Source of the DNA: Smithellaceae bacterium
GTDB taxonomy: Bacteria > Desulfobacterota > Syntrophia > Syntrophales > Smithellaceae
Reading direction: 5' to 3'
DNA length: 64,000 nucleotides
Assembly (NCBI GenBank): GCA_035448625.1
Contig: DAOTJI010000003.1
Location: forward strand, 14 to 64,013
Part shown: in pieces, positions 1 through 64,000 of the stretch
Layout: the number at the start of each line of letters is the position of its first letter
Numbering within the stretch: position 1 is the stretch's first letter
Notes under the pieces: model-generated
Databases searched by the model: none
The model's input: only the letters and a program-made list of their open reading frames with translations
Told to the model about the DNA's origin: nothing
Translations under genes and position numbers: made by a program

Positions 1-28
1 AAATAAAACCTGAAGAAGGAGACAAGAT

Positions 29-895
29 ATGAAAATGTTCAAAAGCAGCAAGTGGTTTGTCATCCTGGCCGTCATCGCGGCCCTTGTGGTGTCGGGCGCG
101 GCCGGCGCGTTCGCGGCCCCCAAGCAGAAAAATATTATTCTGGCCACAACGACCAGCACGCAGGATTCCGGACTGCTCGATACCCTGATCCCGATCTTTG
201 AAAAGGAGACGGGCTATTTCGTGAAGACGATTGCCGTGGGTTCCGGTCAGGCCATGGCAATGGGACAGAAGGGCGAGGCCGATGTCATGCTGGTTCATTC
301 CCCGGATGCCGAAAAGAAGTTTGTCGAAGCGGGCTATGGGATCAACCGCCGCCTGGTGATGCACAACGACTTCATCATTGTAGGCCCGCCGTCCGACCCG
401 GCCCGGATCAAAGGAGTAAAATCTTCGTCCGACGCGCTGAAGAAGATTGCCGCCGCCAATGCCCTTTTCATTTCCAGGGGCGACAACTCCGGAACGCATG
501 CGAAGGAAAAAAACCTGTGGAAGAAGGCAGACATCAATCCGACCGGGCAGAAGTGGTTTCAGGAAACGGGGCTGGGCATGGGTCAGACGCTGAATGTCGC
601 CTCCGAGAAAAAAGCCTACACGCTGGCGGACCGGGGCACGTACCTGGCAACCCGTAAGAATCTGGGTCTTGCGATCCTGAACGAAGGCGATGCGGCGCTG
701 CTCAACATTTATCACGTGATTGAAGTGAACAGCGCGAAGTGGCCGAAAGCCAATGCTCCCGGCGCTAAAGCATTTGCCGATTTCATGGTTTCCAAAAGAA
801 CGCAGGACATCATCAGAACATTCGGTGTTGAGAAATTCGGATCGCCGCTTTTTTTCCCGGATGCCGGTAAAAAAGTGGACGACCTGGGGAAGTAG
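29..895 (+). CDS. tupA: Tungstate ABC transporter substrate-binding protein (TupA type)
   Basis: 288-aa ORF with a GAAGGAG RBS and an N-terminal signal peptide. It carries the TupA-like motif LATTTSTQDSGLLD...VGSGQA and is followed directly by permease and ATPase genes. Confidence 0.8.
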   Translation: MKMFKSSKWFVILAVIAALVVSGAAGAFAAPKQKNIILATTTSTQDSGLLDTLIPIFEKETGYFVKTIAVGSGQAMAMGQKGEADVMLVHSPDAEKKFVEAGYGINRRLVMHNDFIIVGPPSDPARIKGVKSSSDALKKIAAANALFISRGDNSGTHAKEKNLWKKADINPTGQKWFQETGLGMGQTLNVASEKKAYTLADRGTYLATRKNLGLAILNEGDAALLNIYHVIEVNSAKWPKANAPGAKAFADFMVSKRTQDIIRTFGVEKFGSPLFFPDAGKKVDDLGK

Positions 896-904
896 CCTCT
901 CACG

Positions 905-1603
905 ATGGATTTGATTGTCCAGGGCGTCATCAAAGCCTTTCAACTGATCGTCAGCTTCGATCCTGAAGTGATGGGAATCACGTGGCTGTCCCTCAAAATA
1001 TCGGGGACGGCCACGTTCATCAGCCTGTTCTTCGGCGTTTCCATCGGAACGGTCGTCGCGTTGAACAATTTTCCGGGGAAAAGGCTGGTCATCAGCATTA
1101 TCAACACGGGCATGGGTTTGCCACCCGTTGTGGTTGGCCTTTTTGTGACCATCATGATCTGGCGCAGCGGTCCGCTGGGTTTTCTGGAAATCCTCTACAC
1201 GCCGTATGCGATGATCATCGCGCAGGCCATCATTGCCACGCCGATCGTCATGGGCATTTCGCTCGCTTCGATTCAGAACCTGCCGCCCAATCTGCGGCTG
1301 CAGATTCTGTCGCTGGGCGCCAGCCGGATGCAGATGGTCTGGGTTCTCATCCAAGAATCCCGTCTTCCGCTTCTGGCCGCCGTGATGGCTGGTTTCGGCG
1401 GGGTGATTTCCGAAGTCGGCGCCTCGATCATGGTCGGAGGCAACATCAAGGGGTACTCGCGCGTGCTGACCACCGCGACGGTGATGGAAACCGGAAAGGG
1501 AAATTTCGACATCGCCATCGCGCTGGGCATCATTCTTTTGATTCTGGCGTTTCTGGTCAATCTCCTGCTCACACAAATCCAGCAAAGGCAGCAGCCGAGA
1601 TGA
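905..1603 (+). CDS. tupB: Tungstate ABC transporter permease
   Basis: 232-aa polytopic membrane ORF with a binding-protein-dependent transport permease fold. Its stop overlaps the next start (ATGA). Confidence 0.8.
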   Translation: MDLIVQGVIKAFQLIVSFDPEVMGITWLSLKISGTATFISLFFGVSIGTVVALNNFPGKRLVISIINTGMGLPPVVVGLFVTIMIWRSGPLGFLEILYTPYAMIIAQAIIATPIVMGISLASIQNLPPNLRLQILSLGASRMQMVWVLIQESRLPLLAAVMAGFGGVISEVGASIMVGGNIKGYSRVLTTATVMETGKGNFDIAIALGIILLILAFLVNLLLTQIQQRQQPR

Positions 1604-2685
1604 ATACTATTCTGAGTGTCGAAAATTTGATCGTACACCGCGGCGGCGTCAGGGTGCTGGACATACGGGAGCTGAAGGTTCAGGAAAGCAGAATTCTGGC
1701 TTTAATCGGACCCAACGGAGCGGGCAAGTCCACCCTGCTTCTGACCATGGCGGGCCTGCTGAAACCGAGACAGGGGAAAATAGTTTACAAGGGACGGCCC
1801 ATCGAAACCAGCGCGGACCGCTCGTGGATGCGCAGGAGGGTGTGCGTTGTTTTCCAGGAGCCGCTGCTGCTCAATACTTCCGTTTACAAGAATGTGGCGC
1901 TGGGGCTGAAGTTCCGCGGTTTGACGAGCGGCGACATTCGGAAGAATGTTGAAGACGCCCTGGATTATTTCGGCATCAGTTCACTGGCGAAAAGATCGGC
2001 CAAAACGCTTTCGGGCGGAGAGTCCAAAAGAGTTTCCCTGGCGCGCGCCTTTGCTCTCAAGCCGCATTTGATTTTGCTGGACGAGGCCTTCAATTCCCTC
2101 GATCCGCCCACGCGCGAAACGCTGATCGACGACCTGGGGCATATTCTGAAAGAGACGAAAATCACTGCCGTGCTGGCGCTGCACGACCGGGAGGAGACGC
2201 TGCGCCTGGCACAGGATGTCACGGTGATGTCTGAAGGACGGATCATCCAGACCGGCACCACGGCCCAGATTTTCAATCAGCCCCAATCCGAATTTGTGGC
2301 CAATTTTGTCGGCACCGAAACCATTCTGGAAGGGACCGTCCAATTCATCCGGTCGGGGCTGATGGAAGTGCTTGTGTCGGGAAAAACAGTTGAGGCGACG
2401 GGCAATGTTCCGGCGGGCCAGAAAGTGTTTTGCTGCATAAGGCCGGAAAACATCGTCGTGGCGCGGGAAGCGCCGGAAAATACGAGCGCCCGTAACATTT
2501 ACGAGGCTCGAATTCAGAAGATGGTCCGCCAGGCTTTTTTCTATAAACTGGTTCTGGACTGCGGTTTTCCCTTGGTCGCTTATCTCACCGTGTCTTCCTG
2601 CGAAGATCTGGGTCTTTGCGAGGGAGCCAGGGTGTTCGCGTCCGTCAAGGCCACCGCCGTTCACGTCATGCGACGGGAACCATAG
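1600..2685 (+). CDS. tupC: Tungstate/molybdate ABC transporter ATP-binding protein with C-terminal TOBE-like domain
   Basis: Walker A GPNGAGKST, signature LSGGE and Walker B LILLDEA, with a C-terminal extension of about 120 aa as in ModC. The ATG at 1600 gives MNTILSVENL. The track ORF starting at 982 is an out-of-gene upstream extension. Confidence 0.8.
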   Translation: MNTILSVENLIVHRGGVRVLDIRELKVQESRILALIGPNGAGKSTLLLTMAGLLKPRQGKIVYKGRPIETSADRSWMRRRVCVVFQEPLLLNTSVYKNVALGLKFRGLTSGDIRKNVEDALDYFGISSLAKRSAKTLSGGESKRVSLARAFALKPHLILLDEAFNSLDPPTRETLIDDLGHILKETKITAVLALHDREETLRLAQDVTVMSEGRIIQTGTTAQIFNQPQSEFVANFVGTETILEGTVQFIRSGLMEVLVSGKTVEATGNVPAGQKVFCCIRPENIVVAREAPENTSARNIYEARIQKMVRQAFFYKLVLDCGFPLVAYLTVSSCEDLGLCEGARVFASVKATAVHVMRREP

Positions 2686-2717
2686 GCGGATTTGAGTTTC
2701 ATTGTGGGATGGAGCCG

Positions 2718-4250
2718 TCAAAAAGGAAAAGATGGATCAACCGTTTTTTGCTCGTTGACCGTTTTTTCCGAACGAATGTATTTTTCCGCTTTTTGATGAA
2801 TCGGGCGGGCGTGAACGACAATGGAACGAGGAATGGTCGGGCAGGCGAGTTGACAGGCACCGCACCCGATGCAGTACTTCTTGTCGATTTCCGGGTACAG
2901 GATATTGTTCTTGTCCACAAAACGGATGGCGTGCGTCGGGCAGACCTCTCCGCAGGCGCCGCAATTGTTGTGCTCGACGTAGACCACGCAGATATCTTCC
3001 AGCAGCTTCGCCTCGCCGATCTGCGTCAGCTTTTTTTCATCAAGAGACAGAGGCAGGATGGCCCCCGTCGGACAAATCTTTGCACAAATGTTGCATTCAT
3101 ACTCGCAGTAGCTTTTTTCATAATTCATTTTGGGCTGCATCAGACCCGCAATTCCGTAATCCAGTAAAGCCGGCGTCAGCACCTGCGTGGGACAGGCGCC
3201 GATGCACAGGGAGCAGGCCGTGCAGGCCTGTGTAAAGCGTGTCGCGTTGAGGGATCCCGGAGGAGTGACGGGTGGATCCGCCGGACCGGATGGAATGCCC
3301 GGAATCCAGAGGGGATTCGCTTTTGCCGCCAGAAAAGCGGCTGCCGCGGCAATGCCTCCAATCAAAAAGCCGCGGCGTCCCGGCGACCAGGGATGCGTGC
3401 TTTTTTGCCCCTGTCTTCGCTCATATCGAATGGTACCGCGGGAACAGGCGTCAAGGCAGTTGAAACAGCCTACGCAGCGGCTCATATCCATAGAGCCGTC
3501 TTGCAGGTCGATACACTGGGCTTTGCAGACATTTTCGCACTGCGAACATTCGGAACAAACCGTTCGGTTCAATGTAAATCGAAAAAAAGACATGCGGGAG
3601 ATCAGTCCCAGGAAAGTTCCTACAGGGCACAACGTATTGCAGTATAGTCGCCCGTGTTTGGCGCAGAGATACAAAATCAGCGCGATGAAAACCGCCGTCG
3701 CGCCCAGTGCCGTGAAGGGGATGAAGGCGGTCTGCTTTGGATACAAGTAAACGTCAAAGGGCTTTAATGTCAAAATGCCCAGGTTGTAAGCCTGGACGAC
3801 CAGGGGTTGCAGAAAGTAGGTAAAAATTCTTCCGGCCAGTGAATACGGATCCAGAAGAAGAATGGGAAAAAGGAAACCGATCGCGGCCGCGGCCGCCGCC
3901 AGGACGAGAATGGTATGGCGAAGGCCGTTATGCGGTTTGGAAAAAGAGCTCCCGGATTTCAGGCCCATCCGCCGGGATCCCCAAATCAGCAAATCCTGAA
4001 TCGTTCCCAGAGGACACAGGAAAGAGCAATAAATCCTGCCAAAAATCAATGTCATCAGCACAATAAAAATCAAGCCGGCGATAAAAAGGGATTCAGGCTG
4101 CGTGATGATCCTCAGCAGTGCGGGAAAAAACTGAAAAGGCGGAAGCGTCTCGGACAGAAAAACGGAAATATTTCCTGTGCCTGTAAACAGAAGGACAAAA
4201 AGGAGGAGGATGGCAACGGATAGAATTTTGCGTGCTTTGATGAGGATCAA
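2718..4250 (-). CDS. Membrane polyferredoxin, fused NapH-like and NapG-like modules
   Basis: 510 aa. Two CX3CP motifs (YCSFLCP, YCNTLCP) lie between TM helices and are followed by two CX2CX2CX3C clusters. An internal twin-arginine-like segment (SPGRRGFLIGGIAAAAAFLA) is followed by four more Cys-cluster motifs ending in CP. The start is TTG, with AAGGA upstream. Confidence 0.7.
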   Translation of the reverse strand: MILIKARKILSVAILLLFVLLFTGTGNISVFLSETLPPFQFFPALLRIITQPESLFIAGLIFIVLMTLIFGRIYCSFLCPLGTIQDLLIWGSRRMGLKSGSSFSKPHNGLRHTILVLAAAAAAIGFLFPILLLDPYSLAGRIFTYFLQPLVVQAYNLGILTLKPFDVYLYPKQTAFIPFTALGATAVFIALILYLCAKHGRLYCNTLCPVGTFLGLISRMSFFRFTLNRTVCSECSQCENVCKAQCIDLQDGSMDMSRCVGCFNCLDACSRGTIRYERRQGQKSTHPWSPGRRGFLIGGIAAAAAFLAAKANPLWIPGIPSGPADPPVTPPGSLNATRFTQACTACSLCIGACPTQVLTPALLDYGIAGLMQPKMNYEKSYCEYECNICAKICPTGAILPLSLDEKKLTQIGEAKLLEDICVVYVEHNNCGACGEVCPTHAIRFVDKNNILYPEIDKKYCIGCGACQLACPTIPRSIVVHARPIHQKAEKYIRSEKTVNEQKTVDPSFPF

Positions 4251-4251
4251 T

Positions 4252-4298
4252 AAAGGCGTTCCTTATTTTTTTGAAAGGCGTTCCCGGAACGGGGAACG
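4252..4298. repeat. Direct and inverted repeat array (AAAGGCGTTCC twice, GGAACG twice) in the DUF362/polyferredoxin intergenic gap
   Basis: AAAGGCGTTCC occurs at 4252-4262 and 4274-4284, 22 bp apart. Inverted GGAACG copies lie at 4286-4291 and 4293-4298. CGTTCCC(4279-4285)/GGGAACG(4292-4298) can form a hairpin. Confidence 0.5.
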
Positions 4299-4382
4299 GT
4301 CCTGCCGGCCGCGGGCAAGGTTTTTATTGAATACCTGGTCCGATGACGAAATGCGGCCTGCGTAAACGGGGCCGTTCCTGCC

Positions 4383-5339
4383 CTACAGGGTATAGGTGAC
4401 GATCTTCAGCTCTTTCAGATTCATATTCCCGATTCTTTGAGCATGGGCCATTTTGATGTATCCGATATCTTCAGGCTCTTTTCCAAAAATCCGGGCGGCT
4501 GCCGCGTCTACCGCCACAATATCCTTTGAGATCAGCAGCGTCTTTTTCATTTGAACGACGGCGGATTGAGGATTGGACGGTCCCGAGGGACCCTGGCTCA
4601 TCAGTACGCGGTAGGCGTCCACAATGTTGAGATCCGGCTTGCGGTAGAGGCAGAAGTCCGCGATGCACTGGTCAAGGCCGGTCAGGTGATATTCCATGCG
4701 GTTTTTCACGATTCCCATCAGGTTTTTCATGGCGATGGAAAGATGGGTGGAGCCGTGATGTTTGAGGATCGGAACATTGATCAGCACGTCGCTGTCCAGA
4801 ATCAAGCCGGGGATTTCCGCGGTCTTGAGTCGCTTTCCTCCCGGAATTTTGACTTCTCGATAGCTGAAATCATCCATCGGAACAACGGCGGCGCGGGCGG
4901 CCCGGGCAGCCTCTTCAATGCCGCTCAGCCTGTAGCAATTGCGGGCGTTTGAAGACGTCGTCATGACCACGTTGTCCAAGACATAAACGCGTTTGGCGCC
5001 GGCCGCGTAGCAAGATTCAATGACGGTTTTGACGAGCAGCGGGTTGGTGGTGGCGCCGACTTCGGGCACGCGTGGAAAACCGATATTCGGTTTGACGACG
5101 ACCGTTTGCCCTTTTTTGACGAATCGGCTCATGCCGCCCATCAGTTCGATGGCTTTTTTAAACAGGACATCCGGTTCGCCGTTCTTGACGGCGACCAGAT
5201 CCGGGATGGCGGCCGGCTTTTCCCCGGCCATGAGCAAACCGGGTTTGCCGAGAATAACTGCGCCGCCCGCGACAAGACCCAGCGTCAAACCTTTCCGGAT
5301 CACTTCCCGCCGGTTGAACGTTCTAGTGTCTTCCGTCAT
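4383..5339 (-). CDS. DUF362 domain protein with twin-arginine (Tat) signal
   Basis: The N-terminus reads MTEDTRTFNRREVIRKGLTLGLVAGGAVILG, a Tat-like signal. The body is DUF362-like (KKGQTVVVKPNIGF...). I prefer the ATG at 5339 over the track's TTG at 5372. Confidence 0.7.
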   Translation of the reverse strand: MTEDTRTFNRREVIRKGLTLGLVAGGAVILGKPGLLMAGEKPAAIPDLVAVKNGEPDVLFKKAIELMGGMSRFVKKGQTVVVKPNIGFPRVPEVGATTNPLLVKTVIESCYAAGAKRVYVLDNVVMTTSSNARNCYRLSGIEEAARAARAAVVPMDDFSYREVKIPGGKRLKTAEIPGLILDSDVLINVPILKHHGSTHLSIAMKNLMGIVKNRMEYHLTGLDQCIADFCLYRKPDLNIVDAYRVLMSQGPSGPSNPQSAVVQMKKTLLISKDIVAVDAAAARIFGKEPEDIGYIKMAHAQRIGNMNLKELKIVTYTL

Positions 5340-5508
5340 ATTTCCCGCCCGCCTCGAATGGTTTAGGGACAAACATATCAGGCGGTTAAATCATATGGAA
5401 AAACAGAAGATGTGTCAATGAAAAACGGTTGGCCGCGGACTGCTCAAAGAAATTTATCTGTTCAAAGTTTTGCGGATCGTATAAAATCCAAGAAAAAAGG
5501 GGAGGGTC

Positions 5509-6003
5509 ATGCAAAATTCCACTTTCAGCATAACGGGCGTGCAATCTTTTCGCGGGATAGCCGCAGCTTTTGCGCTGCTGGTTTTTCTCCCGTGTCTTTT
5601 GAGTCTCATCCATGTGACATTTGCACAGGAATGGAAGATTCATTTCTTTCCGGCGGCAATTTTTCTGGCCGCCGTCCGCTTTGGTCCCGTGGGAGGACTC
5701 GTTGCCGGCCTGACCGGCTCTCTCTATTCCGCCATTCTGCTCGGCAATCCCTGGCTGATGGCGGGCAATGCCATCCTGGGATTCTTTGCCGGCTTTTTTT
5801 ATCGCAAGACGTCAAAAATTGTTTTTTCCGTGATCCTTGCTTTTGCGTATCAGCTTCCCTGGTTGATTTTGTCCGACTGTTATTTCGCCGGTCTTTCCCC
5901 CGTGTTTATTGCCGAACTGGCCGTCGTTTTGTTTTTAGGCAATCTGATGTGGGCTTTGCTGATTTTGCCGGGGATGAAGCCGATTAAAAAATATTTATGC
6001 TGA
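5509..6003 (+). CDS. Small polytopic membrane protein, tentatively ECF-transporter S-component-like
   Basis: 164 aa with about 5 TM helices and Gly-rich helices (FGPVGGLVAGLTGSLYS). GGGGAGGG RBS. It overlaps the DUF1893 gene start by 7 nt. Function is not established. Confidence 0.45.
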   Translation: MQNSTFSITGVQSFRGIAAAFALLVFLPCLLSLIHVTFAQEWKIHFFPAAIFLAAVRFGPVGGLVAGLTGSLYSAILLGNPWLMAGNAILGFFAGFFYRKTSKIVFSVILAFAYQLPWLILSDCYFAGLSPVFIAELAVVLFLGNLMWALLILPGMKPIKKYLC

Positions 6004-6404
6004 CCCCCGATTTTTCCCGCTATTCGCTGGCTCTTCTGCAAGGGGACATCTTTCTCCACTCCTCCGCGGGTAGCGGCCTGCGTCCGTTATGGGAAGCCCT
6101 GGAAAAATATTCGGACAGGTCCGGGCTGATGCTGCATGACAAGGTTATGGGACTTGCGGCAGCCCGGCTGATTGAGCGATCCGGAATCATTAACGAAGTT
6201 TGTGCGGAAGTTGCATCGCTTCCTGCCAAGCAATTTCTGAAAGAATGCGGCATCCGTTTAACGGCGTTCAAACTCGTGAAAAACATTCTGGCCAAAGATC
6301 ACAGCCGCATCTGCCCCGGTGAAATCATTGCGCTTTACACCGGCGAACCGGATGCTTTTTATCGGAAAATCAAGGAGATGCTGGACAGCCAGGCCACTTC
6401 TTGA
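5997..6404 (+). CDS. DUF1893 domain protein
   Basis: 135 aa. The pattern LHDKVMGLAAARL...ICPGE matches my recollection of the DUF1893 (TM1506-like) family. It is translationally coupled to the upstream membrane protein. Confidence 0.65.
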   Translation: MLTPDFSRYSLALLQGDIFLHSSAGSGLRPLWEALEKYSDRSGLMLHDKVMGLAAARLIERSGIINEVCAEVASLPAKQFLKECGIRLTAFKLVKNILAKDHSRICPGEIIALYTGEPDAFYRKIKEMLDSQATS

Positions 6405-6462
6405 ATCTCCGAACCGGCACGTGAAGATTTTTTTCCCGGGCAGGAGAGGGATGAATAAAATG

Positions 6463-6501
6463 AGCCACACTGCTTCATCCGGACGGCAGTGTGGCTTTTT
6501 T
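6463..6501. terminator. Bidirectional intrinsic terminator between convergent operons
   Basis: 11-bp stem AGCCACACTGC (6463-6473) / GCAGTGTGGCT (6487-6497), followed by a T run on the + strand and preceded by an A-rich tract (T-rich when read on the - strand). Confidence 0.75.
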
Positions 6502-6511
6502 AAAAAAGGAT

Positions 6512-7510
6512 TTATTTCATGGCCTGTTCAACCGCGACGGCGACGGCAACCGAAGCGCCGACCATCGGATTGTTTCCCATGCCGATGAGTCCCATCATCT
6601 CCACATGCGCGGGGACGGAGGATGATCCGGCGAACTGAGCGTCCGAGTGCATGCGCCCCATGGTGTCGGTCATGCCGTAGGAAGCGGGGCCGGCGGCCAT
6701 GTTGTCCGGATGCAGCGTTCTTCCCGTTCCCCCGCCGGAGGCCACGGAGAAGAATTTCCGGCCGGCCAGAATACATTCTTTCTTGTAAACGCCCATCACC
6801 GGATGCTGAAACCGCGTCGGGTTGGTGGAGTTGCCCGTGATGGCCACATCCACGCCTTCCATGTGCATGATGGCTACGCCTTCGCGCACGTCGTCCGCAC
6901 CGTAGCACCGCACGGCTGCGCGTTCCCCTTTGGAATACGCCTTTTCCTTGACCACGGAAACCTTTCCCGTCTTGTAGTCAAAGGCCGTTGCCACATGCGT
7001 GAAGCCATTGACGCGGGCGATAATGTGCGCCGCATCCTTGCCCAGACCGTTCAGGATGACCCGCAAAGGTTTCTTGCGCGCCTTGTTGGCGGACTTGGCA
7101 AGCCCGATGGCGCCTTCCGCAGCCGCAAAGGATTCATGACCCGCGCAAAAAGCGAAGCAGGCGGTCTCTTCCCGAAGCAGCATGGAGGCGAGATTCCCGT
7201 GGCCGATGCCCACCTTGCGGTCATCGGCGACGGAACCGGGGATGCAGAAGGACTGAAGCCCTTCGCCCAGCGTTTCGGCGATGTCCGCAGCGTATTTCTG
7301 TCCCTTTTTAATGGCGACGGCCGCGCCGACAAGATAGGCCCATCCGGCGTTTTCAAATGAAATCGGCTGAATGTCCTTCACGATTTTCCGAACATCAAGG
7401 CCTTTCCCCATGCATATTTTTTCGGCTTCCTCCAACGAGGAAATGCCGTATTTGGCGAGAAAAGGAGTGATCTGGTTGATTCTTCTTTCGTATCCTTCAA
7501 ATAGTGCCAT
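6512..7510 (-). CDS. GGGtGRT family protein (uncharacterised)
   Basis: 332 aa containing the family-defining SGGGTGRTLHPDN motif. The length matches the family. Confidence 0.85.
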   Translation of the reverse strand: MALFEGYERRINQITPFLAKYGISSLEEAEKICMGKGLDVRKIVKDIQPISFENAGWAYLVGAAVAIKKGQKYAADIAETLGEGLQSFCIPGSVADDRKVGIGHGNLASMLLREETACFAFCAGHESFAAAEGAIGLAKSANKARKKPLRVILNGLGKDAAHIIARVNGFTHVATAFDYKTGKVSVVKEKAYSKGERAAVRCYGADDVREGVAIMHMEGVDVAITGNSTNPTRFQHPVMGVYKKECILAGRKFFSVASGGGTGRTLHPDNMAAGPASYGMTDTMGRMHSDAQFAGSSSVPAHVEMMGLIGMGNNPMVGASVAVAVAVEQAMK

Positions 7511-7521
7511 GGTAATACTCC

Positions 7522-8298
7522 TTATTCTTTTCTTGGATTAATGGTTTTGACGGCTTCGGCAAAGCGGCCGTAGGTCCCGGTGGCTTTGGCCAGCGCGGCG
7601 GCCGGGTCCATGCCTTTGGCGATATTGTCCATCATGACGCCCAGCTGGACAAATTTATAGCCGATGATTTCGTTGTCGGTGTCGAGACCGATTTCGGTTA
7701 CAAAGCCTTCCGCCATCTCCAGATAGCGGGGGCCTTTAGCTTTGGTGCCGTACATCGTGGCGATCACGCTGCGTAGTCCCTTGCCCAGGTCTTCCAGACC
7801 CGCGCCGATGGGAAGCCCGCCTTCGGAAAACGCGGTCTGCGATCGGCCGTACACGATCTGCAGAAAGATTTCCCTCATGGCCACGTTGATGGCGTCGCAG
7901 ACGAGGTCGGAATTCAGCGCTTCCAGAATGGTCTTGTTGGGTAAGATTTCGGCGGCCATGGCGGCGGAATGGGTCATGCCGGTGCAGCCGATCGTTTCCA
8001 CCAGCGCTTCTTCGATGATGCCGTTTTTTACATTCAGGGTCAGTTTGCAGGCTCCCTGCTGAGGCGCGCACCAGCCGACGCCGTGGGTCAGGCCGCTGAT
8101 ATCCTTGATTTCCTTTACCTGCGTCCATTTGCCCTCCTGCGGGATGGGGGCGGGGCCGTTCTTGGCGCCCTTGGCAACTACGCACATTTGTGCAACTTCA
8201 TGAGTTTGCTCCATAAAAACTCCATCTCCTTCCAATAAAATATTGCGGATAACCTCGGTTATCCGATTTGTTTTTTCGTTGAATGGGAAGATCTCCAT
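7522..8298 (-). CDS. IscU/NifU-N-like Fe-S scaffold-type protein
   Basis: It has Cys-containing motifs GWCAPQQGACKL, IGCTGMTHSAAMAAE and LVCDAINVA, reminiscent of the three IscU cysteines. It lies 11 nt upstream of the GGGtGRT gene. An alternative start at 8214 (MEQTHE) has a GGAG RBS. Confidence 0.65.
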   Translation of the reverse strand: MEIFPFNEKTNRITEVIRNILLEGDGVFMEQTHEVAQMCVVAKGAKNGPAPIPQEGKWTQVKEIKDISGLTHGVGWCAPQQGACKLTLNVKNGIIEEALVETIGCTGMTHSAAMAAEILPNKTILEALNSDLVCDAINVAMREIFLQIVYGRSQTAFSEGGLPIGAGLEDLGKGLRSVIATMYGTKAKGPRYLEMAEGFVTEIGLDTDNEIIGYKFVQLGVMMDNIAKGMDPAAALAKATGTYGRFAEAVKTINPRKE

Positions 8299-8538
8299 TC
8301 ATGGATCGTTTCAGGTCAACAACCGTCGTGAATCTATGCAAAAAGAAGCCTTTAGTCAACAGGATTATTGGATTGATGAAGAATTTCCGGCCTTGTCTTT
8401 ATCGGCGCGGCTTGCCGTGTTGCAAATTCAGCCAGACCTTCAGAGTCAACAGAAACCATTGGCATTTTCCGGAAGCAGGGATTATAACGGGCAAAAGCGA
8501 AAAGCCTTTTGTGCAAATAAAAGGGGAGGTGCTCCATC

Positions 8539-8964
8539 GTGAATTATCATCTTTATCTGGAAAAAATCCGCGCCGGGAAAAAGGGGTTGAATCCCTACCT
8601 GGACCATTTCAACATCCAAGTGATAGATCTGTCATCCGGCCGCGCCGTCTTTCGGATGCCGGTGCGCCCTGAATACCTGCAGGGCGCCGGATTCATGCAG
8701 GGAGGTTTGATGGTCGCACTGGCGGACGAGGCCATCGCGCACGCCATGATGACGGTTCTCGCGCCGGAAGAAGGATTGACGACGATCGAGTTGAAAAGCA
8801 ATTTTCTGACCGGCGTGGACAAAGGAGAGCTTGTGGCCGAAGCGAGCGTTTTCAAGAAAGGCAGAAGCCTCATCATCGGAGATTGCCTGGTCACGGACGA
8901 CGGGCGAAAACCCGTTTGCCGCACTTCCGCAACCTTCATGCTGTTGAGATCAAAACAGAAGTAA
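8539..8964 (+). CDS. PaaI-family hotdog thioesterase
   Basis: 141 aa with a hotdog-fold pattern (QGGLMVALADEA...). GTG start preceded by GGGGAGG. Confidence 0.75.
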   Translation: MNYHLYLEKIRAGKKGLNPYLDHFNIQVIDLSSGRAVFRMPVRPEYLQGAGFMQGGLMVALADEAIAHAMMTVLAPEEGLTTIELKSNFLTGVDKGELVAEASVFKKGRSLIIGDCLVTDDGRKPVCRTSATFMLLRSKQK

Positions 8965-9024
8965 GGGCAGGGTGCAAACCGCCGGGTTATCGGCGATCCT
9001 GAGGGCGGAATGATCCGGATTCGC

Positions 9025-10359
9025 TCAGGCCAGAAGCCGCTCCACTTCGCCGCGGATTTCCTGCAGACGTTCGGCGGAGGACGCCTCAAAGCGAAGGACG
9101 ATGACCGGCTGCGTGTTGGAGCAGCGGACCAGCGCCCAGCCGTCCCCAAAGGGCACGCGGATGCCGTCAATGTCGATGACGCCCGGCGTATGCCGGTAGT
9201 GCTCCTTGATTTTGGCCACTACCGCTTTTTTCCGGTCATCATCGCAATCGATCCGGATTTCCGGCGTGGCGAAGGTTTTCGGAACGTCGGCGAGGAGTTC
9301 GGAGAGTTTCAGGCCGGTCTGGGAGAGAATCTCCAGCAGTCTTGCGGCGGCGTAAACGGCGTCGTCATATCCGAAGTAACGGTCGGCAAAAAACAGGTGG
9401 CCGCTCATTTCTCCCCCCAGCAGGGCTTTTTCCTCCTTCATCTTGGCCTTGATCAGTGAATGCCCGGCCTTCCACATCAGCGGCCTGCCGGAATATTTCC
9501 GAACGCTGTCGTAAAGGACCTGGGAACACTTGACTTCGCCGATGATGGTCGCACCGGGTTGATCCTTCAGAATAAAACGCGCGAACAACAGAAGCAGTTT
9601 GTCTCCCCAGATGATCTCGCCGGTGTCGCTGATCACGCCGATGCGATCCGCGTCTCCATCGAAGGCAATGCCGAGATCCGCTTTGCTTTCGGCCACCCGG
9701 CGGATCAGATCCGTCAGATTTTCCTCAACGGTAGGATCCGGAAAATGATGAGGGAAGCGGCCGTCCGGATCGCAATAGAGGGGGATGACATCGCAGCCCA
9801 TTCTTTCCAGAATGGGAAGGGCAAATTTCCCCCCGACGCCGTTTCCTGCATCGAGGACGACCTTCAGTTTTTTTGACACGCGGACGGAGTCGAAGATGTA
9901 GTCCTGGTAAATCGTCGTGATGTCCTTCGTCTGTGCGGTTCCTTTGCCGGAAAGATAGCTTCCGGATTCCATGATGCGTCTCAGTTCCTGGATCTGCTCC
10001 CCATGGATGGAATCGTACCCGACGCAGATTTTAAAGCCGTTGAACTCCGGCGGGTTATGGCTTCCGGTGATCATGACGCCGCCTCCCGCTCCTAAATGGC
10101 GGATGGAAAAATACAGCATGGGGGTCGCGCAAAGGCCGATGTCGACGGTGTTGACTCCGGCGGCGTTCAATCCCGCGATCAGAAAACGGCGGTAATCGTC
10201 CGAACTCAGGCGGCAGTCGCGCCCGACGGTCATGGTCCGGACATTGTGTTGAAGAGCATACGTGCCGATGGCGCGTCCCAGGTTCACGATAAAAACTTCG
10301 TTGAGGTCCTTGTCGACCGTGCCGCGCACGTCGTATTCACGAAAAACATTTGGATTCAT
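9025..10359 (-). CDS. Phosphomannomutase/phosphoglucomutase
   Basis: 444 aa with the active-site loop TGSHNPPEFNG, the Mg site FDGDADR and a GEMSGH loop. Confidence 0.85.
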   Translation of the reverse strand: MNPNVFREYDVRGTVDKDLNEVFIVNLGRAIGTYALQHNVRTMTVGRDCRLSSDDYRRFLIAGLNAAGVNTVDIGLCATPMLYFSIRHLGAGGGVMITGSHNPPEFNGFKICVGYDSIHGEQIQELRRIMESGSYLSGKGTAQTKDITTIYQDYIFDSVRVSKKLKVVLDAGNGVGGKFALPILERMGCDVIPLYCDPDGRFPHHFPDPTVEENLTDLIRRVAESKADLGIAFDGDADRIGVISDTGEIIWGDKLLLLFARFILKDQPGATIIGEVKCSQVLYDSVRKYSGRPLMWKAGHSLIKAKMKEEKALLGGEMSGHLFFADRYFGYDDAVYAAARLLEILSQTGLKLSELLADVPKTFATPEIRIDCDDDRKKAVVAKIKEHYRHTPGVIDIDGIRVPFGDGWALVRCSNTQPVIVLRFEASSAERLQEIRGEVERLLA

Positions 10360-10453
10360 TCTTTTTCCTCAAAACAAAAAGTTGCGCATCCGGGTATCCG
10401 GCGCCGTCCGCTTCTATACAATTTGGCCGGGGATGTCAACCGAAGAAGACGCG

Positions 10454-11140
10454 TCAAAAACGCTCCGGATTCAGCCGTCTCAGGATGTCCGGGGCTTCCG
10501 GGAGCACCAGGTCCGCCCCCGCCTGCAGGAAATCCTCTTTCTGAAAGCGCCCGGTCAGAACGCCGGCGGTTCGGGTCCCCGCATTTTTCCCCGTTTCGAT
10601 GTCGATCGGGTGGTCGCCGATCATGATGGACCGGCCGGGAACGGCACAAAGTTTGGACAGGGCAAAACGGATCTGCTCGGGATGCGGTTTGACGCGCCGG
10701 ACATCGTTGCGGCAGACGACCACCGGACAATAGTCATGAATATCCGGAAAGACCGACCGGACGGCTTCTTCACAGTTGCGGGTGATGATTCCCGCCCCAA
10801 GAGAAGCTTCCCGCAGTCCTGTAAGCAGCGCTTTTGTGCCGTCGAACAGCGAACCTCTTCTCGCCGCCTCCACTTCAATGTCTTCGATGATCCGGAAGGC
10901 TTCCCGTGTAAAGGAGACGGCTCCATCGGTTGAAATGATGTTGAGCAGGGTTTGAACTTCGTCGATCATCTCCAGGACAAACCGGTTTTGCAGACCGCGG
11001 GGATCCACTCCCCAGCGTTCTATCAGGGCGGAGACTTCCCGGCGCATTTGCTCAAAGTCGATGTTCAGCCGGGCCAGCGTTCCGTCAAAATCGAAGATTA
11101 CGGTGTTGATGGACGACCGGTCGAAGGGGATGGAGGCCAT
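10454..11140 (-). CDS. HAD-superfamily hydrolase (phosphoglycolate phosphatase-like)
   Basis: Motif I is VIFDFDGTLA, with a C-terminal GDHPIDIETGKNAG motif. Confidence 0.75.
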   Translation of the reverse strand: MASIPFDRSSINTVIFDFDGTLARLNIDFEQMRREVSALIERWGVDPRGLQNRFVLEMIDEVQTLLNIISTDGAVSFTREAFRIIEDIEVEAARRGSLFDGTKALLTGLREASLGAGIITRNCEEAVRSVFPDIHDYCPVVVCRNDVRRVKPHPEQIRFALSKLCAVPGRSIMIGDHPIDIETGKNAGTRTAGVLTGRFQKEDFLQAGADLVLPEAPDILRRLNPERF

Positions 11141-11144
11141 AAGT

Positions 11145-11978
11145 TCAGCGGGTTCCCGACGTGTAATGCAGGGGAATGATTTTCGTTACGACACGAGCCG
11201 GCGTGTCGGCCGGAAAGGAACCGCCCGCGACCTGACTGAGGAAATTCGTGATAATGAAAAACGTGGCTCCCCAAAGGATGTCTTCGCCCCCTTTGCCGTC
11301 CGGAATGACCAGGCAGGGGAACTGAAAATTTTGACGCGGGTCGGAGTTTCCGCTCTCCGATCTAAGTTCCAGAAGCGCGTAGGAAGAACTCCGGAAAAAA
11401 AAGCCGAGGGGGATTTCCAGTACCTTGTCCACTTCTTCGTTGGGCCGGTAGGGCCAGGGCTCCCTGACCAGACAGACCAAGGGAAAGATGGTCCGGGTGA
11501 AGAGCGTTAGAGAATAGGTGGGCAGCGCGCCCAGAAATTCGACGTTCAGCGGACTCAGTCCGATTTCTTCCCAGGATTCGCGAAGAGCGTTCATCAGAAA
11601 AAGCCGGACGAGCGAAAGGGTCTCTTCATCCTTGTTCGGCAGTTCGTAAAGAACCTGGTTTCCGGCGGTCCGAAGAATGCCGGTTTTCAAAAGGATATGA
11701 CTCAGCAGCTCATCCACCGGCCGCTCCAGCATACCGCCGGGACAACTGATGTCGCCGGACTGGGCGACGGCATCCGACCGCTTGATCAGCAAAAAGTTGA
11801 ATTCGGAATCTCTGAACAGCATGAGCAAAACGACGCCGGCTTCCAGATGTTTGGCGCCCGCGGCATTGGAGCGTTCAATGGAAAGGTGTTTTTCAAGGTA
11901 GTCGACGGGTGTCCGGTTCAGACGCTCCAGAACGTAAAGCGGAAAGGCATCTTTTGACCGAAGCAGGGTTAGGTCCAT
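11145..11978 (-). CDS. Nudix hydrolase (CoA pyrophosphatase-like) with an interrupted Nudix box
   Basis: PGGMLE ... ALRESWEEIGL. The two halves of the Nudix signature are present but are separated by an unusually long insert. Confidence 0.65.
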   Translation of the reverse strand: MDLTLLRSKDAFPLYVLERLNRTPVDYLEKHLSIERSNAAGAKHLEAGVVLLMLFRDSEFNFLLIKRSDAVAQSGDISCPGGMLERPVDELLSHILLKTGILRTAGNQVLYELPNKDEETLSLVRLFLMNALRESWEEIGLSPLNVEFLGALPTYSLTLFTRTIFPLVCLVREPWPYRPNEEVDKVLEIPLGFFFRSSSYALLELRSESGNSDPRQNFQFPCLVIPDGKGGEDILWGATFFIITNFLSQVAGGSFPADTPARVVTKIIPLHYTSGTR

Positions 11979-11980
11979 GG

Positions 11981-12973
11981 TTATACGTTGCTCTCTTGGT
12001 GAAGTTCTTCAAAAATCCGCTCATTGTACCAGCGCCGGTGGGGAAACAGGTCCACAAAACCGCAATGCCCGCCGAACGGATGCTGGGAAATCGTCAGAAA
12101 ACCGTGATCGCGAAGCTTCCGGAAATCATCGAGGCAAATGACCGGATCATCGGCTGCGATGAATATTTTGACCGGCACGCCGAGGTCACGGAAAGAATTT
12201 TCCGTCAGGGTATATAACTGAAAATAGGCCCGATAGGAAGAAAATTCCGGAAAATAGGCCATCATCTGATCCGTCAGCTCCATGCAGGACCGAGCCCGGA
12301 GCATGCCGCCGAAGTCGTAGCGGTTTGGAAAAGCTCCCTGTTTTTTTCTGAGCGAACGCTTCCACTTCCGCAGAAAATAATTCCGGTAAAGGGCGGGGCC
12401 GTTGTCGATGGTCAGCGTCGTTTTGTAAGGATCGAGGGGCGGACTGACGGCAAATACCTTTTTCAGGTTTTCAATCGGCGTCATCGAATGTCGCATTGCA
12501 ATCCTGAGCGCAAAATTGGCGCCCAGAGAAAAGCCCAGCAGATAAACCGGCCGGTTTTCTGCTTTCCGCGAGATGGCGTTTACGGCATCGAAGGTTTCCT
12601 CAATCAACGCCCCGTGAAAAAGGCCCGGATTGAGGTGATGGGAATCGCCGTGGTCCCTTAAATTGAGGCGGCAGACGGAAAAATTCCGGTCGAAAAAGTA
12701 GGAGCCGGCGGCCAGAATATAAGCCGACGAGGAGGAACCTTCCCAGCCGTGCAGCAGAATCATCATGCCCCGCGGACGCGGGTGAGGCGCCAAATAGGAA
12801 AGCAGCCGGGAACCGCCCGGCGTCTCGATGATGAATTCTCTTGAATCCTTTAAAAGAAGGCGGTGAGGCGGAACGATCAGGTGCGAAGACGCAAGAACTG
12901 ACTGGACGTGCCGGTTCTTTAGAAAAGACCGCGGTTGAAAGGTTGAATGCTGGTTTCGGGTTCCGGCCGCCAT
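11981..12973 (-). CDS. Alpha/beta-fold hydrolase (YheT-like)
   Basis: 330 aa with the nucleophile elbow GFSLGAN and an HGWEGSS oxyanion region. Confidence 0.75.
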   Translation of the reverse strand: MAAGTRNQHSTFQPRSFLKNRHVQSVLASSHLIVPPHRLLLKDSREFIIETPGGSRLLSYLAPHPRPRGMMILLHGWEGSSSSAYILAAGSYFFDRNFSVCRLNLRDHGDSHHLNPGLFHGALIEETFDAVNAISRKAENRPVYLLGFSLGANFALRIAMRHSMTPIENLKKVFAVSPPLDPYKTTLTIDNGPALYRNYFLRKWKRSLRKKQGAFPNRYDFGGMLRARSCMELTDQMMAYFPEFSSYRAYFQLYTLTENSFRDLGVPVKIFIAADDPVICLDDFRKLRDHGFLTISQHPFGGHCGFVDLFPHRRWYNERIFEELHQESNV

Positions 12974-13036
12974 GAATTTCCTGTTTTCTTAAAATGGTTT
13001 GTAATATCCGGGTGTTGTCATCGCGGACGGGTGAAT

Positions 13037-13113
13037 TGGTGGCGGTGCCTGGATTTGAACCAGGGACACTACGGATATGAGCCGTATGCTCTGACCAACT
13101 GAGCTACACCGCC
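13037..13113 (-). tRNA. tRNA with CAT anticodon (elongator Met, or Ile2 if lysidine-modified)
   Basis: The reverse complement is GGCGGTGTAGCTCAGTTGGTCAGAGCATACGGCTCATATCCGTAGTGTCCCTGGTTCAAATCCAGGCACCGCCACCA, which folds as a cloverleaf. The anticodon loop is CTCATAT and the CCA is encoded. G1-C72 is paired, so it is not an initiator tRNA. Confidence 0.9.
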
Positions 13114-13148
13114 TTGAAGAACGAGTATGGTTTGCGAAACCGCCGGAG

Positions 13149-13177
13149 GCTATACCGAAGAGTCCGGCGTTTGTCAA
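13149..13177 (-). promoter_or_regulatory. Sigma70-like promoter for the tRNA
   Basis: On the - strand: TTGACA (13177-13172), a 17-nt spacer, then TATAGC (13154-13149). It lies about 35 nt upstream of the mature tRNA 5' end. Confidence 0.5.
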
Positions 13178-13180
13178 TAC

Positions 13181-14932
13181 CTATTGCGGCATTTCCAGTT
13201 CATACACGACCAGAACGCTTCTTTCGCTCAGCGTCGCGCCGACGGACTGGACCAGCGCCAGAACAATTTCCGGCTTGCCGTCATTGTCGACGTCCTTGAA
13301 GCAGTAATCCGCGACATAACCGTTGATTTTCTTGGTCCGCCAGTTCTCCGCCATACCGAGGCCGTCCCACTCCAGATTGTAGATTTCGCTCGAGGTGAAA
13401 AGCTTCAGGTTTTTGAAGATGCGGCCCACCGACGACAGGTTTTTGACGATAATCATTTCCTTTTTGCCGTCGTTGTTCGTATCAAACATTAAAATCCGCA
13501 GGTTGGCGAAGGCGCTGTCCTCCTGCGTGGCTTCCGTGGACTGCTGTTTCTGCTTGTCCACGTTGTCGATGTAGTTGTTGCTGCCGCCGTACTGGGAGTC
13601 GCTTCTCCAGATCAGTTCATCGGGGCTGAAGCCGAAGGAGAAAATCCGGCTCAGCGGCTTGGTCGTCGGCGTAATGATGCACAGGTAGTCCAGGTCGTCC
13701 AGCGCGATGATTTTTTCACCGGTTCCCGGGCCCAGGGAGTCGATGGTCATCCCGTAAATGGACAATCCCACGGGGATTTTTTGTTTATCCCCGGGGACGT
13801 ATTTCCCGTCGCGCCAGACCATTTCATAAATCTGGGTATCGAAAACCTTGCCGCCCATGCCGTCGTGAAAGCTTCCCATGCCGTAGGTCTGCCCCAACAG
13901 CATAGGCGTTCCCGAGGACGGGGTGATGACTCTCAGGAAATAACGGATGTCGGAGGCGATCGTTTTGTAGTCGCCGTTTTCATACTGGAGCACAAAGGAG
14001 TTGAGCACCCGGTCGTTGAGAGACGTCACGATGATCTCCGGCGTGCCGTCCTTGTTGATGTCCGCCACGTCCACAGAGATGTATTTATGGTAGGATTTGC
14101 CCTTGATCTGTTTGAGGAGCTGCAGATTGTCTTTGGTCTTCAGGTAAATGTATACGTTGTGGCGGTCGATGATGACCACTTCGTTTACGCCGTCCTTGTT
14201 GACGTCGCCGATGTCCATCCCGTTGAATTCCGTTTTGAACTGCTGGCTCATCCAGAAGCCCTTCTTGCGATCGAGCGGGTCGGACGAGTTGATGAATTCC
14301 GCGTTGATCATCGACGTCAGGGTCCCCTTGCCTTTGCCGGATTTCATGCCGGCGATGATCTGCGCTTCCCGTGACGCAACGGAAACGGGCGGGGGCGCGG
14401 GGGCGCCGGCTCCCGCCTGAGGCGCCGCGGACGCGACAGCCGGCGGGGTTTGTGCAACGGTCCCCCCGGTAATATGCCGGACAATGCGCTGCGAAAAATC
14501 GTTGATTTTGGGAATGACTTCATCAAGGGTCTGGGATTGGGAGAAAATGCCGACGTCCGATTTTCCCCCGGCGATATCGATCAGCTTGCCGTCGATGCTG
14601 ATGCTTTTTCCGATTTTGGTGATGCTTCCCCAGACCACGTAGTCGGACTTCAACTGCCGGCCGATGCTTTGAACATCCGACAAATTCAATTCTTTTCCAC
14701 CCGTTTTTTTCAGGATGTCCGAAACCACGTCTTTGCGCGTCACCTCGATCTGGTCGGCCCCGGAGAGGCGGCTCGTCAGCATGTCGTTGATTCCCTGCCG
14801 CACATATTCAATGTTTTCAGCGCTGTTGAGCGCGAAGGGCAGGACGGTCACCGTGTATTTTTCCTTTGCCATGAGGGTCGCCGCGACCAGCAGCACGGCG
14901 AGAAGGCAAAATCCGATCATTGCTTTTTTCAT
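13181..14932 (-). CDS. Secreted FG-GAP/VCBS-repeat protein with an N-terminal CsgG/TolB-N-like domain
   Basis: The signal peptide is MKKAMIGFCLLAVLLVAATLMA (ATG at 14932, GGAGAA RBS). An Ala/Pro-rich linker follows. There are four Ca-binding-type repeats: DVNKDGVNEVVI, DINKDGTPEIIV, DTNNDGKKEMII and DVDNDGKPEIVL. Confidence 0.7.
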   Translation of the reverse strand: MKKAMIGFCLLAVLLVAATLMAKEKYTVTVLPFALNSAENIEYVRQGINDMLTSRLSGADQIEVTRKDVVSDILKKTGGKELNLSDVQSIGRQLKSDYVVWGSITKIGKSISIDGKLIDIAGGKSDVGIFSQSQTLDEVIPKINDFSQRIVRHITGGTVAQTPPAVASAAPQAGAGAPAPPPVSVASREAQIIAGMKSGKGKGTLTSMINAEFINSSDPLDRKKGFWMSQQFKTEFNGMDIGDVNKDGVNEVVIIDRHNVYIYLKTKDNLQLLKQIKGKSYHKYISVDVADINKDGTPEIIVTSLNDRVLNSFVLQYENGDYKTIASDIRYFLRVITPSSGTPMLLGQTYGMGSFHDGMGGKVFDTQIYEMVWRDGKYVPGDKQKIPVGLSIYGMTIDSLGPGTGEKIIALDDLDYLCIITPTTKPLSRIFSFGFSPDELIWRSDSQYGGSNNYIDNVDKQKQQSTEATQEDSAFANLRILMFDTNNDGKKEMIIVKNLSSVGRIFKNLKLFTSSEIYNLEWDGLGMAENWRTKKINGYVADYCFKDVDNDGKPEIVLALVQSVGATLSERSVLVVYELEMPQ

Positions 14933-15153
14933 TTTATTCTCCGTGGTTGACGGTTTTTCAATATGGAAACCGGAAGTGTTTCTAGCATTTAAAAATTGAT
15001 AATTCAAGGTGGTTTTCATCGCGGTGTAAGGCAAAACAGAAGAGGGCGGTATTCACCGCCATGAAAAATCGTATTGTCAGACCAGCGCCTTTCATGTAAA
15101 GAAAACAACTTACATTGCCGGATATTTTCAGGCTGGGGAAAGATGGAGGATAA

Positions 15154-16443
15154 ATGGAAAAAGCAACATTGACGCTCAATGGGATGACGTATGAACTGCC
15201 GATCATCGAAGGGACCGAGAACGAGAAGGGCATCGATATCTCCCGGTTACGTCAGGATACGGGACTGATCACGCTGGATGTCGGTTACCAGAACACCGGT
15301 TCCTGCATTTCCGCCATTACCTATATCGACGGAGACAAGGGAATTTTACGATACCGCGGGATTCCCATCGAAGAGCTCGCTGAAAAAGCAAGCTTTACCG
15401 AAGTGGCCTACCTCCTCATCTACGGGGAGCTTCCCAACCGGGAGCAGCAGCAGCTATTTTCCCAGCGGCTGACGCAAAACTCCATGATTCACGAGGAAAT
15501 GCTGCGTTTCTTCGACGGCTTCCCGCCGACCGCCCATCCGATGGCGATTCTGGCGACCATGGTAAACTCCATGTCCGTGTACTATACGGACTATTTCACG
15601 GAAGATTTCAGGGCCGAGACGTTCGATCTGATGGCCGCCTCGCTCATTTCCCGAATTCGCACGATTGCCGCCTATTCCTACAAGCACAGCATCGGCCACC
15701 CGCATGTTTATCCCAAACGGGATCTCAAATACGCGTCTAATTTTCTCTATATGATGTTCGATTCTCCGGTGAATCCCTATGTGCCGGATCCGGATATTGA
15801 AAAGGCGCTCTCCACGCTCATGATCCTTCACGCCGACCATGAGCAGAACTGCAGTACGTCCACCGTGCGATTGGTGGGCAGCAGCATGGCCAATCTGTAT
15901 GCGTCGATCTGCTCCGGCATTTGCGCACTGTGGGGCCCGCTGCACGGGGGCGCCAACCAGAAGGTGATCGAGATGCTGGAAGAAATCCAAAGCAGCAAGC
16001 GGTCGATTCAAAGCTGCATCGATTCGGCCAAGGACAAGGCGAGCAAGTTTCGGCTTTTCGGCTTCGGCCACCGGGTGTACAAGAACTACGATCCACGCGC
16101 GCGGATTCTGAAGCAATACTGCGAAACCCTCTTTCAAAAGCACAATTACAAGGATCCGCTGATCAATATCGCCATGGAACTGGAAGAAGCGGCTCTGAAG
16201 GATGATTTTTTCGTCCAGCGAAAGCTGTATCCCAATGTCGACTTTTACAGCGGTATTCTGTACCGGATGATCGGCATTCCCACCAATATGTTCACGGTCA
16301 TGTTTGCCATCGGCCGCCTGCCCGGCATGATCGCGCAGTGGAAGGAAATGCACGACACCGTTCCGCTGAAAATCGGCCGTCCGCGCCAGATCTATACGGG
16401 CAGCAACCTTCGGCACTACATCCCGATGGACGAGCGGGGATAG
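15154..16443 (+). CDS. gltA: Citrate synthase
   Basis: 429 aa with typical citrate synthase motifs (HADHEQNCSTS, GPLHGGAN, GFGHRVYK). GGAGG RBS. Confidence 0.9.
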   Translation: MEKATLTLNGMTYELPIIEGTENEKGIDISRLRQDTGLITLDVGYQNTGSCISAITYIDGDKGILRYRGIPIEELAEKASFTEVAYLLIYGELPNREQQQLFSQRLTQNSMIHEEMLRFFDGFPPTAHPMAILATMVNSMSVYYTDYFTEDFRAETFDLMAASLISRIRTIAAYSYKHSIGHPHVYPKRDLKYASNFLYMMFDSPVNPYVPDPDIEKALSTLMILHADHEQNCSTSTVRLVGSSMANLYASICSGICALWGPLHGGANQKVIEMLEEIQSSKRSIQSCIDSAKDKASKFRLFGFGHRVYKNYDPRARILKQYCETLFQKHNYKDPLINIAMELEEAALKDDFFVQRKLYPNVDFYSGILYRMIGIPTNMFTVMFAIGRLPGMIAQWKEMHDTVPLKIGRPRQIYTGSNLRHYIPMDERG

Positions 16444-16473
16444 CGGAAAAAAACGCGTGGAGAAAATTTTTTC

Positions 16474-16502
16474 TTGACTTTTGCCGGCCGATTGCCTATA
16501 CG
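16474..16502 (+). promoter_or_regulatory. Sigma70-like promoter of the leader/transporter operon
   Basis: TTGACT (16474-16479), a 17-nt spacer, then TATACG (16497-16502). Confidence 0.5.
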
Positions 16503-16521
16503 CGCCCTAAAAGGACAAACT

Positions 16522-16608
16522 ATGATGAAAAAACAGATCACCGTTCAGACATTCCGCTTTTTCTTTTTTAGCTTTATCGGCGACAGGGTCTGCCTGGACG
16601 TATCATGA
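16522..16608 (+). CDS. Phe-rich leader peptide (28 codons), candidate attenuation leader
   Basis: AAGGA lies 6 nt upstream of the ATG. The ORF encodes MMKKQITVQTFRFFFFSFIGDRVCLDVS, with 6 Phe in 8 consecutive codons. It is too short for the ORF track. Confidence 0.6.
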   Translation: MMKKQITVQTFRFFFFSFIGDRVCLDVS

Positions 16609-16629
16609 CCTGGCATCAAGGGGAATGAA

Positions 16630-16666
16630 CCGTGGGCGGATGAAAATTTGCCCACGGTTTTTTTTT
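16630..16666 (+). terminator. Intrinsic terminator (attenuator terminator and/or gltA terminator)
   Basis: CCGTGGGC (16630-16637) / GCCCACGG (16650-16657), a 12-nt loop, then nine consecutive T (16658-16666). Confidence 0.85.
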
Positions 16667-16705
16667 ATTTGAAAATCGCAAATTCAAAAACAGGGGGATC
16701 AGATC

Positions 16706-17914
16706 ATGAAGACATGCGGCAGGATTTTACTTGCGTTGGGCATTCTGGCGCTGACGGCCATGGCGGGGCAGGCCATGGCCCAGACCAAAATCATCAAGGT
16801 CGGGGCGGCCATCAATCTGACGGGGCCCGCGTCGACCTGGGGGCAGTTTCACGAAAAAGGGCAGCGGGACTACTTCCGCTACGTCAATGAGGTGAAAGGC
16901 GGCGTGTCCGGCTACAAAATTGAAATGATCACCATGGACACCGCCTACAAGGTGCCGGAGGCGCAGGCCGCCGTTCAAAAATTCATTCTGCAGGATAAAG
17001 TAGACATGATCGCCACATGGGGCGCGGGCGAAGGCCTGGCCGCGAAGCCCATCGTCCAGAAATACAAGATTCCGACGATCAACTATTCCACCAGCTGGGA
17101 GATTTTGGAAAAGCCCGTGGACTACATGTACCTGCCGTTCGGCAGTTATAAGATGGATTGTCAGGCGGTTCTTGAATACATCAAAGCCGTCCACACGGGT
17201 CCGGAGGCGCCGAAAGTCGGCCTGTTGACCTACAACAACGCTTACGGGCGTTCGATTCACGCGCCCAGCCGGGAATATGCGGCAAAACTGGGAATTGAGC
17301 TGGTGGCCGTCGAGGAATTTCCGCCCAGGACCGTCGACCTCAATACGGAGCTTCTCCGCCTGCAGAAAAAAGGCGCCCGGTACGTTTTCATCCAGATGCT
17401 GCCCTCGACCATCATCACCGCCTTCAAAAGCGCGGACCGCATCCAATACAATCCGTTGTTTCTGGGGACCTGGACGTCCACCGACCCCGATTTCTTCAAG
17501 ATGGGCAAAGGCCTCATTCGCGACCGCCTGGTGATGCAGTTCCCCGGCGGTTTGCCCTCGGACAAATCTAAAGGCATGGACGTGATGAGGGAATTGTGGA
17601 GGCGCTACAAAACGGTCAAGAGCTTTGACGCATCCTACTGGGAGGGCGTCGTCGTCGGCATGATCATGGAAAGGGCGTTTCAGCGAGCCTACGAAAAATC
17701 AAAGGCAATCAATCCCCAGACCGTCAACGCCGCGCTGGAATCCATGAAGAACGAAGATTTCGGCGGACTGGTGCCTGCGGTGAGCTTCTCAAAAGACAGT
17801 CACGAGGCCTCCTTCACCGCGCGCATGGTCAAAGTGCTGGAAAACGGGACGTATATTCCCTTGACAAATTTCTATGTTCCGGGAAAAGACAAAATCAAAT
17901 TGCTGAAGAAATAA
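16706..17914 (+). CDS. LIV-family (type I PBP) ABC transporter substrate-binding protein
   Basis: 402 aa with a signal peptide and a Leu/Ile/Val-binding-protein-family fold pattern. GGGGGA RBS. Confidence 0.85.
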   Translation: MKTCGRILLALGILALTAMAGQAMAQTKIIKVGAAINLTGPASTWGQFHEKGQRDYFRYVNEVKGGVSGYKIEMITMDTAYKVPEAQAAVQKFILQDKVDMIATWGAGEGLAAKPIVQKYKIPTINYSTSWEILEKPVDYMYLPFGSYKMDCQAVLEYIKAVHTGPEAPKVGLLTYNNAYGRSIHAPSREYAAKLGIELVAVEEFPPRTVDLNTELLRLQKKGARYVFIQMLPSTIITAFKSADRIQYNPLFLGTWTSTDPDFFKMGKGLIRDRLVMQFPGGLPSDKSKGMDVMRELWRRYKTVKSFDASYWEGVVVGMIMERAFQRAYEKSKAINPQTVNAALESMKNEDFGGLVPAVSFSKDSHEASFTARMVKVLENGTYIPLTNFYVPGKDKIKLLKK

Positions 17915-17920
17915 GCGAAC

Positions 17921-17957
17921 GGCGCGGGAAGAACGGTTCGTCCGAAATTCCCGCGCC
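17921..17957 (+). other. Stable intercistronic stem-loop after the binding-protein gene
   Basis: 10-bp GC-rich stem GGCGCGGGAA / TTCCCGCGCC with no T tract. A second, smaller hairpin lies at about 17962-17983. Confidence 0.6.
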
Positions 17958-17993
17958 GAAAAACGCGGTGTCGCAACACGCGTCGAGGTGTTC

Positions 17994-18824
17994 ATGAAAG
18001 CATTCCGCAGCCGTCCGTCGATCATGGTGAACCGGCCCCAGGAGGATAAGAAAGCCGAACTGGAGGTTCGCAATCTGCGTCTGAGCTTCGGCGGCGTCGT
18101 GGCGGTTCGGGACGTGGATCTGTCCGTCCGCACCGGTGAGCTGATGGCGGTGATCGGCCCCAACGGAGCGGGGAAGACCAGTCTGCTCAACTGCATCACC
18201 GGCTTCTACCGCCCTCAGCAGGGCAGCATTCTTTTCAACGGCCGGGATATTACGCATCTGCACACGCACCAGCTGGTCGGCATCGGCATCGGCCGAACGT
18301 TTCAGAACATCGAACTCTTTCCGGGCATGACGGTGCTGGCCAACCTGACGCTGGCCCGTCACATCCACTGCCGGTACAGCTTTTGGCGTTCTTTCCTCTA
18401 TACGCCGTCCGTCCGCGAAGAGGAAATCCGCCACCGCCGGATTCTCGAAGAAATCATCGACTTTCTGGAGATGCAGTCCATCCGTAAGCAAACCGTCGGC
18501 TCCCTGCCGTACGGCATGATGAAGCGAGTGGAACTGGGGCGGGCGCTGGCGCTGGAGCCGCGGCTTTTGATTCTGGATGAACCGTTCGCGGGAATGAACC
18601 TGGAAGAAAAAGAGGATATGGTGCGATTTCTGCTGGAGCTGAACGGTCGATGGGGCCTCACGATGGTGCTGGTGGAGCATGACATGTCCATCGTCATGAG
18701 CATTTCCCGGCGCGTCATGGTGCTGAACTTCGGCGAGAAACTGGGGGAGGGCACTCCCGCGGAAATCGGCGCCAATCCAGAGGTCATTAAGGCGTATCTC
18801 GGCGATGCACAGTCGCCGTCATAA
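17994..18824 (+). CDS. ABC transporter ATP-binding protein (LivG-like)
   Basis: Walker A GPNGAGKTS. The ATG at 17994 has a GAGG RBS; the track used the GTG at 17988. Confidence 0.85.
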   Translation: MKAFRSRPSIMVNRPQEDKKAELEVRNLRLSFGGVVAVRDVDLSVRTGELMAVIGPNGAGKTSLLNCITGFYRPQQGSILFNGRDITHLHTHQLVGIGIGRTFQNIELFPGMTVLANLTLARHIHCRYSFWRSFLYTPSVREEEIRHRRILEEIIDFLEMQSIRKQTVGSLPYGMMKRVELGRALALEPRLLILDEPFAGMNLEEKEDMVRFLLELNGRWGLTMVLVEHDMSIVMSISRRVMVLNFGEKLGEGTPAEIGANPEVIKAYLGDAQSPS

Positions 18825-18840
18825 AGAAGGGTGAAACGCT

Positions 18841-20769
18841 TTGGAAAAGGCAACCCCGGATTCAATCAAACCAAACCAGCTTACGCTGCCGCAGCTTCTG
18901 GCGGTCAACGCCGAAAAATACGGTGACACGAAGACGGCCATCCGGGAAAAAGCCTTCGGCATCTGGCAGAAGTACACCTGGAGCGACTACTTTCATTATA
19001 TGAAAACAACGGCGGCCGGCTTTGCCTCCCTGAACCTGAGGAGAGGCGACAATCTGTGCATGATCGTCAACAATTCCCCGGAATGGCTCTTTTCCGAACT
19101 GGCCGCGCACGCGCTGGGCGCGACGTCGCTCAATCTCTTCACTTCCTCCATCGCCGAAGAGCTGGCCTTTTCCATCGGGCGTGTCCGCTCCCCCCTGGTC
19201 GTTGTGCAGGACCAGGAGCAGGTGGACAAGCTTCTGGAAATGAGGGACAAGCTGACGCGGGTTCAATACGTCGTGTACGTCGATCCCACCGGCATGACGT
19301 CGTATGAAAACGACCCCTGGCTCATCAGCTACGCGGCGCTTCTGGAGCGGGGCGAAAAATACCTGGCGGATCATTCGGGATTCATCGAGGAGGAAATCGG
19401 CAAAGGAAGGCCGCGGGACATTGCGGTCATGATCCAGACCTCCGGCACCACCGGCGTACCGAAAATCGCCATGCTGTCGCACCGGAACCTGACCGCCATG
19501 GCTCTCCAGTGGATTGAGGCTTCGAACATTCAGCCGGAGGAAAACTGGATTTCCATGTCGCCGACGGCCTGGATCGTCGATCAGATGTGGGGCATGGGCG
19601 TGGCGCTCGCCGGCGCCATGACCATGAACTTTCCGGAAACGCCGGAAACCGTTCTGGAGGACTTCCGGGATATCGGGCCTTCCATGCTGATCACGGCCTC
19701 ACGCTTCTGGGAAGACATGGCCTCCCGTATTCGCGTGAAAATCACCGATGCGGGCTGGCTCAAAAGGAAGCTCTTTTATCTTGGGGAAAGAGTCGGTAAA
19801 ACGGTCGTCGAAAAAAAATTGCGCAAGGAAAGCATTTCCTGGCCGCTCGGTCTGTTGTACCGCTTCCTGACGCTCGCGATTTACAACCCTTTGCTGGACC
19901 GTCTGGGCTGTTCCCGTTTTCACAGTGCGTTTACCGGCGGCCACCCGATCAGTCCCGACGTGATCGGCTTCTTCCGGGCAATCGGACTGAACCTGAAGCA
20001 GTGCTACGGACTCACGGAATCCTGCGGGATTTTCCAGATTCAGCCCGACGACGAGGTCAAGCTGGAGACCGTCGGCAAGCCGCTTCCGAATACGAGGGTC
20101 AGGCTGGCCGAGGATCAGGAAGTGCTGGTCCAATCAGAGGCCAATTTCTCCGGCTATTACAACGACTACCAGTCCACGGAGGCGGCGTTTGAAAACGGAT
20201 GGCTGAAAACCGGCGACGCGGGCTATATCGACGAAGACGGCCATCTGCTGATCATCGGGCGCAAGGAAGACATCATTCGCAACAAGAGCGGCGACGCTTT
20301 TTCGCCGGACTTCATCGAAACCAGGCTCAAGTTCAGCCCCTACATCAAGGAGGCGGTCACCTTCGGCGAGGCGCGGCCTTACATCACGGCGATGATCAAC
20401 ATCGATCTGGGCAATGTCGGCAGCTGGGCGGAAGAAAGGATGATTCCCTACACGACCTATATGGATCTGTCCCAGCAGAAGGCCGTAGAGGAGATGATTT
20501 TAAAGGAAGTCCGCGAGGTGAACCGCCAGCTTCCCGACGTGATGAAGATCAGAAAATTCGTTCTGCTCTATAAGCTTTTGGATGCGGACGACGACGAACT
20601 GACGCGCACCGGAAAAGTGCGCAGGCGATTCGTCTACGGTCTGTATATCAAAATCATTGAGGCGATGTACGGCGGGCTGCAAAGTGTGCCGGTGACGGGA
20701 AAAATCCGCTACCGCGACGGACGGATCGGCGAGATCGAAACCACCATCAACATTATCACCGTGGATTGA
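18841..20769 (+). CDS. AMP-forming acyl-CoA ligase (FadD/COG1022-like) embedded in the ABC operon
   Basis: 642 aa with the AMP-binding motif IQTSGTTGVPK and later TGD..DEDGHLLIIGRKED. TTG start with an AAGGGTG RBS. Confidence 0.8.
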   Translation: MEKATPDSIKPNQLTLPQLLAVNAEKYGDTKTAIREKAFGIWQKYTWSDYFHYMKTTAAGFASLNLRRGDNLCMIVNNSPEWLFSELAAHALGATSLNLFTSSIAEELAFSIGRVRSPLVVVQDQEQVDKLLEMRDKLTRVQYVVYVDPTGMTSYENDPWLISYAALLERGEKYLADHSGFIEEEIGKGRPRDIAVMIQTSGTTGVPKIAMLSHRNLTAMALQWIEASNIQPEENWISMSPTAWIVDQMWGMGVALAGAMTMNFPETPETVLEDFRDIGPSMLITASRFWEDMASRIRVKITDAGWLKRKLFYLGERVGKTVVEKKLRKESISWPLGLLYRFLTLAIYNPLLDRLGCSRFHSAFTGGHPISPDVIGFFRAIGLNLKQCYGLTESCGIFQIQPDDEVKLETVGKPLPNTRVRLAEDQEVLVQSEANFSGYYNDYQSTEAAFENGWLKTGDAGYIDEDGHLLIIGRKEDIIRNKSGDAFSPDFIETRLKFSPYIKEAVTFGEARPYITAMINIDLGNVGSWAEERMIPYTTYMDLSQQKAVEEMILKEVREVNRQLPDVMKIRKFVLLYKLLDADDDELTRTGKVRRRFVYGLYIKIIEAMYGGLQSVPVTGKIRYRDGRIGEIETTINIITVD

Positions 20770-20780
20770 GGAACCGGTTT

Positions 20781-21659
20781 ATGGATTTTTTTCTGCAACT
20801 GTTGGTGAACGGCGTCTGCATCGGACTGCTGTACGGCATTTCCGCGATGGGCTTCGTGATGATTTTCAAGGCATCCAGCGTGCTCAACTTCGCCCACGGC
20901 GAACTGCTGGCGCTGGGAGCCTTCTTTTTTCTCACCCTGGTCACCTGGGGGAAGATCCCCGTGCCGGCCGCGTTCGTGCTGACGCTGGCCGGATGTTTTC
21001 TGCTGGGATTTCTGATTGAAAAGTTTTTCCTGAGGCCGCTCATCGGCGAGAAGCTGATCTTTGTCATCATGCTGACGGTGGGGCTTGCCGCCATGTTCAA
21101 GGGCCTCATTCTGCTCATCTGGGGCGGCAATCTGCACACCTATCCGGAGTTTCTCCCTGAATCGCTGGAGTTTCATCTGGGGTCGATCTACATTGCGCCC
21201 GTGTATTCCGCCACGCTGATGATCAGCGTCGTGTTTCTGGTCCTCTTCGGCCTGTTTTTCAAGAAGTCGTCCCAGGGCATCTTCATGCGGTCGGTGGCGG
21301 ACAACCAGAAAGCGGCCCTGTCGCTGGGCGTTCACGTCCGCCGCGTTTTCGCGCTTTCCTGGGCGATTGCCGCAATGGTGGCCTGCATGAGCGGCATCGT
21401 TCTGGGCATCATCAACGGCGTGAATGTTCACGATCTGTCGGCCATCGGCCTGAAGGTCTTTCCCGTCGTGATTCTGGGAGGCCTGGACAGCATCGGCGGA
21501 GCCATCATCGGCGGCATCATCATCGGCCTTCTGGAAACCTTCACCGGCGGCTACCTGTCCCCGTCGTTGAGAGACGTGGTTCCCTATATCGTGCTGGTCT
21601 TCATCTTGATGGTGAAGCCTTACGGTCTGTTCGGCCTGGTGGAGATTGAAAGAGTGTAA
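20781..21659 (+). CDS. Branched-chain-type ABC transporter permease (LivH-like)
   Basis: Polytopic membrane ORF starting MDFFLQLLVNG, typical of the LivH family. Confidence 0.85.
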   Translation: MDFFLQLLVNGVCIGLLYGISAMGFVMIFKASSVLNFAHGELLALGAFFFLTLVTWGKIPVPAAFVLTLAGCFLLGFLIEKFFLRPLIGEKLIFVIMLTVGLAAMFKGLILLIWGGNLHTYPEFLPESLEFHLGSIYIAPVYSATLMISVVFLVLFGLFFKKSSQGIFMRSVADNQKAALSLGVHVRRVFALSWAIAAMVACMSGIVLGIINGVNVHDLSAIGLKVFPVVILGGLDSIGGAIIGGIIIGLLETFTGGYLSPSLRDVVPYIVLVFILMVKPYGLFGLVEIERV

Positions 21660-21660
21660 T

Positions 21661-22731
21661 ATGAAGAAACCATCGTTTCATCCCTGCGGGAATTTCCGCG
21701 AAACCTACGCCGAGGAGCTGGCGATTTTCGACACCTGGTTCGGCCGGGTGAGCCTGCTGGTCTTCCTGCTTCTGCTGTTCGGACTTGCGCCGTTTCTCCT
21801 GGACCGCTACCTGCTGTATATTCTGAACAGCATCGGGATCATGGCGATTGCCGCCGTCGGCCTCAATATTCTGATCGGCTACACCGGGCAGATCTCGCTG
21901 GGACACGGCGCGTTTTTCGGCGTGGGCGCCTACGCGGGGGCGATTCTGGCCACGCGCCTGAACCTGCCGTTCTTCGTCTGCATCCCCGCCGCGGGATTGA
22001 TCACCGCCATGGTCGGCATGATTTTCGGCATTCCTTCAGGACGCCTCAAGGGGCTTTACCTGACGATCGCCACGCTGGCCGGCCAGTTCATCATCGAATA
22101 TGTTCTGATCCAGTGGGAAAGTCTGACCAAGGGAACGATGGGGATCACGCTGCCGGAGCCGCAGGTTCTGGGGATCAACATCGCCGGGGACAAGGCCTTT
22201 TTCTTTCTGATTTTCACCTGCCTGGTGTGCATGACCTGGTTTGCGGTCAACATCATGCGCAGCAAATACGGGCGGGCGTTCATCGCCATTCGTGACAACG
22301 ACCGCGCGGCGGAGGGGATGGGCATTCCGATTTTCCGCTACAAGCTTCTGTCATTTGCCATCAGCTCTTTTTACGCGGGTTTCGCCGGTTCCCTCTGGGC
22401 CTACTACATGGTCAGCATTACGACGGAGCCCTTCAACCTCGCGCTGTCCGTGGAATTCATCGCCATGGTCATCATCGGCGGCATGGGCAATATCCCCGGG
22501 GCGATTTTCGGCGCAACCTTCATCACGGTGTTGAACGAACTTTTGCGCTTCGCGACGGGCGCCCTGATGAACGTCGGATGGATTGCCGGACTGGGGCTGA
22601 ACATGGCGCCGCTTCGCGAATTTGTTTTCGGACTGGCGATTGTGCTGTTCATTTTACTGGAACCCAAGGGGCTGGCGGAGTTGTGGCGCATTGTGCGCTC
22701 CAGCTTCCGGCTCTGGCCGTTCTCGTATTAG
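21661..22731 (+). CDS. Branched-chain-type ABC transporter permease (LivM-like)
   Basis: Polytopic membrane ORF. The ATG lies 1 nt after the LivH-like stop. Confidence 0.85.
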   Translation: MKKPSFHPCGNFRETYAEELAIFDTWFGRVSLLVFLLLLFGLAPFLLDRYLLYILNSIGIMAIAAVGLNILIGYTGQISLGHGAFFGVGAYAGAILATRLNLPFFVCIPAAGLITAMVGMIFGIPSGRLKGLYLTIATLAGQFIIEYVLIQWESLTKGTMGITLPEPQVLGINIAGDKAFFFLIFTCLVCMTWFAVNIMRSKYGRAFIAIRDNDRAAEGMGIPIFRYKLLSFAISSFYAGFAGSLWAYYMVSITTEPFNLALSVEFIAMVIIGGMGNIPGAIFGATFITVLNELLRFATGALMNVGWIAGLGLNMAPLREFVFGLAIVLFILLEPKGLAELWRIVRSSFRLWPFSY

Positions 22732-22814
22732 AAAATCAAGAAATATTTCTGCTTTTTCAGCAGAGACATTTCGCAGATTTTCTCATCCCGCATGGCGGGG
22801 TTAGGATAAAAAGC

Positions 22815-23615
22815 ATGGGAGACATTCTTTTACAGCTCAACAATATTTCCGTTGTGTATTCCGACGTGATTCAGGTGCTCAAAGGCGTGTCGCTATCGGT
22901 TGCGCGCGGACATATCGTGTCGCTTCTCGGCAGCAACGGAGCGGGAAAAACCACGACACTCAAGGCGATTTCCGGCCTTTTGAAGCCGGAAAACGGGGAA
23001 GTCACCGACGGCGACATTATTTTCAACGGAGTGAACATTCAAAATCAAGCACCCGAATTCATCACCCGCCAGGGCGTCATTCAGGTGCTGGAAGGCCGCC
23101 AGCCTTTCAAATATCTGACCATCGAGGAAAATCTGCGCGTCGGAACCGCCACCCGGCCGGGCAAACCCTATAAAGAAGATCTCGAAATGGTTTATCGTTA
23201 TTTTCCGGCGCTGGTGAAAAGAAAGAAGGCGCTGGCCGGGTACTGCAGCGGCGGGGAGCTGCAGATGCTGGTCATCGGCCGGGCGCTGATGGCGCATCCG
23301 CAGCTTCTGATGCTGGACGAGCCTTCGCTCGGCCTTGCTCCGCTGGTGGTGCAGGAAATCTTCCGCATCATCCAGAAGATCAATGAAGAGCACGGGACTA
23401 CCATTGTCCTGGTGGAGCAGAACGCCAACATGGCGCTGCAGGTCGCGCATTACGGCTATGTGATGGAAAACGGCAAAATCGTCATGGAAGGCACGGCCCG
23501 CGAGCTTGCCGACAACCCGGATGTCAAAGAATTTTACCTGGGGCTGGCCGCCTCGGGTATCGCCAAATCCTATAAGGACGTCAAATCCTACCGCCGCCGC
23601 AAACGATGGTTGTAA
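22815..23615 (+). CDS. ABC transporter ATP-binding protein (LivF-like)
   Basis: Starts MGDILLQLNNISVVY, with Walker A GSNGAGKTT and signature SGGE. The track ORF from 22578 is an upstream extension. Confidence 0.85.
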   Translation: MGDILLQLNNISVVYSDVIQVLKGVSLSVARGHIVSLLGSNGAGKTTTLKAISGLLKPENGEVTDGDIIFNGVNIQNQAPEFITRQGVIQVLEGRQPFKYLTIEENLRVGTATRPGKPYKEDLEMVYRYFPALVKRKKALAGYCSGGELQMLVIGRALMAHPQLLMLDEPSLGLAPLVVQEIFRIIQKINEEHGTTIVLVEQNANMALQVAHYGYVMENGKIVMEGTARELADNPDVKEFYLGLAASGIAKSYKDVKSYRRRKRWL

Positions 23616-23628
23616 AAGGGGAGGAACC

Positions 23629-24882
23629 ATGAAACGGTTGTATGATGAAAAAGAAGCGTGGAGCGTCGAAGAAAGAAAATCCCGGCAGGACAGGCGTCTG
23701 TCGCGCATGGTGAGACTGGGCTATCGGAAGTCGGCCTCCCTGAAAAAGATGCTCGACGACCATCGCATCGATCCCGCCCGAATCCGGACCAGGGAGGACT
23801 TGGAAGCGCTGCCCGTCACCTCGCGGGAAAAACTGGTGGAAATGGAGATGCGCAAGCCGCCCTACGCGGGTCTGGAAAATCCTGACATCGCCGTCGACCG
23901 CATTTTTACGTCTCCGGGACCGGTTTATGAGCCGCATTTATCCGAGACGGATTATCTCTGGGCGCGCGCTTTTTTCGCGGCGGGCATCGGGCCGAAGGAC
24001 ATCGCGCTCAATGCCTTTTCCTATCATCTGGTGGCGGCCGGCCTCACGTTTCACAACGGCCTGCGCAAAGTCGGCGCGACGGTGGTTCCCTCCGGCACGT
24101 CTTCATCGCAGATTCAGGTTCAGCTCATCCACGACCTGAAAGTAACCGCCTATGTGGGGACACCGAGCTTTCTTATGTCCATCATCGAAAAATCCAGAGA
24201 AATTGGCTATGATTTCAAAAAGGATTTCCGGGTAAAGAAGGCATGCTTTGCCGCCGAGCCGCTCCTGCCTTCACTGAGAGAAAAATTTGAAAAAGAATTC
24301 GGCATCAGAACCTTCCAGATGTACGGCGCTACGGAAGTAGGGGACGTGGCGTATGAATGCAAGGCGAAATCCGGCTGGCACATCTGCGAGGAAACGATTG
24401 TGGAAATCGTCGATCCGGCAACGGGCAAAAACGTTGAGCCGGGTACACTGGGCGAAGTGGTTGTGACGCGCCTCAACGATATTTTCTTTCTGCTGCGCTT
24501 CGGAACTGGCGATTTATCCCGGCTCGTCACCAAAAAATGCTCCTGCGGACGGACTTCTTATCGTTTAGCGGGCATTGCGGGAAGGATAGGCGATGCGGTA
24601 AAGGTGAGGGGGCTTTTCATCGCTCCCAGCCAGTTGAAGCTCCTTTCCGCCAGATTCGATAATATTCTCCTTCAGGCCGTGGTCGGCCGCAAAGGCCATG
24701 AAGACGTTTTAACGCTGCGCGTCGATAATTCGAATACACTAGTAAATACGGATAAATGGAAGAATAACTTCAAGAAGATATTTAAGGAATTGTGCACGGT
24801 CCGAATCGACGTTCTGGAAGTTGTGGAAAAAGGCGGAATCAAGCCGGACCAGAAGATGATCGTCGATTGCCGGACGTGGTAG
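23629..24882 (+). CDS. Phenylacetate-CoA ligase family (PaaK-like) adenylate-forming enzyme
   Basis: Strong GGGGAGG RBS. PaaK/F390-synthetase-like motifs include SGTSS, YGATE and GTGDLS. Confidence 0.8.
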   Translation: MKRLYDEKEAWSVEERKSRQDRRLSRMVRLGYRKSASLKKMLDDHRIDPARIRTREDLEALPVTSREKLVEMEMRKPPYAGLENPDIAVDRIFTSPGPVYEPHLSETDYLWARAFFAAGIGPKDIALNAFSYHLVAAGLTFHNGLRKVGATVVPSGTSSSQIQVQLIHDLKVTAYVGTPSFLMSIIEKSREIGYDFKKDFRVKKACFAAEPLLPSLREKFEKEFGIRTFQMYGATEVGDVAYECKAKSGWHICEETIVEIVDPATGKNVEPGTLGEVVVTRLNDIFFLLRFGTGDLSRLVTKKCSCGRTSYRLAGIAGRIGDAVKVRGLFIAPSQLKLLSARFDNILLQAVVGRKGHEDVLTLRVDNSNTLVNTDKWKNNFKKIFKELCTVRIDVLEVVEKGGIKPDQKMIVDCRTW

Positions 24883-25216
24883 ACGACATTATATTTTTGC
24901 CGAGGCGATACGCGTCGATCGTCGAGCCGAGCCACAGCAATAAAATCACAATCACCAGACCCACTGCGAGATTCAGGTCGATTGCCTTGAGCGCACTCTC
25001 CATGCTTAGGAGACCTCCGGCCGTCCCGGCGCCTCGCGATAATGCCTCCCGGACCATCAGAAGGGCGACCTGAAAAATCATCCAGGCCAGAACCAGCGTT
25101 GCAGTCGCCGCCGGCACCAGAAAAGCAAGGCCTCTCCCATATCGTTTCAAATAAATCTGTCCGCCGCCCGGAATGAGAAGAAAACTGAACAGGGCGGCTC
25201 TGGTCGCTTGATCCAT
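24839..25216 (-). CDS. Small membrane protein (hypothetical)
   Basis: 125 aa with 3 predicted TM segments and a PGGGQIYLKRYG motif. It lies 9 nt downstream of recJ. Its 3' end overlaps the convergent PaaK-like gene by 44 nt. Confidence 0.45.
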   Translation of the reverse strand: MDQATRAALFSFLLIPGGGQIYLKRYGRGLAFLVPAATATLVLAWMIFQVALLMVREALSRGAGTAGGLLSMESALKAIDLNLAVGLVIVILLLWLGSTIDAYRLGKNIMSSTTSGNRRSSSGPA

Positions 25217-25225
25217 GCCGATTCC

Positions 25226-26965
25226 TCAGGCAACGATGGCCGCGTCCCTGATTTTAAGCTGAACGTCGGATGAACCGTTCCAGTAGTTGATCTGCGGCGA
25301 GAAAACCACGTCGAAGCTGGCCTGGTTGATCGCGCCCAGATATTTGCCCATGCCGAACCAAATAGCCTGGTGGGACGCGCTGTCGTCCACCACGCGCATT
25401 TTGAGGTGATTGTTGCCGACAATGACGGGGGAAGACGCCCTGATATTCCTGGTGCACAGCACCGGTTCGGGATTTTCACTGCCGAAGGGCGCGAGCATGG
25501 ACATCTGCCGGATCAGGTCGAGGCTGATGTCCTGCAGGCGGCATTCCGCGTCGATCAGGGTCTGGGAAACCATTTCCGAGGATTGCACCGAATTGCGGAT
25601 AATTTCGTCCAGCATGCAGGCGAATTCATCGATGTCGTCTTCCTTGATGGAAATGCCCGCCGCCCGGTAGTGGCCGCCGTAGGACAAGAGCAGCGGCGCG
25701 CACTGCTGCAGGCCTTTGTGGATGTTGAAATCGGAGACGCTGCGGCCGGAACCTTTGCCCACGCCGTCCTTGAGGCTGATGACGAAGGTCGGACGGCTGA
25801 AGAGATCCACCAGGCGCGAGGCCACGATGCCCACAACCCCGGGGTGCCATCTTTCGGAGGAAAAGACCAGCGCGTTGATGTTTTCCAGGTCGGGCTTGGC
25901 GCCGAGCTTTTCCAGGATTTCGTTCAGAATGTCTTTTTCCATGGCCTGCCGTCTGCGGTTGTGCAAATCCAGCTTCTCCGCGAGCGGCCGGGCTTCTTCC
26001 ATCGTTTCCGCCAGCAGAAGCTCGACGGCATCTAGCGGCGAAGCGATTCTTCCCGCCGCGTTGATGCGGGGGATCAGGCAGAAGGACGCTTTGAAGGAGT
26101 CGATGAGCTGTCCGTCAATGCCGCTGACTTCCTTGAGCGCTTTGATTCCGGGGCGTCTGCCTTCCGTGATCAGATCCAGGCCGATTCTGGCAAAGATGCG
26201 GTTTTCATTCAGAAGCGGTGCGATGTCTCCAATGGTTCCCAGGGCAACGACATCCAGAAATTCTTTCAGGTTCGGATATTCGGCGTTTTTCCAGAAGCCT
26301 TCCTTGCGCAACGTTCCGCGAAGCGCGATCAGAAAATTGAAGGCGATGCCCACACCGGCCAGATGTTTGAAGGGAAAAGAACAGTCGGCGCGGTTGGGAT
26401 TGATGCAGGCGGCGGCGGGGGGGAGCTGATCACCGATTTCATGATGGTCCAGCACGATCGTATCGATACCCACGGATTGGGCGTAGGCGATGGGTTCGAT
26501 GTCGGAGATTCCGCAATCCACGGTGACGATCAGTTTTACATTCTTTTGTCTGAACCGGTCGATGACCGGAATCTTCAGTCCGTAGCCTTCCTGAACCCGG
26601 TCGGGAATGTAATAGGAGACGCGACCGGTCAACTGTTTGATGAATTTGTACAGGATAACAACGGAAGTAATTCCGTCCGCGTCGTAGTCGCCGTAAATGA
26701 CGATATCTTCGCCGTCGTAAATCGCCTTCAGCAACCGGCTGACCCCTTTTTTCATGTCCTGCATCAGAAAAGGGCTGTGCAGGTCGTTGAGGGAAGGGTG
26801 CAGATAGCGGTGTGCGTCTTCCACGCTTCCGACGCGCCGGTTCAGGATCAACTGGGAAATAATCGGGTGGATGCCGAATTCCCTGACCAGTGATTCTTCT
26901 ATGATTTTAGGGCCGGAACCTTTGATTTTCCATTGTGTTACCGGCAGCTGTCCGTGTTCATTCAT
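25226..26965 (-). CDS. recJ: Single-stranded-DNA-specific exonuclease RecJ
   Basis: 579 aa with DHH-family motifs GDYDADGITS, VDCG and LDHHE. Confidence 0.9.
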   Translation of the reverse strand: MNEHGQLPVTQWKIKGSGPKIIEESLVREFGIHPIISQLILNRRVGSVEDAHRYLHPSLNDLHSPFLMQDMKKGVSRLLKAIYDGEDIVIYGDYDADGITSVVILYKFIKQLTGRVSYYIPDRVQEGYGLKIPVIDRFRQKNVKLIVTVDCGISDIEPIAYAQSVGIDTIVLDHHEIGDQLPPAAACINPNRADCSFPFKHLAGVGIAFNFLIALRGTLRKEGFWKNAEYPNLKEFLDVVALGTIGDIAPLLNENRIFARIGLDLITEGRRPGIKALKEVSGIDGQLIDSFKASFCLIPRINAAGRIASPLDAVELLLAETMEEARPLAEKLDLHNRRRQAMEKDILNEILEKLGAKPDLENINALVFSSERWHPGVVGIVASRLVDLFSRPTFVISLKDGVGKGSGRSVSDFNIHKGLQQCAPLLLSYGGHYRAAGISIKEDDIDEFACMLDEIIRNSVQSSEMVSQTLIDAECRLQDISLDLIRQMSMLAPFGSENPEPVLCTRNIRASSPVIVGNNHLKMRVVDDSASHQAIWFGMGKYLGAINQASFDVVFSPQINYWNGSSDVQLKIRDAAIVA

Positions 26966-27118
26966 GCTCTCTTCTTTGATATTTCATTTCATTGCAATCA
27001 TATCAGCGGGAATGGATATGTCAAGCGTCTTCATTCATATTCCGCGGCGTTCTTGATCTTTAAAAGGATAAGTGTTAATCGTTTCGGAAAATAAGCAACG
27101 AGTCGATAAGGCTTTCCC

Positions 27119-27907
27119 ATGCTGATGCTAACCCATACCTGCCTGCTGCAGCAGATGATGAGCGCCTCCGGCATTCCAGATACGGATCCGGATATCTACA
27201 TTTACAATATCGCTCCGGATTTACTGACGATTCATCCTGATATCGACCCCAGGCAGACCCATTCCATTCCCCGATTCATCGAGGCGCCGCCCGATCACCG
27301 GCGCACCGCCTACATCATGTTTCATCTGCTGGTGGACGATCTGGCCCACTACGGCAGCATCTCGATGATCTGTCAGGAAGGTTTCGATCCGGATTCCTCC
27401 GGCTACACCTATCTGAAAGGGCGCAATTTTGTCCGCTCCATCATGGATCTGCACACCATCATCGGCAAGGACATCTCCTACAACGAGGCGGCGTATCGTT
27501 CTCATTTAATTATTGAAATGATCTATGATCTGATCATTTTGCCGCAAATCGACCGGAGCGGGTCCATCGATCTTCTGGAAGACGCCATTCATTTTACATT
27601 TGAGCGGCGGGAAAAAGAATTTTGCTCCGATATTTCCTGGCTTTACGGAATCGATCCCGAACAAAGCCGGGAGGTGCTGAAAATTGCCGTGTCTTACATT
27701 ACCGGGGAAAGGCTGAGAAGGATCATGAATATCGAAGGCCGGATTCGCCTTTTTACGGACAAATTCGGCCTTCGGAACAACAATGAGAGGTTTGCCGAAG
27801 CCATCGCAACTTTGTTTCAGAATGCCCTGGATTCCATTGAAAATGATGATTTTCTTCAGGAAACCGCCATGGCCATTCGGAACTGCGGCTGGCTTCCGAC
27901 GCGTTAA
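27119..27907 (+). CDS. Hypothetical protein
   Basis: 262-aa ORF with ordinary coding composition (not Arg/Gly/Pro-rich as the shadow ORFs are). I do not recognise a family. The RBS is weak and the start uncertain. Confidence 0.5.
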
Positions 27908-28101
27908 CTTGCCTTTTTCACAAATCCGGAGTGGATGCAGCGCGTGCAAACTTTTACCCGCTTCACGGATCCCGTTTTTTCATCCACACAGCGTAATTTC
28001 TGCAGGTTCGGCCGCCAGATCACGCGGGTCTTGTTGTTGGCGTGGCTGACGTTGTTGCCGATGGCCGGTTTCTTTCCGCATACTTCACAAATCCGAGACA
28101 T
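27904..28101 (-). CDS. rpmB: 50S ribosomal protein L28
   Basis: 65 aa: [35 protein letters not shown]..., a clear L28 sequence. AAGGAG RBS. Confidence 0.9.
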
Positions 28102-28142
28102 GACGAGACTCCTTTTAAAAAAGTGCGTCGTTACTAAGCCAG

Positions 28143-28169
28143 AATGCTTTATTTTGCAAGCATTTTTTT
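28143..28169 (+). terminator. Weak AT-rich terminator-like hairpin, + strand orientation only
   Basis: AATGCTT (28143-28149) / AAGCATT (28158-28164), then a T run to 28169. On the - strand it lacks a T tract. Confidence 0.3.
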
Positions 28170-28210
28170 ATTTCTCGCCGCCTTCAGCCTTCGGCCTTCA
28201 GTCGATTCAC

Positions 28211-29509
28211 CTAATTTTTCATCTCCGCCGGCTGACCGGTCGACTCCAGAACCCGAAACCAGAGGTTGCCGTCCGGATCGATCTGCCTTCCGGAGATCGC
28301 GGCCCAAAGCGGCAGATGAACATATTCATCCCCGCGCAGCGCCACCAGAAGGCCCGTTTTGCCCGCCATGGCGGCATGCACGGAATATTGCCCCAGGGAA
28401 CTGCAGTAGAGGCTGTCCGAAGCATTGGCCGGAACGGAGCGGATCATGTAGCTGGGTTCGATGTATTTCAAATTGATTTCCATGTTGATGCGGTGGAAAT
28501 AGTGATCGATGGCATTCTTCAGAAACATTCCGATATCGTGGAGCCGGACATTTCCGGAGGGATCCGTTTTCTTCTCCGGCTCGGTCTCCTCCATCAATTC
28601 CTGCCCCGCGCCTTCCGCCACCAGAATCACGGCGTGTCCGCTGGCTTTGAGTCTGTTTTCCAGGGCTTTCAGAAAACCCTTTTCGCCTTCCAGATCAAAC
28701 GGAACTTCGGGAATCAGGACAAAGTTGGCGTCTCCCTGGGCAAGGGCCGCTGTGGCGGTGATATAGCCGGACAGGCGTCCCATGATTTTCACCAAACCGA
28801 TTCCGTTGTAAGCGCCCTTGGCCTCGACATGCGCGCTGCCGACCGCTTCCACGGTTTTGGCGATGGCGGTATCGAAGCCGAAGGATTTCTCAATCAGGTT
28901 TAGATCGTTATCGATGGTTTTGGGGATTCCGATGACGGCGATCAGGGCCTTCCGGGCCTGAATCTCCTCCGTGATTTTTTCTGCGGCGCGCATGGTTCCG
29001 TCGCCGCCCACGCAAAAAAGAATGTCGATTTTCAAAAGCTCCAGGTAGTCCACCATCACCTTCACGTCCTGCGGGCCACGGGACGAGGAAAGGATGCTGC
29101 CGCCGATATGCGTGATGTCCTTGACGTAGTCGGGTGTGAGCCGGATTGGTATCTTGCCGTATTCCGGGTTCAATCCGCGCAGCCCGTATTTGATTCCCAA
29201 AACGTTTTTCACACCGTAGCGGTAAAACAGCGTCATGGTCACCGAGCGGATCACGTCGTTGATGCCCGGGCAGAGACCCCCGCACGTGACGATGGCAGCT
29301 TTCGTCCGGGCCGGATCAAAAAATATTTTTTTTCGCGGACCCGCCGGCTCCAGGGAAAGGGGCCTTCCGGCGGAATCTTTCAGGGCGTCGTAATTCTTCA
29401 GGCGGGTGTTGAACAGAATCCGGTCCTCATCCGAAACAAACCCGTTGATATTGAGCGGCGAATCGATGGTGCAGACGCCGAGGCCGGCAATGGTGAAATC
29501 ATGTTTCAT
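28211..29509 (-). CDS. pfk: 6-phosphofructokinase (long PfkA-family form; phosphoryl donor unresolved)
   Basis: 432 aa. It has GGDG (Gly as in ATP-type enzymes) but PKTIDND (Lys as in PPi-type enzymes). Confidence 0.85.
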   Translation of the reverse strand: MKHDFTIAGLGVCTIDSPLNINGFVSDEDRILFNTRLKNYDALKDSAGRPLSLEPAGPRKKIFFDPARTKAAIVTCGGLCPGINDVIRSVTMTLFYRYGVKNVLGIKYGLRGLNPEYGKIPIRLTPDYVKDITHIGGSILSSSRGPQDVKVMVDYLELLKIDILFCVGGDGTMRAAEKITEEIQARKALIAVIGIPKTIDNDLNLIEKSFGFDTAIAKTVEAVGSAHVEAKGAYNGIGLVKIMGRLSGYITATAALAQGDANFVLIPEVPFDLEGEKGFLKALENRLKASGHAVILVAEGAGQELMEETEPEKKTDPSGNVRLHDIGMFLKNAIDHYFHRINMEINLKYIEPSYMIRSVPANASDSLYCSSLGQYSVHAAMAGKTGLLVALRGDEYVHLPLWAAISGRQIDPDGNLWFRVLESTGQPAEMKN

Positions 29510-29513
29510 CAGA

Positions 29514-30956
29514 TCATTTCCCTTTCTGCAAGATCCTCAGCGCGGCATTTTTGCCGGAAAGGATCTCCGCTTCAAAACCGAAGTCCGCAAGCAGCGAAGC
29601 CCCGGTCAGAAAGATATTATTCCATTTGGTCCGGTCGCTCGCGGCTGAAAAAGAAGTGAAAAGAGCGTTGCGCACCTTGTATTTCGGGGACAGAACTTTG
29701 CGGCCGCTCAACGAAAGTTCGATGGATTTGTCCAGATCGTACAGTTCGATGCCTTCTTTCAAAAACGGGAAGAACTCCTCGAGGCGGACCAGGATGGATT
29801 CGGCATCCTCACTGAGCGCCCCCGGAGTCCAGACGGAATCCTCGGCCGGCAGGTAAACCGTGGCGGTTATGCAATTCTTTGCCTGCGACAGGGGCTTGTC
29901 TTTTTCAGGCATGCCGGTTTCCAGAAGGATCAGGTTGCGGTCGTAGAGGTCTTTTTGGACATCCGCTACGACAGCGATATGCCGGGCCATCGGTTCGGGC
30001 AGGAACTTTTCGCGAACGCCCAAAAAAAGCGTGAAGGGATAGCCGGCAATGGCCGCGGGACGGAACCTTTGCCAAAACGGGGAATGTCCGCGCTTGGCGT
30101 TGAGCAGGGGCAGCGCATCCGATTTTGTGCTCAGAATCAGGTAACGGCCGGTGGCCTGGGATGCCAAACCGTCCGGAGTTTTCATTTCCAGGGTGATCGT
30201 TTTCCCCCGGGCGATGGAAGTGACGGTATGCCGGCTCAGATACAGACCGCCGCAGGACTCCAGCAATCGGATCATCTCATTGAACAAAAACTGCTTCCCC
30301 TGCGGAAAACCGGCGATGCCGCGCAGCGGAGCGCTGTATTGAAAAGCGGAGGGGAAGGAAAACAAATCGTCCGTGTTGAGCGAGAGCAAAGCCTGCTGAG
30401 CCTCCCATACTTTTTCCAGCGCCGCGTCTTGCGACAGCAGCCGGTCAAAACGGGCTGCGGCAAATTTATACTGAAGCACAAAGGGAAATATTTTGAGGTA
30501 GGAAAAGTATTCTTTCAGGGTCTGGGGCTGAATCCGGGGATGTTCGGCAATCCAATCCTGAAAGACCAAGGAGGCTTCCCGCGCCGTGCCGTAAAAATCG
30601 CGGATGTCCGCCTCCCGTTCCGGAAATTCCCGGGCCAGTTCCGCAAAGAGCGAGTCGGGATCGTTGAAGAAATCGATTCGGTGGCAGGGGAGAAGCACCT
30701 GATACGCCGGGTTCATGGAGGTCGGATGACTTTCGGGAATTTCAACGCCCAGCTCGGCCAGAACGGAAAAGCCGGGCTGACCCGGACCGAGACCGGTCAT
30801 CGGAGCAGGATCAAGATGAAAAACAAAGTCCCCGATGAGCTGCACCCCGCCCAGACCGTCGGGGGCAACCAAAAGCGTCTTGAGGCCGTTTCGGCTCGCA
30901 TAGGCGGCAGCGACGTGGGAAGCGAGATCATCGCCCAGCACCAGCAAATCGTACAC
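29514..30956 (-). CDS. CrtI/amine-oxidase-like protein with a degenerate dinucleotide-binding motif
   Basis: GTG start at 30956 with GGAGG 7 nt upstream. The N-terminus VYDLLVLGDDLASHVAAAY replaces GxGxxG. The C-terminal FLTGASLL..G..SG is typical of the family. Confidence 0.6.
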   Translation of the reverse strand: MYDLLVLGDDLASHVAAAYASRNGLKTLLVAPDGLGGVQLIGDFVFHLDPAPMTGLGPGQPGFSVLAELGVEIPESHPTSMNPAYQVLLPCHRIDFFNDPDSLFAELAREFPEREADIRDFYGTAREASLVFQDWIAEHPRIQPQTLKEYFSYLKIFPFVLQYKFAAARFDRLLSQDAALEKVWEAQQALLSLNTDDLFSFPSAFQYSAPLRGIAGFPQGKQFLFNEMIRLLESCGGLYLSRHTVTSIARGKTITLEMKTPDGLASQATGRYLILSTKSDALPLLNAKRGHSPFWQRFRPAAIAGYPFTLFLGVREKFLPEPMARHIAVVADVQKDLYDRNLILLETGMPEKDKPLSQAKNCITATVYLPAEDSVWTPGALSEDAESILVRLEEFFPFLKEGIELYDLDKSIELSLSGRKVLSPKYKVRNALFTSFSAASDRTKWNNIFLTGASLLADFGFEAEILSGKNAALRILQKGK

Positions 30957-30993
30957 GAATGATCCTCCAAAATCCGACGGCGAAAAGCGGCTC

Positions 30994-31653
30994 TCAGACG
31001 TCCAGGGGCGGATTGAAGAGCGCGGCTTCACGGTTTTCCGCATCCTTGATCTCTACCCGGCGGCCGTTTCTGACGATGCGGCCTTGGGCGAAATAACGGA
31101 TGGCCTGCGGATAAATTCTGTGCTCTTCCTTTAATATCCGGGCCGCCAGCGCCTCCGCCGTATCGTCCGCGAAAACGGGGACCGCCGCCTGAATGATGAT
31201 CGGCCCCGTGTCCACGCCTTCATCGACAAAATGAACCGTGCATCCGGAAAACCGAACGCCGTAATCCAGCGCCTTCTGCTGAACGTGCGTTCCCGGGAAA
31301 GAAGGGAGCAGGGCGGGATGAATATTGATGATCCGATCCGGAAAAGCGCGCAGAAAAAGCGGCGTGAGGATGCGCATGAATCCGGCGAGCACCACCAGTT
31401 CGACGCCGGCACCCTGCAGAATGCGAAGCAGTTCGCGGTCAAACGCTTCCCGGCTTTCAAAATCCCGGTGGCTTACCACCGCGGTGGGAATCCGGTGTCT
31501 TTGCGCACGGGTCAGGCCGTAGGCATCGGAGCGGTTGCTGACCACCATGGTGATCCGGGCGTCCAGCGCCCCTTTTTCAATTTGATCGATGATGGACTGG
31601 AGGTTGGAGCCGCTGCCGGAAATCAGGACACCCAGCTTTAGAAGGTCTGCCAT
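30994..31653 (-). CDS. purN: Phosphoribosylglycinamide formyltransferase
   Basis: 219 aa with GSGSNLQSIID, HPALLPSFPG and the rest of the PurN pattern. Confidence 0.9.
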   Translation of the reverse strand: MADLLKLGVLISGSGSNLQSIIDQIEKGALDARITMVVSNRSDAYGLTRAQRHRIPTAVVSHRDFESREAFDRELLRILQGAGVELVVLAGFMRILTPLFLRAFPDRIINIHPALLPSFPGTHVQQKALDYGVRFSGCTVHFVDEGVDTGPIIIQAAVPVFADDTAEALAARILKEEHRIYPQAIRYFAQGRIVRNGRRVEIKDAENREAALFNPPLDV

Positions 31654-31662
31654 AGAAGAACC

Positions 31663-32730
31663 TTACAGATTCGTGAAACAGACCGGGGGCCCGTTTTCAT
31701 CGCGCTTCTCGATCGTTCCCATCAAAAAGGCGTTTTCCCCCAGTCCCTTGAGGCGGTCGAGAATTTCCTGCACTTCCTTTTCCGGAACGATCAGCATCAT
31801 GCCGATTCCCATGTTGAAGACGCGGAACATTTCCTGCTCCTCGACCTGGCCGATTTCCTGAATGACCGAAAAGACCGGCGGAACCGGCCAGCTTTCCTTC
31901 CGGATCACGCAGCGGCAGACTTCGGGAATCACGCGCGGAATGTTGTCGTAAAATCCGCCGCCTGTAATGTGAACGAGGCCTTTGATCTGAAAACTCTTGA
32001 ATATATTCAGGAGCGGCCGGACGTATATCCGGGTCGGCTCGAGCAACTCCTCACCGACGCTTCGCCCGAGTTCCGGAACACGGTCCTTCACGGAAAGTTT
32101 GCCTTTTTCCAGAAGCACACGGCGGGCCAGTGAGTAGCCGTTGCTGTGCAGGCCGCTGGAAGCCAGTCCGATCAAGCGGTCATTGATGCTGATGGTGGAG
32201 CCGTCGATGAGCTTCTCCGATTCCACCACCCCCACGCAGAACCCGGCCAGGTCGTATTCGCCGGGCGGATAGAATCCCGGCATTTCGGCCGTTTCCCCGC
32301 CCAGCAGCGCGCAACCGGCCTGTTTGCAGCCCTGAACGATGCCTTCCACGATCTGAACGCTTTTTTCCGTCTCGATTTTGCCGGTGGCCAGGTAATCCAG
32401 AAAGAACAAGGGCTCCGCTCCCTGAACGACCACGTCATTGACCGACATGGCCACCAGGTCGATGCCGATGGTATTGTGCCGGTCCATCAACTGCGCAATT
32501 TTCAGCTTGGTTCCGACGCCGTCGGTGGAGGAAACCAAAATGGGGTTTTTGGCCTTGGCGGTGTCAAAACGATACAAACCGCCGAAGCCGCCGATGCCGG
32601 AAAGAACTTCCTTGCGGGCCGTCGTTTTGATCAGGGGTTTGATGCGTTCGACAAAAGCATTGGCCGTTTCGATATCGACGCCGGATTCTTTATACGTAGA
32701 AACGTTTGATTTTACGGATTTTGTCGGCAT
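31663..32730 (-). CDS. purM: Phosphoribosylformylglycinamidine cyclo-ligase
   Basis: 355 aa with the AIR synthetase pattern (DGVGTKLK, GGETAEMPG). GGAGAC RBS. Confidence 0.9.
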   Translation of the reverse strand: MPTKSVKSNVSTYKESGVDIETANAFVERIKPLIKTTARKEVLSGIGGFGGLYRFDTAKAKNPILVSSTDGVGTKLKIAQLMDRHNTIGIDLVAMSVNDVVVQGAEPLFFLDYLATGKIETEKSVQIVEGIVQGCKQAGCALLGGETAEMPGFYPPGEYDLAGFCVGVVESEKLIDGSTISINDRLIGLASSGLHSNGYSLARRVLLEKGKLSVKDRVPELGRSVGEELLEPTRIYVRPLLNIFKSFQIKGLVHITGGGFYDNIPRVIPEVCRCVIRKESWPVPPVFSVIQEIGQVEEQEMFRVFNMGIGMMLIVPEKEVQEILDRLKGLGENAFLMGTIEKRDENGPPVCFTNL

Positions 32731-32780
32731 AGGTCTCCATGAAAACAGGTTGTATAATATTTTCGGTTCAGGACGAGAAC

Positions 32781-32809
32781 GATTTAACGTAAAACGTTTT
32801 GCGTGTCAA
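32781..32809 (-). promoter_or_regulatory. purMN promoter with an embedded LacI-type (PurR-box-like) palindromic operator
   Basis: On the - strand: TTGACA (32809-32804), spacer CGCAAAACGTTTTACGT, then TAAATC (32786-32781). The 18-bp palindrome ACGCAAAACGTTTTACGT (32804-32787) has 8 of 9 pairs symmetric. Confidence 0.5.
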
Positions 32810-32902
32810 TCCTCGACTTGCACAAACAGCATTTATTTGTTAAAAAACAAATCATTTCCAGGGATTTTTTTCCTGCGTCTTCCGTGTCCGGAGCATGATG
32901 AA

Positions 32903-35368
32903 ATGGAGTCTTTTAAAAAGAATCTTCAACGCATCGAGCAGCCTCTGAATTTTGCCGCGAAGGATCAATTTAAAAATCTCCCGAACATCAGGAATCTGGG
33001 GAAATCCCTGTCCGGTTTGATTGCGATGCAGATGGCCGCCATTCCCCCCGCCGCGAAAAACATCTTCGGGCCCGCCCTGGAACACATGATGCGGATTTTT
33101 CAGTCATACGATCAAAAGGATGCCCAAGAGAAGAAAAGCAGCATCGCCGAAGCTTCGCTCATTCTGGCGCGGCTTAAGGATGCCGCCGACAACTTCGATG
33201 CCCGAAATCCGGGCGCGCAGCTGCAGGAAGAGCGGATTGCCGCCCGGATCGACGACCTGAAAGTGTCCTTGGAAAAGCTGTCCGCGCCCGTGCAGTTTCT
33301 GAAAGGTGTCGGACCGAAAATGGCCGAGCGATTCGGCGCAAAAAAGATTCGAACCATTGAAGACCTGCTGTACTTTCTGCCCCGGACTTATGAAGACCGC
33401 CGCGAAATCCGGAAAATTAACAAACTGGAAACGAACAAGACCCAGACGGTCGTGGCCGCGGTTTCGGACTGCTCGTTTCGCTATTATGGGAAACGAAGAA
33501 TACTGGAGGTCGCCGTGAGCGACGACACCGGGCTGCTCACGGCCAAGTGGTTCAAGGGCCGGATGTCTCATCTGGCCGGCGCCTTTCAAAAGGGAACCCG
33601 CGTGATTTTTACCGGCATCGTAACGCCCGGCTACGCGGGCAAGTCCATGATTCATCCGGACTTCGAAATTCTGGACGAAGAGGATGAAGAAAATCTGCTC
33701 AACTTCAAACGCGTCGTTCCGGTCTATTCGGAAACGGAAGGCCTTCACCAGAAATACATCCGGAAAGTCATGGTCTCCGCGCTGGAAAATTATTCACGCT
33801 ACATCGCGTCGCCGATTCCCGCGGATATCTGCCGGAAGCGCGGCCTGATCAACATCCGTGAGGCGCTCGTGAGCGTTCACTTCCCCGGCGGCGAAGTGGA
33901 GATAGATCCTTTTGTCAACACTCGATCCGAGGCGCACCGTCGTCTGATTTACGACGAGTTTTTCTTTTTTCAACTGGGAATGGCCGTCAGGAAATCCGGA
34001 CGCGTTCTGGAACGCGGCATTTCCTTTTCCGCAGGCGGTGAGAAGCTTTCGCAATTTTACGCCTCGCTGCCGTTTGAGCTGACCGGAGCGCAAAAGCGGG
34101 TGGTGGAGGAGATTCAGAGGGACCTCCAGGCGCCGACGGCCATGAACCGCCTTCTGCAGGGCGACGTCGGAAGCGGGAAAACACTGGTGGCCATGTCGGC
34201 CATGGTGACGGTGTGCGAAAACGGATATCAGGCCGCGCTGATGGCACCCACGGAAATTTTGGCCCGTCAGCACAAAAACACTCTGTCGGCCTGGGCCGAA
34301 GCGGTCGGATTGAGCGTGGTCCTGCTGACGGGCGGTATGAGCGCAACGGCGCGGACCGAGGCGCTGGAGCGCATTCGCTCCGGTGAAGCCGACCTCATTA
34401 TCGGAACCCATGCTTTGATTCAGGAGGACGTGGACTTCAGAAAGCTGGGGCTGGTCGTAATCGACGAACAACATCGTTTCGGCGTTTTACAGCGGGCAAC
34501 GCTGCGCGGCAAAGGCCTTTCCTCGGACGTGCTGGTGATGACCGCTACGCCCATCCCGCGAACACTGGCGATGACGGTATACGGAGATCTGGACGTGTCG
34601 GTGATCGATGAAATGCCGCCCGGCAAAAAACCGGTGCGCACCATGGTGATGGGAGAAAACAGAAGGGAAGCGGTGTACGAAGCCATCCGCAAAGAGCTGG
34701 CGAAAAATCATCAGGCGTTCATCGTCTATCCGCTGGTGGAGCAGTCGGAGACGCTGGATCTGAAAGACGCGACCCAAATGGCCGATCGTCTGCAAAAAGA
34801 CATTTTTCCGGAGGTCCGGGTCGGCCTGATTCACGGCAAAATGAAAGACCGGGAAAAAGAAGCGGTCATGCGCGACTTTCTGGAAAACCAAATCGCGATC
34901 CTCGTCTCCACAACCGTGATCGAAGTGGGAATCGATGTGCCGCGCGCTTCGCTGATGGTGATAGAACACGCGGAACGCTTCGGTCTGTCGCAGCTTCATC
35001 AACTGCGAGGCCGCGTGGGCCGCCGAGATATTCCATCCACCTGCATTCTGCTCACCGGCTACAAGGCATCGGGCGACGCGCGTAAACGGCTCAAGGTCAT
35101 GGAGAGAACCTCCGATGGTTTTGCTCTGGCCGAAGAAGACCTGGCCATTCGGGGTCCGGGGGATTTTCTGGGAACGCGTCAGTCCGGCATGCCCGATTTC
35201 CGCATCGCCAGCATCCTCCGCGACGCGCGCATTCTCAATGACGCCAAGGAAGACGCCTTCGCGCTGATTGCCCGTGATCCGCTCCTGACCAGACCTGAAC
35301 ACGCGATTTTAAAAGAGACGCTGATCGCAAAATGGCAGGGAAAGCTGGATCTGGCCCGAACCGGATAA
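32903..35368 (+). CDS. recG: ATP-dependent DNA helicase RecG (with an N-terminal extension of about 130 aa)
   Basis: Helicase motifs GDVGSGKT, DEQHRFG and HQLRGRVGR, plus the wedge-region motif FLPRTYEDRR. The ATG at 32903 has GGAG upstream. The track ORF from 32438 runs antisense through purM. Confidence 0.85.
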   Translation: MESFKKNLQRIEQPLNFAAKDQFKNLPNIRNLGKSLSGLIAMQMAAIPPAAKNIFGPALEHMMRIFQSYDQKDAQEKKSSIAEASLILARLKDAADNFDARNPGAQLQEERIAARIDDLKVSLEKLSAPVQFLKGVGPKMAERFGAKKIRTIEDLLYFLPRTYEDRREIRKINKLETNKTQTVVAAVSDCSFRYYGKRRILEVAVSDDTGLLTAKWFKGRMSHLAGAFQKGTRVIFTGIVTPGYAGKSMIHPDFEILDEEDEENLLNFKRVVPVYSETEGLHQKYIRKVMVSALENYSRYIASPIPADICRKRGLINIREALVSVHFPGGEVEIDPFVNTRSEAHRRLIYDEFFFFQLGMAVRKSGRVLERGISFSAGGEKLSQFYASLPFELTGAQKRVVEEIQRDLQAPTAMNRLLQGDVGSGKTLVAMSAMVTVCENGYQAALMAPTEILARQHKNTLSAWAEAVGLSVVLLTGGMSATARTEALERIRSGEADLIIGTHALIQEDVDFRKLGLVVIDEQHRFGVLQRATLRGKGLSSDVLVMTATPIPRTLAMTVYGDLDVSVIDEMPPGKKPVRTMVMGENRREAVYEAIRKELAKNHQAFIVYPLVEQSETLDLKDATQMADRLQKDIFPEVRVGLIHGKMKDREKEAVMRDFLENQIAILVSTTVIEVGIDVPRASLMVIEHAERFGLSQLHQLRGRVGRRDIPSTCILLTGYKASGDARKRLKVMERTSDGFALAEEDLAIRGPGDFLGTRQSGMPDFRIASILRDARILNDAKEDAFALIARDPLLTRPEHAILKETLIAKWQGKLDLARTG

Positions 35369-35400
35369 ATCAGGATACGCGGCTGAAAGCGGAGAGACGG

Positions 35401-35448
35401 AAAAACAGCGTCATGAGGATCCTGGCGAAGGCTTGTGACGCTGTTTTT
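35401..35448 (+). terminator. Intrinsic terminator after recG
   Basis: 13-bp perfect inverted repeat AAAAACAGCGTCA (35401-35413) / TGACGCTGTTTTT (35436-35448) with a 22-nt loop. The flanking A and T tracts give it a bidirectional appearance. Confidence 0.8.
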
Positions 35449-35590
35449 GCTTCGAGTGGAAGCGCAGGACGGTACGCTCCCGCCGCGCCGGTTTCCGGGC
35501 AACCTCGAAACTTCAGATTCCGCAAATTGATGCTTGATCTTTTTTGAAGATTTCGTTTAACTCGCACGCTCAGACAAAGGAGAAGCAGCT

Positions 35591-36508
35591 ATGAGAATCG
35601 CGGTGGTCGGAATCGGCGGGGTAGGCGGGTATTTCGGCGGCAAACTGGCCCGGGAATACGCCTCTTCCGGAAAACATGAGGTCGTCTTTATCGCCCGCGG
35701 AGAACATCTTCGGGCCATCCAGAAAAACGGCCTTCAGCTTTACACCCGTGAAGGCCAGTACACGGCCTGGCCAACCATCGCCACGGACGACCCGTCCATA
35801 ACCGGCCGGCTCGATCTGGTTTTTTTCTGCGTCAAAAGCTACACCCTCGAGGAATCAGCGCGATCACTGGCGCCGAACATCGGCAAGAAAACGGTGGTGA
35901 TCCCCCTGCTCAACGGCGTGGACAGCGCCGGGAGATTGAGAGGGGTGCTGCCCGAAGCGGACGTCGTCAGCGGCTCCGTTTATATCATCAGCTTCCTGGA
36001 TCAACCGGGGATCGTGATCCAAACGCAGGGCGCCTGCCGGTTGATTTTCGGCACGGATGACCGGTTGTCCGCCGACCGGTATTCCAGGATTCTGGACCTT
36101 TTGCGGGAAGCGAAAATCGACGCCAGGCTGACGGACCGCATGACCGAAGCGCTGTGGATGAAATTCCTGATGATGTGCCCCCTGGGATCGCTCACGGCGG
36201 CGACCGGCAAAACGTATGGGTTCATCCGCGAGGACGAATATTTGCGAAACCGGCTGCGGGCCATGATGATGGAAGTCGCCGCGGTCGCCCGCGCGCGGCA
36301 GGTTCGCCTGCCGGAAAACGCGGTGGATAAAACCTTAGAGACGATCAACGGCTTCACTCATGACGCAAAAACCTCCATGCAGCTCGACCGGGAAAGAGGC
36401 AGACCAATGGAAGTGGATACCCTGACGGCGTTTCTCTGCCGGGCGGGCCGGGAAGCGGGAATTCCCACGCCGGTTCACGACGAGGTTTACCGTCAACTGA
36501 CGGCGTAG
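35591..36508 (+). CDS. panE: 2-dehydropantoate 2-reductase
   Basis: 305 aa with an N-terminal Rossmann motif, MRIAVVGIGGVGGYFG, and the ApbA/PanE family pattern. Confidence 0.8.
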   Translation: MRIAVVGIGGVGGYFGGKLAREYASSGKHEVVFIARGEHLRAIQKNGLQLYTREGQYTAWPTIATDDPSITGRLDLVFFCVKSYTLEESARSLAPNIGKKTVVIPLLNGVDSAGRLRGVLPEADVVSGSVYIISFLDQPGIVIQTQGACRLIFGTDDRLSADRYSRILDLLREAKIDARLTDRMTEALWMKFLMMCPLGSLTAATGKTYGFIREDEYLRNRLRAMMMEVAAVARARQVRLPENAVDKTLETINGFTHDAKTSMQLDRERGRPMEVDTLTAFLCRAGREAGIPTPVHDEVYRQLTA

Positions 36509-36547
36509 AACACGCGGCCCTGAACGGGATTCATCGCTCTTATCCAT

Positions 36548-36575
36548 TTGACAAAACAACGGGATTTGATATAGG
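36548..36575 (+). promoter_or_regulatory. Sigma70-like promoter for hom
   Basis: TTGACA (36548-36553), a 16-nt spacer, then TATAGG (36570-36575). Confidence 0.4.
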
Positions 36576-36647
36576 GTACAACCCCCGCCAAAACAGACGG
36601 GGCGAAGCGGCCCCGGGCCGTATTTTTGATCCGCATCGAGGTAGAAA

Positions 36648-37955
36648 ATGAAAAACATATCCATCGGCTTGATCGGCCTGGGGAATATTGGAACCGGCGT
36701 GGTCCGGCTGCTGAAACAAAACGAACAACTCATCGCCCAGAAGCTGGGCGCAAAACTCATTTTAAAGAAAATCGCCGATATTGATATCACGTCTTCGCGC
36801 GGCGTGAAAATCCCGAAAAAGCTGCTCACGACCGACGCCCGTGAAATTCTCAACGATCCGGGCATCTCCATCGTGATCGAACTGATGGGCGGGTACGAGC
36901 CGGCGCGCACCTTCGTTCTGGAAGCCATTCGAAACGGCAAACACGTGGTGACCGCCAACAAGGCCATGCTGGCCACTTATGGAAATGAAATTTTCCCGGC
37001 TGCGCAGAATCAAAATGTGGATATCGGATTTGAAGCCAGCGTCGGCGGAACCATTCCGATCATCAAAACCCTGAAGGAATCGCTGGTGGCCAACCGGATC
37101 CGGTCTATCGTCGGCATCATGAACGGAACCTGCAACTTCATTCTCACCAAAATGACAAACGAGGGAAAACCTTTCGATGTGGTCCTGAAGGAAGCCCAGC
37201 AGCTGGGTTTTGCCGAGGCGGACCCGACCTTCGACATCGAAGGCATCGATACGTCGCACAAGATGGCCATCGTGCTGTCGCTCGCCTACGGGAAAAAAGT
37301 CCGGCTCAAGGATATTTACCTGGAAGGCATTACGAAAATCAGCGCGGAGGACATCGCCTTCGCCAGGGAGTTGGGCTACCGGATCAAGCTGCTGGCGATC
37401 GGCATGCTGAAAGGCGAAGCGGTGGAGGCCAGAATCCACCCGACCATGATCGCATCGGGGCACCTGCTGGCGAATGTCAACCACAACTACAACGCCTTCC
37501 ATCTGGAAGGAGACGCCTCCGGACCGGTCTTTCTGTTCGGTCAGGGCGCAGGCATGATGCCCACGGCCAGCGCGGTCTTCAGTGATATTCTGGACACCGC
37601 CCGCAATGTGCTGAAGGGCATTTCCGGCCGGGTGCCGCTTCGGTCCATCAATGAGGCCGGCATGGAGGACATCCGGCTGGTTCCGATGGACAATATCGAG
37701 ACGAAGTATTATTTCCGGTTCACCGCCCTGGACCGCCCCGGCGTTCTGTCGAAGATATCCGGCATTCTGGGCGCTCACGACATCAGCCTGGCCACCGTGA
37801 TCCAGAAGGCAAGGGAAGAGGCGGGGGCCGTGCCCATCGTGATGACGACCTATAAGGCGAAGGAGAAAAACGTGCGCAAGGCGCTCACGAAAATCGACCG
37901 TCTGGACGTTGTCCGGGACAAAACCGTTCTCATTCGCATCGAGGACGAATTGTAA
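36648..37955 (+). CDS. hom: Homoserine dehydrogenase (with C-terminal ACT domain)
   Basis: 435 aa starting IGLIGLGNIGTG, with a catalytic region and a C-terminal ACT-like segment (YYFRFTALDRPGVLSKISGIL). Confidence 0.9.
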   Translation: MKNISIGLIGLGNIGTGVVRLLKQNEQLIAQKLGAKLILKKIADIDITSSRGVKIPKKLLTTDAREILNDPGISIVIELMGGYEPARTFVLEAIRNGKHVVTANKAMLATYGNEIFPAAQNQNVDIGFEASVGGTIPIIKTLKESLVANRIRSIVGIMNGTCNFILTKMTNEGKPFDVVLKEAQQLGFAEADPTFDIEGIDTSHKMAIVLSLAYGKKVRLKDIYLEGITKISAEDIAFARELGYRIKLLAIGMLKGEAVEARIHPTMIASGHLLANVNHNYNAFHLEGDASGPVFLFGQGAGMMPTASAVFSDILDTARNVLKGISGRVPLRSINEAGMEDIRLVPMDNIETKYYFRFTALDRPGVLSKISGILGAHDISLATVIQKAREEAGAVPIVMTTYKAKEKNVRKALTKIDRLDVVRDKTVLIRIEDEL

Positions 37956-38013
37956 AAACCGGCGTCCGCCTTGGATTCGAAATCCGGGCGCGCCGTAAGA
38001 GGGGTATGAATCC

Positions 38014-39240
38014 GTGAAATATGTGGTTTTGCTGGGAGACGGAATGGCGGATTATCCAAGCCGGCAGTTGGGAGGGAAAACCCCGCTGGAGTGCGCCGTG
38101 ACGCCCTTTTTGGATCAGATCGCATCTGAAGGCACACTCGGGCTGGTGGATACGATTCCCGAAGGGTTTACGCCCGGATCGGATGTGGCCAATCTCAGCG
38201 TGCTGGGCTATGATCCGAAAGAAACCTACACAGGGCGCGGCCCGCTGGAAGCTGCCAGCCAGGGAATTCCACTGGGACCCGACGACATCGCCTACCGCTG
38301 CAACCTGGTCCACATCGGGGAGCCCGAGGAGGGTCCGGCGTTCATGGACGATTTTACCGCCGGGCACATCTCTTCCCCCGAGGCCGGAGAGATCATTCTG
38401 GATCTTAATAAAAAGATGAACTCGCCCCGCTACCAGTTTTATCCCGGCGTAGGGTATCGCCACCTGCTGGTATTGAGAGGCGCGGCCGGCTCTCCCCGGA
38501 CGACTCCGCCGCATGACATTCCCGGCAAACCGATTGCTCCGTATCTGCCGCAGGGCGATGCGGCACAGGAAATTCTCGGACTGATGCGGGCCGCGGCGGA
38601 TATTCTCAGAGACCACCCGGTCAACGGCGCACGTCTGTCCCAGGGAAAGAAACCGGCCAACTCCATCTGGCTGTGGGGGCAGGGGGGGAAGCCGCAGATG
38701 TCACCGCTGACCGAAAAATACGGACTCACAGGCGGCGTGATTTCCGCGGTGGACCTGCTCAACGGACTGGGCATTTACGCAGGTCTGAAACCCCTGCGCG
38801 TGAAAGGAGCCACCGGGTATATCGACACCAACTACGAAGGAAAAGCCGCGATGGCGCTTGACGCGCTGAAGTTCATGGATTTTGTGTTCCTTCATCTGGA
38901 AGCGCCGGATGAAATGGGGCATGAGGGAAACGCGAAGGGCAAGATCATGGCCATCGAGTTTTTCGATGAAAAAATCGTCGGGCCGATTCTGACGCGCATC
39001 CGCGAACTCGGGGAATACCGCATACTGGTGCTCAGCGATCATCCGACGCCGATCGACGTAAAAACGCACGTGGGCGATCCGAGCCCCTTTGCCGTCCTGT
39101 CGTCCAGGCGTGAGGAAAATCTCGCCCGGGGACCGAAATTCACCGAAGCCCAGGCCGCCGCCGCCGGTCTGGTCGTGTCTCCCGGGCATCTGCTGATGGA
39201 CAACTTCATTCGGGACTGGAGCGCTTTTCTTGGAAAGTAA
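38014..39240 (+). CDS. ApgM-family (cofactor-independent phosphoglycerate mutase-like) enzyme; possibly the alternative homoserine kinase
   Basis: 408 aa, GTG start. It begins MKYVVLLGDGMADYP and has HLEAPDEMGHEG metal-site motifs of the archaeal-type iPGM family. It lies directly downstream of hom. Confidence 0.8.
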   Translation: MKYVVLLGDGMADYPSRQLGGKTPLECAVTPFLDQIASEGTLGLVDTIPEGFTPGSDVANLSVLGYDPKETYTGRGPLEAASQGIPLGPDDIAYRCNLVHIGEPEEGPAFMDDFTAGHISSPEAGEIILDLNKKMNSPRYQFYPGVGYRHLLVLRGAAGSPRTTPPHDIPGKPIAPYLPQGDAAQEILGLMRAAADILRDHPVNGARLSQGKKPANSIWLWGQGGKPQMSPLTEKYGLTGGVISAVDLLNGLGIYAGLKPLRVKGATGYIDTNYEGKAAMALDALKFMDFVFLHLEAPDEMGHEGNAKGKIMAIEFFDEKIVGPILTRIRELGEYRILVLSDHPTPIDVKTHVGDPSPFAVLSSRREENLARGPKFTEAQAAAAGLVVSPGHLLMDNFIRDWSAFLGK

Positions 39241-39649
39241 CCTGACCAAAATCCGCGTGATATACGCCGATACGGACGCGATGGGCATTGTCTACCACGC
39301 CAACTATATCCGCTGGTTTGAGCTGGGACGCAACGAACTGATGCGCCAGGCGGGAATTGTTTATTCGGATTTGAATATGCTGGGCCTCCATCTGCCGTTG
39401 ACGCAGGTGTACTGCCGCTATCTGCTGCCGGCGACCTACGACGACCTGCTCACGGTGGAAACGAACTTCGATTACATCAAAAGGGCCAGCATCCGGTTCG
39501 GCTCCAAAATCTGGGACGAAAGCCGGCGGAAGCTTCACGCCGAAGGATACACCATCCACGCCTGCACGAATCACGAAGGTAAAATCCGCAGAATGCCGGC
39601 ATTGATTACCGGGTTGATCGAGAAATATTCCATACGCAAAGGGGAGTAA
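39230..39649 (+). CDS. YbgC/4-hydroxybenzoyl-CoA-thioesterase-family acyl-CoA thioesterase
   Basis: RVIYADTDAMGIVYHANYIRWFE is a typical N-terminal catalytic-Asp motif. It overlaps the upstream gene by 11 nt (TTG start). Confidence 0.75.
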   Translation: MESNLTKIRVIYADTDAMGIVYHANYIRWFELGRNELMRQAGIVYSDLNMLGLHLPLTQVYCRYLLPATYDDLLTVETNFDYIKRASIRFGSKIWDESRRKLHAEGYTIHACTNHEGKIRRMPALITGLIEKYSIRKGE

Positions 39650-39650
39650 A

Positions 39651-40331
39651 ATGGCTGCCAAGTTATCCAAGAAAGAACTCAAAAGCCCGGACGCTTTTCA
39701 AACCACCTTTGAAAAAGCGGGCGAGTACATCCGGGAAAATAAGAGCCGTGTGATCATCGCCGGCACGGCCCTGGCCTGTGCCGTGGTGCTGGCCCTGGGC
39801 ATTTATTTCTACTGGAGCTACTATTCCGGCGCCGCCCTGAAGCTATACGCCCGGGCCCAGGACAACATTCTGAAAAGCGGCGACAATCCGGAAACGGAAA
39901 AGGCCAACATCCCGATCTTCCGGGAACTGGCGGAACAGTATCCCCACAGCTGGAGCGGACGAATGGCCCATTATCATCTCGCCAACATCTATTACAACCA
40001 GGGAGATCTGGATCGGGCGATCGTTTCCTACGAAGCATTCATCGCCAAAACGGGTTCGGATAAAACAGGCGTCAAATTTCTGGCGCTGACGTCTCTGGGG
40101 TACGTTTATGAAGCCAAAAAAGATTTCCAGTCGGCCCTGAAATATTTTGAACAGGCACAGAAGGTTTACCATACCGGCTTCGAGATGATGAGCCTCCGCA
40201 ATGTGGCGCGTGCTCACGAAGCCTTGAACGACAAAGCAAAAGCATTGGAGTATTACCAAAAGGCGCTGGAGAAAGCGAAGGATCCGGCAGCCCGGCTCTT
40301 TCTCCAAAAAAAAATAGCCGAACTGGGCTGA
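39651..40331 (+). CDS. Membrane-anchored TPR protein (YfgM-like architecture)
   Basis: One N-terminal TM helix followed by TPR-like repeats (LANIYYNQGDLDRAIVSYE, LGYVYEAKKDFQSALKYFE). Confidence 0.65.
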   Translation: MAAKLSKKELKSPDAFQTTFEKAGEYIRENKSRVIIAGTALACAVVLALGIYFYWSYYSGAALKLYARAQDNILKSGDNPETEKANIPIFRELAEQYPHSWSGRMAHYHLANIYYNQGDLDRAIVSYEAFIAKTGSDKTGVKFLALTSLGYVYEAKKDFQSALKYFEQAQKVYHTGFEMMSLRNVARAHEALNDKAKALEYYQKALEKAKDPAARLFLQKKIAELG

Positions 40332-40380
40332 GTTCCCGGGGCGGCTTTCGGACCGCAGTCGATGATGGAGGCGCAAGCAG

Positions 40381-42147
40381 TTGAAAAGAGTATTGATGTC
40401 AGGAAATGAAGCCATTGCCCGCGGGGTTTACGAGGCGGGCGTGAGATTTGCGGCGGCCTACCCGGGCACGCCCAGCACCGAAATCATGGAGCAGTTCGCC
40501 CGCTATGACGGCGTTTACGCCGAATGGGCGCCCAATGAAAAAGTCGCGGTGGAAGTGGCCGTCGGCGCAGCGCTCGGCGGCGCCAGAGCCCTGGCGGTGA
40601 TGAAGCACGTGGGCGTGAACGTGGCCGCCGACCCGATCTTTACCGTGAGTTACACCGGGATCGAGGGAGCGCTGGTGATCATCAGCGCCGATGACCCGTC
40701 CATGCACAGCTCGCAAAACGAGCAGGACAATCGCAACTACGCCAAGTTCGCCAAGATTCCCATGCTGGAGCCGGCCGATCCGCAGGAAGCGAAAGAATAC
40801 GTTAAGCTGGCCTTCGCCATCAGCGAGCAGTTCGACACGCCGGTTTTTCTGCGCACGACCACGCGCGTTTCCCACTCCAAATCCGTGGTCACGCTCAGCG
40901 AAGTGCAGAATCCCGAAGACAAAACCACACTGGCGCATCATGCGGCGAAGTACGTCATGGTTCCCATCAATGCGCGCATCCGCCGCGTAGAAGTGGAAAA
41001 GCGCCAGAAAGCCCTGCAGAAGTTTGTGGAAACGTTTCCTGAAAATAAAATGGAAATCAACGATCCGGAGGTCGGCATCATTACCGCGGGCATGCCCTAC
41101 AATTACGCCAAGGACATTTTCCCGAACTATTCCTATCTGAAGCTGGGCATGGTCTATCCGCTGCCCGTGAAAATGATCCGGCATTTCGCAGCGCAGGTCA
41201 AAAAAATTTACGTCGTGGAAGAGCTGGATCCCTATCTGGAAGAGCAGATCCGGGCCATGGGCATCGAAGTGACCGGCAAGGAGATTTTCCCCTACACGAA
41301 TGAATTTGACCCCGGCGTGATCCGGAGCGCAATCCTTTCCGGCGGCGGGCGCTCCGCTTCACCCTATCCGGAAACCCTGGCCATGCGGCCGCCGAACCTC
41401 TGTCCCGGATGTCCTCACCGGGGATTGTTTTACGCGCTCAAAAAATCCAAAGCGTACGTCCACGGCGACATCGGCTGCTACACGCTTTCCTATTTGAAGC
41501 CCCTGGAAGGGCTGCATTCCTGCATCTGCATGGGCGCCAGCATCGGCATGGCCCACGGGATGAGCAAGGCCCTCATGGAAAAAGGGAAGGGGAAGGTGGT
41601 GGGCGTCATCGGCGATTCCACTTTTCTGCACTCCGGCATCGCCCCGCTGATGAACATGGCCTACAACAACAGCGACGCCCTGATCATCATTCTGGACAAC
41701 AGCACCACGGCCATGACCGGCATGCAGGAGCATCCCGGCACGGGCTACACGCTGATGGGGAAGGAAACCAAAAAAGTCAATCTGAATGTTTTGATATCAG
41801 CCCTGGGGATTGAAAATATCCGGGTGATCGATCCGAACAACGTGAAGGAAGCCCGCATCGCGATTAAAGACGAACTGGCCAGCTCCGGCCCTTCGGTCAT
41901 TATCGCCCAAAGCCCCTGCGTTCTGTTCAAAAGGGCGAATCAAAAGCCAAAGCCGCCGCTCAGGGTTGATGAAGACGCGTGCGAAGGCTGCCGGGCCTGT
42001 CTGGAGCTGAACTGTCCGCCGATTGCCTGGAAAAAAGGCGTCCCGAAGGATGGCTCGAAGCGAAAGGGAATCGCGGTGATCGATGAGACGCTGTGCAACG
42101 GGTGCGGACTTTGCGCCCAGGTCTGCCGGTTCAATGCGATCCGCTGA
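40381..42147 (+). CDS. iorA: Indolepyruvate:ferredoxin oxidoreductase alpha subunit
   Basis: 588 aa with a TPP-binding region (GDSTFLHSG) and C-terminal 2x[4Fe-4S] motifs (CEGCRACLELNCPP, CNGCGLCAQVC). The start may be the TTG at 40381 or the ATG at 40396. Confidence 0.85.
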   Translation: MKRVLMSGNEAIARGVYEAGVRFAAAYPGTPSTEIMEQFARYDGVYAEWAPNEKVAVEVAVGAALGGARALAVMKHVGVNVAADPIFTVSYTGIEGALVIISADDPSMHSSQNEQDNRNYAKFAKIPMLEPADPQEAKEYVKLAFAISEQFDTPVFLRTTTRVSHSKSVVTLSEVQNPEDKTTLAHHAAKYVMVPINARIRRVEVEKRQKALQKFVETFPENKMEINDPEVGIITAGMPYNYAKDIFPNYSYLKLGMVYPLPVKMIRHFAAQVKKIYVVEELDPYLEEQIRAMGIEVTGKEIFPYTNEFDPGVIRSAILSGGGRSASPYPETLAMRPPNLCPGCPHRGLFYALKKSKAYVHGDIGCYTLSYLKPLEGLHSCICMGASIGMAHGMSKALMEKGKGKVVGVIGDSTFLHSGIAPLMNMAYNNSDALIIILDNSTTAMTGMQEHPGTGYTLMGKETKKVNLNVLISALGIENIRVIDPNNVKEARIAIKDELASSGPSVIIAQSPCVLFKRANQKPKPPLRVDEDACEGCRACLELNCPPIAWKKGVPKDGSKRKGIAVIDETLCNGCGLCAQVCRFNAIR

Positions 42148-42162
42148 AAGAGGAAATAGGCT

Positions 42163-42744
42163 ATGCAAGAAGACCGTGTAAGAAGCATTCTGTTTGCCGG
42201 AGTGGGCGGACAGGGTATCATCCGGGCCAGCGACATTCTCTGCGAGGTCATGATGGAGGCCGGATTCGATGTCAAGAAGAGTGAAGTTCACGGCATGGCG
42301 CAGCGCGGCGGCTGTGTCACCAGCCATGTTCGCTACGGCCGGAAGGTGTATTCGCCTCTGGCGGAGCCGGGGACCATTGAAACTCTGGTTTCTTTTGAGA
42401 AAATGGAAGCCCTGCGCTATCTGGAGTACCTAAGTCCGAATGCTTCCATCATTCTTAATACGGAGCAAATCTACCCCCCGGCCGTCAATACAGGAGATGA
42501 ATCGTATCCTGATGATATTATTAATTTTTTAAAAAATCATTATCCTAAAGTAACGGCCGTTGACGCGCTTTTGCTTGCTCAGAAGGCGGGCAATCTGAAA
42601 ACGGCCAACGTCGTCCTTCTGGGAGCTCTCTCCTCAATGATGGAGATTCCGCATTCGCTATGGGAAAGCGTCCTTCGGAAATCGTTTCCGCAAAAACTTG
42701 TAAAATTGAATCTTGAAGCTTTTCAAATGGGAATTCCTGCTTAA
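42163..42744 (+). CDS. iorB: Indolepyruvate:ferredoxin oxidoreductase beta subunit
   Basis: 193 aa with GVGGQGI near the N-terminus and MAQRGG, typical of the IorB / 2-oxoacid:Fd oxidoreductase gamma-type domain. Confidence 0.85.
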   Translation: MQEDRVRSILFAGVGGQGIIRASDILCEVMMEAGFDVKKSEVHGMAQRGGCVTSHVRYGRKVYSPLAEPGTIETLVSFEKMEALRYLEYLSPNASIILNTEQIYPPAVNTGDESYPDDIINFLKNHYPKVTAVDALLLAQKAGNLKTANVVLLGALSSMMEIPHSLWESVLRKSFPQKLVKLNLEAFQMGIPA

Positions 42745-42780
42745 ATTACCGCCATAAGAAAATAAGAAAAGGAAGTTTTT

Positions 42781-43737
42781 ATGGCTGAAGATTATTATCA
42801 GGTACTGGGTGTTGATAAAAAGGCATCTCCGGAGGAGATCAAAAAAGCCTACCGGAAACTGGCCGTCAAGTGGCATCCGGACAAAAACCCCAACAACAAG
42901 GCGGCTGCCGAAGAGAAATTCAAAAAGATCAGTGAAGCCTACGCCGTTTTAAGCGATCCGGAAAAAAGGCAGAATTATGACAATTTCGGCTCCGCGGATC
43001 AGTTCCGCCAGCAATATTCACAAGAAGACATTTTCCGAGGCTTCGACCTCGACGAGATTCTGCGAAGTTTCGGATTCGGAGGACCCAGGGCAGGGGGGCG
43101 AACTACGTTTCGAACAGGAACGAGGCGCGGCGGATTTTCGGAATATGATGATCCGTTTGGCGGAATGTTCGGCGGCATGGGCGGTGCGGGCCACCGGTAT
43201 GACGATATGCCGCAAAAAGGACAGGATGCTGAATATAATCTTTCAATATCATTAGAAGAATCAGTTTTAGGCGCAGACAAGAAGATCTCGCTTCAAATGG
43301 AAAAGGGAGCGGAAAACATCAATGTCAAAATACCTCCCGGAATAAGCTCCGGAAAAAAGCTCAGGCTTCCCGGAAAGGGACTGCCCGGATACAACAACGG
43401 TCCAAACGGGGATCTGTACCTGAACATCAATGTTTTGCCCCATCCGATCTTTTCCCGAGACGGAAATGATCTTTATATCGAGAAAACCATTAAATTCTCA
43501 CAGGCGGCTCTCGGGACCACCATTGAAGTTCCGACGATCGACGGAAGCATGAAACGATTGAAGATCGCCCCCGGAACGCAAAATAATACCAAGATTCGGA
43601 TGAAGGGTTTTGGCGTACCGCTACTGAAGGAATCCCGAAAAGGGGATCAGTTCGTCAAAATCAATATTGAGGTTCCGAAAAAACTGACCGAAAAGCAGGC
43701 TAGATTGATTGAACAGCTTGCAACGGACGGAATCTAA
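42781..43737 (+). CDS. DnaJ-family co-chaperone without zinc finger (CbpA-like)
   Basis: J-domain with HPD (YYQVLGV...KWHPDKN), a G/F-rich region and DnaJ C-terminal domains. There are no CXXCXGXG repeats. Confidence 0.8.
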
Positions 43738-43787
43738 TTTTGTCGAGAGGCACCGATACGTAAACTCGTTATGTCCTATAATGTATG

Positions 43788-43801
43788 TTATGTTAACATA
43801 A
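43788..43801. repeat. 14-bp perfect palindrome TTATGTTAACATAA in an AT-rich convergent intergenic region
   Basis: Read directly from the sequence. It is symmetric about the TT|AA centre. Confidence 0.6.
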
Positions 43802-43911
43802 ACGTTCCAAGTGTCTTGGTGATCAGGTCGTCTTCGTCCAATCTACTCTCCGCTTCCAAATTAACAATTTTTTTCTTTAAAATTATCCGTTTGCTTGTTT
43901 TTGAAAGAATC

Positions 43912-44631
43912 TCAATCAAAATGGACAGCTCCTACTGCTCCCAAGTCATTCCCCGTAATAATCACGACTCCTAGCACGCCCGGTATTTTTATTCCATAAT
44001 TCAGAGCGTTCCGGATATCCTTGTTGGTTTTTACACGATTTCCGATGGAGGAAGCCGCCGCGTCCGCCAGTGTGGCAGATCGGGATAGAACACAAACCGC
44101 GTCGGCTTTCCCGAAGCTTAAAGACGGTCCGACCGTTGCAGATGATGTGCATATTCCCAAAGGTGTTTCTTCAGGTTTTACGAATAATTTGACTTTATAA
44201 CTTAAAGCAGATTCTCCGGCAAATACTCCGACGGTCAACCTCTCATTGGATTTCAAAAAAATGTCCCCTCCGTTTTCAACAATGAAACTATCCGTGAAGC
44301 CAGCCAGATCTCTTCCCACAAATTCCGCGATGGCGCCGGCAACGGAGGCCATGGGCCCTACTCCGCAGACGGTTGATTGTTCGATCATCTCCCTGACGAT
44401 CAAGGGTGCCAGGGGGTCCTGCGGAAAAGGAAGAAGCGTCGTGCAGAATTCCGGATTCCTGTGGATGTAGGATTCCAGGAAGTATCGATGTTGTCGAAGA
44501 GATTTTTCAGCAAGGTCAGCCAGGTTGGAGTCAGAACTTATCCAAAGGTCACTCTGGGCAATTTTTACACGATATGAAATAAGATTCTGTTGATTAATTA
44601 ATGATCTATATGTTCTTTCCTCATATATCAT
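43912..44631 (-). CDS. UPF0280 (ApbE-superfamily-like) protein
   Basis: It starts MIYEERTYR and contains ...CGVGPMASVAGAIAE..., matching my recollection of the UPF0280 family. The ATG at 44631 lies 1 nt after the dnaE stop. The track's alternative is the GTG at 44658. Confidence 0.6.
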   Translation of the reverse strand: MIYEERTYRSLINQQNLISYRVKIAQSDLWISSDSNLADLAEKSLRQHRYFLESYIHRNPEFCTTLLPFPQDPLAPLIVREMIEQSTVCGVGPMASVAGAIAEFVGRDLAGFTDSFIVENGGDIFLKSNERLTVGVFAGESALSYKVKLFVKPEETPLGICTSSATVGPSLSFGKADAVCVLSRSATLADAAASSIGNRVKTNKDIRNALNYGIKIPGVLGVVIITGNDLGAVGAVHFD

Positions 44632-44632
44632 A

Positions 44633-48100
<3,468 letters not shown>

Positions 48101-48106
48101 GTTTGA

Positions 48107-50044
<1,938 letters not shown>

Positions 50045-50048
<4 letters not shown>

Positions 50049-50500
50049 TTTCCATCCACTTTCCTGCTTTCGAGCAGAATCGTCACCGGTCCGTTGTTGG
50101 TGAGTTCGATTTTCATCATTTCCTGAAAAGCACCGGTGGCCAGTTTTACCGCCCGATTCCGGGCCTGACGGACAAAATAATCATACAGCGCTCTTGCTTT
50201 TTCCGGATCTTCCGCACGGCCGAACGACGGTCTGCGTCCTTTGGCGCAGTCGGCCAGCAGCGTAAACTGCGATACCACCATCAGTTCTCCTGAAATGTCG
50301 GCAAGCGAACGGTTCATTTTCCCCTGCTCATCCTCGAAAATGCGCAGATGCATCGTTTTTTCCAGAATGAAATCCGCTTCTTTCTCCGTATCTCCCTTCT
50401 CCACACCCAAAAACACCAACAGCCCCTGTTCCACGGCGGAAAATAGCTGAGAATGGATTCTGACGCAGGCTCGGTCGACTCTCTGAAGAACTGCTCGCAT
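50045..50500 (-). CDS. dtd: D-aminoacyl-tRNA deacylase
   Basis: MRAVLQRV is a canonical Dtd N-terminus, with SQFTL and a C-terminal NNGPVT motif (canonical Dtd GPVT). Confidence 0.85.
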
Positions 50501-50645
50501 GAGGCATCCCATTTAAAAGTTCGCGCATGTTAGCAACAATTTTCCGAGTGTTCAAGCTCTTTCTGCCGTAAAATATTCTTAAGGAAATCCGATGGCTTGT
50601 CCATGCTTTTGTAATCCACGCTCAGGTGTGCTACAAGAAGCATCC

Positions 50646-52034
50646 ATGAGCAAAAACCTTCTGCTGATCAACCCCTGGATTTATGATTTCGCAGCCTACG
50701 ATTTCTGGATGAAACCGCTGGGCCTTCTGTATCTGGGCGGACTGCTTAGGGCCAATCGCCACCGGGTTTCCTATATCGATTGCCTGAATCCCTATTCGGA
50801 GCCCATGCGGAATAAAACCGGCAGGTCGCCGAAGCGTCATGCCTACGGGCACGGCCGCTTCTTCCGGCAAGCCATTGAAAAGCCGCCGGCCCTTGAAGCG
50901 ATACCGCGCAGCTACTGCCGCTACGGAATGGATCCCGATCTCTTTCGCGCCCAGCTCAGGAGCTTCCCACAGACGGACATGGTGCTCGTCACGTCCATGA
51001 TGACCTACTGGTACCCGGGCGTTTTCGACACCATAAAAATCGTCCGGGAAATGCTGCCGGGCGTTCCGGTGGTTCTGGGCGGAAAATATGCCTCTCTCTG
51101 CCATGATCATGCCCTGGCAAAATCCGGCGCGGACTACGTGATTTACGGACGGGGTGAAAAAAAGGTTCTGGAGCTTTTGAAAAATGTATTCGGCGAGGAC
51201 ATCCTCTTCGACCCGGATGAAAATGATCTCGACGCCCTGCCCTATCCCGTGTTCGATCTCGCCGGCCGCTTGGACCAGGTTCCCCTGATCACTTCTTTGG
51301 GGTGCCCCTACCGCTGCAGCTACTGCTCCTCCCATTTGTTTTATGGCCGATACCGGAAGCGAAACCCCGGCAAAGTCGCGGACGAGATCGAATACTGGCA
51401 CCGTCATTTCGGCGTCCAGGATTTCAGCTTTTACGACGACGCGCTGCTCGTGGATCCCGAAAACATGATCGTTCCGCTGCTTCACGACCTTCGAAGACGA
51501 GGACTGTCCTGCCGGTTTCACTGCCCCAACGGTCTGCATGTCCGGGAAATCGACGCGTCGCTCGGCCGACTGCTCTTTGAATCCGGCTTTAAAACGATTC
51601 GTTTCGGCTTTGAAACGGCCAATTTCGAGGAGCAGCAGGAAACGGGGGGAAAGGTGCGAAATGATGACCTGCGCCGTGCGGTCGCGCATCTGAAAGAAGC
51701 AGGGTACAAAACACGGGACATCGGCGTTTATCTGTTGTGCGGCCTGCCGGACCAGAAAGCCAGGGATGTGGAAGAGAGCATCGATTTTGTCGTCCGTTGC
51801 GGTGCGAGGCCGGTACTGGCCGAATATTCGCCGATCCCCGGAACTCCCATGTGGCCTCAGGCCGTGGCCGCTTCCGTATTTGACATTCAGCGGGAACCTC
51901 TATATCATAACAACACGCTGTTGTGCTGCCGTAATCATGATTTCAGTGAAGAGGCTTACCGCAGGATGAAAACACGTATTCAGGCGCTGTCGAAAGAAAA
52001 CGGTTTTGTGAATGGAACTTCTGATTCGGATTAA
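50646..52034 (+). CDS. B12-binding-domain radical SAM protein (class B), function unknown
   Basis: N-terminal cobalamin-binding-like Rossmann region, then the CPYRCSYCS (CX3CX2C) radical SAM cluster motif. ATG at 50646. Confidence 0.8.
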   Translation: MSKNLLLINPWIYDFAAYDFWMKPLGLLYLGGLLRANRHRVSYIDCLNPYSEPMRNKTGRSPKRHAYGHGRFFRQAIEKPPALEAIPRSYCRYGMDPDLFRAQLRSFPQTDMVLVTSMMTYWYPGVFDTIKIVREMLPGVPVVLGGKYASLCHDHALAKSGADYVIYGRGEKKVLELLKNVFGEDILFDPDENDLDALPYPVFDLAGRLDQVPLITSLGCPYRCSYCSSHLFYGRYRKRNPGKVADEIEYWHRHFGVQDFSFYDDALLVDPENMIVPLLHDLRRRGLSCRFHCPNGLHVREIDASLGRLLFESGFKTIRFGFETANFEEQQETGGKVRNDDLRRAVAHLKEAGYKTRDIGVYLLCGLPDQKARDVEESIDFVVRCGARPVLAEYSPIPGTPMWPQAVAASVFDIQREPLYHNNTLLCCRNHDFSEEAYRRMKTRIQALSKENGFVNGTSDSD

Positions 52035-52248
52035 GAATATCGTCGTCTTTTTGCTGTCGGGATTTTTTCTGTTGTTCGGTGTTCTTCTTCTGAAGAGTTC
52101 CTTTCAGCTCGGCAACCCCCTGGAATTCGTGATGACGCTGTTTGCGGCCTCTTTCATGATTTTATTTTGCATCGCCGGCATTCTCTATGCCTATTTCCGT
52201 CTCTTTCCGGGAAAACCGGCCCACGAGGAAACCCATGAGGAAGAATAA
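52012..52248 (+). CDS. Small two-TM membrane protein (hypothetical)
   Basis: 78 aa with two hydrophobic helices and an acidic C-terminus (HEETHEEE). It overlaps the radical SAM gene end by 23 nt and the M16 gene start by 14 nt. Confidence 0.45.
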   Translation: MELLIRIKNIVVFLLSGFFLLFGVLLLKSSFQLGNPLEFVMTLFAASFMILFCIAGILYAYFRLFPGKPAHEETHEEE

Positions 52249-53749
52249 GTTCTGGATTGCTCTCGGACTGCTGATCCTGCTTTGCCAGGCTGCGCCTGCG
52301 CGGGCGGTGGACCTGGAGAAGAAAATTCTGAAGGCCAGGCTGCCCAACGGCCTGACCGTTCTGATGATGGAGCGCAAATTCAGCCCGACGGTTTCTCTCT
52401 ACATCCGTTACCGGGTGGGCGCCGTGGATGAAGCTCCGGGGCAGAGCGGAGCGGCCCATTTCCTGGAGCACATGATGTTCAAGGGAACGACGACCATCGG
52501 CGCGAAAAACTATCCCGCGGAAAAAAAGCTGCTTTCGAGCATCGAAAAAACCGGACAGGCGCTGGACCGCGAGCGTAAAAAGAAGGGTTCGGCCGATGCC
52601 CGGAGGATCCGGCGGCTGGAGACGCGGATGAAGAGGCTGCAGGAAAAGCACCTCCGGTCTTTCATTCCCAACGAAATTGACCGCCTCTACACGGAAAACG
52701 GCGGATCCGGGATGAACGCGGCAACCGGTCAGGACATGACCACCTACTACATCAACCTTCCCGCCAACAAAATCGAACTCTGGGCGCGCATTGAATCCGA
52801 CCGGCTCCTGCATCCCGTTTTCCGCCAGTTTTACACGGAGCGGGACGTCATTCTGGAGGAAAGAAGGCAGCGTGTGGAGGCCAGCCCCGACGGCAAACTC
52901 TTTGAAGCCTTTATGGGACGGGCCTACGCGACTCATCCCTACGGCATTCCCATCATCGGATTGCCCGGGGATCTGGCGTACCTGAGTCCGGCCGCGATCC
53001 GCGGCATCCACCGGAAATATCTGTCGCCGCAGCGGATCGTCATTGCCGTTGTCGGGGACATCGATCCTGCCAAAACGTTGGACATGATTCGCCGGTATTT
53101 CGGACGGATTCCGAATGCCGGCTCGCCCTCCCTCACGATTTCGGCCGAACCGGAGCAAAGCGCGGAGCGCAGAGTGGAGGTTTTATTCGATGCCAATCCG
53201 TCTCTGATTGTCGGCTACCACAAGCCGGCGCCGCCCGCCCAGGAAGATTACGTCTTCGAAGTCCTGGAGGCGATTTTAAGCAGGGGCCGAACCAGCCGTC
53301 TCTATGACCGACTGGTGATTCAGCGACAGATTGCCCAAAGCGTCAGCGCGATGAACGGCGTGCCCGCTGCGAGATATCCCAACCTTTTCGCCATCTTTGC
53401 GCGGCCGCGCCACCCCCATACAAACGATGAATTGCAGGCGGCCATCCTTGAGGAGATCGAGACCATCAAGACCCATTCCGTGACGGAAGAGGAACTGGCC
53501 CGGGCGAAAAACCAGCTGAAGATGGACTATATCAAAAGCCTCGATTCCAACTCCGACCTGGCCTCCATTCTTTCCTACACCGAACTGCTTCTGGGGGATT
53601 ACCGGCACTTTTCCGATTACCTCCCCCGGATTCAAAAGGTGACGTCCGGTGATGTTCAGGCGGCGGTCATGCGGTATCTGACGGCGGAAAACAGAACCGT
53701 TGCGGTTTTAAACCGGAAGCCCGCTCCCGGGAAAGGAGGAGCTCCATGA
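52235..53749 (+). CDS. M16-family zinc peptidase, catalytic subunit, secreted
   Basis: Signal peptide MRKNKFWIALGLLILLCQAAPARA. The inverted zinc motif HFLEH (HxxEH) is present. Confidence 0.8.
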   Translation: MRKNKFWIALGLLILLCQAAPARAVDLEKKILKARLPNGLTVLMMERKFSPTVSLYIRYRVGAVDEAPGQSGAAHFLEHMMFKGTTTIGAKNYPAEKKLLSSIEKTGQALDRERKKKGSADARRIRRLETRMKRLQEKHLRSFIPNEIDRLYTENGGSGMNAATGQDMTTYYINLPANKIELWARIESDRLLHPVFRQFYTERDVILEERRQRVEASPDGKLFEAFMGRAYATHPYGIPIIGLPGDLAYLSPAAIRGIHRKYLSPQRIVIAVVGDIDPAKTLDMIRRYFGRIPNAGSPSLTISAEPEQSAERRVEVLFDANPSLIVGYHKPAPPAQEDYVFEVLEAILSRGRTSRLYDRLVIQRQIAQSVSAMNGVPAARYPNLFAIFARPRHPHTNDELQAAILEEIETIKTHSVTEEELARAKNQLKMDYIKSLDSNSDLASILSYTELLLGDYRHFSDYLPRIQKVTSGDVQAAVMRYLTAENRTVAVLNRKPAPGKGGAP

Positions 53750-55170
53750 ACAAAGCTCTTTCCCCGGCGATTGGACTGCTGCTTGCGATGATTTTTTTTG
53801 TTGCTCCGACGATTTCCTCCGCGAAGTCTCCCTGGATTTCTCCGGATCAAATCCAGTACCCCCCACTGCAATTCCGAATGCCCGAGGCCGAGCGGATTAC
53901 GCTGAAAGACGGTATGGTTTTGTACCATCTGCAGGACGGCGCACTGCCTCTCGTTTCCCTGGCCGTGCTGGTGCGGACGGGGACTTTGTACGATCCCGCA
54001 GGCAAGGAAGGGCTGGCGGAGCTCACCGCCTTTCTCCTGCGCACGGGGGGAACGGCAAAACACCCGAGCGGTGAAATGGACCGGCGCCTGGATTTCCTGG
54101 CCGCTTCTCCATCCATTTCCATGTCGCTCGATTCCGCCTCCGTTCACTTCACTTTTTTGAAAAGCGACCTGGACGAATGCCTCGATCTTCTCTCCGAAAT
54201 GCTTCTGGAACCTGCCTTTGAAGAAAAAAAGATTCAAGAGGCGCTGGCGTTAAAAAAAGAGGAACTGAGGCGCACGGCGGACAACCCGCAGACACTGGCC
54301 TTTCGCGAATTCAACCGCCTTCTCTATCCCGGTGATCCGCGGGGACGCTACGCGACCATCGCCTCACTGAACAACCTATCCCGAGAGGATCTGGCAGCCT
54401 TTCACCGCCAATACTTTTCGCCGGCCAATATGATGCTGGCGGTGTCCGGCGACATCACGCGGGAAGAAGCCGTGAAGAAACTCGAAAAAGTATTCGGCCA
54501 TGCGAAGATCCCCCCGCGCGTTCAGGCTGTTCCGGAGGCTCCCCGACAGGGAGGCCGGGGCATTTTTCTCATCCGCAAGCCCTTGCCGCAATCTACGGTG
54601 GTCACCGGCGAACTGACGATCAGCAAGAATCACCCCGATTTTTACGCTTTCGAGGTTCTGGATTTCATCATCGGCAGCGGCGGTTTTTCTTCCCGGATTT
54701 TCAGCGCTGTCCGCAATCAGGAAGGTCTGGCCTACAGCGCCGGAAGTTTTTACCGCGCCCGTTCCAACTACGGCGTTTTCGGGACGTACGCCTTTACGAA
54801 AACGGCTTCCACTTTGCGAGCCGTCTCTCTGCTCGACGCTATCGTGAAAGATGCAGCGTCCGGGTCCATCACCCGGGCCGAACTGGACCGGGCGAAACGA
54901 TCCATCGTGAACAGCTTCATCTTCTCTTTTGAACAGCCCGGGCAGATTGCCTCCCAGCAAATGACGGTCGAATACGAGAAGCTGCCCAAGGATTACCTGG
55001 CGACCTACCGGGAAAAAATAGAAGCGGTGACGCTTGAAGACCTTCGCCGCGTTGCAGCGGCCTTTCTCAATGAAAACAGAAGGCTCACGCTGATCCTCGG
55101 CGACGCGGACCGGTTCGGCGCCTGGCCGGAAAACCGGCCGAAGCCCGAGCAGATCGATCCGCAGTACTGA
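53746..55170 (+). CDS. M16-family peptidase, non-catalytic partner subunit, secreted
   Basis: Has a signal peptide. The region equivalent to HxxEH reads LAELTAF, with no His. ATGA overlap with the upstream M16 gene. Confidence 0.8.
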   Translation: MNKALSPAIGLLLAMIFFVAPTISSAKSPWISPDQIQYPPLQFRMPEAERITLKDGMVLYHLQDGALPLVSLAVLVRTGTLYDPAGKEGLAELTAFLLRTGGTAKHPSGEMDRRLDFLAASPSISMSLDSASVHFTFLKSDLDECLDLLSEMLLEPAFEEKKIQEALALKKEELRRTADNPQTLAFREFNRLLYPGDPRGRYATIASLNNLSREDLAAFHRQYFSPANMMLAVSGDITREEAVKKLEKVFGHAKIPPRVQAVPEAPRQGGRGIFLIRKPLPQSTVVTGELTISKNHPDFYAFEVLDFIIGSGGFSSRIFSAVRNQEGLAYSAGSFYRARSNYGVFGTYAFTKTASTLRAVSLLDAIVKDAASGSITRAELDRAKRSIVNSFIFSFEQPGQIASQQMTVEYEKLPKDYLATYREKIEAVTLEDLRRVAAAFLNENRRLTLILGDADRFGAWPENRPKPEQIDPQY

Positions 55171-55181
55171 TTCGAGGTTTG

Positions 55182-56426
55182 ATGATGATTGACGAAGCCC
55201 TTTTTGAAAAAATCGTGAGCAGAATCGAAAGCTACCGACAGGAAATGATCGATCTGCAGAAGGCGCTGACGGCCGTCCCGGCCGTCGGTCCGGCAAACGG
55301 CGGAGTGGGTGAAATGCCCAAAGCCCGGACCCTGAAGAAGCGTCTGGCCGATCTGGGTTTTTCGGTTTTCCGGGATTTTGACGCGCCGGACCCTTCGGTT
55401 CCGGACGGACGCCGCCCGAACTTTCTGGTCTCTCTTCCGGGCAAGGATGATTCCCGCCGTATCTGGATCATCACCCATCTGGACATCGTCCCTCCGGGCG
55501 AGCCGGGTCTCTGGAGCGCCGATCCCTACCAAGCCTACGTAAAGGACGATTGCGTATACGGCCGCGGAACGGAAGACAATCAGCAGGACATGGTAGCCTC
55601 CATTTTTGCCGCCAGGGCTCTTCTGGAAGAGGGCATCGTGCCCTCCTCCACGGTCAATCTGCTGTTTGTGTCCGACGAGGAAACGTCCAGCGAAAAAGGC
55701 CTTCAGCATCTTCTCTCCCTGCCGCAAAAGCTTTTCAGGCCGGAGGATTGGATTGTGGCGCCTGACTCAGGCAATGCCGACGGTTCCCTGATTGAAGTCG
55801 CCGAAAAGGGCATTCTCTGGCTGGGCTTTAAAACCACCGGAAAACAGTGCCACGGCAGCAAACCTCAACTCGGCATCAACGCTTTTGCCGCCGCCTCCCG
55901 TCTCGTCGTTGAACTCGCGAGGCTGCGCGAAATTTTCGACGCCGCGGATCCGCTTTTTGATCCTCCCGTCAGCACCTTCGAACCCACGAAAAAAGAAGCC
56001 AACGTCGGCAATATCAACACGATTCCGGGTGAAGACGTCTTCTATATGGATTGCCGGATTCTGCCCCGGTACAGCCTCGACGACGTACTTTTCGAAATTG
56101 CAAACATCAATCGAAAAATGGAAAAGCAACATGGCGTAACGATCGAAGTATCCATTCATCAGCGCGTTGACCCCGCGCCTTTGACGCCTCCCGATTCGCC
56201 CGTTGTCCTCGCCCTGCAAAAGGCCGTGGGCCGCGTTTACCGCGTAAGGGCCTTTGCCGGAGGTGTCGGCGCGGGAACCGTCGCCGCGTATCTGAGGAAA
56301 CAGGGTCTGCCGGCGGCAGTCTGGTCAAAAACCAACATGAGGGCGCATCAGCCGGACGAATGCTGCCCCATCGACAACCTGACGGGCAACGCCAAGGTCT
56401 TCGCGCACCTGTTTTTGCAGGCGTAA
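55182..56426 (+). CDS. M20-family metallohydrolase (ArgE/DapE-like)
   Basis: About 414 aa with the pattern ITHLDIVPPG ... SDEETSS ... of M20 metal ligands. No signal peptide. Confidence 0.75.
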   Translation: MMIDEALFEKIVSRIESYRQEMIDLQKALTAVPAVGPANGGVGEMPKARTLKKRLADLGFSVFRDFDAPDPSVPDGRRPNFLVSLPGKDDSRRIWIITHLDIVPPGEPGLWSADPYQAYVKDDCVYGRGTEDNQQDMVASIFAARALLEEGIVPSSTVNLLFVSDEETSSEKGLQHLLSLPQKLFRPEDWIVAPDSGNADGSLIEVAEKGILWLGFKTTGKQCHGSKPQLGINAFAAASRLVVELARLREIFDAADPLFDPPVSTFEPTKKEANVGNINTIPGEDVFYMDCRILPRYSLDDVLFEIANINRKMEKQHGVTIEVSIHQRVDPAPLTPPDSPVVLALQKAVGRVYRVRAFAGGVGAGTVAAYLRKQGLPAAVWSKTNMRAHQPDECCPIDNLTGNAKVFAHLFLQA

Positions 56427-56553
56427 ATTGTATTGCAATAGCGGTATCTTAATGATAGAAACCCACCTCACGAAAAAAGGGCCATTGGCATTCCTCAATC
56501 CCGGGAATTCGGTTCGGCCATGGCGGAGATCAATCTTTTAGAGGCTGATTTTT

Positions 56554-57546
56554 TTGATAAAATCAACGAAAAGCGCGCCGGCGGAGAAGGTTTCCTTTGC
56601 GGATTCGAATCTGCTTCGGAATCTGTGCGGCGAACACGACCGGCATCTGAAACTCCTCGAAAAGCTTGAACCCGTCAAAATAAAGCCCTGGGGAAACACG
56701 CTTTCGATTTCCGGTGAAGAGAAGGCCGTCGCAATCGCTTCCGGCGTCATTCGGCAGCTATACGACCTGATGCTTAAAGGGTTGCACGTCGAACTCTCGG
56801 ATTTTGACTACGCCCACCGGATTCTCTCGGAAAACATCCATTTTGATCTGTCCCATGTTTTTCTGGACACGGTTTTCATCTCCTCCAAAAAGCGCGTCAT
56901 CGCGCCGAAAAGTATCGCCCAGCGACAGTATATCGACGCCATGAGAAGCGCCGACATGGTGCTGGCCATCGGGCCGGCCGGCACGGGAAAAACATACCTG
57001 GCCATGGCGATGGCCGTTTCCTGCCTTCTGGAAAGAAAAGTCCAGCGGATCATTCTGACCCGTCCCGCCGTAGAGGCGGGCGAACGGCTGGGTTTTTTAC
57101 CGGGAGATCTGGCCGAGAAAGTGAACCCTTACCTCCGTCCTCTGTATGACGCGCTTTACGACATGGTGGACATGGAAAAAGCGGGAGCCCTGATCGGCAA
57201 GGGCCTCATCGAGGTTGCGCCGCTCGCGTTCATGCGCGGCCGGACGCTGAACGATTCTTTCATCATTCTGGATGAAGCCCAGAACACCACATCGGAGCAG
57301 ATGAAAATGTTTCTGACGCGCCTGGGGTTTCGTTCCAAAGCGGTCGTCACCGGCGACATCACCCAGATTGATCTGCCGACGGAAAGATCCTCCGGCCTGG
57401 TCGAGGCCGCGTCCGTTCTCCGTAAAATACCGACCGTCCGCATCGTTCATTTTTCACAGGTTGACGTGGTCCGCCATCCTCTGGTGGCCGATGTGATTTC
57501 CGCATACGCTTCCTGGGAAAACGAAAACAAGAACAAAAAAAATTAA
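56554..57546 (+). CDS. phoH: PhoH-family ATPase
   Basis: Walker A GPAGTGKTY and the Walker B-like motif FIILDEAQN. TTG start; the 5' end is uncertain. Confidence 0.85.
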   Translation: MIKSTKSAPAEKVSFADSNLLRNLCGEHDRHLKLLEKLEPVKIKPWGNTLSISGEEKAVAIASGVIRQLYDLMLKGLHVELSDFDYAHRILSENIHFDLSHVFLDTVFISSKKRVIAPKSIAQRQYIDAMRSADMVLAIGPAGTGKTYLAMAMAVSCLLERKVQRIILTRPAVEAGERLGFLPGDLAEKVNPYLRPLYDALYDMVDMEKAGALIGKGLIEVAPLAFMRGRTLNDSFIILDEAQNTTSEQMKMFLTRLGFRSKAVVTGDITQIDLPTERSSGLVEAASVLRKIPTVRIVHFSQVDVVRHPLVADVISAYASWENENKNKKN

Positions 57547-57549
57547 AAA

Positions 57550-59886
57550 GTGGCCATGAACAATTTCCTGGATTCGACATCGGAAAAGATCCTGTCCGTT
57601 TTTCGGAAATGGAGGGAAAATTATCCCCTCTCCTTTTCCTTCCTGAACAATGTCATCTTTCAGCGATGGGCGATTGCCGTCCTTTTGAGCGCAGGACTGA
57701 CGGTGCTTCTCGCGCCGCAGTTCTACCTTTCCAAGCCGTTATACCGCCACGGCATGATTGTTCAGGACAACATCAAGGCCGACCGTGACTTCCTGGTGGA
57801 GGACGTCCAATCCACAAGGCAAAAGCAAATCGAAGCCGCGGCCGCCGTTCGCCCGGTGTATGATTTTGACCCGGAAGCCGCCATGACGATTCGGGCGAAA
57901 ATCAAACAATCCTTCGCCCTTGCGGCAAGTCAGTCCGAAAGACCCCAGGGAAAAGCCCTTTTGGAGAAATCTCTGGGCATCCGGCTGACGGAGGATGAAT
58001 ACACCTTCCTGAAGGCCAACGCCTTTTCCGAGGAGCTTCTGCAGAGATTCTCCCGAATCCTATCCGCCTTCTACGACAAGACATTCGTCACGGGCGGCCC
58101 CTTCCGGAATCAGGATCATGAAAAAGGAATTACCATCGTCAATGCCCTGTCCCGGCAGGAGGAAAACACCAAGGAATTGTCTTCCATTCTGAACCTGAAA
58201 GACATCGGCCCGGTGCTCCTGCGCAGAGTCCACGCCTCGATCCGGAACGACCAGCCCAACGCCAGACTTGTGACGTTTTCGTTCCTGAAAAAGCTGATCG
58301 TGCCCAATCTGACCTATAATCCGGAAGCGACCGCCCGCAAAATTGACGCCGCGAAACAGACCGTCAAGCCGGTGTACTTTCAGGTGCAGAAAAACGAGAT
58401 GATTGTCCGCGAAGGGGACAAAATCGGCTACCTGGAACTGGCCAAGCTGGAGGCCTACCATAAGACCGCCGCGGACAACAACATCTCCAATCTCGCGGTC
58501 ATCGCCGGCATCTTCTGCCTCGTGCTGTTTTTGACCCTGCTTTTGTATTTCTGGCGAACCCGGAACTGGCTCAAAACATCGCCCCGCTCCAACGTGGATT
58601 TCCTGGTTTTCGCCATCGTCGCCCTGCTGCAAATCTTTGTCGTCAAAGCGGGCATTTTTATTTCCGTTGCCGTCAACCGGGCTTTCCCTTCCCTCCCGGT
58701 GGACGCGTGCTATTTCGCGATTCCCTTCGCCATGGGGGCCATGATTATCGCCGTACTGGTGAACCGGAACGTGGCGATGATCATGAGTGTTTTATCCTCA
58801 TTTCTGATCAGCCTGCTCTTTGAAGAAAAGATTATTTTTCCGCTGTTTTCTTTTCTGGGATCCGTTGCCGCCTCCTATCATATCGTCAACAGCCGTCAGC
58901 GCTCCACCTTTTTAAAGGTCGGCATCTTTTTGGGCGTCATCAATATTACCGCCATCCTCAGCTTGAATCTGCTGACCGGCCGACTGCTGGAGGATTTGTT
59001 GCTTCGTCTGGCCATGGGGCTTTTCGGCGGCATCATCACGGGAATTCTGGTGGCCGGATTGACCCCCGTTTTTGAAAGCCTCTTCGGCTTTATCACCTAC
59101 ATTAAGCTTCTGGAGCTGGCCAATCTCAATCAGCCGCTTTTTCAAAAAATGATCATTGAAGCCCCCGGCACCTATCATCACAGCATCATTGTCGCCTCCC
59201 TGGTGGAATCGGCGGCCGAGGCCATCGGAGCCAACGCGCTTCTGGCCAAGGTCAGCGCTTACTACCACGACATCGGAAAACTGGCCAAACCGCACTACTA
59301 CATTGAAAATCAAACCGGCTATGACAATCGCCACGACAAGCTTTCTCCGAAAATGAGCGCCCTGATCATTATTTCCCACGTCAAAGAAGGCTGCGAGCTG
59401 GCCCTGCAGGCCAAGCTGGGCAAGCCGATTATCGACATCATCCGGCAGCACCACGGCACCAGCCTGATCAGCTATTTCTTCGACAAAGCCAAAAAGGACA
59501 AGGACGAGTCCATCCGCTCGCTGACGGAAAGCGACTTCCGTTATCCCGGCCCCAAGCCGCAGACCAAGGAAGCGGGGCTCGTTATGCTGGGCGACGTAAT
59601 TGAAGCCTCTTCGCGGACCCTTTCCAACCCGACGCCCGCCCGAATCCGTTCGCTGGTGAGGGAAAGAATCGCGCGCATTTACACGGACGGACAGCTCGAT
59701 GAGTGCGAGCTGACGCTTCGAAACCTGAACACCATCGCGGAAACCTTCACGCGGATTTTAACCGGCATTTTCCATCATCGCGTCGAATATCCGGAAGCGC
59801 CCCCGAAGCCGAAGGAAACGAACGGCAAGAGAGAATCCCATGAAAATCCGAATCGCAAACCGGCAGAAACGGCTGAAAATCGATAG
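57550..59886 (+). CDS. 7TM-HD (HDIG) membrane phosphohydrolase, PgpH/YqfF-like
   Basis: An extracellular N-terminal region and seven TM helices, then the HD domain (HHSIIVASL...YYHDIGK). This is the conserved phoH-7TMHD-ybeY gene order. Confidence 0.8.
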   Translation: MAMNNFLDSTSEKILSVFRKWRENYPLSFSFLNNVIFQRWAIAVLLSAGLTVLLAPQFYLSKPLYRHGMIVQDNIKADRDFLVEDVQSTRQKQIEAAAAVRPVYDFDPEAAMTIRAKIKQSFALAASQSERPQGKALLEKSLGIRLTEDEYTFLKANAFSEELLQRFSRILSAFYDKTFVTGGPFRNQDHEKGITIVNALSRQEENTKELSSILNLKDIGPVLLRRVHASIRNDQPNARLVTFSFLKKLIVPNLTYNPEATARKIDAAKQTVKPVYFQVQKNEMIVREGDKIGYLELAKLEAYHKTAADNNISNLAVIAGIFCLVLFLTLLLYFWRTRNWLKTSPRSNVDFLVFAIVALLQIFVVKAGIFISVAVNRAFPSLPVDACYFAIPFAMGAMIIAVLVNRNVAMIMSVLSSFLISLLFEEKIIFPLFSFLGSVAASYHIVNSRQRSTFLKVGIFLGVINITAILSLNLLTGRLLEDLLLRLAMGLFGGIITGILVAGLTPVFESLFGFITYIKLLELANLNQPLFQKMIIEAPGTYHHSIIVASLVESAAEAIGANALLAKVSAYYHDIGKLAKPHYYIENQTGYDNRHDKLSPKMSALIIISHVKEGCELALQAKLGKPIIDIIRQHHGTSLISYFFDKAKKDKDESIRSLTESDFRYPGPKPQTKEAGLVMLGDVIEASSRTLSNPTPARIRSLVRERIARIYTDGQLDECELTLRNLNTIAETFTRILTGIFHHRVEYPEAPPKPKETNGKRESHENPNRKPAETAENR

Positions 59887-60301
59887 CCGCCGGATCCGTG
59901 CAAAGGTGAGCCGGATCCTTCGCTGGATCGACTGCGCGGATAAGGAAATCAGCATCACGCTGGTGGACGATGAGGCCATCCGCCTTCTCAACCGGCAGTA
60001 TCTGCATCGGGACAAACCGACCAATGTCTTGTCTTTTTCCTTACAGGAGGGCGAGTGCGGCCATGTGAATCCCGACCTGCTGGGAGATATCGTAATTTCC
60101 GCGGACACGGCGCTTCGCGACGCACAGCGGGGGCAATGGAGCCTGGAGGAGGAAATTCTCTTTCTGATCATTCACGGCCTGCTGCACCTGACCGGCTACG
60201 ATCATGTCCGGACGTCCCGGGCCGACGCCCTGAAAATGAAAAAAAGAGAAAAAGAGCTTTTCGGAAGGCTGGCGCTTACAGGAACCCGGGCCCGGCGATG
60301 A
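59840..60301 (+). CDS. ybeY: Endoribonuclease YbeY (rRNA maturation)
   Basis: Has the HGLLHLTGYDH zinc motif. It overlaps the upstream gene by 47 nt. Confidence 0.9.
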   Translation: MKIRIANRQKRLKIDSRRIRAKVSRILRWIDCADKEISITLVDDEAIRLLNRQYLHRDKPTNVLSFSLQEGECGHVNPDLLGDIVISADTALRDAQRGQWSLEEEILFLIIHGLLHLTGYDHVRTSRADALKMKKREKELFGRLALTGTRARR

Positions 60302-61960
60302 TCATCCCTGATCGGGAATCTTCAGCGTCATGCCATATTTGATCGTATTCGTTTTCAGGCGGTTCACCTGCCGGAGTTTGTCGACGGGGACATTGTAACG
60401 AGTGGCGATACGAAACAGCGTGTCGCCTTTCCGGACCTTATAGCTTTTCATGGATCCGGACGACGGGGAGCTCTTTTCAACGGAGGTTTTTTGTCGTACG
60501 GTTGCCGTTTCCGCGGTTTGAATCGGGATTCGGACATATCGGGTCTGTTGGATCAGCCGCTTGTTCCGGTTGATCCGGTTGCAGCTGTAGATCGCCTGCC
60601 GGGAAACCCTGTATCGCTTGGCAATGGAGGCCACGGTTTCACCGGGCTGGACTCGGTGCCGAATGTATCGGCTGGCGCCCCCATTTTTGCTTTTGCCCGC
60701 ATAACCGTTGCCGGGCTTTTCCGCGGCCGGAATATCGTTGTACACCATCTGAAATTTCTGAAGGAAACCTTCGGGGACCTTGAAATCGTATTCGCGGTCC
60801 GGCGTAATTTTGTACCGAAGCTCCGCGTTGAGCACGTTTATGTAATCCTCGGACACTTCCATTTTGGAGGCGACTTCGGACAGTTTCATCATTTTATTGA
60901 CCTTGACCGTTTCATAATTCATCAGCGTGTCCATCGTGGTCTGCAATTCAAACCCGTATTTTCGCGGATTCCGAACGATATGAAGGGTCGCGAGAAAACG
61001 GGGGACGTAGCGCGCCGTTTCGTGAGGCAACTGGGAATACAGGTCCCAGAAACGATCGAAGTAGTTGATGTGCTGTCGGGAGATGACGCGCAGCACCCTG
61101 CCCTCGCCGCAGTTATATGCGGCCAGCACGGTGAGCCAATCGCCGAACATCGCGTGCAGCTCCTTTAAATAGGCAATGGCCGCCTGCGTGGATTTCAGGA
61201 CATCCATGCGTTCATCCACCCATTCATCGCGGGTCAGGCCGTATTTATAGCCTGTAGACGGGATAAACTGCCACAGGCCCAGCGCTCTCGCGGGGGAATA
61301 CGCGCCGACCTTGAATCCGCTTTCCACCAGCGGCAGCCAGAAGAGCTCCTCGGGGATGCCCGCTTTCTTAAGTTCGGAAACGATGAGCTCCCGGTACAGG
61401 CCGGAACGCATGTAGGAAGCCGTAAAGAATTCCCTTTCCGGGCCCTGGAAAGAGCGAATTTCCTTTTCCACGTCCGGATTCATGATGAGTTGAATCTCAC
61501 TGGCCTTTCCGTTGGTGGGACCCCGTTTGGACGAGTAGACCGCCATGATGCGCTGGGAAATGAGGAGGCGCAGGTCGTCCTTCTGACGGGCGATCTCGAC
61601 GTCGCCGTTCGTGTCCAAAAGCAGTGCGTAGGCTTTATCCAGCTCATTGAGCGTATTTTCGATATCGCCCTTCTTCCAGTAATCGTCCGCCACTTCCAGA
61701 ATATCCAGCGCGTTTTCCATCAATGCCTGCTCTTCTTCAACATCCGCCGGTTCGTCTTTATCCGCCTGGCTTTGGTTCTCCTTGGCGGGTGGATGGACGG
61801 GAACACCCGTCTGGGATGCCTGTGTTGAAACGGCATGGGAATCCTGAAACAACTGGAACTGAGCGTCGGCCTTGTCCGCAAACGCGAAGGGAAGGCACGT
61901 CATCATGAGAAGGAAAGTCCATAAACCGCGGGACAAAGAAAATTTTTTATCATTCAGCAT
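60302..61960 (-). CDS. Lytic transglycosylase with two C-terminal LysM domains (MltD-like)
   Basis: Signal peptide, an SLT-domain motif (LPLVESGFK...GLWQF) and two LysM repeats (YKVRKGDTLFRIA..., HRVQPGETVASIA...). Its stop abuts the ybeY stop (TGATCA). Confidence 0.8.
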   Translation of the reverse strand: MLNDKKFSLSRGLWTFLLMMTCLPFAFADKADAQFQLFQDSHAVSTQASQTGVPVHPPAKENQSQADKDEPADVEEEQALMENALDILEVADDYWKKGDIENTLNELDKAYALLLDTNGDVEIARQKDDLRLLISQRIMAVYSSKRGPTNGKASEIQLIMNPDVEKEIRSFQGPEREFFTASYMRSGLYRELIVSELKKAGIPEELFWLPLVESGFKVGAYSPARALGLWQFIPSTGYKYGLTRDEWVDERMDVLKSTQAAIAYLKELHAMFGDWLTVLAAYNCGEGRVLRVISRQHINYFDRFWDLYSQLPHETARYVPRFLATLHIVRNPRKYGFELQTTMDTLMNYETVKVNKMMKLSEVASKMEVSEDYINVLNAELRYKITPDREYDFKVPEGFLQKFQMVYNDIPAAEKPGNGYAGKSKNGGASRYIRHRVQPGETVASIAKRYRVSRQAIYSCNRINRNKRLIQQTRYVRIPIQTAETATVRQKTSVEKSSPSSGSMKSYKVRKGDTLFRIATRYNVPVDKLRQVNRLKTNTIKYGMTLKIPDQG

Positions 61961-62079
61961 GCACCAGTCTCTCCCCTTGTATTTGGATGCCGGGCCGTTG
62001 GATTCGGCGCCGCGGATTTTGCGCGAGCTTTATAACACATTTCAACCATATCCCCAAATAATATCGACAATCGCAAATA

Positions 62080-63223
62080 TTATCCCTTGTTTACCGGCGG
62101 CGTATTTCCGTCGGAGACTTTGCGATCCGAAGCCATCATCAGATAGGCCTGAATCAAATCATCGATGTCCCCGTCCAGCACTTTCTGGGCGTTGCCGATT
62201 TCCAGATTGGTGCGGTGGTCCTTGACCATCTTGTAGGGGTGCAGGACATAGGAGCGGATCTGGCTTCCCCAGGCAATGTCTTTTTTCTGCCGGTTCTCTT
62301 CATCGAGCTTTTCATTTTTCTGCTGAAGCTCCCTTTCGTAGAGCCGGGATTTCAGGTATTTCATAGCCATGGATTTATTCTTGTGCTGCGATCGTTCGTT
62401 CTGGCACTGGACGACAATGCCGGTCGGCAGATGGGTGATCCGAACGGCGGAATCCGTTTTATTGACGTGTTGCCCTCCCTTGCCGCCGGAACGGAAGGTG
62501 TCGATGCGCAGATCATCCTCCCGGATGTCGATCCGGATTTCGTCGTCGATTTCCGGATAAACAAACACGGACGCGAAGGACGTGTGGCGCCTGGCGCCCG
62601 CGTCAAAGGGCGAAATGCGCACCAGACGGTGGATCCCGATCTCCGCCTTGGCATATCCGTAGGCGTATTCGCCCTCCACCGTAAACGAAACGCTTTTCAC
62701 GCCCGCTTCGTCTCCCGGCAGACAGTCAAGGACGGCGGTTTTGAAATTTCTTTTCTCGGCCCACCGCAGATACATGCGCAGCAGCATTTCCACCCAGTCC
62801 TGCGCTTCCGTGCCCCCTGCGCCCGCATGGATGGACATGATCGCATTCATCGGATCCTGTTCGCTGGAAAGCATCATTTTGAGTTCTTCTTCCCTGACCT
62901 CGCCCGAAAGGATCTGCAACTCGGCTTCCAGGTCCGGCAACAGCCCCTCGTCGTTTTCTTCAGAGGCCATCCGCCAGAGGTTTTCCTTCTCCCGGATGCG
63001 CCCGCTGAATCTTTTCCATTTTTCCAGGGATTCGGAGAGCTTGGTTTTTTTCCGCAGGATGGACTTGGCTTTCTCGGGGTCGTCCCAGAAATCCTTTTTG
63101 GCACACAAGATATCCAGGTCCTTGACCTGCAATTCCAGTTCGCCTACGTCAAAGACATTCTCCGATCGAGGCAATTCTTTTTTTCAGATCCAGAATGGTT
63201 TCCTGAAGGCTATCGACGGACAT
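62080..63223 (-). CDS. prfB: Peptide chain release factor 2, expressed via programmed +1 frameshift
   Basis: Frame 0 runs ATG 63223 ... CTT TGA (stop at 63151-63149) and encodes MSVDSLQETILDLKKRIASIGECL. The +1 frame from GAC (63150) continues to 62080. SPF and GGQ motifs are present (RISPFD, SGGKGGQHVN). Confidence 0.9.
63148..63154 (-). other. RF2 +1 frameshift site CTT TGA C
   Basis: The - strand reads ...TCGGAGAATGTCTTTGACGTA... An internal SD-like GGAG lies 5 nt upstream of CTT. Confidence 0.85.
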
Positions 63224-64000
63224 TTTTCCCCCTCCTTGTTAAGCGCCACGCCCCGGAAGCGGCGAGCCCGGCAAAGCAGACCCACACCAGCCAATCTCCC
63301 CAGGCGGCATAAACCGTCGGCGTTTGGATCAACGGCATTCTGCCGGCGATTTGATTTCTTTCGAACAATCCCGTCCGAGCCAGAATCCGGCCGGTCGGGT
63401 CCACCATCGCGGAAATGCCCGTATTGGCCGCCCGAACCAGGCAGAGCCTGGTCTCCACGGCCCGAAAAACGGACATGGAAAGATGCTGATAGGGAGCGGA
63501 CGTCCGTCCAAACCAGGCATCGTTCGTGATATTCACCAGAAGATCAGCCCCGGCGTTTTTATACCGGCGGGCCGCTTCGGGCAGGATGCCCTCGTAGCAG
63601 ATCATCACGCCGATTTTTCGTCCGTCCATGGACAGCGGGGTATAACCCTTCCCCGAGGTAAAATCGCCGATGCCGGACGCCAGGCTGCCGACAAAGGGAA
63701 ACAGCTTTCTGAGCGGAACGTATTCCCCGTAGGGCACCAGATGCACTTTGTCATACTTTTCCTGTCTATCGCCCCCGGGGGAAAGCAGATAGGCGCTGTT
63801 GTAATACCTGGTTTCTGCGCGATCGCCGGCATAGCTCACCGATCCGAAAAGGAGCCAGCTTTTCGTTCGGGAGGGCAACCGCCTGACCCGGCCCTGCAGA
63901 TCGCCCGGCTCCTGAAAGTTGAAAGGCACGGCGGTTTCGGGCCAGACCACCAGGCCACCGGGAACCTTCGTGCCGCGAAGCGACAACTCTTCGTAAATGC
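63210..64000 (-). CDS. lnt: Apolipoprotein N-acyltransferase, C-terminal part (gene continues beyond the window)
   Basis: CN-hydrolase domain motifs (VVWPETA, ICYE) and a C-terminal TM helix. The reading frame is open to the window edge. Its last 14 nt overlap the prfB start. Confidence 0.8.
   Translation of the reverse strand, partial: IYEELSLRGTKVPGGLVVWPETAVPFNFQEPGDLQGRVRRLPSRTKSWLLFGSVSYAGDRAETRYYNSAYLLSPGGDRQEKYDKVHLVPYGEYVPLRKLFPFVGSLASGIGDFTSGKGYTPLSMDGRKIGVMICYEGILPEAARRYKNAGADLLVNITNDAWFGRTSAPYQHLSMSVFRAVETRLCLVRAANTGISAMVDPTGRILARTGLFERNQIAGRMPLIQTPTVYAAWGDWLVWVCFAGLAASGAWRLTRRGKNVRR

Follow-up and report, generated by a model that had tools for sequence, protein, structure and literature searches.

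An operon encoding an ABC importer and two CoA ligases in Smithellaceae is probably controlled by transcription attenuation of the leader-peptide (ribosome-mediated) type, with the level of charged tRNA-Phe as the signal, as indicated by comparative sequence and folding analyses. This study examined 64,000 nt of DNA (the window) from a Smithellaceae bacterium (GCA_035448625.1, contig DAOTJI010000003.1, positions 14 to 64,013 of the forward strand). A preliminary description of the window had interpreted the region upstream of the operon as a Phe-sensing attenuator, and this interpretation gained support from the joint conservation of all its elements in 79 loci, where they travel with the operon. 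The uptake/CoA-ligase operon is most likely turned on when phenylalanine runs short, and tRNA-Tyr is probably sensed together with tRNA-Phe in most relatives. We read the leader as a member of the known class of leader-peptide attenuators, with a classic mechanism, an unusual target, and a family that is absent from Rfam, Pfam, and NCBIfam. The elements that had been listed previously (the promoter-like hexamers, Shine-Dalgarno sequence, 28-codon open reading frame, terminator with nine T, and antiterminator) were all located at the positions given for them, and the features of the locus are as follows, in window coordinates.

16441-16443: stop codon (TAG) of the upstream gene gltA, read from the sequence
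16474-16502, plus strand: putative sigma-70-like promoter, from sequence and family conservation
16511-16515, plus strand: Shine-Dalgarno sequence AAGGA, 6 nt 5' of the leader ATG, from sequence
16522-16608, plus strand: leader open reading frame of 28 codons plus TGA, translating to MMKKQITVQTFRFFFFSFIGDRVCLDVS
16541-16550, plus strand: region 1, the 5' arm of the predicted 1:2 anti-antiterminator/pause hairpin, directly 5' of the Phe run, from folding
16552-16575, plus strand: putative regulatory codon run TTC CGC TTT TTC TTT TTT AGC TTT, from sequence
16588-16600, plus strand: region 2, GUCUGCCUGGACG, predicted partner of region 1 or region 3, from folding and family conservation
16603-16628, plus strand: inner hairpin enclosing the leader stop codon (UCAU-GA-CC...GG-AA-AUGA), from folding and family conservation
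16627-16666, plus strand: intrinsic terminator, region 3 (16627-16641) paired with region 4 (16646-16660) and followed by U9, from scan, folding, and family conservation
16706-17914, plus strand: Peripla_BP_6 periplasmic substrate-binding protein of a LIV/HAAT-type ABC importer, the first gene under the proposed regulation
17988-18824, plus strand: LivG-like ATPase
18841-20769, plus strand: FadD11-like AMP-binding ligase, embedded among the transporter genes
20766-21659, plus strand: LivH-like permease
21646-22731, plus strand: LivM-like permease
22815-23615, plus strand: LivF-like ATPase
23629-24882, plus strand: PaaK-family (phenylacetate-CoA-ligase-like) AMP-dependent ligase, the last gene of the operon

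A unit of approximately 260 nt comprising the putative promoter, leader, and terminator was identified in 79 of 80 orthologous loci by using nhmmer (E = 1e-38 to 1e-73), with one unit per locus, and it spans about 80 Smithella-family species. The unit also occurred on two metagenome contigs; at one of these metagenome loci (L129) it was accompanied by the full operon. When metagenomes were scanned for the pattern GTCTGCCTG-N25-50-CCGTGGGC, 2 of the 120 among the matches listed were true family members and the rest were mostly random. In all 79 loci, an orthologue of the substrate-binding protein with 77-92% identity lay 3' of the leader. The phylogenetic depth of the comparison is limited because the 79 loci all belong to one family, Smithellaceae, with substrate-binding proteins at least 77% identical; the 120 homologues of this protein among the matches listed were likewise all from Smithellaceae and at least 84% identical. 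The comparison proposed in the preliminary description revealed that the hexamers, Shine-Dalgarno sequence and ATG, open reading frame, antiterminator, and terminator were conserved jointly across the 79 loci.

The unit always lay 5' of the same transporter/ligase operon, whereas the upstream neighbor varied. This neighbor was gltA in 31 loci and an NtrC-like activator, a divergent PilT-like gene, or another gene elsewhere. Because the upstream gene changes while the unit stays with the operon, the terminator belongs to the operon leader. The hairpin and U9 could instead serve simply to end transcription of the upstream gene (gltA here), with the F-rich reading frame a coincidence. The 30 nt that separate the gltA stop codon from the -35 hexamer in the window showed no additional terminator for gltA, so transcripts that read through gltA probably end at the leader terminator. 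Nevertheless, the neighbor was a gene other than gltA in 43 loci with enough upstream DNA to identify one, including at least 11 in which it was divergently oriented; the leader and terminator were kept in all of these. A conserved putative promoter also separates the upstream gene from the leader, and the leader reading frame itself is conserved, which together make a coincidental reading frame beside a gltA terminator extremely improbable. A terminator that serves gltA only, which had been named as an outcome contrary to attenuation, is largely contradicted by synteny.

Sequence inspection identified the -35 hexamer TTGACT at 16474-16479 and the -10 hexamer TATACG at 16497-16502, separated by a 17-nt spacer, from which transcription would start near 16509. 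In the Smithellaceae family alignment, TTGAC[T/A] was present in 79 of 79 loci and TATAnn in 78 of 79, with a spacer of 17-18 nt. The promoter-like hexamers reported earlier are present and conserved (78-79 of 79 loci), though a consensus promoter scan of the window left those at 16474-16502 uncalled because TATACG lacks the final T. This T is usually conserved in -10 hexamers.

The reading frame at 16522-16608, previously claimed as a Phe-rich frame of 28 codons, translated as expected, with 6 Phe codons among the 8 codons at 16552-16575, and the frame was kept across the 79 loci. The start codon ATG occupied the aligned start column in 67 of the 79 loci, and most others carried a nearby in-frame ATG; a purine-rich (A)GAGG(T) block was located 5' of the aligned ATG, at columns 16-20 of the family alignment (A1). 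An in-frame ATG reading frame closing at the same TCA-TGA was found in 76 of 79 loci, and its length in these was 81, 84, 87, or 90 nt, all multiples of three. Frame 0 was open in 77 of 79 loci, compared with 1 of 79 for frame +1 and 0 of 79 for frame +2. Four to seven Phe residues occurred in the nine codons up to the last Phe in 76 of 78 loci, and at least one Tyr fell within this nine-codon core in 65 of 78. On average, the family leaders contained 6.05 Phe and 1.57 Tyr per 29.3 residues; Phe accounted for 20.6% of leader residues versus 4.4% in the genes of the window. Gene callers have called the leader peptide in public data, where its name is "hypothetical protein" only, and a search of four leader peptides against Pfam and NCBIfam yielded no match at E <= 10. 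Within the 64-kb window, this was the sole reading frame rich in one amino acid that was followed by a terminator near the beginning of a gene; a second unit of this type was found neither elsewhere in the window nor upstream of iorA.

Conservation of the leader extends beyond the peptide. The Phe run is frozen at its synonymous positions, with a TTT:TTC ratio of 402:58 in the leaders versus 790:679 in the substrate-binding protein genes; therefore, part of the "peptide" conservation is conservation at the RNA level. Such constraint could be taken to indicate an RNA-only cis-regulator, in which a riboswitch-like or protein-binding factor chooses between the antiterminator (2:3) and terminator (3:4) pairings and the reading frame is a by-product of U-rich RNA. 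The invariance of TTTTTTAGCTTTA, GGTCTGCCTG, TCATGACC, and AATGAACCGTGGGCAG beyond the needs of the peptide, the strong TTT bias at synonymous sites, and a small AGCU/GGCU hairpin within the codon run, with CG-to-UA covariation in 10 sequences, are in keeping with this reading. By contrast, the reading frame was kept over four length classes while the other two frames were closed, the Shine-Dalgarno sequence and ATG were conserved, the N-terminal coding part varied yet never gained a stop codon, and the FY/SF codon duplications preserved the frame. Moreover, Rfam offered no family match beyond chance level at E <= 10, and invariance is also expected of a segment obliged to pair with two partners. 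These findings render an RNA-only regulator improbable and favor a leader that is translated.

Folding revealed the alternative structures that had been sought, namely a terminator (z = -6.6) and an antiterminator (z = -2.65) that exclude each other. The terminator core consists of the arms CCGTGGGC (16630-16637) and GCCCACGG (16650-16657), with nine T at 16658-16666. The terminator scan extended the hairpin to 16627-16660, with 15 pairs and a 4-nt loop; the terminator and its nine T thus stand as first reported, but the stem is longer than was stated. It folded at -24.2 kcal/mol (z = -6.6 against shuffles in the window), was present in 79 of 79 loci, and had its helix paired in 91.2% of cells. 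The antiterminator, initially drawn as 16588-16596 with 16633-16641, is a real pairing potential whose extent had been understated: it joins 16588-16600 (region 2) with 16631-16641. The segment 16585-16643 folded at -22.6 kcal/mol (z = -2.65), and 1 of 200 shuffles was equally good. The leader stop codon follows the end of region 2 after 5 nt (6 nt counted to the codon's first base), and region 2 contains GGTCTGCCTG, which was nearly invariant across the 79 loci. The 2:3 helix was paired in 96.9% of cells in these loci, compared with at most 46% when the register was slid, and the structure of the terminated state was paired in 84.1% versus 27-40% in slid registers.

Two further pairings were identified that the preliminary description had overlooked. 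Region 1 (16541-16550) paired with 16591-16600 in both the minimum free energy and centroid folds, and the family core of this 1:2 pairing, CAGGCAG:CUGCCUG (A1 columns 63-69 with 122-128), was paired in most sequences; in the window, hairpin 1:2 had a z-score of -0.45, which is no better than that of shuffles. In the inner hairpin around the stop codon (16603-16628; -7.6 kcal/mol, z = -2.5), 95.3% of cells in the 79 loci were paired for one helix and 91.8% for the other, and this hairpin is compatible with the terminator state and the antiterminator state alike. Across the family, the mean free energies were -14.5 (1:2), -18.8 (2:3), and -20.6 (3:4) kcal/mol, and all three pairings were stable in every sequence. 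RNAalifold applied to the 79-sequence alignment predicted the terminator alone because the alternative helices are too invariant for covariation; the named structures were therefore tested by pair counts over the 79 loci and by folding each sequence. The structural support is conservation and pairing potential rather than compensatory changes. On this basis, 1:2, 2:3, and 3:4 appear to be three conserved, mutually exclusive pairings whose predicted geometry matches that of trp/pheA-type attenuation.

These pairings also bear on whether the peptide is conserved for its own sake, as a functional hydrophobic micro-protein (e.g., one acting in the membrane or as an accessory factor) whose gene has a terminator of its own; the transporter would then be expressed by constitutive leak-through or from another promoter. 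The peptide is well conserved (..QA..FFYFFSF..KVCL..S) and hydrophobic with basic ends, and leader peptides can have functions in trans, as does peTrpL (PMC7298713). However, the conserved QA and VCL are encoded exactly by regions 1 and 2 (CAGGCAG and GUCUGCCUG), so RNA pairing explains their conservation, and the hydrophobic stretch spans just about 12-14 residues. In addition, the 40-60 nt from the terminator to the transporter ATG were poorly conserved, and a view of the alignment, as distinct from a dedicated scan, disclosed no promoter-like conservation there. A micro-protein would also leave the conserved 2:3 alternative unexplained, and we consider it even less probable than an RNA-only regulator.

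The leader is thus best explained as an attenuator that would operate as follows. Leader RNA would be initiated near 16509 by the conserved sigma-70-like promoter and would encode the 28-residue peptide, with the Phe run (16552-16575) located in the loop and on the 5' side of hairpin 1:2. With an ample supply of Phe, the ribosome would reach the UGA at 16606-16608 and mask region 2, as estimated from standard footprint sizes, and region 3 would pair with region 4; the terminator (16627-16660) and U9 would then end transcription 39 nt 5' of the transporter ATG. If the leader were not translated, hairpin 1:2 would form and termination would likewise result. When Phe-tRNA is scarce, a ribosome stalled on the Phe run would block 1:2, and region 2 would stay free because it starts just 3' of the footprint of the stalled ribosome. 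The 2:3 pairing (16588-16600 with 16631-16641) could then form around the stop-codon hairpin and exclude the terminator, and RNA polymerase would enter the seven-gene operon for the ABC importer and the FadD-like and PaaK-like CoA ligases.

The same structures could be controlled by a nascent-peptide sensor resembling TnaC, in which free Phe or an aromatic ligand, and not scarcity of tRNA-Phe, would cause the peptide to stall the ribosome. The peptide is reminiscent of arrest peptides in that its C-terminal part is conserved and always closes with Ser and the stop codon, but the codons in question fall on segments that pair at the RNA level. Anti-termination here needs a stall 5' of region 2, where the Phe run lies, and the terminator is intrinsic, whereas that of tna is Rho-dependent. 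Furthermore, a run of four to seven identical codons is what typifies sensing through tRNA charging (PMC3082878), and a TnaC-like sensor is therefore very unlikely compared with an attenuator that responds to tRNA charging.

One of the closest parallels to the proposed tRNA-charging attenuator is pheL of Escherichia coli, in which a leader with Phe codons, a 1:2 pause structure, a 2:3 antiterminator, and a 3:4 terminator mediate induction by limiting Phe-tRNA (PMC3082878). The two share a short reading frame with an internal Phe run and, as predicted here, the 1:2/2:3/3:4 geometry followed by a U run, but no sequence or structure homology was detectable using Rfam, Pfam, and NCBIfam. The Smithellaceae peptide has 28-31 residues, usually with a Tyr codon, compared with about 15 residues for pheL, and it precedes an ABC importer and CoA ligases, whereas pheL controls pheA and pheM controls pheST. 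Beyond the Gammaproteobacteria, to which pheL is essentially confined, there are a few possible examples upstream of pheA in Bacteroides and Desulfobacterium autotrophicum. The pheM leader, FRFFFYF, contains one Tyr among the Phe residues. It resembles the FFYFFSF found here in this respect and in its terminator/antiterminator switch; the resemblance is one of composition only, and pheM regulates phenylalanyl-tRNA synthetase. The trp attenuator (trpL) follows the same logic with four segments, and there too an untranslated leader leads to termination, but it uses Trp codons and controls a biosynthetic operon. In the Rfam searches, no match reached the gathering score in the window, T-box and metabolite riboswitches included, and no leader family, including Phe_leader, rose above chance in 16400-16760 at E <= 10. 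The chance-level matches comprised a Giardia snoRNA, a trpB motif (E = 5), and ylbH and L20 leaders placed on terminator-like features.

Attenuators of transporter operons have precedents. Vitreschak reportedly predicted, in 2004, histidine-leader attenuators before histidine transporter genes. In Salmonella mgtCBR, a leader-ORF attenuator precedes a transporter operon, and its translation selects between alternative stem-loops (PMC3641672). The mgtCBR and mgtA leaders share with the present one a short reading frame before a transport operon, but they respond to Pro, Mg2+, and ATP, and the His leaders to His; none involves Phe or CoA ligases. A compilation by Naville and Gautheret contains 205 candidate attenuators upstream of ABC-transporter genes, with the sensor type unspecified (PMC2965389). 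The earlier view that leader attenuation classically belongs to biosynthesis or synthetase operons was consequently too strong in light of mgtCBR, but its claim of an unusual combination stands: a Phe leader before an operon for ABC uptake and acyl/aryl-CoA ligases was not found in the literature searched.

The operon begins 39 nt after U9, at 16706, and encodes a complete HAAT/LIV importer set according to Pfam and NCBIfam (Peripla_BP_6, two BPD_transp_2 permeases, and LivG-/LivF-like ATPases). The order of the substrate-binding protein gene, livG, fadD, and livH was kept in 71/71, 67/67, and 66/66 loci with enough sequence; LivM, LivF, and the PaaK-like ligase were also part of the operon where the sequence reached, and the complete seven-gene operon was present in L129 and L201-L203. 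All components of the importer scored below the NCBIfam equivalog cut-offs that would assign a specificity. The best PDB match of the substrate-binding protein was 3lkb (E = 1.6e-30), whose annotation as a branched-chain amino-acid-binding protein is not decisive for the ligand. Its AlphaFold2 model, built from a shallow alignment, had a mean pLDDT of 52 and was thus too poor for comparison of the fold or ligand pocket. FadD-type ligases inside LIV-type operons elsewhere have been linked to fatty acids. The nearest solved relative of the PaaK-like ligase was the phenylacetate-CoA ligase 4r1l (E = 1.6e-42), and the protein scored under the equivalog cut-offs (220.3 bits versus 700 for NF041878 and 178.4 versus 646.3 for TIGR02155). 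By these scores, the last ligase of the operon is a family-level relative of PaaK only.

Because a Phe-sensing attenuator would lie upstream, the operon is expected to raise the supply of Phe (and Tyr). This could be achieved through the import of either amino acids or aryl acids, and we favor the aryl-acid route because a PaaK-like ligase appears to be co-transcribed. In that route, phenylacetate and 4-hydroxyphenylacetate would be converted into CoA thioesters and reductively carboxylated by IorAB. The genes iorA and iorB in the window passed the equivalog cut-offs; they are located 15.5 kb downstream, outside the operon, and have no Phe leader. The conversion of phenylacetate through phenylacetyl-CoA and phenylpyruvate to Phe is attributed to Methanococcus maripaludis in the account of Porat et al. 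given in PMC4162585, and the same aryl-acid route to Phe is attributed to rumen anaerobes in the account of Allison (1965) given in PMC7356843. The present locus resembles this pathway in that a PaaK-family ligase ends the operon and the window encodes IorAB; in Smithella, the use of phenylacetate by this ligase and the reductive operation of IorAB are putative, and a search of the literature on phenylacetate use by Smithella yielded nothing direct. We tentatively suggest that, under Phe/Tyr starvation, Smithellaceae may import and CoA-activate the aryl acids phenylacetate, 4-hydroxyphenylacetate, and perhaps phenylpropionate, from which IorAB and transamination would give Phe and Tyr. Phenylacetate and phenylpropionate do occur in anaerobic digesters (PMC6368962).

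The proposed leader would extend attenuation by amino-acid-codon leaders to Syntrophales (Desulfobacterota), in which, to our knowledge, few such attenuators have been described. Since the genes concerned encode uptake and two CoA ligases rather than biosynthetic enzymes or a synthetase, the attenuator would act as a built-in functional label, indicating that the cargo of the operon is wanted when Phe-tRNA, and probably Tyr-tRNA, is low. This provides a testable hypothesis, namely that digester syntrophs that are uncultured or difficult to grow make aromatic amino acids from salvaged aryl acids. If it is true, the operon would be a de facto "biosynthetic" unit for Phe and Tyr, the leader would constitute the first regulatory evidence for aryl-acid salvage as starvation-induced anabolism in syntrophic bacteria, and the widespread operons combining LIV-type ABC importers with acyl-CoA ligases would gain a functional assignment.

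The 262-nt gap in the window between gltA and the gene encoding the Peripla_BP_6 substrate-binding protein was found to contain all of the elements listed in the preliminary description, exactly as described there:

15154-16443, gltA (Citrate_synt match, 5.5e-137)
16474-16479 and 16497-16502, promoter-like hexamers TTGACT and TATACG with a 17-nt spacer (sequence)
16511-16515, AAGGA, Shine-Dalgarno element (sequence)
16522, ATG of the leader ORF MMKKQITVQTFRFFFFSFIGDRVCLDVS, 28 codons, stop codon at 16606-16608 (translation)
16627-16660, terminator hairpin followed by nine T (terminator scan: 15 pairs, 4-nt loop)
16706, ATG of the substrate-binding protein gene (Peripla_BP_6)

The terminator fold reached -24.2 kcal/mol (z = -6.6). 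The promoter scan did not call the leader promoter because its -10 hexamer lacks the final T; this non-canonical -10 is a weak point of the attenuator reading. In the Rfam search of the window, tRNA (tRNA-Met, 13037-13113) was the sole family above its gathering score, and a permissive scan of 16400-16760 returned chance-level matches only, with Phe_leader absent. A palindrome, TTTGAA-N9-TTCAAA (16668-16688, + strand), lies between the terminator U-tract and the ribosome-binding site of the substrate-binding protein gene, in a stretch poorly conserved in other loci.

Scanning a genome collection with the substrate-binding protein recovered 80 loci (identity 77-92%) from MAGs or isolates, all assigned to Smithella, Smithellaceae or 'Syntrophaceae'. 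A profile built from the region detected the promoter-leader-terminator unit of approximately 260 nt in 79 of these, one copy each (E = 1e-38 to 1e-73); the remaining locus, L034, has just 100 nt of upstream DNA. The preliminary description had set against the attenuator the possibility that the terminator serves gltA only. However, gltA is the upstream neighbour in 31 loci, whereas the 43 others with enough upstream DNA have a different neighbour, most often a same-strand gene for an NtrC-like activator but also PilT-like or other genes, with a divergent PilT-like gene in at least 11 loci. Because the leader unit is kept with these other upstream genes, including divergent ones, a mere gltA terminator is excluded. 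Even so, transcripts that read through from gltA probably stop at the leader terminator too in the window's lineage. The activator, of the sigma-54 type (C-terminal ..AAELLKITFDSLRHRIEKLG..), replaces gltA in approximately 30 loci (for example, L029-L031, L039-L048 and L057-L066), and its gene ends 40-300 nt upstream of the conserved promoter.

Downstream, the order substrate-binding protein, LivG-like, FadD-like and LivH-like was kept in 71/71, 67/67 and 66/66 loci with enough sequence. The full seven-gene operon, with the PaaK-like ligase last and then a convergent recJ, was present in L129, L201-L203 and the window. In L201-L203 (6017-8231, + strand), where a related Smithellaceae genome shows the gltA-type context, the genes before gltA encode an ACT-domain protein and formate-tetrahydrofolate ligase; in the window, an FG-GAP repeat protein (13181-15034, - strand) lies directly upstream of it instead. 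Farther upstream of the leader region, a gene cluster at 2718-7510 (- strand) of the window encodes three products: a multi-4Fe-4S protein, a DUF362 protein and one of the GGGtGRT family (PF14057, 628 bits).

In A1, the alignment of 79 leader sequences, an in-frame ATG ORF ending at a common TCA-TGA was identified in 76, and 81, 84, 87 or 90 nt, all multiples of three, separate the aligned ATG column from the stop in 76/79. The leader frame is stop-free in 77/79 sequences, against 1/79 and 0/79 for the other two frames. Length differences correspond to whole-codon duplications (FY, SF), and the N-terminal part varies freely in sequence, yet its frame stays open. Leaders have a mean length of 29.3 residues and contain on average 6.05 Phe and 1.57 Tyr; Phe accounts for 20.6% of leader residues versus 4.4% in 18 window genes. 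In the nine-codon stretch that the last Phe codon closes, 76 of 78 sequences carry 4-7 Phe and 65 of 78 carry one or more Tyr, and the window's clade has Phe at a position where most other leaders have Tyr. Leader Phe codons are TTT:TTC = 402:58, compared with 790:679 in the substrate-binding protein genes. Within the Phe codon stretch (A1 columns 77-98; window 16555-16575), TTTTTTAGCTTTA is almost invariant, which a small AGCU/GGCU hairpin and CUUUU pairing with AAGG explain only partly. Public gene calls include the ORF, labelled 'hypothetical protein' or not at all, and the Pfam and NCBIfam leader-peptide models did not match the peptide.

Three loci, L005, L018 and L069, were exceptions in ORF length. 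A 19-nt deletion in L005 (3781-3940) takes out region 1 and puts the leader out of frame, leaving region 2 and the terminator intact; an error in MAG assembly could explain it, as could decay to a constitutively terminating or de-repressed variant. In L018 (approximately 3776-3952) and L069 (approximately 3766-3943), which retain FYFYFFSF, the stop of the F/Y-rich ORF (..FYFYFFSFRGSIGSA) is a TGA within region 2 (GCCUGA) rather than the one in TCA-TGA. In both, the aligned ATG is missing, an ATG upstream of it overlaps the place where the Shine-Dalgarno element normally lies, and the stop-codon hairpin is altered (AAGUUGA). This small clade may have a different attenuator geometry.

Three pairings among RNA regions 1 to 4 are conserved in the leader family: the putative anti-antiterminator 1:2, the predicted antiterminator 2:3 and the terminator 3:4. 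The 1:2 core pairs CAGGCAG (A1 columns 63-69) with CUGCCUG (columns 122-128), and the Phe/Tyr run is located on the 5' side and in the loop of this hairpin (family mean dG -14.5 kcal/mol). The window counterpart is CCGUUCAGAC (16541-16550 with 16591-16600); its z of -0.45 is statistically unremarkable and a weak point of the attenuator reading. Region 2 (GUCUGCCUG) forms nine pairs with the terminator 5' arm (CGUGGGCAGAU), and 96.9% of cells are paired in this helix versus at most 46% in a slid register. Enclosed by the helix is a conserved inner hairpin with the stop codon in it, UCAU-GA-CC...GG-AA-AUGA; its two helices show pairing in 95% and 92% of cells. Mean dG is -18.8 kcal/mol for the antiterminator (window -22.6 kcal/mol, z = -2.65) and -20.6 kcal/mol for the terminator. 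Covariation from CG to UA is seen in 10 sequences for the small AGCU/GGCU hairpin of the codon run; other compensatory changes are rare because the pairing segments are nearly invariant, as expected when region 2 must fit regions 1 and 3, and region 3 also region 4. The structural case thus consists of conservation and pairing potential, not covariation. The conserved 'QA' and 'VCL' residues are attributable to this triple pairing constraint, since their codons constitute regions 1 and 2, and the constraint may account for part of the TTT bias.

The geometry matches that of the pheL and trpL attenuators, as summarised in PMC3082878. With a Phe codon of 16552-16575 occupying the A site, the ribosome would cover region 1 or sit inside the 1:2 loop. 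Its 3' edge would lie at approximately 16585-16587, so that region 2, starting past it at 16588, would be free to pair with region 3 once made, blocking the terminator. A ribosome at the UGA (16606-16608) would instead cover approximately 16591-16620, masking region 2 together with one half of the inner hairpin; region 3 would then pair with region 4, and transcription would end in the U9 tract, which lies 39 nt before the transporter ATG. Without translation, 1:2 would form and termination would again result. Phe-tRNA scarcity would therefore be expected to induce the operon, and Tyr-tRNA scarcity probably would too, because a Tyr codon is near-universal in the run. The Phe-sensing leader-peptide attenuator proposed in the preliminary description is supported by strong comparative evidence, and we consider this interpretation of the sequences probable.

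The products of the operon and a second locus of the window are as follows:

HAAT/LIV-type ABC importer: substrate-binding protein, LivG-like, LivH-like, LivM-like and LivF-like
FadD11-like AMP-dependent ligase, embedded in the operon, 642 residues
PaaK-family ligase, terminal gene; best solved relative 4r1l, phenylacetate-CoA ligase (E = 1.6e-42); score under the PaaK equivalog cut-offs
40381-42744 (+ strand), IorA and IorB, indolepyruvate:ferredoxin oxidoreductase (TIGR03336 for iorA)

Among solved structures, the nearest to the substrate-binding protein is 3lkb (E = 1.6e-30), annotated as a 'probable branched-chain amino acid' binding protein; this match is not decisive for the ligand, and an AlphaFold model from a shallow alignment (pLDDT 52) was too poor for use. 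A hydrophobic-looking 125-residue ORF (24839-25216, - strand) with no Pfam match, also called in L201-L203, converges on the PaaK-like gene with a 3' overlap of approximately 44 nt and adjoins recJ (25226-26965, - strand). IorA scored 717.7 bits (cut-off 650.9) and IorB 243 bits (cut-off 230). The iorAB genes lie 15.5 kb downstream of the PaaK-like ligase gene, flanked by ybgC-like thioesterase and ybgF-like TPR genes before and a DnaJ/CbpA-like gene after; neither a leader ORF nor a terminator was found in front of iorA in the window.

Methanococcus maripaludis is described as converting aryl acids into aromatic amino acids via indolepyruvate oxidoreductase (Porat et al., as cited in PMC4162585), and rumen anaerobes as making Phe from phenylacetate (Allison 1965, as cited in PMC7356843). 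Anaerobic digesters contain phenylacetate and phenylpropionate (PMC6368962), and a digester habitat is suggested by the digester or activated-sludge sample names of several MAGs and contigs. Together with the ligases and IorAB, this literature makes starvation-induced aryl-acid salvage a coherent, if tentative, reading of the operon. Plain import of Phe and Tyr would be simpler but leaves two co-transcribed ligases unexplained.

In its predicted mode of action, the Smithellaceae leader resembles pheL-pheA, pheM-pheST and trpL, but it falls outside those families: it has no covariance-model or HMM match and differs in length, lineage and regulated genes. It is a well-known kind of regulator on an unusual target. 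Vitreschak et al. reportedly predicted, in 2004, histidine-leader attenuators before transporter genes. Leader-ORF control of a transport operon has a precedent in Salmonella mgtCBR (PMC3641672). The described range of pheL is essentially gammaproteobacterial; the few candidates noted elsewhere, in Bacteroides and Desulfobacterium autotrophicum, also precede pheA (PMC3082878). Our literature search found no Phe leader before an ABC uptake and CoA-ligase operon and nothing on such a leader in Smithella. The mechanism will not surprise specialists; the leader, which current libraries of RNA and protein families lack, gives clean access to the physiology of a class of operons that is uncharacterised, in syntrophs that are difficult to culture.

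Follow-up and report, generated by a model that had tools for sequence, protein, structure and literature searches.

The locus analyzed here raises the question of why an ABC importer of the LIV type, with two CoA ligases among its genes, should be placed behind a leader rich in Phe codons, and which compound it takes up. The window, i.e., the whole analyzed stretch of 64,000 nucleotides from a Smithellaceae bacterium, carries seven genes of the same strand (+) at positions 16706-24882, for which Pfam and NCBIfam revealed an LIV-type ABC importer with two embedded adenylate-forming ligases (Table 1). A preliminary description had read these genes as one operon, and domains and gene order agree with this. 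With the likely true starts, which were chosen by ribosome-binding sites, the intergenic gaps are 79, 16, 11, 1, 83 and 13 nt in operon order. A citrate synthase gene (+) is located upstream of the operon and recJ, in convergent orientation (-), downstream. The hairpin behind the first gene may function as an mRNA stabiliser or as a partial transcription stop. No published description of this operon was found in the literature.

Table 1. Positions of the operon, its leader region and further genes of interest in the window.
Feature	Position	Strand	Remarks
4HBT thioesterases	8539-8964 and 39230-39649		
Sigma-70-like promoter	16474-16502	+	TTGACT, spacer 17 nt, TATACG; consensus match alone, read from sequence
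Leader ORF	16522-16608	+	MMKKQITVQTFRFFFFSFIGDRVCLDVS*, 28 codons; Phe run and Shine-Dalgarno sequence
Antiterminator	16588-16641	+	GUCUGCCU (16588-16595) pairs with GGGCGGAU (16634-16641), plus inner pairs
Intrinsic terminator	16627-16666	+	Stem of 15 bp, then 9 U in a row
Binding protein	16706-17914	+	Peripla_BP_6, HAAT family; signal peptide present
Hairpin	17920-17958	+	Strong, without U-run, 3' of the binding-protein gene
LivG-like ABC ATPase	ORF 17988-18824, likely start 17994 or 18024	+	ABC_tran and BCA_ABC_TP_C
COG1022/FadD11-like AMP-forming acyl-CoA ligase	18841-20769	+	642 aa; AMP-binding and AMP-binding_C_3
LivH-like permease	ORF 20766-21659, likely start 20781	+	BPD_transp_2
LivM-like permease	ORF 21646-22731, likely start 21661	+	BPD_transp_2
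LivF-like ABC ATPase	ORF 22578-23615, likely start 22815	+	Pfam/NCBIfam
PaaK-like (COG1541) adenylate-forming ligase	ORF 23506-24882, likely start 23629	+	Pfam/NCBIfam
IorA	40381-42147	+	Candidate for reductive carboxylation
IorB	42163-42744	+	Candidate for reductive carboxylation

The leader ORF is preceded by the Shine-Dalgarno sequence AAGGA (16511-16515), and its run of Phe codons (16552-16575) encodes the residues F-R-F-F-F-F-S-F. The stop codon (16606-16608) falls within the 5' half of the antiterminator. The folding energies are -22.5 kcal/mol for the antiterminator (nascent-RNA folding) and -26.8 kcal/mol for the terminator. The promoter was absent from the output of a stricter promoter scan, and the leader region gave no Rfam match at either threshold. 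Nearly all Syntrophales loci, as well as one further family (f61), have leader and terminator in front of the gene for the orthologous binding protein. The leaders of these relatives are F/Y-rich; over 88 distinct leaders, the best stretch of nine residues averages 4.8 Phe and 1.1 Tyr, and in 70 of the 88 Tyr occurs inside the Phe run. In the alignment of the terminator 89% of the cells pair, with changes on both sides in 22 cells, and its covariation score was reached by none of 500 shuffles. For the antiterminator, 80% of the cells pair among 35 sequences, compared to no more than 47% with the partner shifted; its 8-bp core is invariant or shows one-sided changes only, and covariation was not seen in these 35 sequences. 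Since leader and terminator are conserved, the terminator covaries and the likewise conserved antiterminator encloses the leader stop codon, the sequence comparison shows that the Phe-codon leader of the preliminary description is a real attenuator, conserved across the Syntrophales and one further family. It is nearly certain that an importer with ligases under the control of this attenuator is what the operon encodes.

The complete order of seven genes was found in 40 of the 80 examined Smithellaceae loci, most of the others being cut by contig ends. Four Smithellaceae loci that reach recJ, and one other Syntrophales locus, contain the leader and the six-gene core with no match to the PaaK-like ligase. 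Of 20 loci sampled over the whole phylum Desulfobacterota, 19 are of sufficient length and all of these contain the six-gene core; the binding proteins of the phylum are 53-92% identical. Such a gene order is far from chance. In every orthologue, and also in families which are only 30-37% identical, LivG and LivH flank the COG1022-type ligase. This fixed position and the gaps of 1-16 nt at four junctions indicate that the ligases belong to the transporter system.

Two genera of family f42 carry an orthologous operon whose binding protein is 65-67% identical. Behind it, on the same strand, come genes for DctPQM, Hbd, IorA, IorB, a PaaK-type ligase, an FAD oxidase/CCG protein, another ligase, an activase and a 2-hydroxyacyl-CoA dehydratase. 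This gene content points to aromatic acid metabolism. In family f29, a ligase, an activase and a dehydratase-like protein follow the operon, and both contexts together point to a probable role in aryl-type or 2-hydroxy-acid metabolism.

The product of the last gene had been described as a PaaK-like enzyme of the phenylacetate-CoA ligase family. It shares the ligase superfamily with PaaK (TIGR02155; PDB 2y27, 4r1l), its best solved relatives are phenylacetate-CoA ligases, and one of these is its top PDB sequence match (4r1l, E 2e-42). The assignment holds at this level, but the protein stays far below the cut-offs of the PaaK models, with 178 bits for TIGR02155 (cut-off 646) and 220 bits for another (cut-off 700), and has no match to Pfam AMP-binding_C_2. 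Its relatives mostly adjoin LivF-like genes, and IorA or IorB was found within 1.5 kb of none of them. It belongs to a subfamily linked to LIV operons and separate from the IOR-linked type. For the IOR-linked PaaK type of f42, the closest gene in this genome is located on contig C53, next to one for an MFS transporter.

In addition, five further leader attenuators were identified in this genome, a Smithella MAG, before amino-acid biosynthesis genes, the names of which were read from N-terminal sequences. Trp leaders precede trpE-like and TrpB2-like genes, an Ile-rich leader a citramalate/isopropylmalate-synthase-like (cimA/leuA-like) gene, a Val-rich leader an ilvB-like gene and a Leu-rich leader a leuA-like gene. 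The genome has a single good Phe leader, that of this operon. Because the other leader attenuators front biosynthetic genes, an anabolic or supply role follows for the operon, which strengthens the argument made earlier from the leader.

IorAB and two hotdog thioesterases in the same window had also been related to the operon. Their coordinates were correct, but the thioesterases show no link to it. IorAB is located 15.5 kb away, outside the operon and after genes of the threonine pathway; it is preceded by hom, an ApgM-like gene, a thioesterase gene and a TPR gene. A search for a Phe-rich leader upstream of IorAB found none; it does not seem to be co-regulated with the operon. It is orthologous to the IorAB of f42 (47-55% identity). 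IorA (E <= 1e-100) was found in 32 of 32 sampled genomes carrying the binding protein, a co-occurrence which says little because IOR is present in 227 of the 301 genomes of the phylum. The established substrate range of IOR covers arylpyruvates, and the Tyr within the Phe runs of the leaders matches this range. The shikimate/prephenate route, the presence of which had been left as a point to check, is retained in full in a single cluster (DAHP synthase, DHQ synthase, CM-PDT-ACT, DHQase-SDH, EPSP synthase, shikimate kinase, chorismate synthase and PDH). Salvage is therefore not required, and a route via the operon would be supplementary at most.

We give about an even chance (roughly 50%) to the reading that the operon salvages aromatic acids to Phe and Tyr via a CoA ester and IOR. 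The unit would take up and activate a carboxylic acid and would be turned on by a shortage of charged tRNA-Phe, in most relatives also of charged tRNA-Tyr. When Phe-tRNA is plentiful, the ribosome would reach the leader stop codon and melt the 5' half of the antiterminator, so that the terminator forms and transcription ends. A ribosome stalled at the Phe codons would allow the antiterminator to form and RNA polymerase to enter the seven genes. The ligand, for which aromatic acids like phenylacetate or 4-hydroxyphenylacetate are the likeliest candidates, would be imported through the binding protein together with the LivHMGF-type transporter and turned into its CoA thioester by the COG1022-type and PaaK-like ligases. 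We infer that IorAB (40381-42744) could then act in the direction of reductive carboxylation, converting the aryl-CoA ester to the arylpyruvate, and that transamination would carry the carbon into Phe or Tyr. If true, this would be a cheap supplement beside the intact shikimate route.

The binding protein (AlphaFold2 model, pLDDT 88) bears on the alternative that Phe and Tyr themselves are taken up, like by E. coli LIV-I, and that the ligases serve an unrelated purpose. In E. coli, annotation assigns the liv genes to the transport of branched-chain amino acids and phenylalanine, and an importer induced by scarcity of its own amino acid would be a sound regulatory design. The closest PDB matches are 3lkb and 4n03, the best, 3lkb, being a Thermus protein crystallised with valine (24% identity). 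However, the import of an amino acid leaves no role for CoA ligases, which are kept inside the operon across phyla with short junctions, and every NCBIfam Liv equivalog cut-off was missed by a wide margin (binding protein 43 vs. 477 bits; LivG-like ATPase 256 vs. 362 bits for LivG). A profile alignment was used to compare the pocket with the residues of E. coli LivJ which we take to contact the ligand, Glu226 presumably being the alpha-ammonium ligand. Invariant Trp occupies the positions of Tyr18, Leu77 and Glu226 and Leu that of Tyr202; where LivJ has its alpha-amino/carboxylate clamp, invariant Trp, Leu and Ala are found. These substitutions suggest a pocket rich in aromatic residues in which the amino-acid clamp is missing, an argument weakened by the valine-bound 3lkb, which also has no Glu at position 226. 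Uptake of Phe and Tyr appears hardly probable.

The operon could also serve the general uptake and CoA activation of hydrophobic carboxylic acids (fatty, alicyclic, aromatic) for carbon and energy, the Phe leader being a lineage-specific overlay which signals the state of translation or amino-acid supply and not a particular need for Phe. Fatty acids and alkanes support the growth of Smithella and its relatives, 4n03, which ranks second among the structural matches, carries the title of a fatty-acid binding protein, and the same genome contains a second LIV system with a COG1022-type ligase (contig C25). Moreover, the leader is missing in most non-Syntrophales orthologues, and the nearest outside families (33-37% identity) adjoin TetR and ETF alpha/beta genes, which suggests a catabolic use of acids. 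We nevertheless regard this as rather unlikely, since the leader is specifically Phe/Tyr-rich and retained across an order, the other attenuators found all front cognate amino-acid synthesis genes, Phe-tRNA charging has no evident logic as control of a core catabolic importer, and the f42 and f29 contexts point elsewhere. These contexts, with their ligase, acyl-CoA dehydratase activase, dehydratase and FAD oxidase/CCG protein, would fit the salvage of another Phe precursor (e.g., 3-phenylpropionate, cinnamate or phenyllactate), the CoA ester of which would be converted to phenylpyruvate by 2-hydroxyacyl-CoA dehydratase-type chemistry without IOR. Homologues of activase and dehydratase occur on contigs C28 and C29 (36% identity), and two different ligases suggest that more than one acid is handled. 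This route is improbable, as the Syntrophales operon has no dehydratase genes inside or adjoining and we are not aware that the dehydratase route, run in reverse, has an established role in biosynthesis.

Among known systems, E. coli LIV-I (LivJ/K-HMGF; HAAT) has the five component types and Pfam families in common with the operon, including the BCA_ABC_TP_C tail of LivG, whereas the operon embeds two ligase genes and its binding protein has other residues in place of the amino-acid-clamping ones of LivJ. The LIV-type aromatic-acid binders of Rhodopseudomonas palustris (PDB 4ey3, 4evs, 4f8j, 4jb0, 4dqd and others) have the fold of the binding protein and show that members of this family can bind benzoate, coumarate and phenylpyruvate instead of amino acids. 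The binding protein is not close to these binders, which are more distant than its nearest structures (TM 0.70-0.74, identity 16-19%). According to PMC4162585 (citing Porat et al.), Methanococcus maripaludis makes aromatic amino acids from aryl acids, its IOR subunits being MMP0713/0714. Rumen bacteria also use an aryl-acid route through IOR. Such a route draws on exogenous arylacetates, needs a CoA ester and IOR and runs in parallel to a de novo pathway. The genome studied here resembles these systems in having IorAB and candidate ligases. No assignment of a transporter, a dedicated ligase or regulation to the route of M. maripaludis and rumen bacteria was found in the literature. In the genome studied here, IOR is located outside the operon, and the steps of the route are those proposed above. 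The leader shares with the enterobacterial pheL-pheA and pheM-pheST attenuators (Rfam Phe_leader RF01859) a short ORF with a Phe run, antiterminator and terminator hairpins that exclude each other, and a stop codon within the antiterminator. It differs from them in the Tyr codons which are intermixed with the Phe run in most of its relatives, and in the genes that are switched, an importer and CoA ligases rather than pheA or pheST.

It is close to certain that the operon encodes an importer for an acid, with CoA ligases embedded in it, and that an attenuator sensing Phe and Tyr controls it. Open reading frames and family scans confirmed the seven forward-strand genes of the apparent operon, as the preliminary description had it. 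With starts picked by ribosome-binding sites, the intergenic gaps measure 79, 16, 11, 1, 83 and 13 nt. A citrate synthase gene lies upstream, and recJ is located downstream on the opposite strand. All five component types of a HAAT (LIV-type) ABC importer were found with Pfam. The NCBIfam equivalog cut-offs of LivJHMGF were not reached by the binding protein (43 vs 477) or by the LivG-like (256 vs 362), LivH-like (117 vs 379), LivM-like (136 vs 366) and LivF-like (223 vs 441) proteins. The 642-aa ligase has the AMP-binding and AMP-binding_C_3 domains of COG1022 (FadD11-like) long-chain acyl-CoA synthetases; its 262 bits in the FadD11 model fall short of the cut-off of 950, so it is not a FadD11 equivalog. 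The seventh gene product had been assigned to the PaaK family. By score it belongs to the superfamily only, reaching 178 bits (cut-off 646) and 220 (cut-off 700) with the PaaK models TIGR02155 and NF041878. The LivM-like and LivF-like genes are separated by 83 nt, and two very stable hairpins (-31 kcal/mol, z-score -5.9) occupy this gap. When longer, fused versions of the 642-aa ligase were sought, two apparent ligase-LivH-LivM fusions from metagenomes (P0001 and P0002) came up. They were rejected as frameshift or gene-calling artefacts, as they contain long out-of-frame stretches rich in Arg, Pro and Ala. Both come from high-GC contigs and show the gene order of the operon in other lineages.

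Features in the window and at related loci (positions without a contig or locus prefix refer to the window)
Feature	Location	Strand	Details
Binding protein		+	Peripla_BP_6, signal peptide
LivG-like ATPase		+	BCA_ABC_TP_C tail
COG1022-type ligase, 642 aa		+	AMP-binding and AMP-binding_C_3 domains
LivH-like and LivM-like permeases		+	BPD_transp_2
LivF-like ATPase		+	
PaaK-like ligase		+	seventh gene
Whole operon	16706-24882	+	
Promoter-like site and Shine-Dalgarno			TTGACT-17-TATACG and AAGGA, ahead of leader ORF
Leader ORF	16522-16608		MMKKQITVQTFRFFFFSFIGDRVCLDVS
Phe run of leader ORF	16552-16575		
Antiterminator	16588-16641		-22.5 kcal/mol; forms in RNA folded only to terminator 5' arm
Terminator			15-bp stem and nine U; -26.8 kcal/mol
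Hairpins in LivM-LivF gap	22730-22801		
Hotdog (4HBT) thioesterases	8539-8964, 39230-39649		
Homoserine dehydrogenase (hom)	36648-37955		
ApgM-like protein	38014-39240		
IorAB	40381-42744		
WWWW leader and terminator	C21:22923-22982		MNSANNWWWWNLPERSIRR; before trpE-like gene, 500 aa
WWW leader and terminator	C19:34324-34377		MNILNRNWWWQAMNVCP; before TrpB2-like gene, 453 aa
Ile-rich leader and terminator	C102:2362-2297	-	IIISRIII; before citramalate/isopropylmalate-synthase-like gene
Val-rich leader and terminator	C11:22017-22106	+	LVVVVV; before ilvB-like gene
Leu-rich leader and terminator	C21:3914-4006	+	before leuA-like gene
Second LIV-type system (L166)	C25:12700-18900		
PaaK-type ligase beside MFS transporter (L164)	C53:11000-13900		
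f42 cluster (L203)	G173:C1:10500-22000		
f42 cluster (L202)	G233:C17:14000-25500		
nhaA-I match	L152:584-647		43 bits; gathering score 37

The Phe-codon leader had been proposed from the window sequence, and the comparison with relatives bore it out. An F/Y-rich leader followed by a U-run precedes the orthologous gene in almost all relatives at genus and order level and also in one other family. A set of 35 distinct sequences showed terminator pairing in 89% of cells and 22 double-change cells, and none of 500 shuffles reached the covariation score of the terminator. The antiterminator can pair in 80% of cells, compared with at most 47% when slid. Its core is nearly invariant, and since the helix hardly varies, no compensatory changes are seen in it. 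As in pheL-type leaders, a short ORF with predicted translation contains a run of sensed-residue codons, and a covariation-supported intrinsic terminator separates it from the first structural gene. In the predicted fold, GUCUGCCU pairs with GGGCGGAU of the terminator arm to form the antiterminator. The leader stop codon lies within the 5' half of the predicted antiterminator, so a ribosome at the stop would destroy this structure, and a ribosome stalled at the Phe run would leave it free. The predicted layout of stop codon, Phe run, antiterminator and terminator is textbook attenuator geometry. It would also account for the conserved C-terminus of the leader peptide (VCL.VS), whose codons make up the predicted antiterminator strand. 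Rfam returned no leader or riboswitch family, either for the window at the gathering threshold or in a permissive scan of positions 16440-16710. At 11 orthologous loci without the leader, Rfam likewise gave nothing beyond an nhaA-I (Na+ riboswitch) match in one f29 genome, where it lies about 325 nt ahead of the gene for the orthologous binding protein.

A scan of the source genome (2.63 Mb, 143 contigs, rated 100% complete) revealed five further leader attenuators. All five appear to front supply genes for the amino acid that they sense, with the downstream genes named by reading their N-terminal sequences only. The sole good Phe leader of the genome is the one in the window. By analogy, the importer/ligase operon would serve Phe supply. 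The pheA gene (CM-PDT-ACT) is located in a complete aro cluster, directly after the DHQ synthase gene, and no Phe leader was flagged in this cluster by the leader scans. The state of the shikimate/prephenate route had been named as a check on aryl-acid salvage, and the outcome went against it: the route is complete in this genome.

The operon is conserved well beyond its source. All seven genes are found in order at 40 of 80 Smithellaceae loci, and most of the others are cut by contig ends; at four Smithellaceae loci that extend to recJ a match to the PaaK-like gene is absent. Among 301 sampled Desulfobacterota genomes the binding protein occurs in 32 (24 genera) with 53-89% identity, and the six-gene core, the operon without the PaaK-like gene, is intact at every sufficiently long locus of the 20 fetched. 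The seventh position varies. It is held by a PaaK-like ligase (57-63% identical) in Syntrophales, family f61 and one genome of family f29, while in other families a PaaK-like ligase of 41-46% identity follows LivF or stands ahead of the binding-protein gene. In most of f29 the position goes to a classical 525-aa ligase, with genes for an acyl-CoA dehydratase activase and a BcrC/HadC-like protein after it. No PaaK-like match was obtained in some operons that do carry the leader. Relatives of the PaaK-like ligase adjoin LivF-like genes in 17 of 28 other loci and IOR in none of them, and no Phe leader was found within 1.5 kb of other PaaK-like genes at 18 loci. The nearest binding proteins beyond this close-knit family share just 30-37% identity. 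Their systems keep the plan of binding protein, LivG, COG1022-type ligase, LivH and LivM; TetR and ETF genes adjoin some of them, and others are accompanied by a CBS/ACT protein, a sigma-54 activator and one or two PaaK-like ligases. A shared plan with differing neighbours points to a widespread "LIV plus ligases" module that is wired to different regulators. The source genome itself contains another LIV-type system; its COG1022-type ligase has 610 aa and is 37% identical to the one in the window, and its binding protein is 24% identical.

Which acid is imported was approached through the binding protein, for which a confident AlphaFold2 model was obtained (pLDDT 88). The best structural match is the valine-bound protein 3lkb from Thermus (TM 0.84, 24% identity); another of the best, at TM 0.80, is titled as a fatty-acid binder. 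Kinship to aromatic-acid binders, which the preliminary description had proposed to check, was not borne out, as the Rhodopseudomonas aromatic-acid binders reach only TM 0.70-0.74 and the nearest structures are others. Assignment of the ligand from the fold was dropped, since these nearest structures are valine-bound or titled fatty-acid binders at 20-24% identity. In a profile alignment to LivJ, invariant Trp residues replace Tyr18, Leu77 and Glu226, and Leu replaces Tyr202, positions which we take to be ligand contacts. This suggests an aromatic-rich pocket without an alpha-ammonium clamp. The structure 3lkb also has no counterpart of LivJ Glu226, so the pocket argument is only suggestive.

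The enzyme that could use an activated arylacetate is encoded in the source genome twice, in the window and on contig C27. IorA, IorB and the two thioesterases lie where they had been reported, but no evidence was found that ties the thioesterases to the operon. The window IorAB genes are 15.5 kb away from the operon and are preceded by hom and an ApgM-like gene; no Phe-rich leader was found at them. The ApgM-like gene, of the cofactor-independent phosphoglycerate mutase type, lies directly upstream of thioesterase, TPR and IorAB genes; for ApgM-like proteins encoded next to hom, a role as alternative homoserine kinases has been proposed. IOR was found in 227 of the 301 genomes, and its co-occurrence with the importer is uninformative because it is nearly ubiquitous in the phylum. 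In family f42, orthologues of the window IorAB are directly contiguous with the importer-ligase operon, which in two genera continues with DctPQM, Hbd, IorA, IorB and a PaaK-type ligase with AMP-binding_C_2, followed by a FAD oxidase/CCG protein, a ligase, an activase and a 2-hydroxyacyl-CoA dehydratase. This enzyme set resembles aromatic 2-oxo/2-hydroxy acid metabolism. At L203 and L202, the conserved cluster downstream of the orthologous transporter has the order Hbd, IorA, IorB, PaaK-type ligase and FAD oxidase/CCG protein, and ends with a 519-aa ligase, a BcrAD-type activase and an HGD-D dehydratase; the IorA frame of G173 is broken by one in-frame TAG. The closest source-genome gene to the IOR-linked PaaK type (53%) is not the PaaK-like gene of the operon but one on contig C53, where a PaaK-type ligase with AMP-binding_C_2 lies beside an MFS transporter.

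Taken as a whole, supply of arylacetate for IOR-dependent synthesis of Phe and Tyr is the best single reading, as it explains the leader and the ligases as well as the Tyr codons and the f42 context; we infer it with a probability of about 0.5. The LIV-type importer with its embedded CoA ligases would couple uptake of environmental arylacetates to thioesterification, and the arylacetyl-CoA would enter IOR-dependent reductive carboxylation to give Phe and Tyr. Somewhat more tentatively, Syntrophales may possess a dedicated arylacetate salvage unit which senses the charging of Phe and Tyr tRNAs and feeds IOR. If so, scavenged aromatic rings would spare much biosynthetic energy for syntrophs that live near the thermodynamic limit, and their growth would be linked to products of Phe fermentation by neighbouring organisms. 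A Phe-sensing attenuator before an importer-ligase operon yields a specific and directly testable hypothesis. It also opens a way into a large family of LIV-type transporters that contain embedded ligases and routinely receive the annotation of branched-chain amino acid transporters.

That arylacetates can be reductively carboxylated to aromatic amino acids is long-standing knowledge from rumen bacteria and methanogens. The literature covered, mainly outside the subscription journals, named neither an importer nor an activating ligase or a regulator for this route, and contained no published description of the operon or its leader. If the arylacetate reading is true, the transporter, activation enzymes and control would be named for a salvage pathway known biochemically for decades, and the widespread, uncharacterised "LIV plus two ligases" module would gain a role. 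The leader in the window has no sequence match to Phe_leader (RF01859), but its predicted mechanism is alike.
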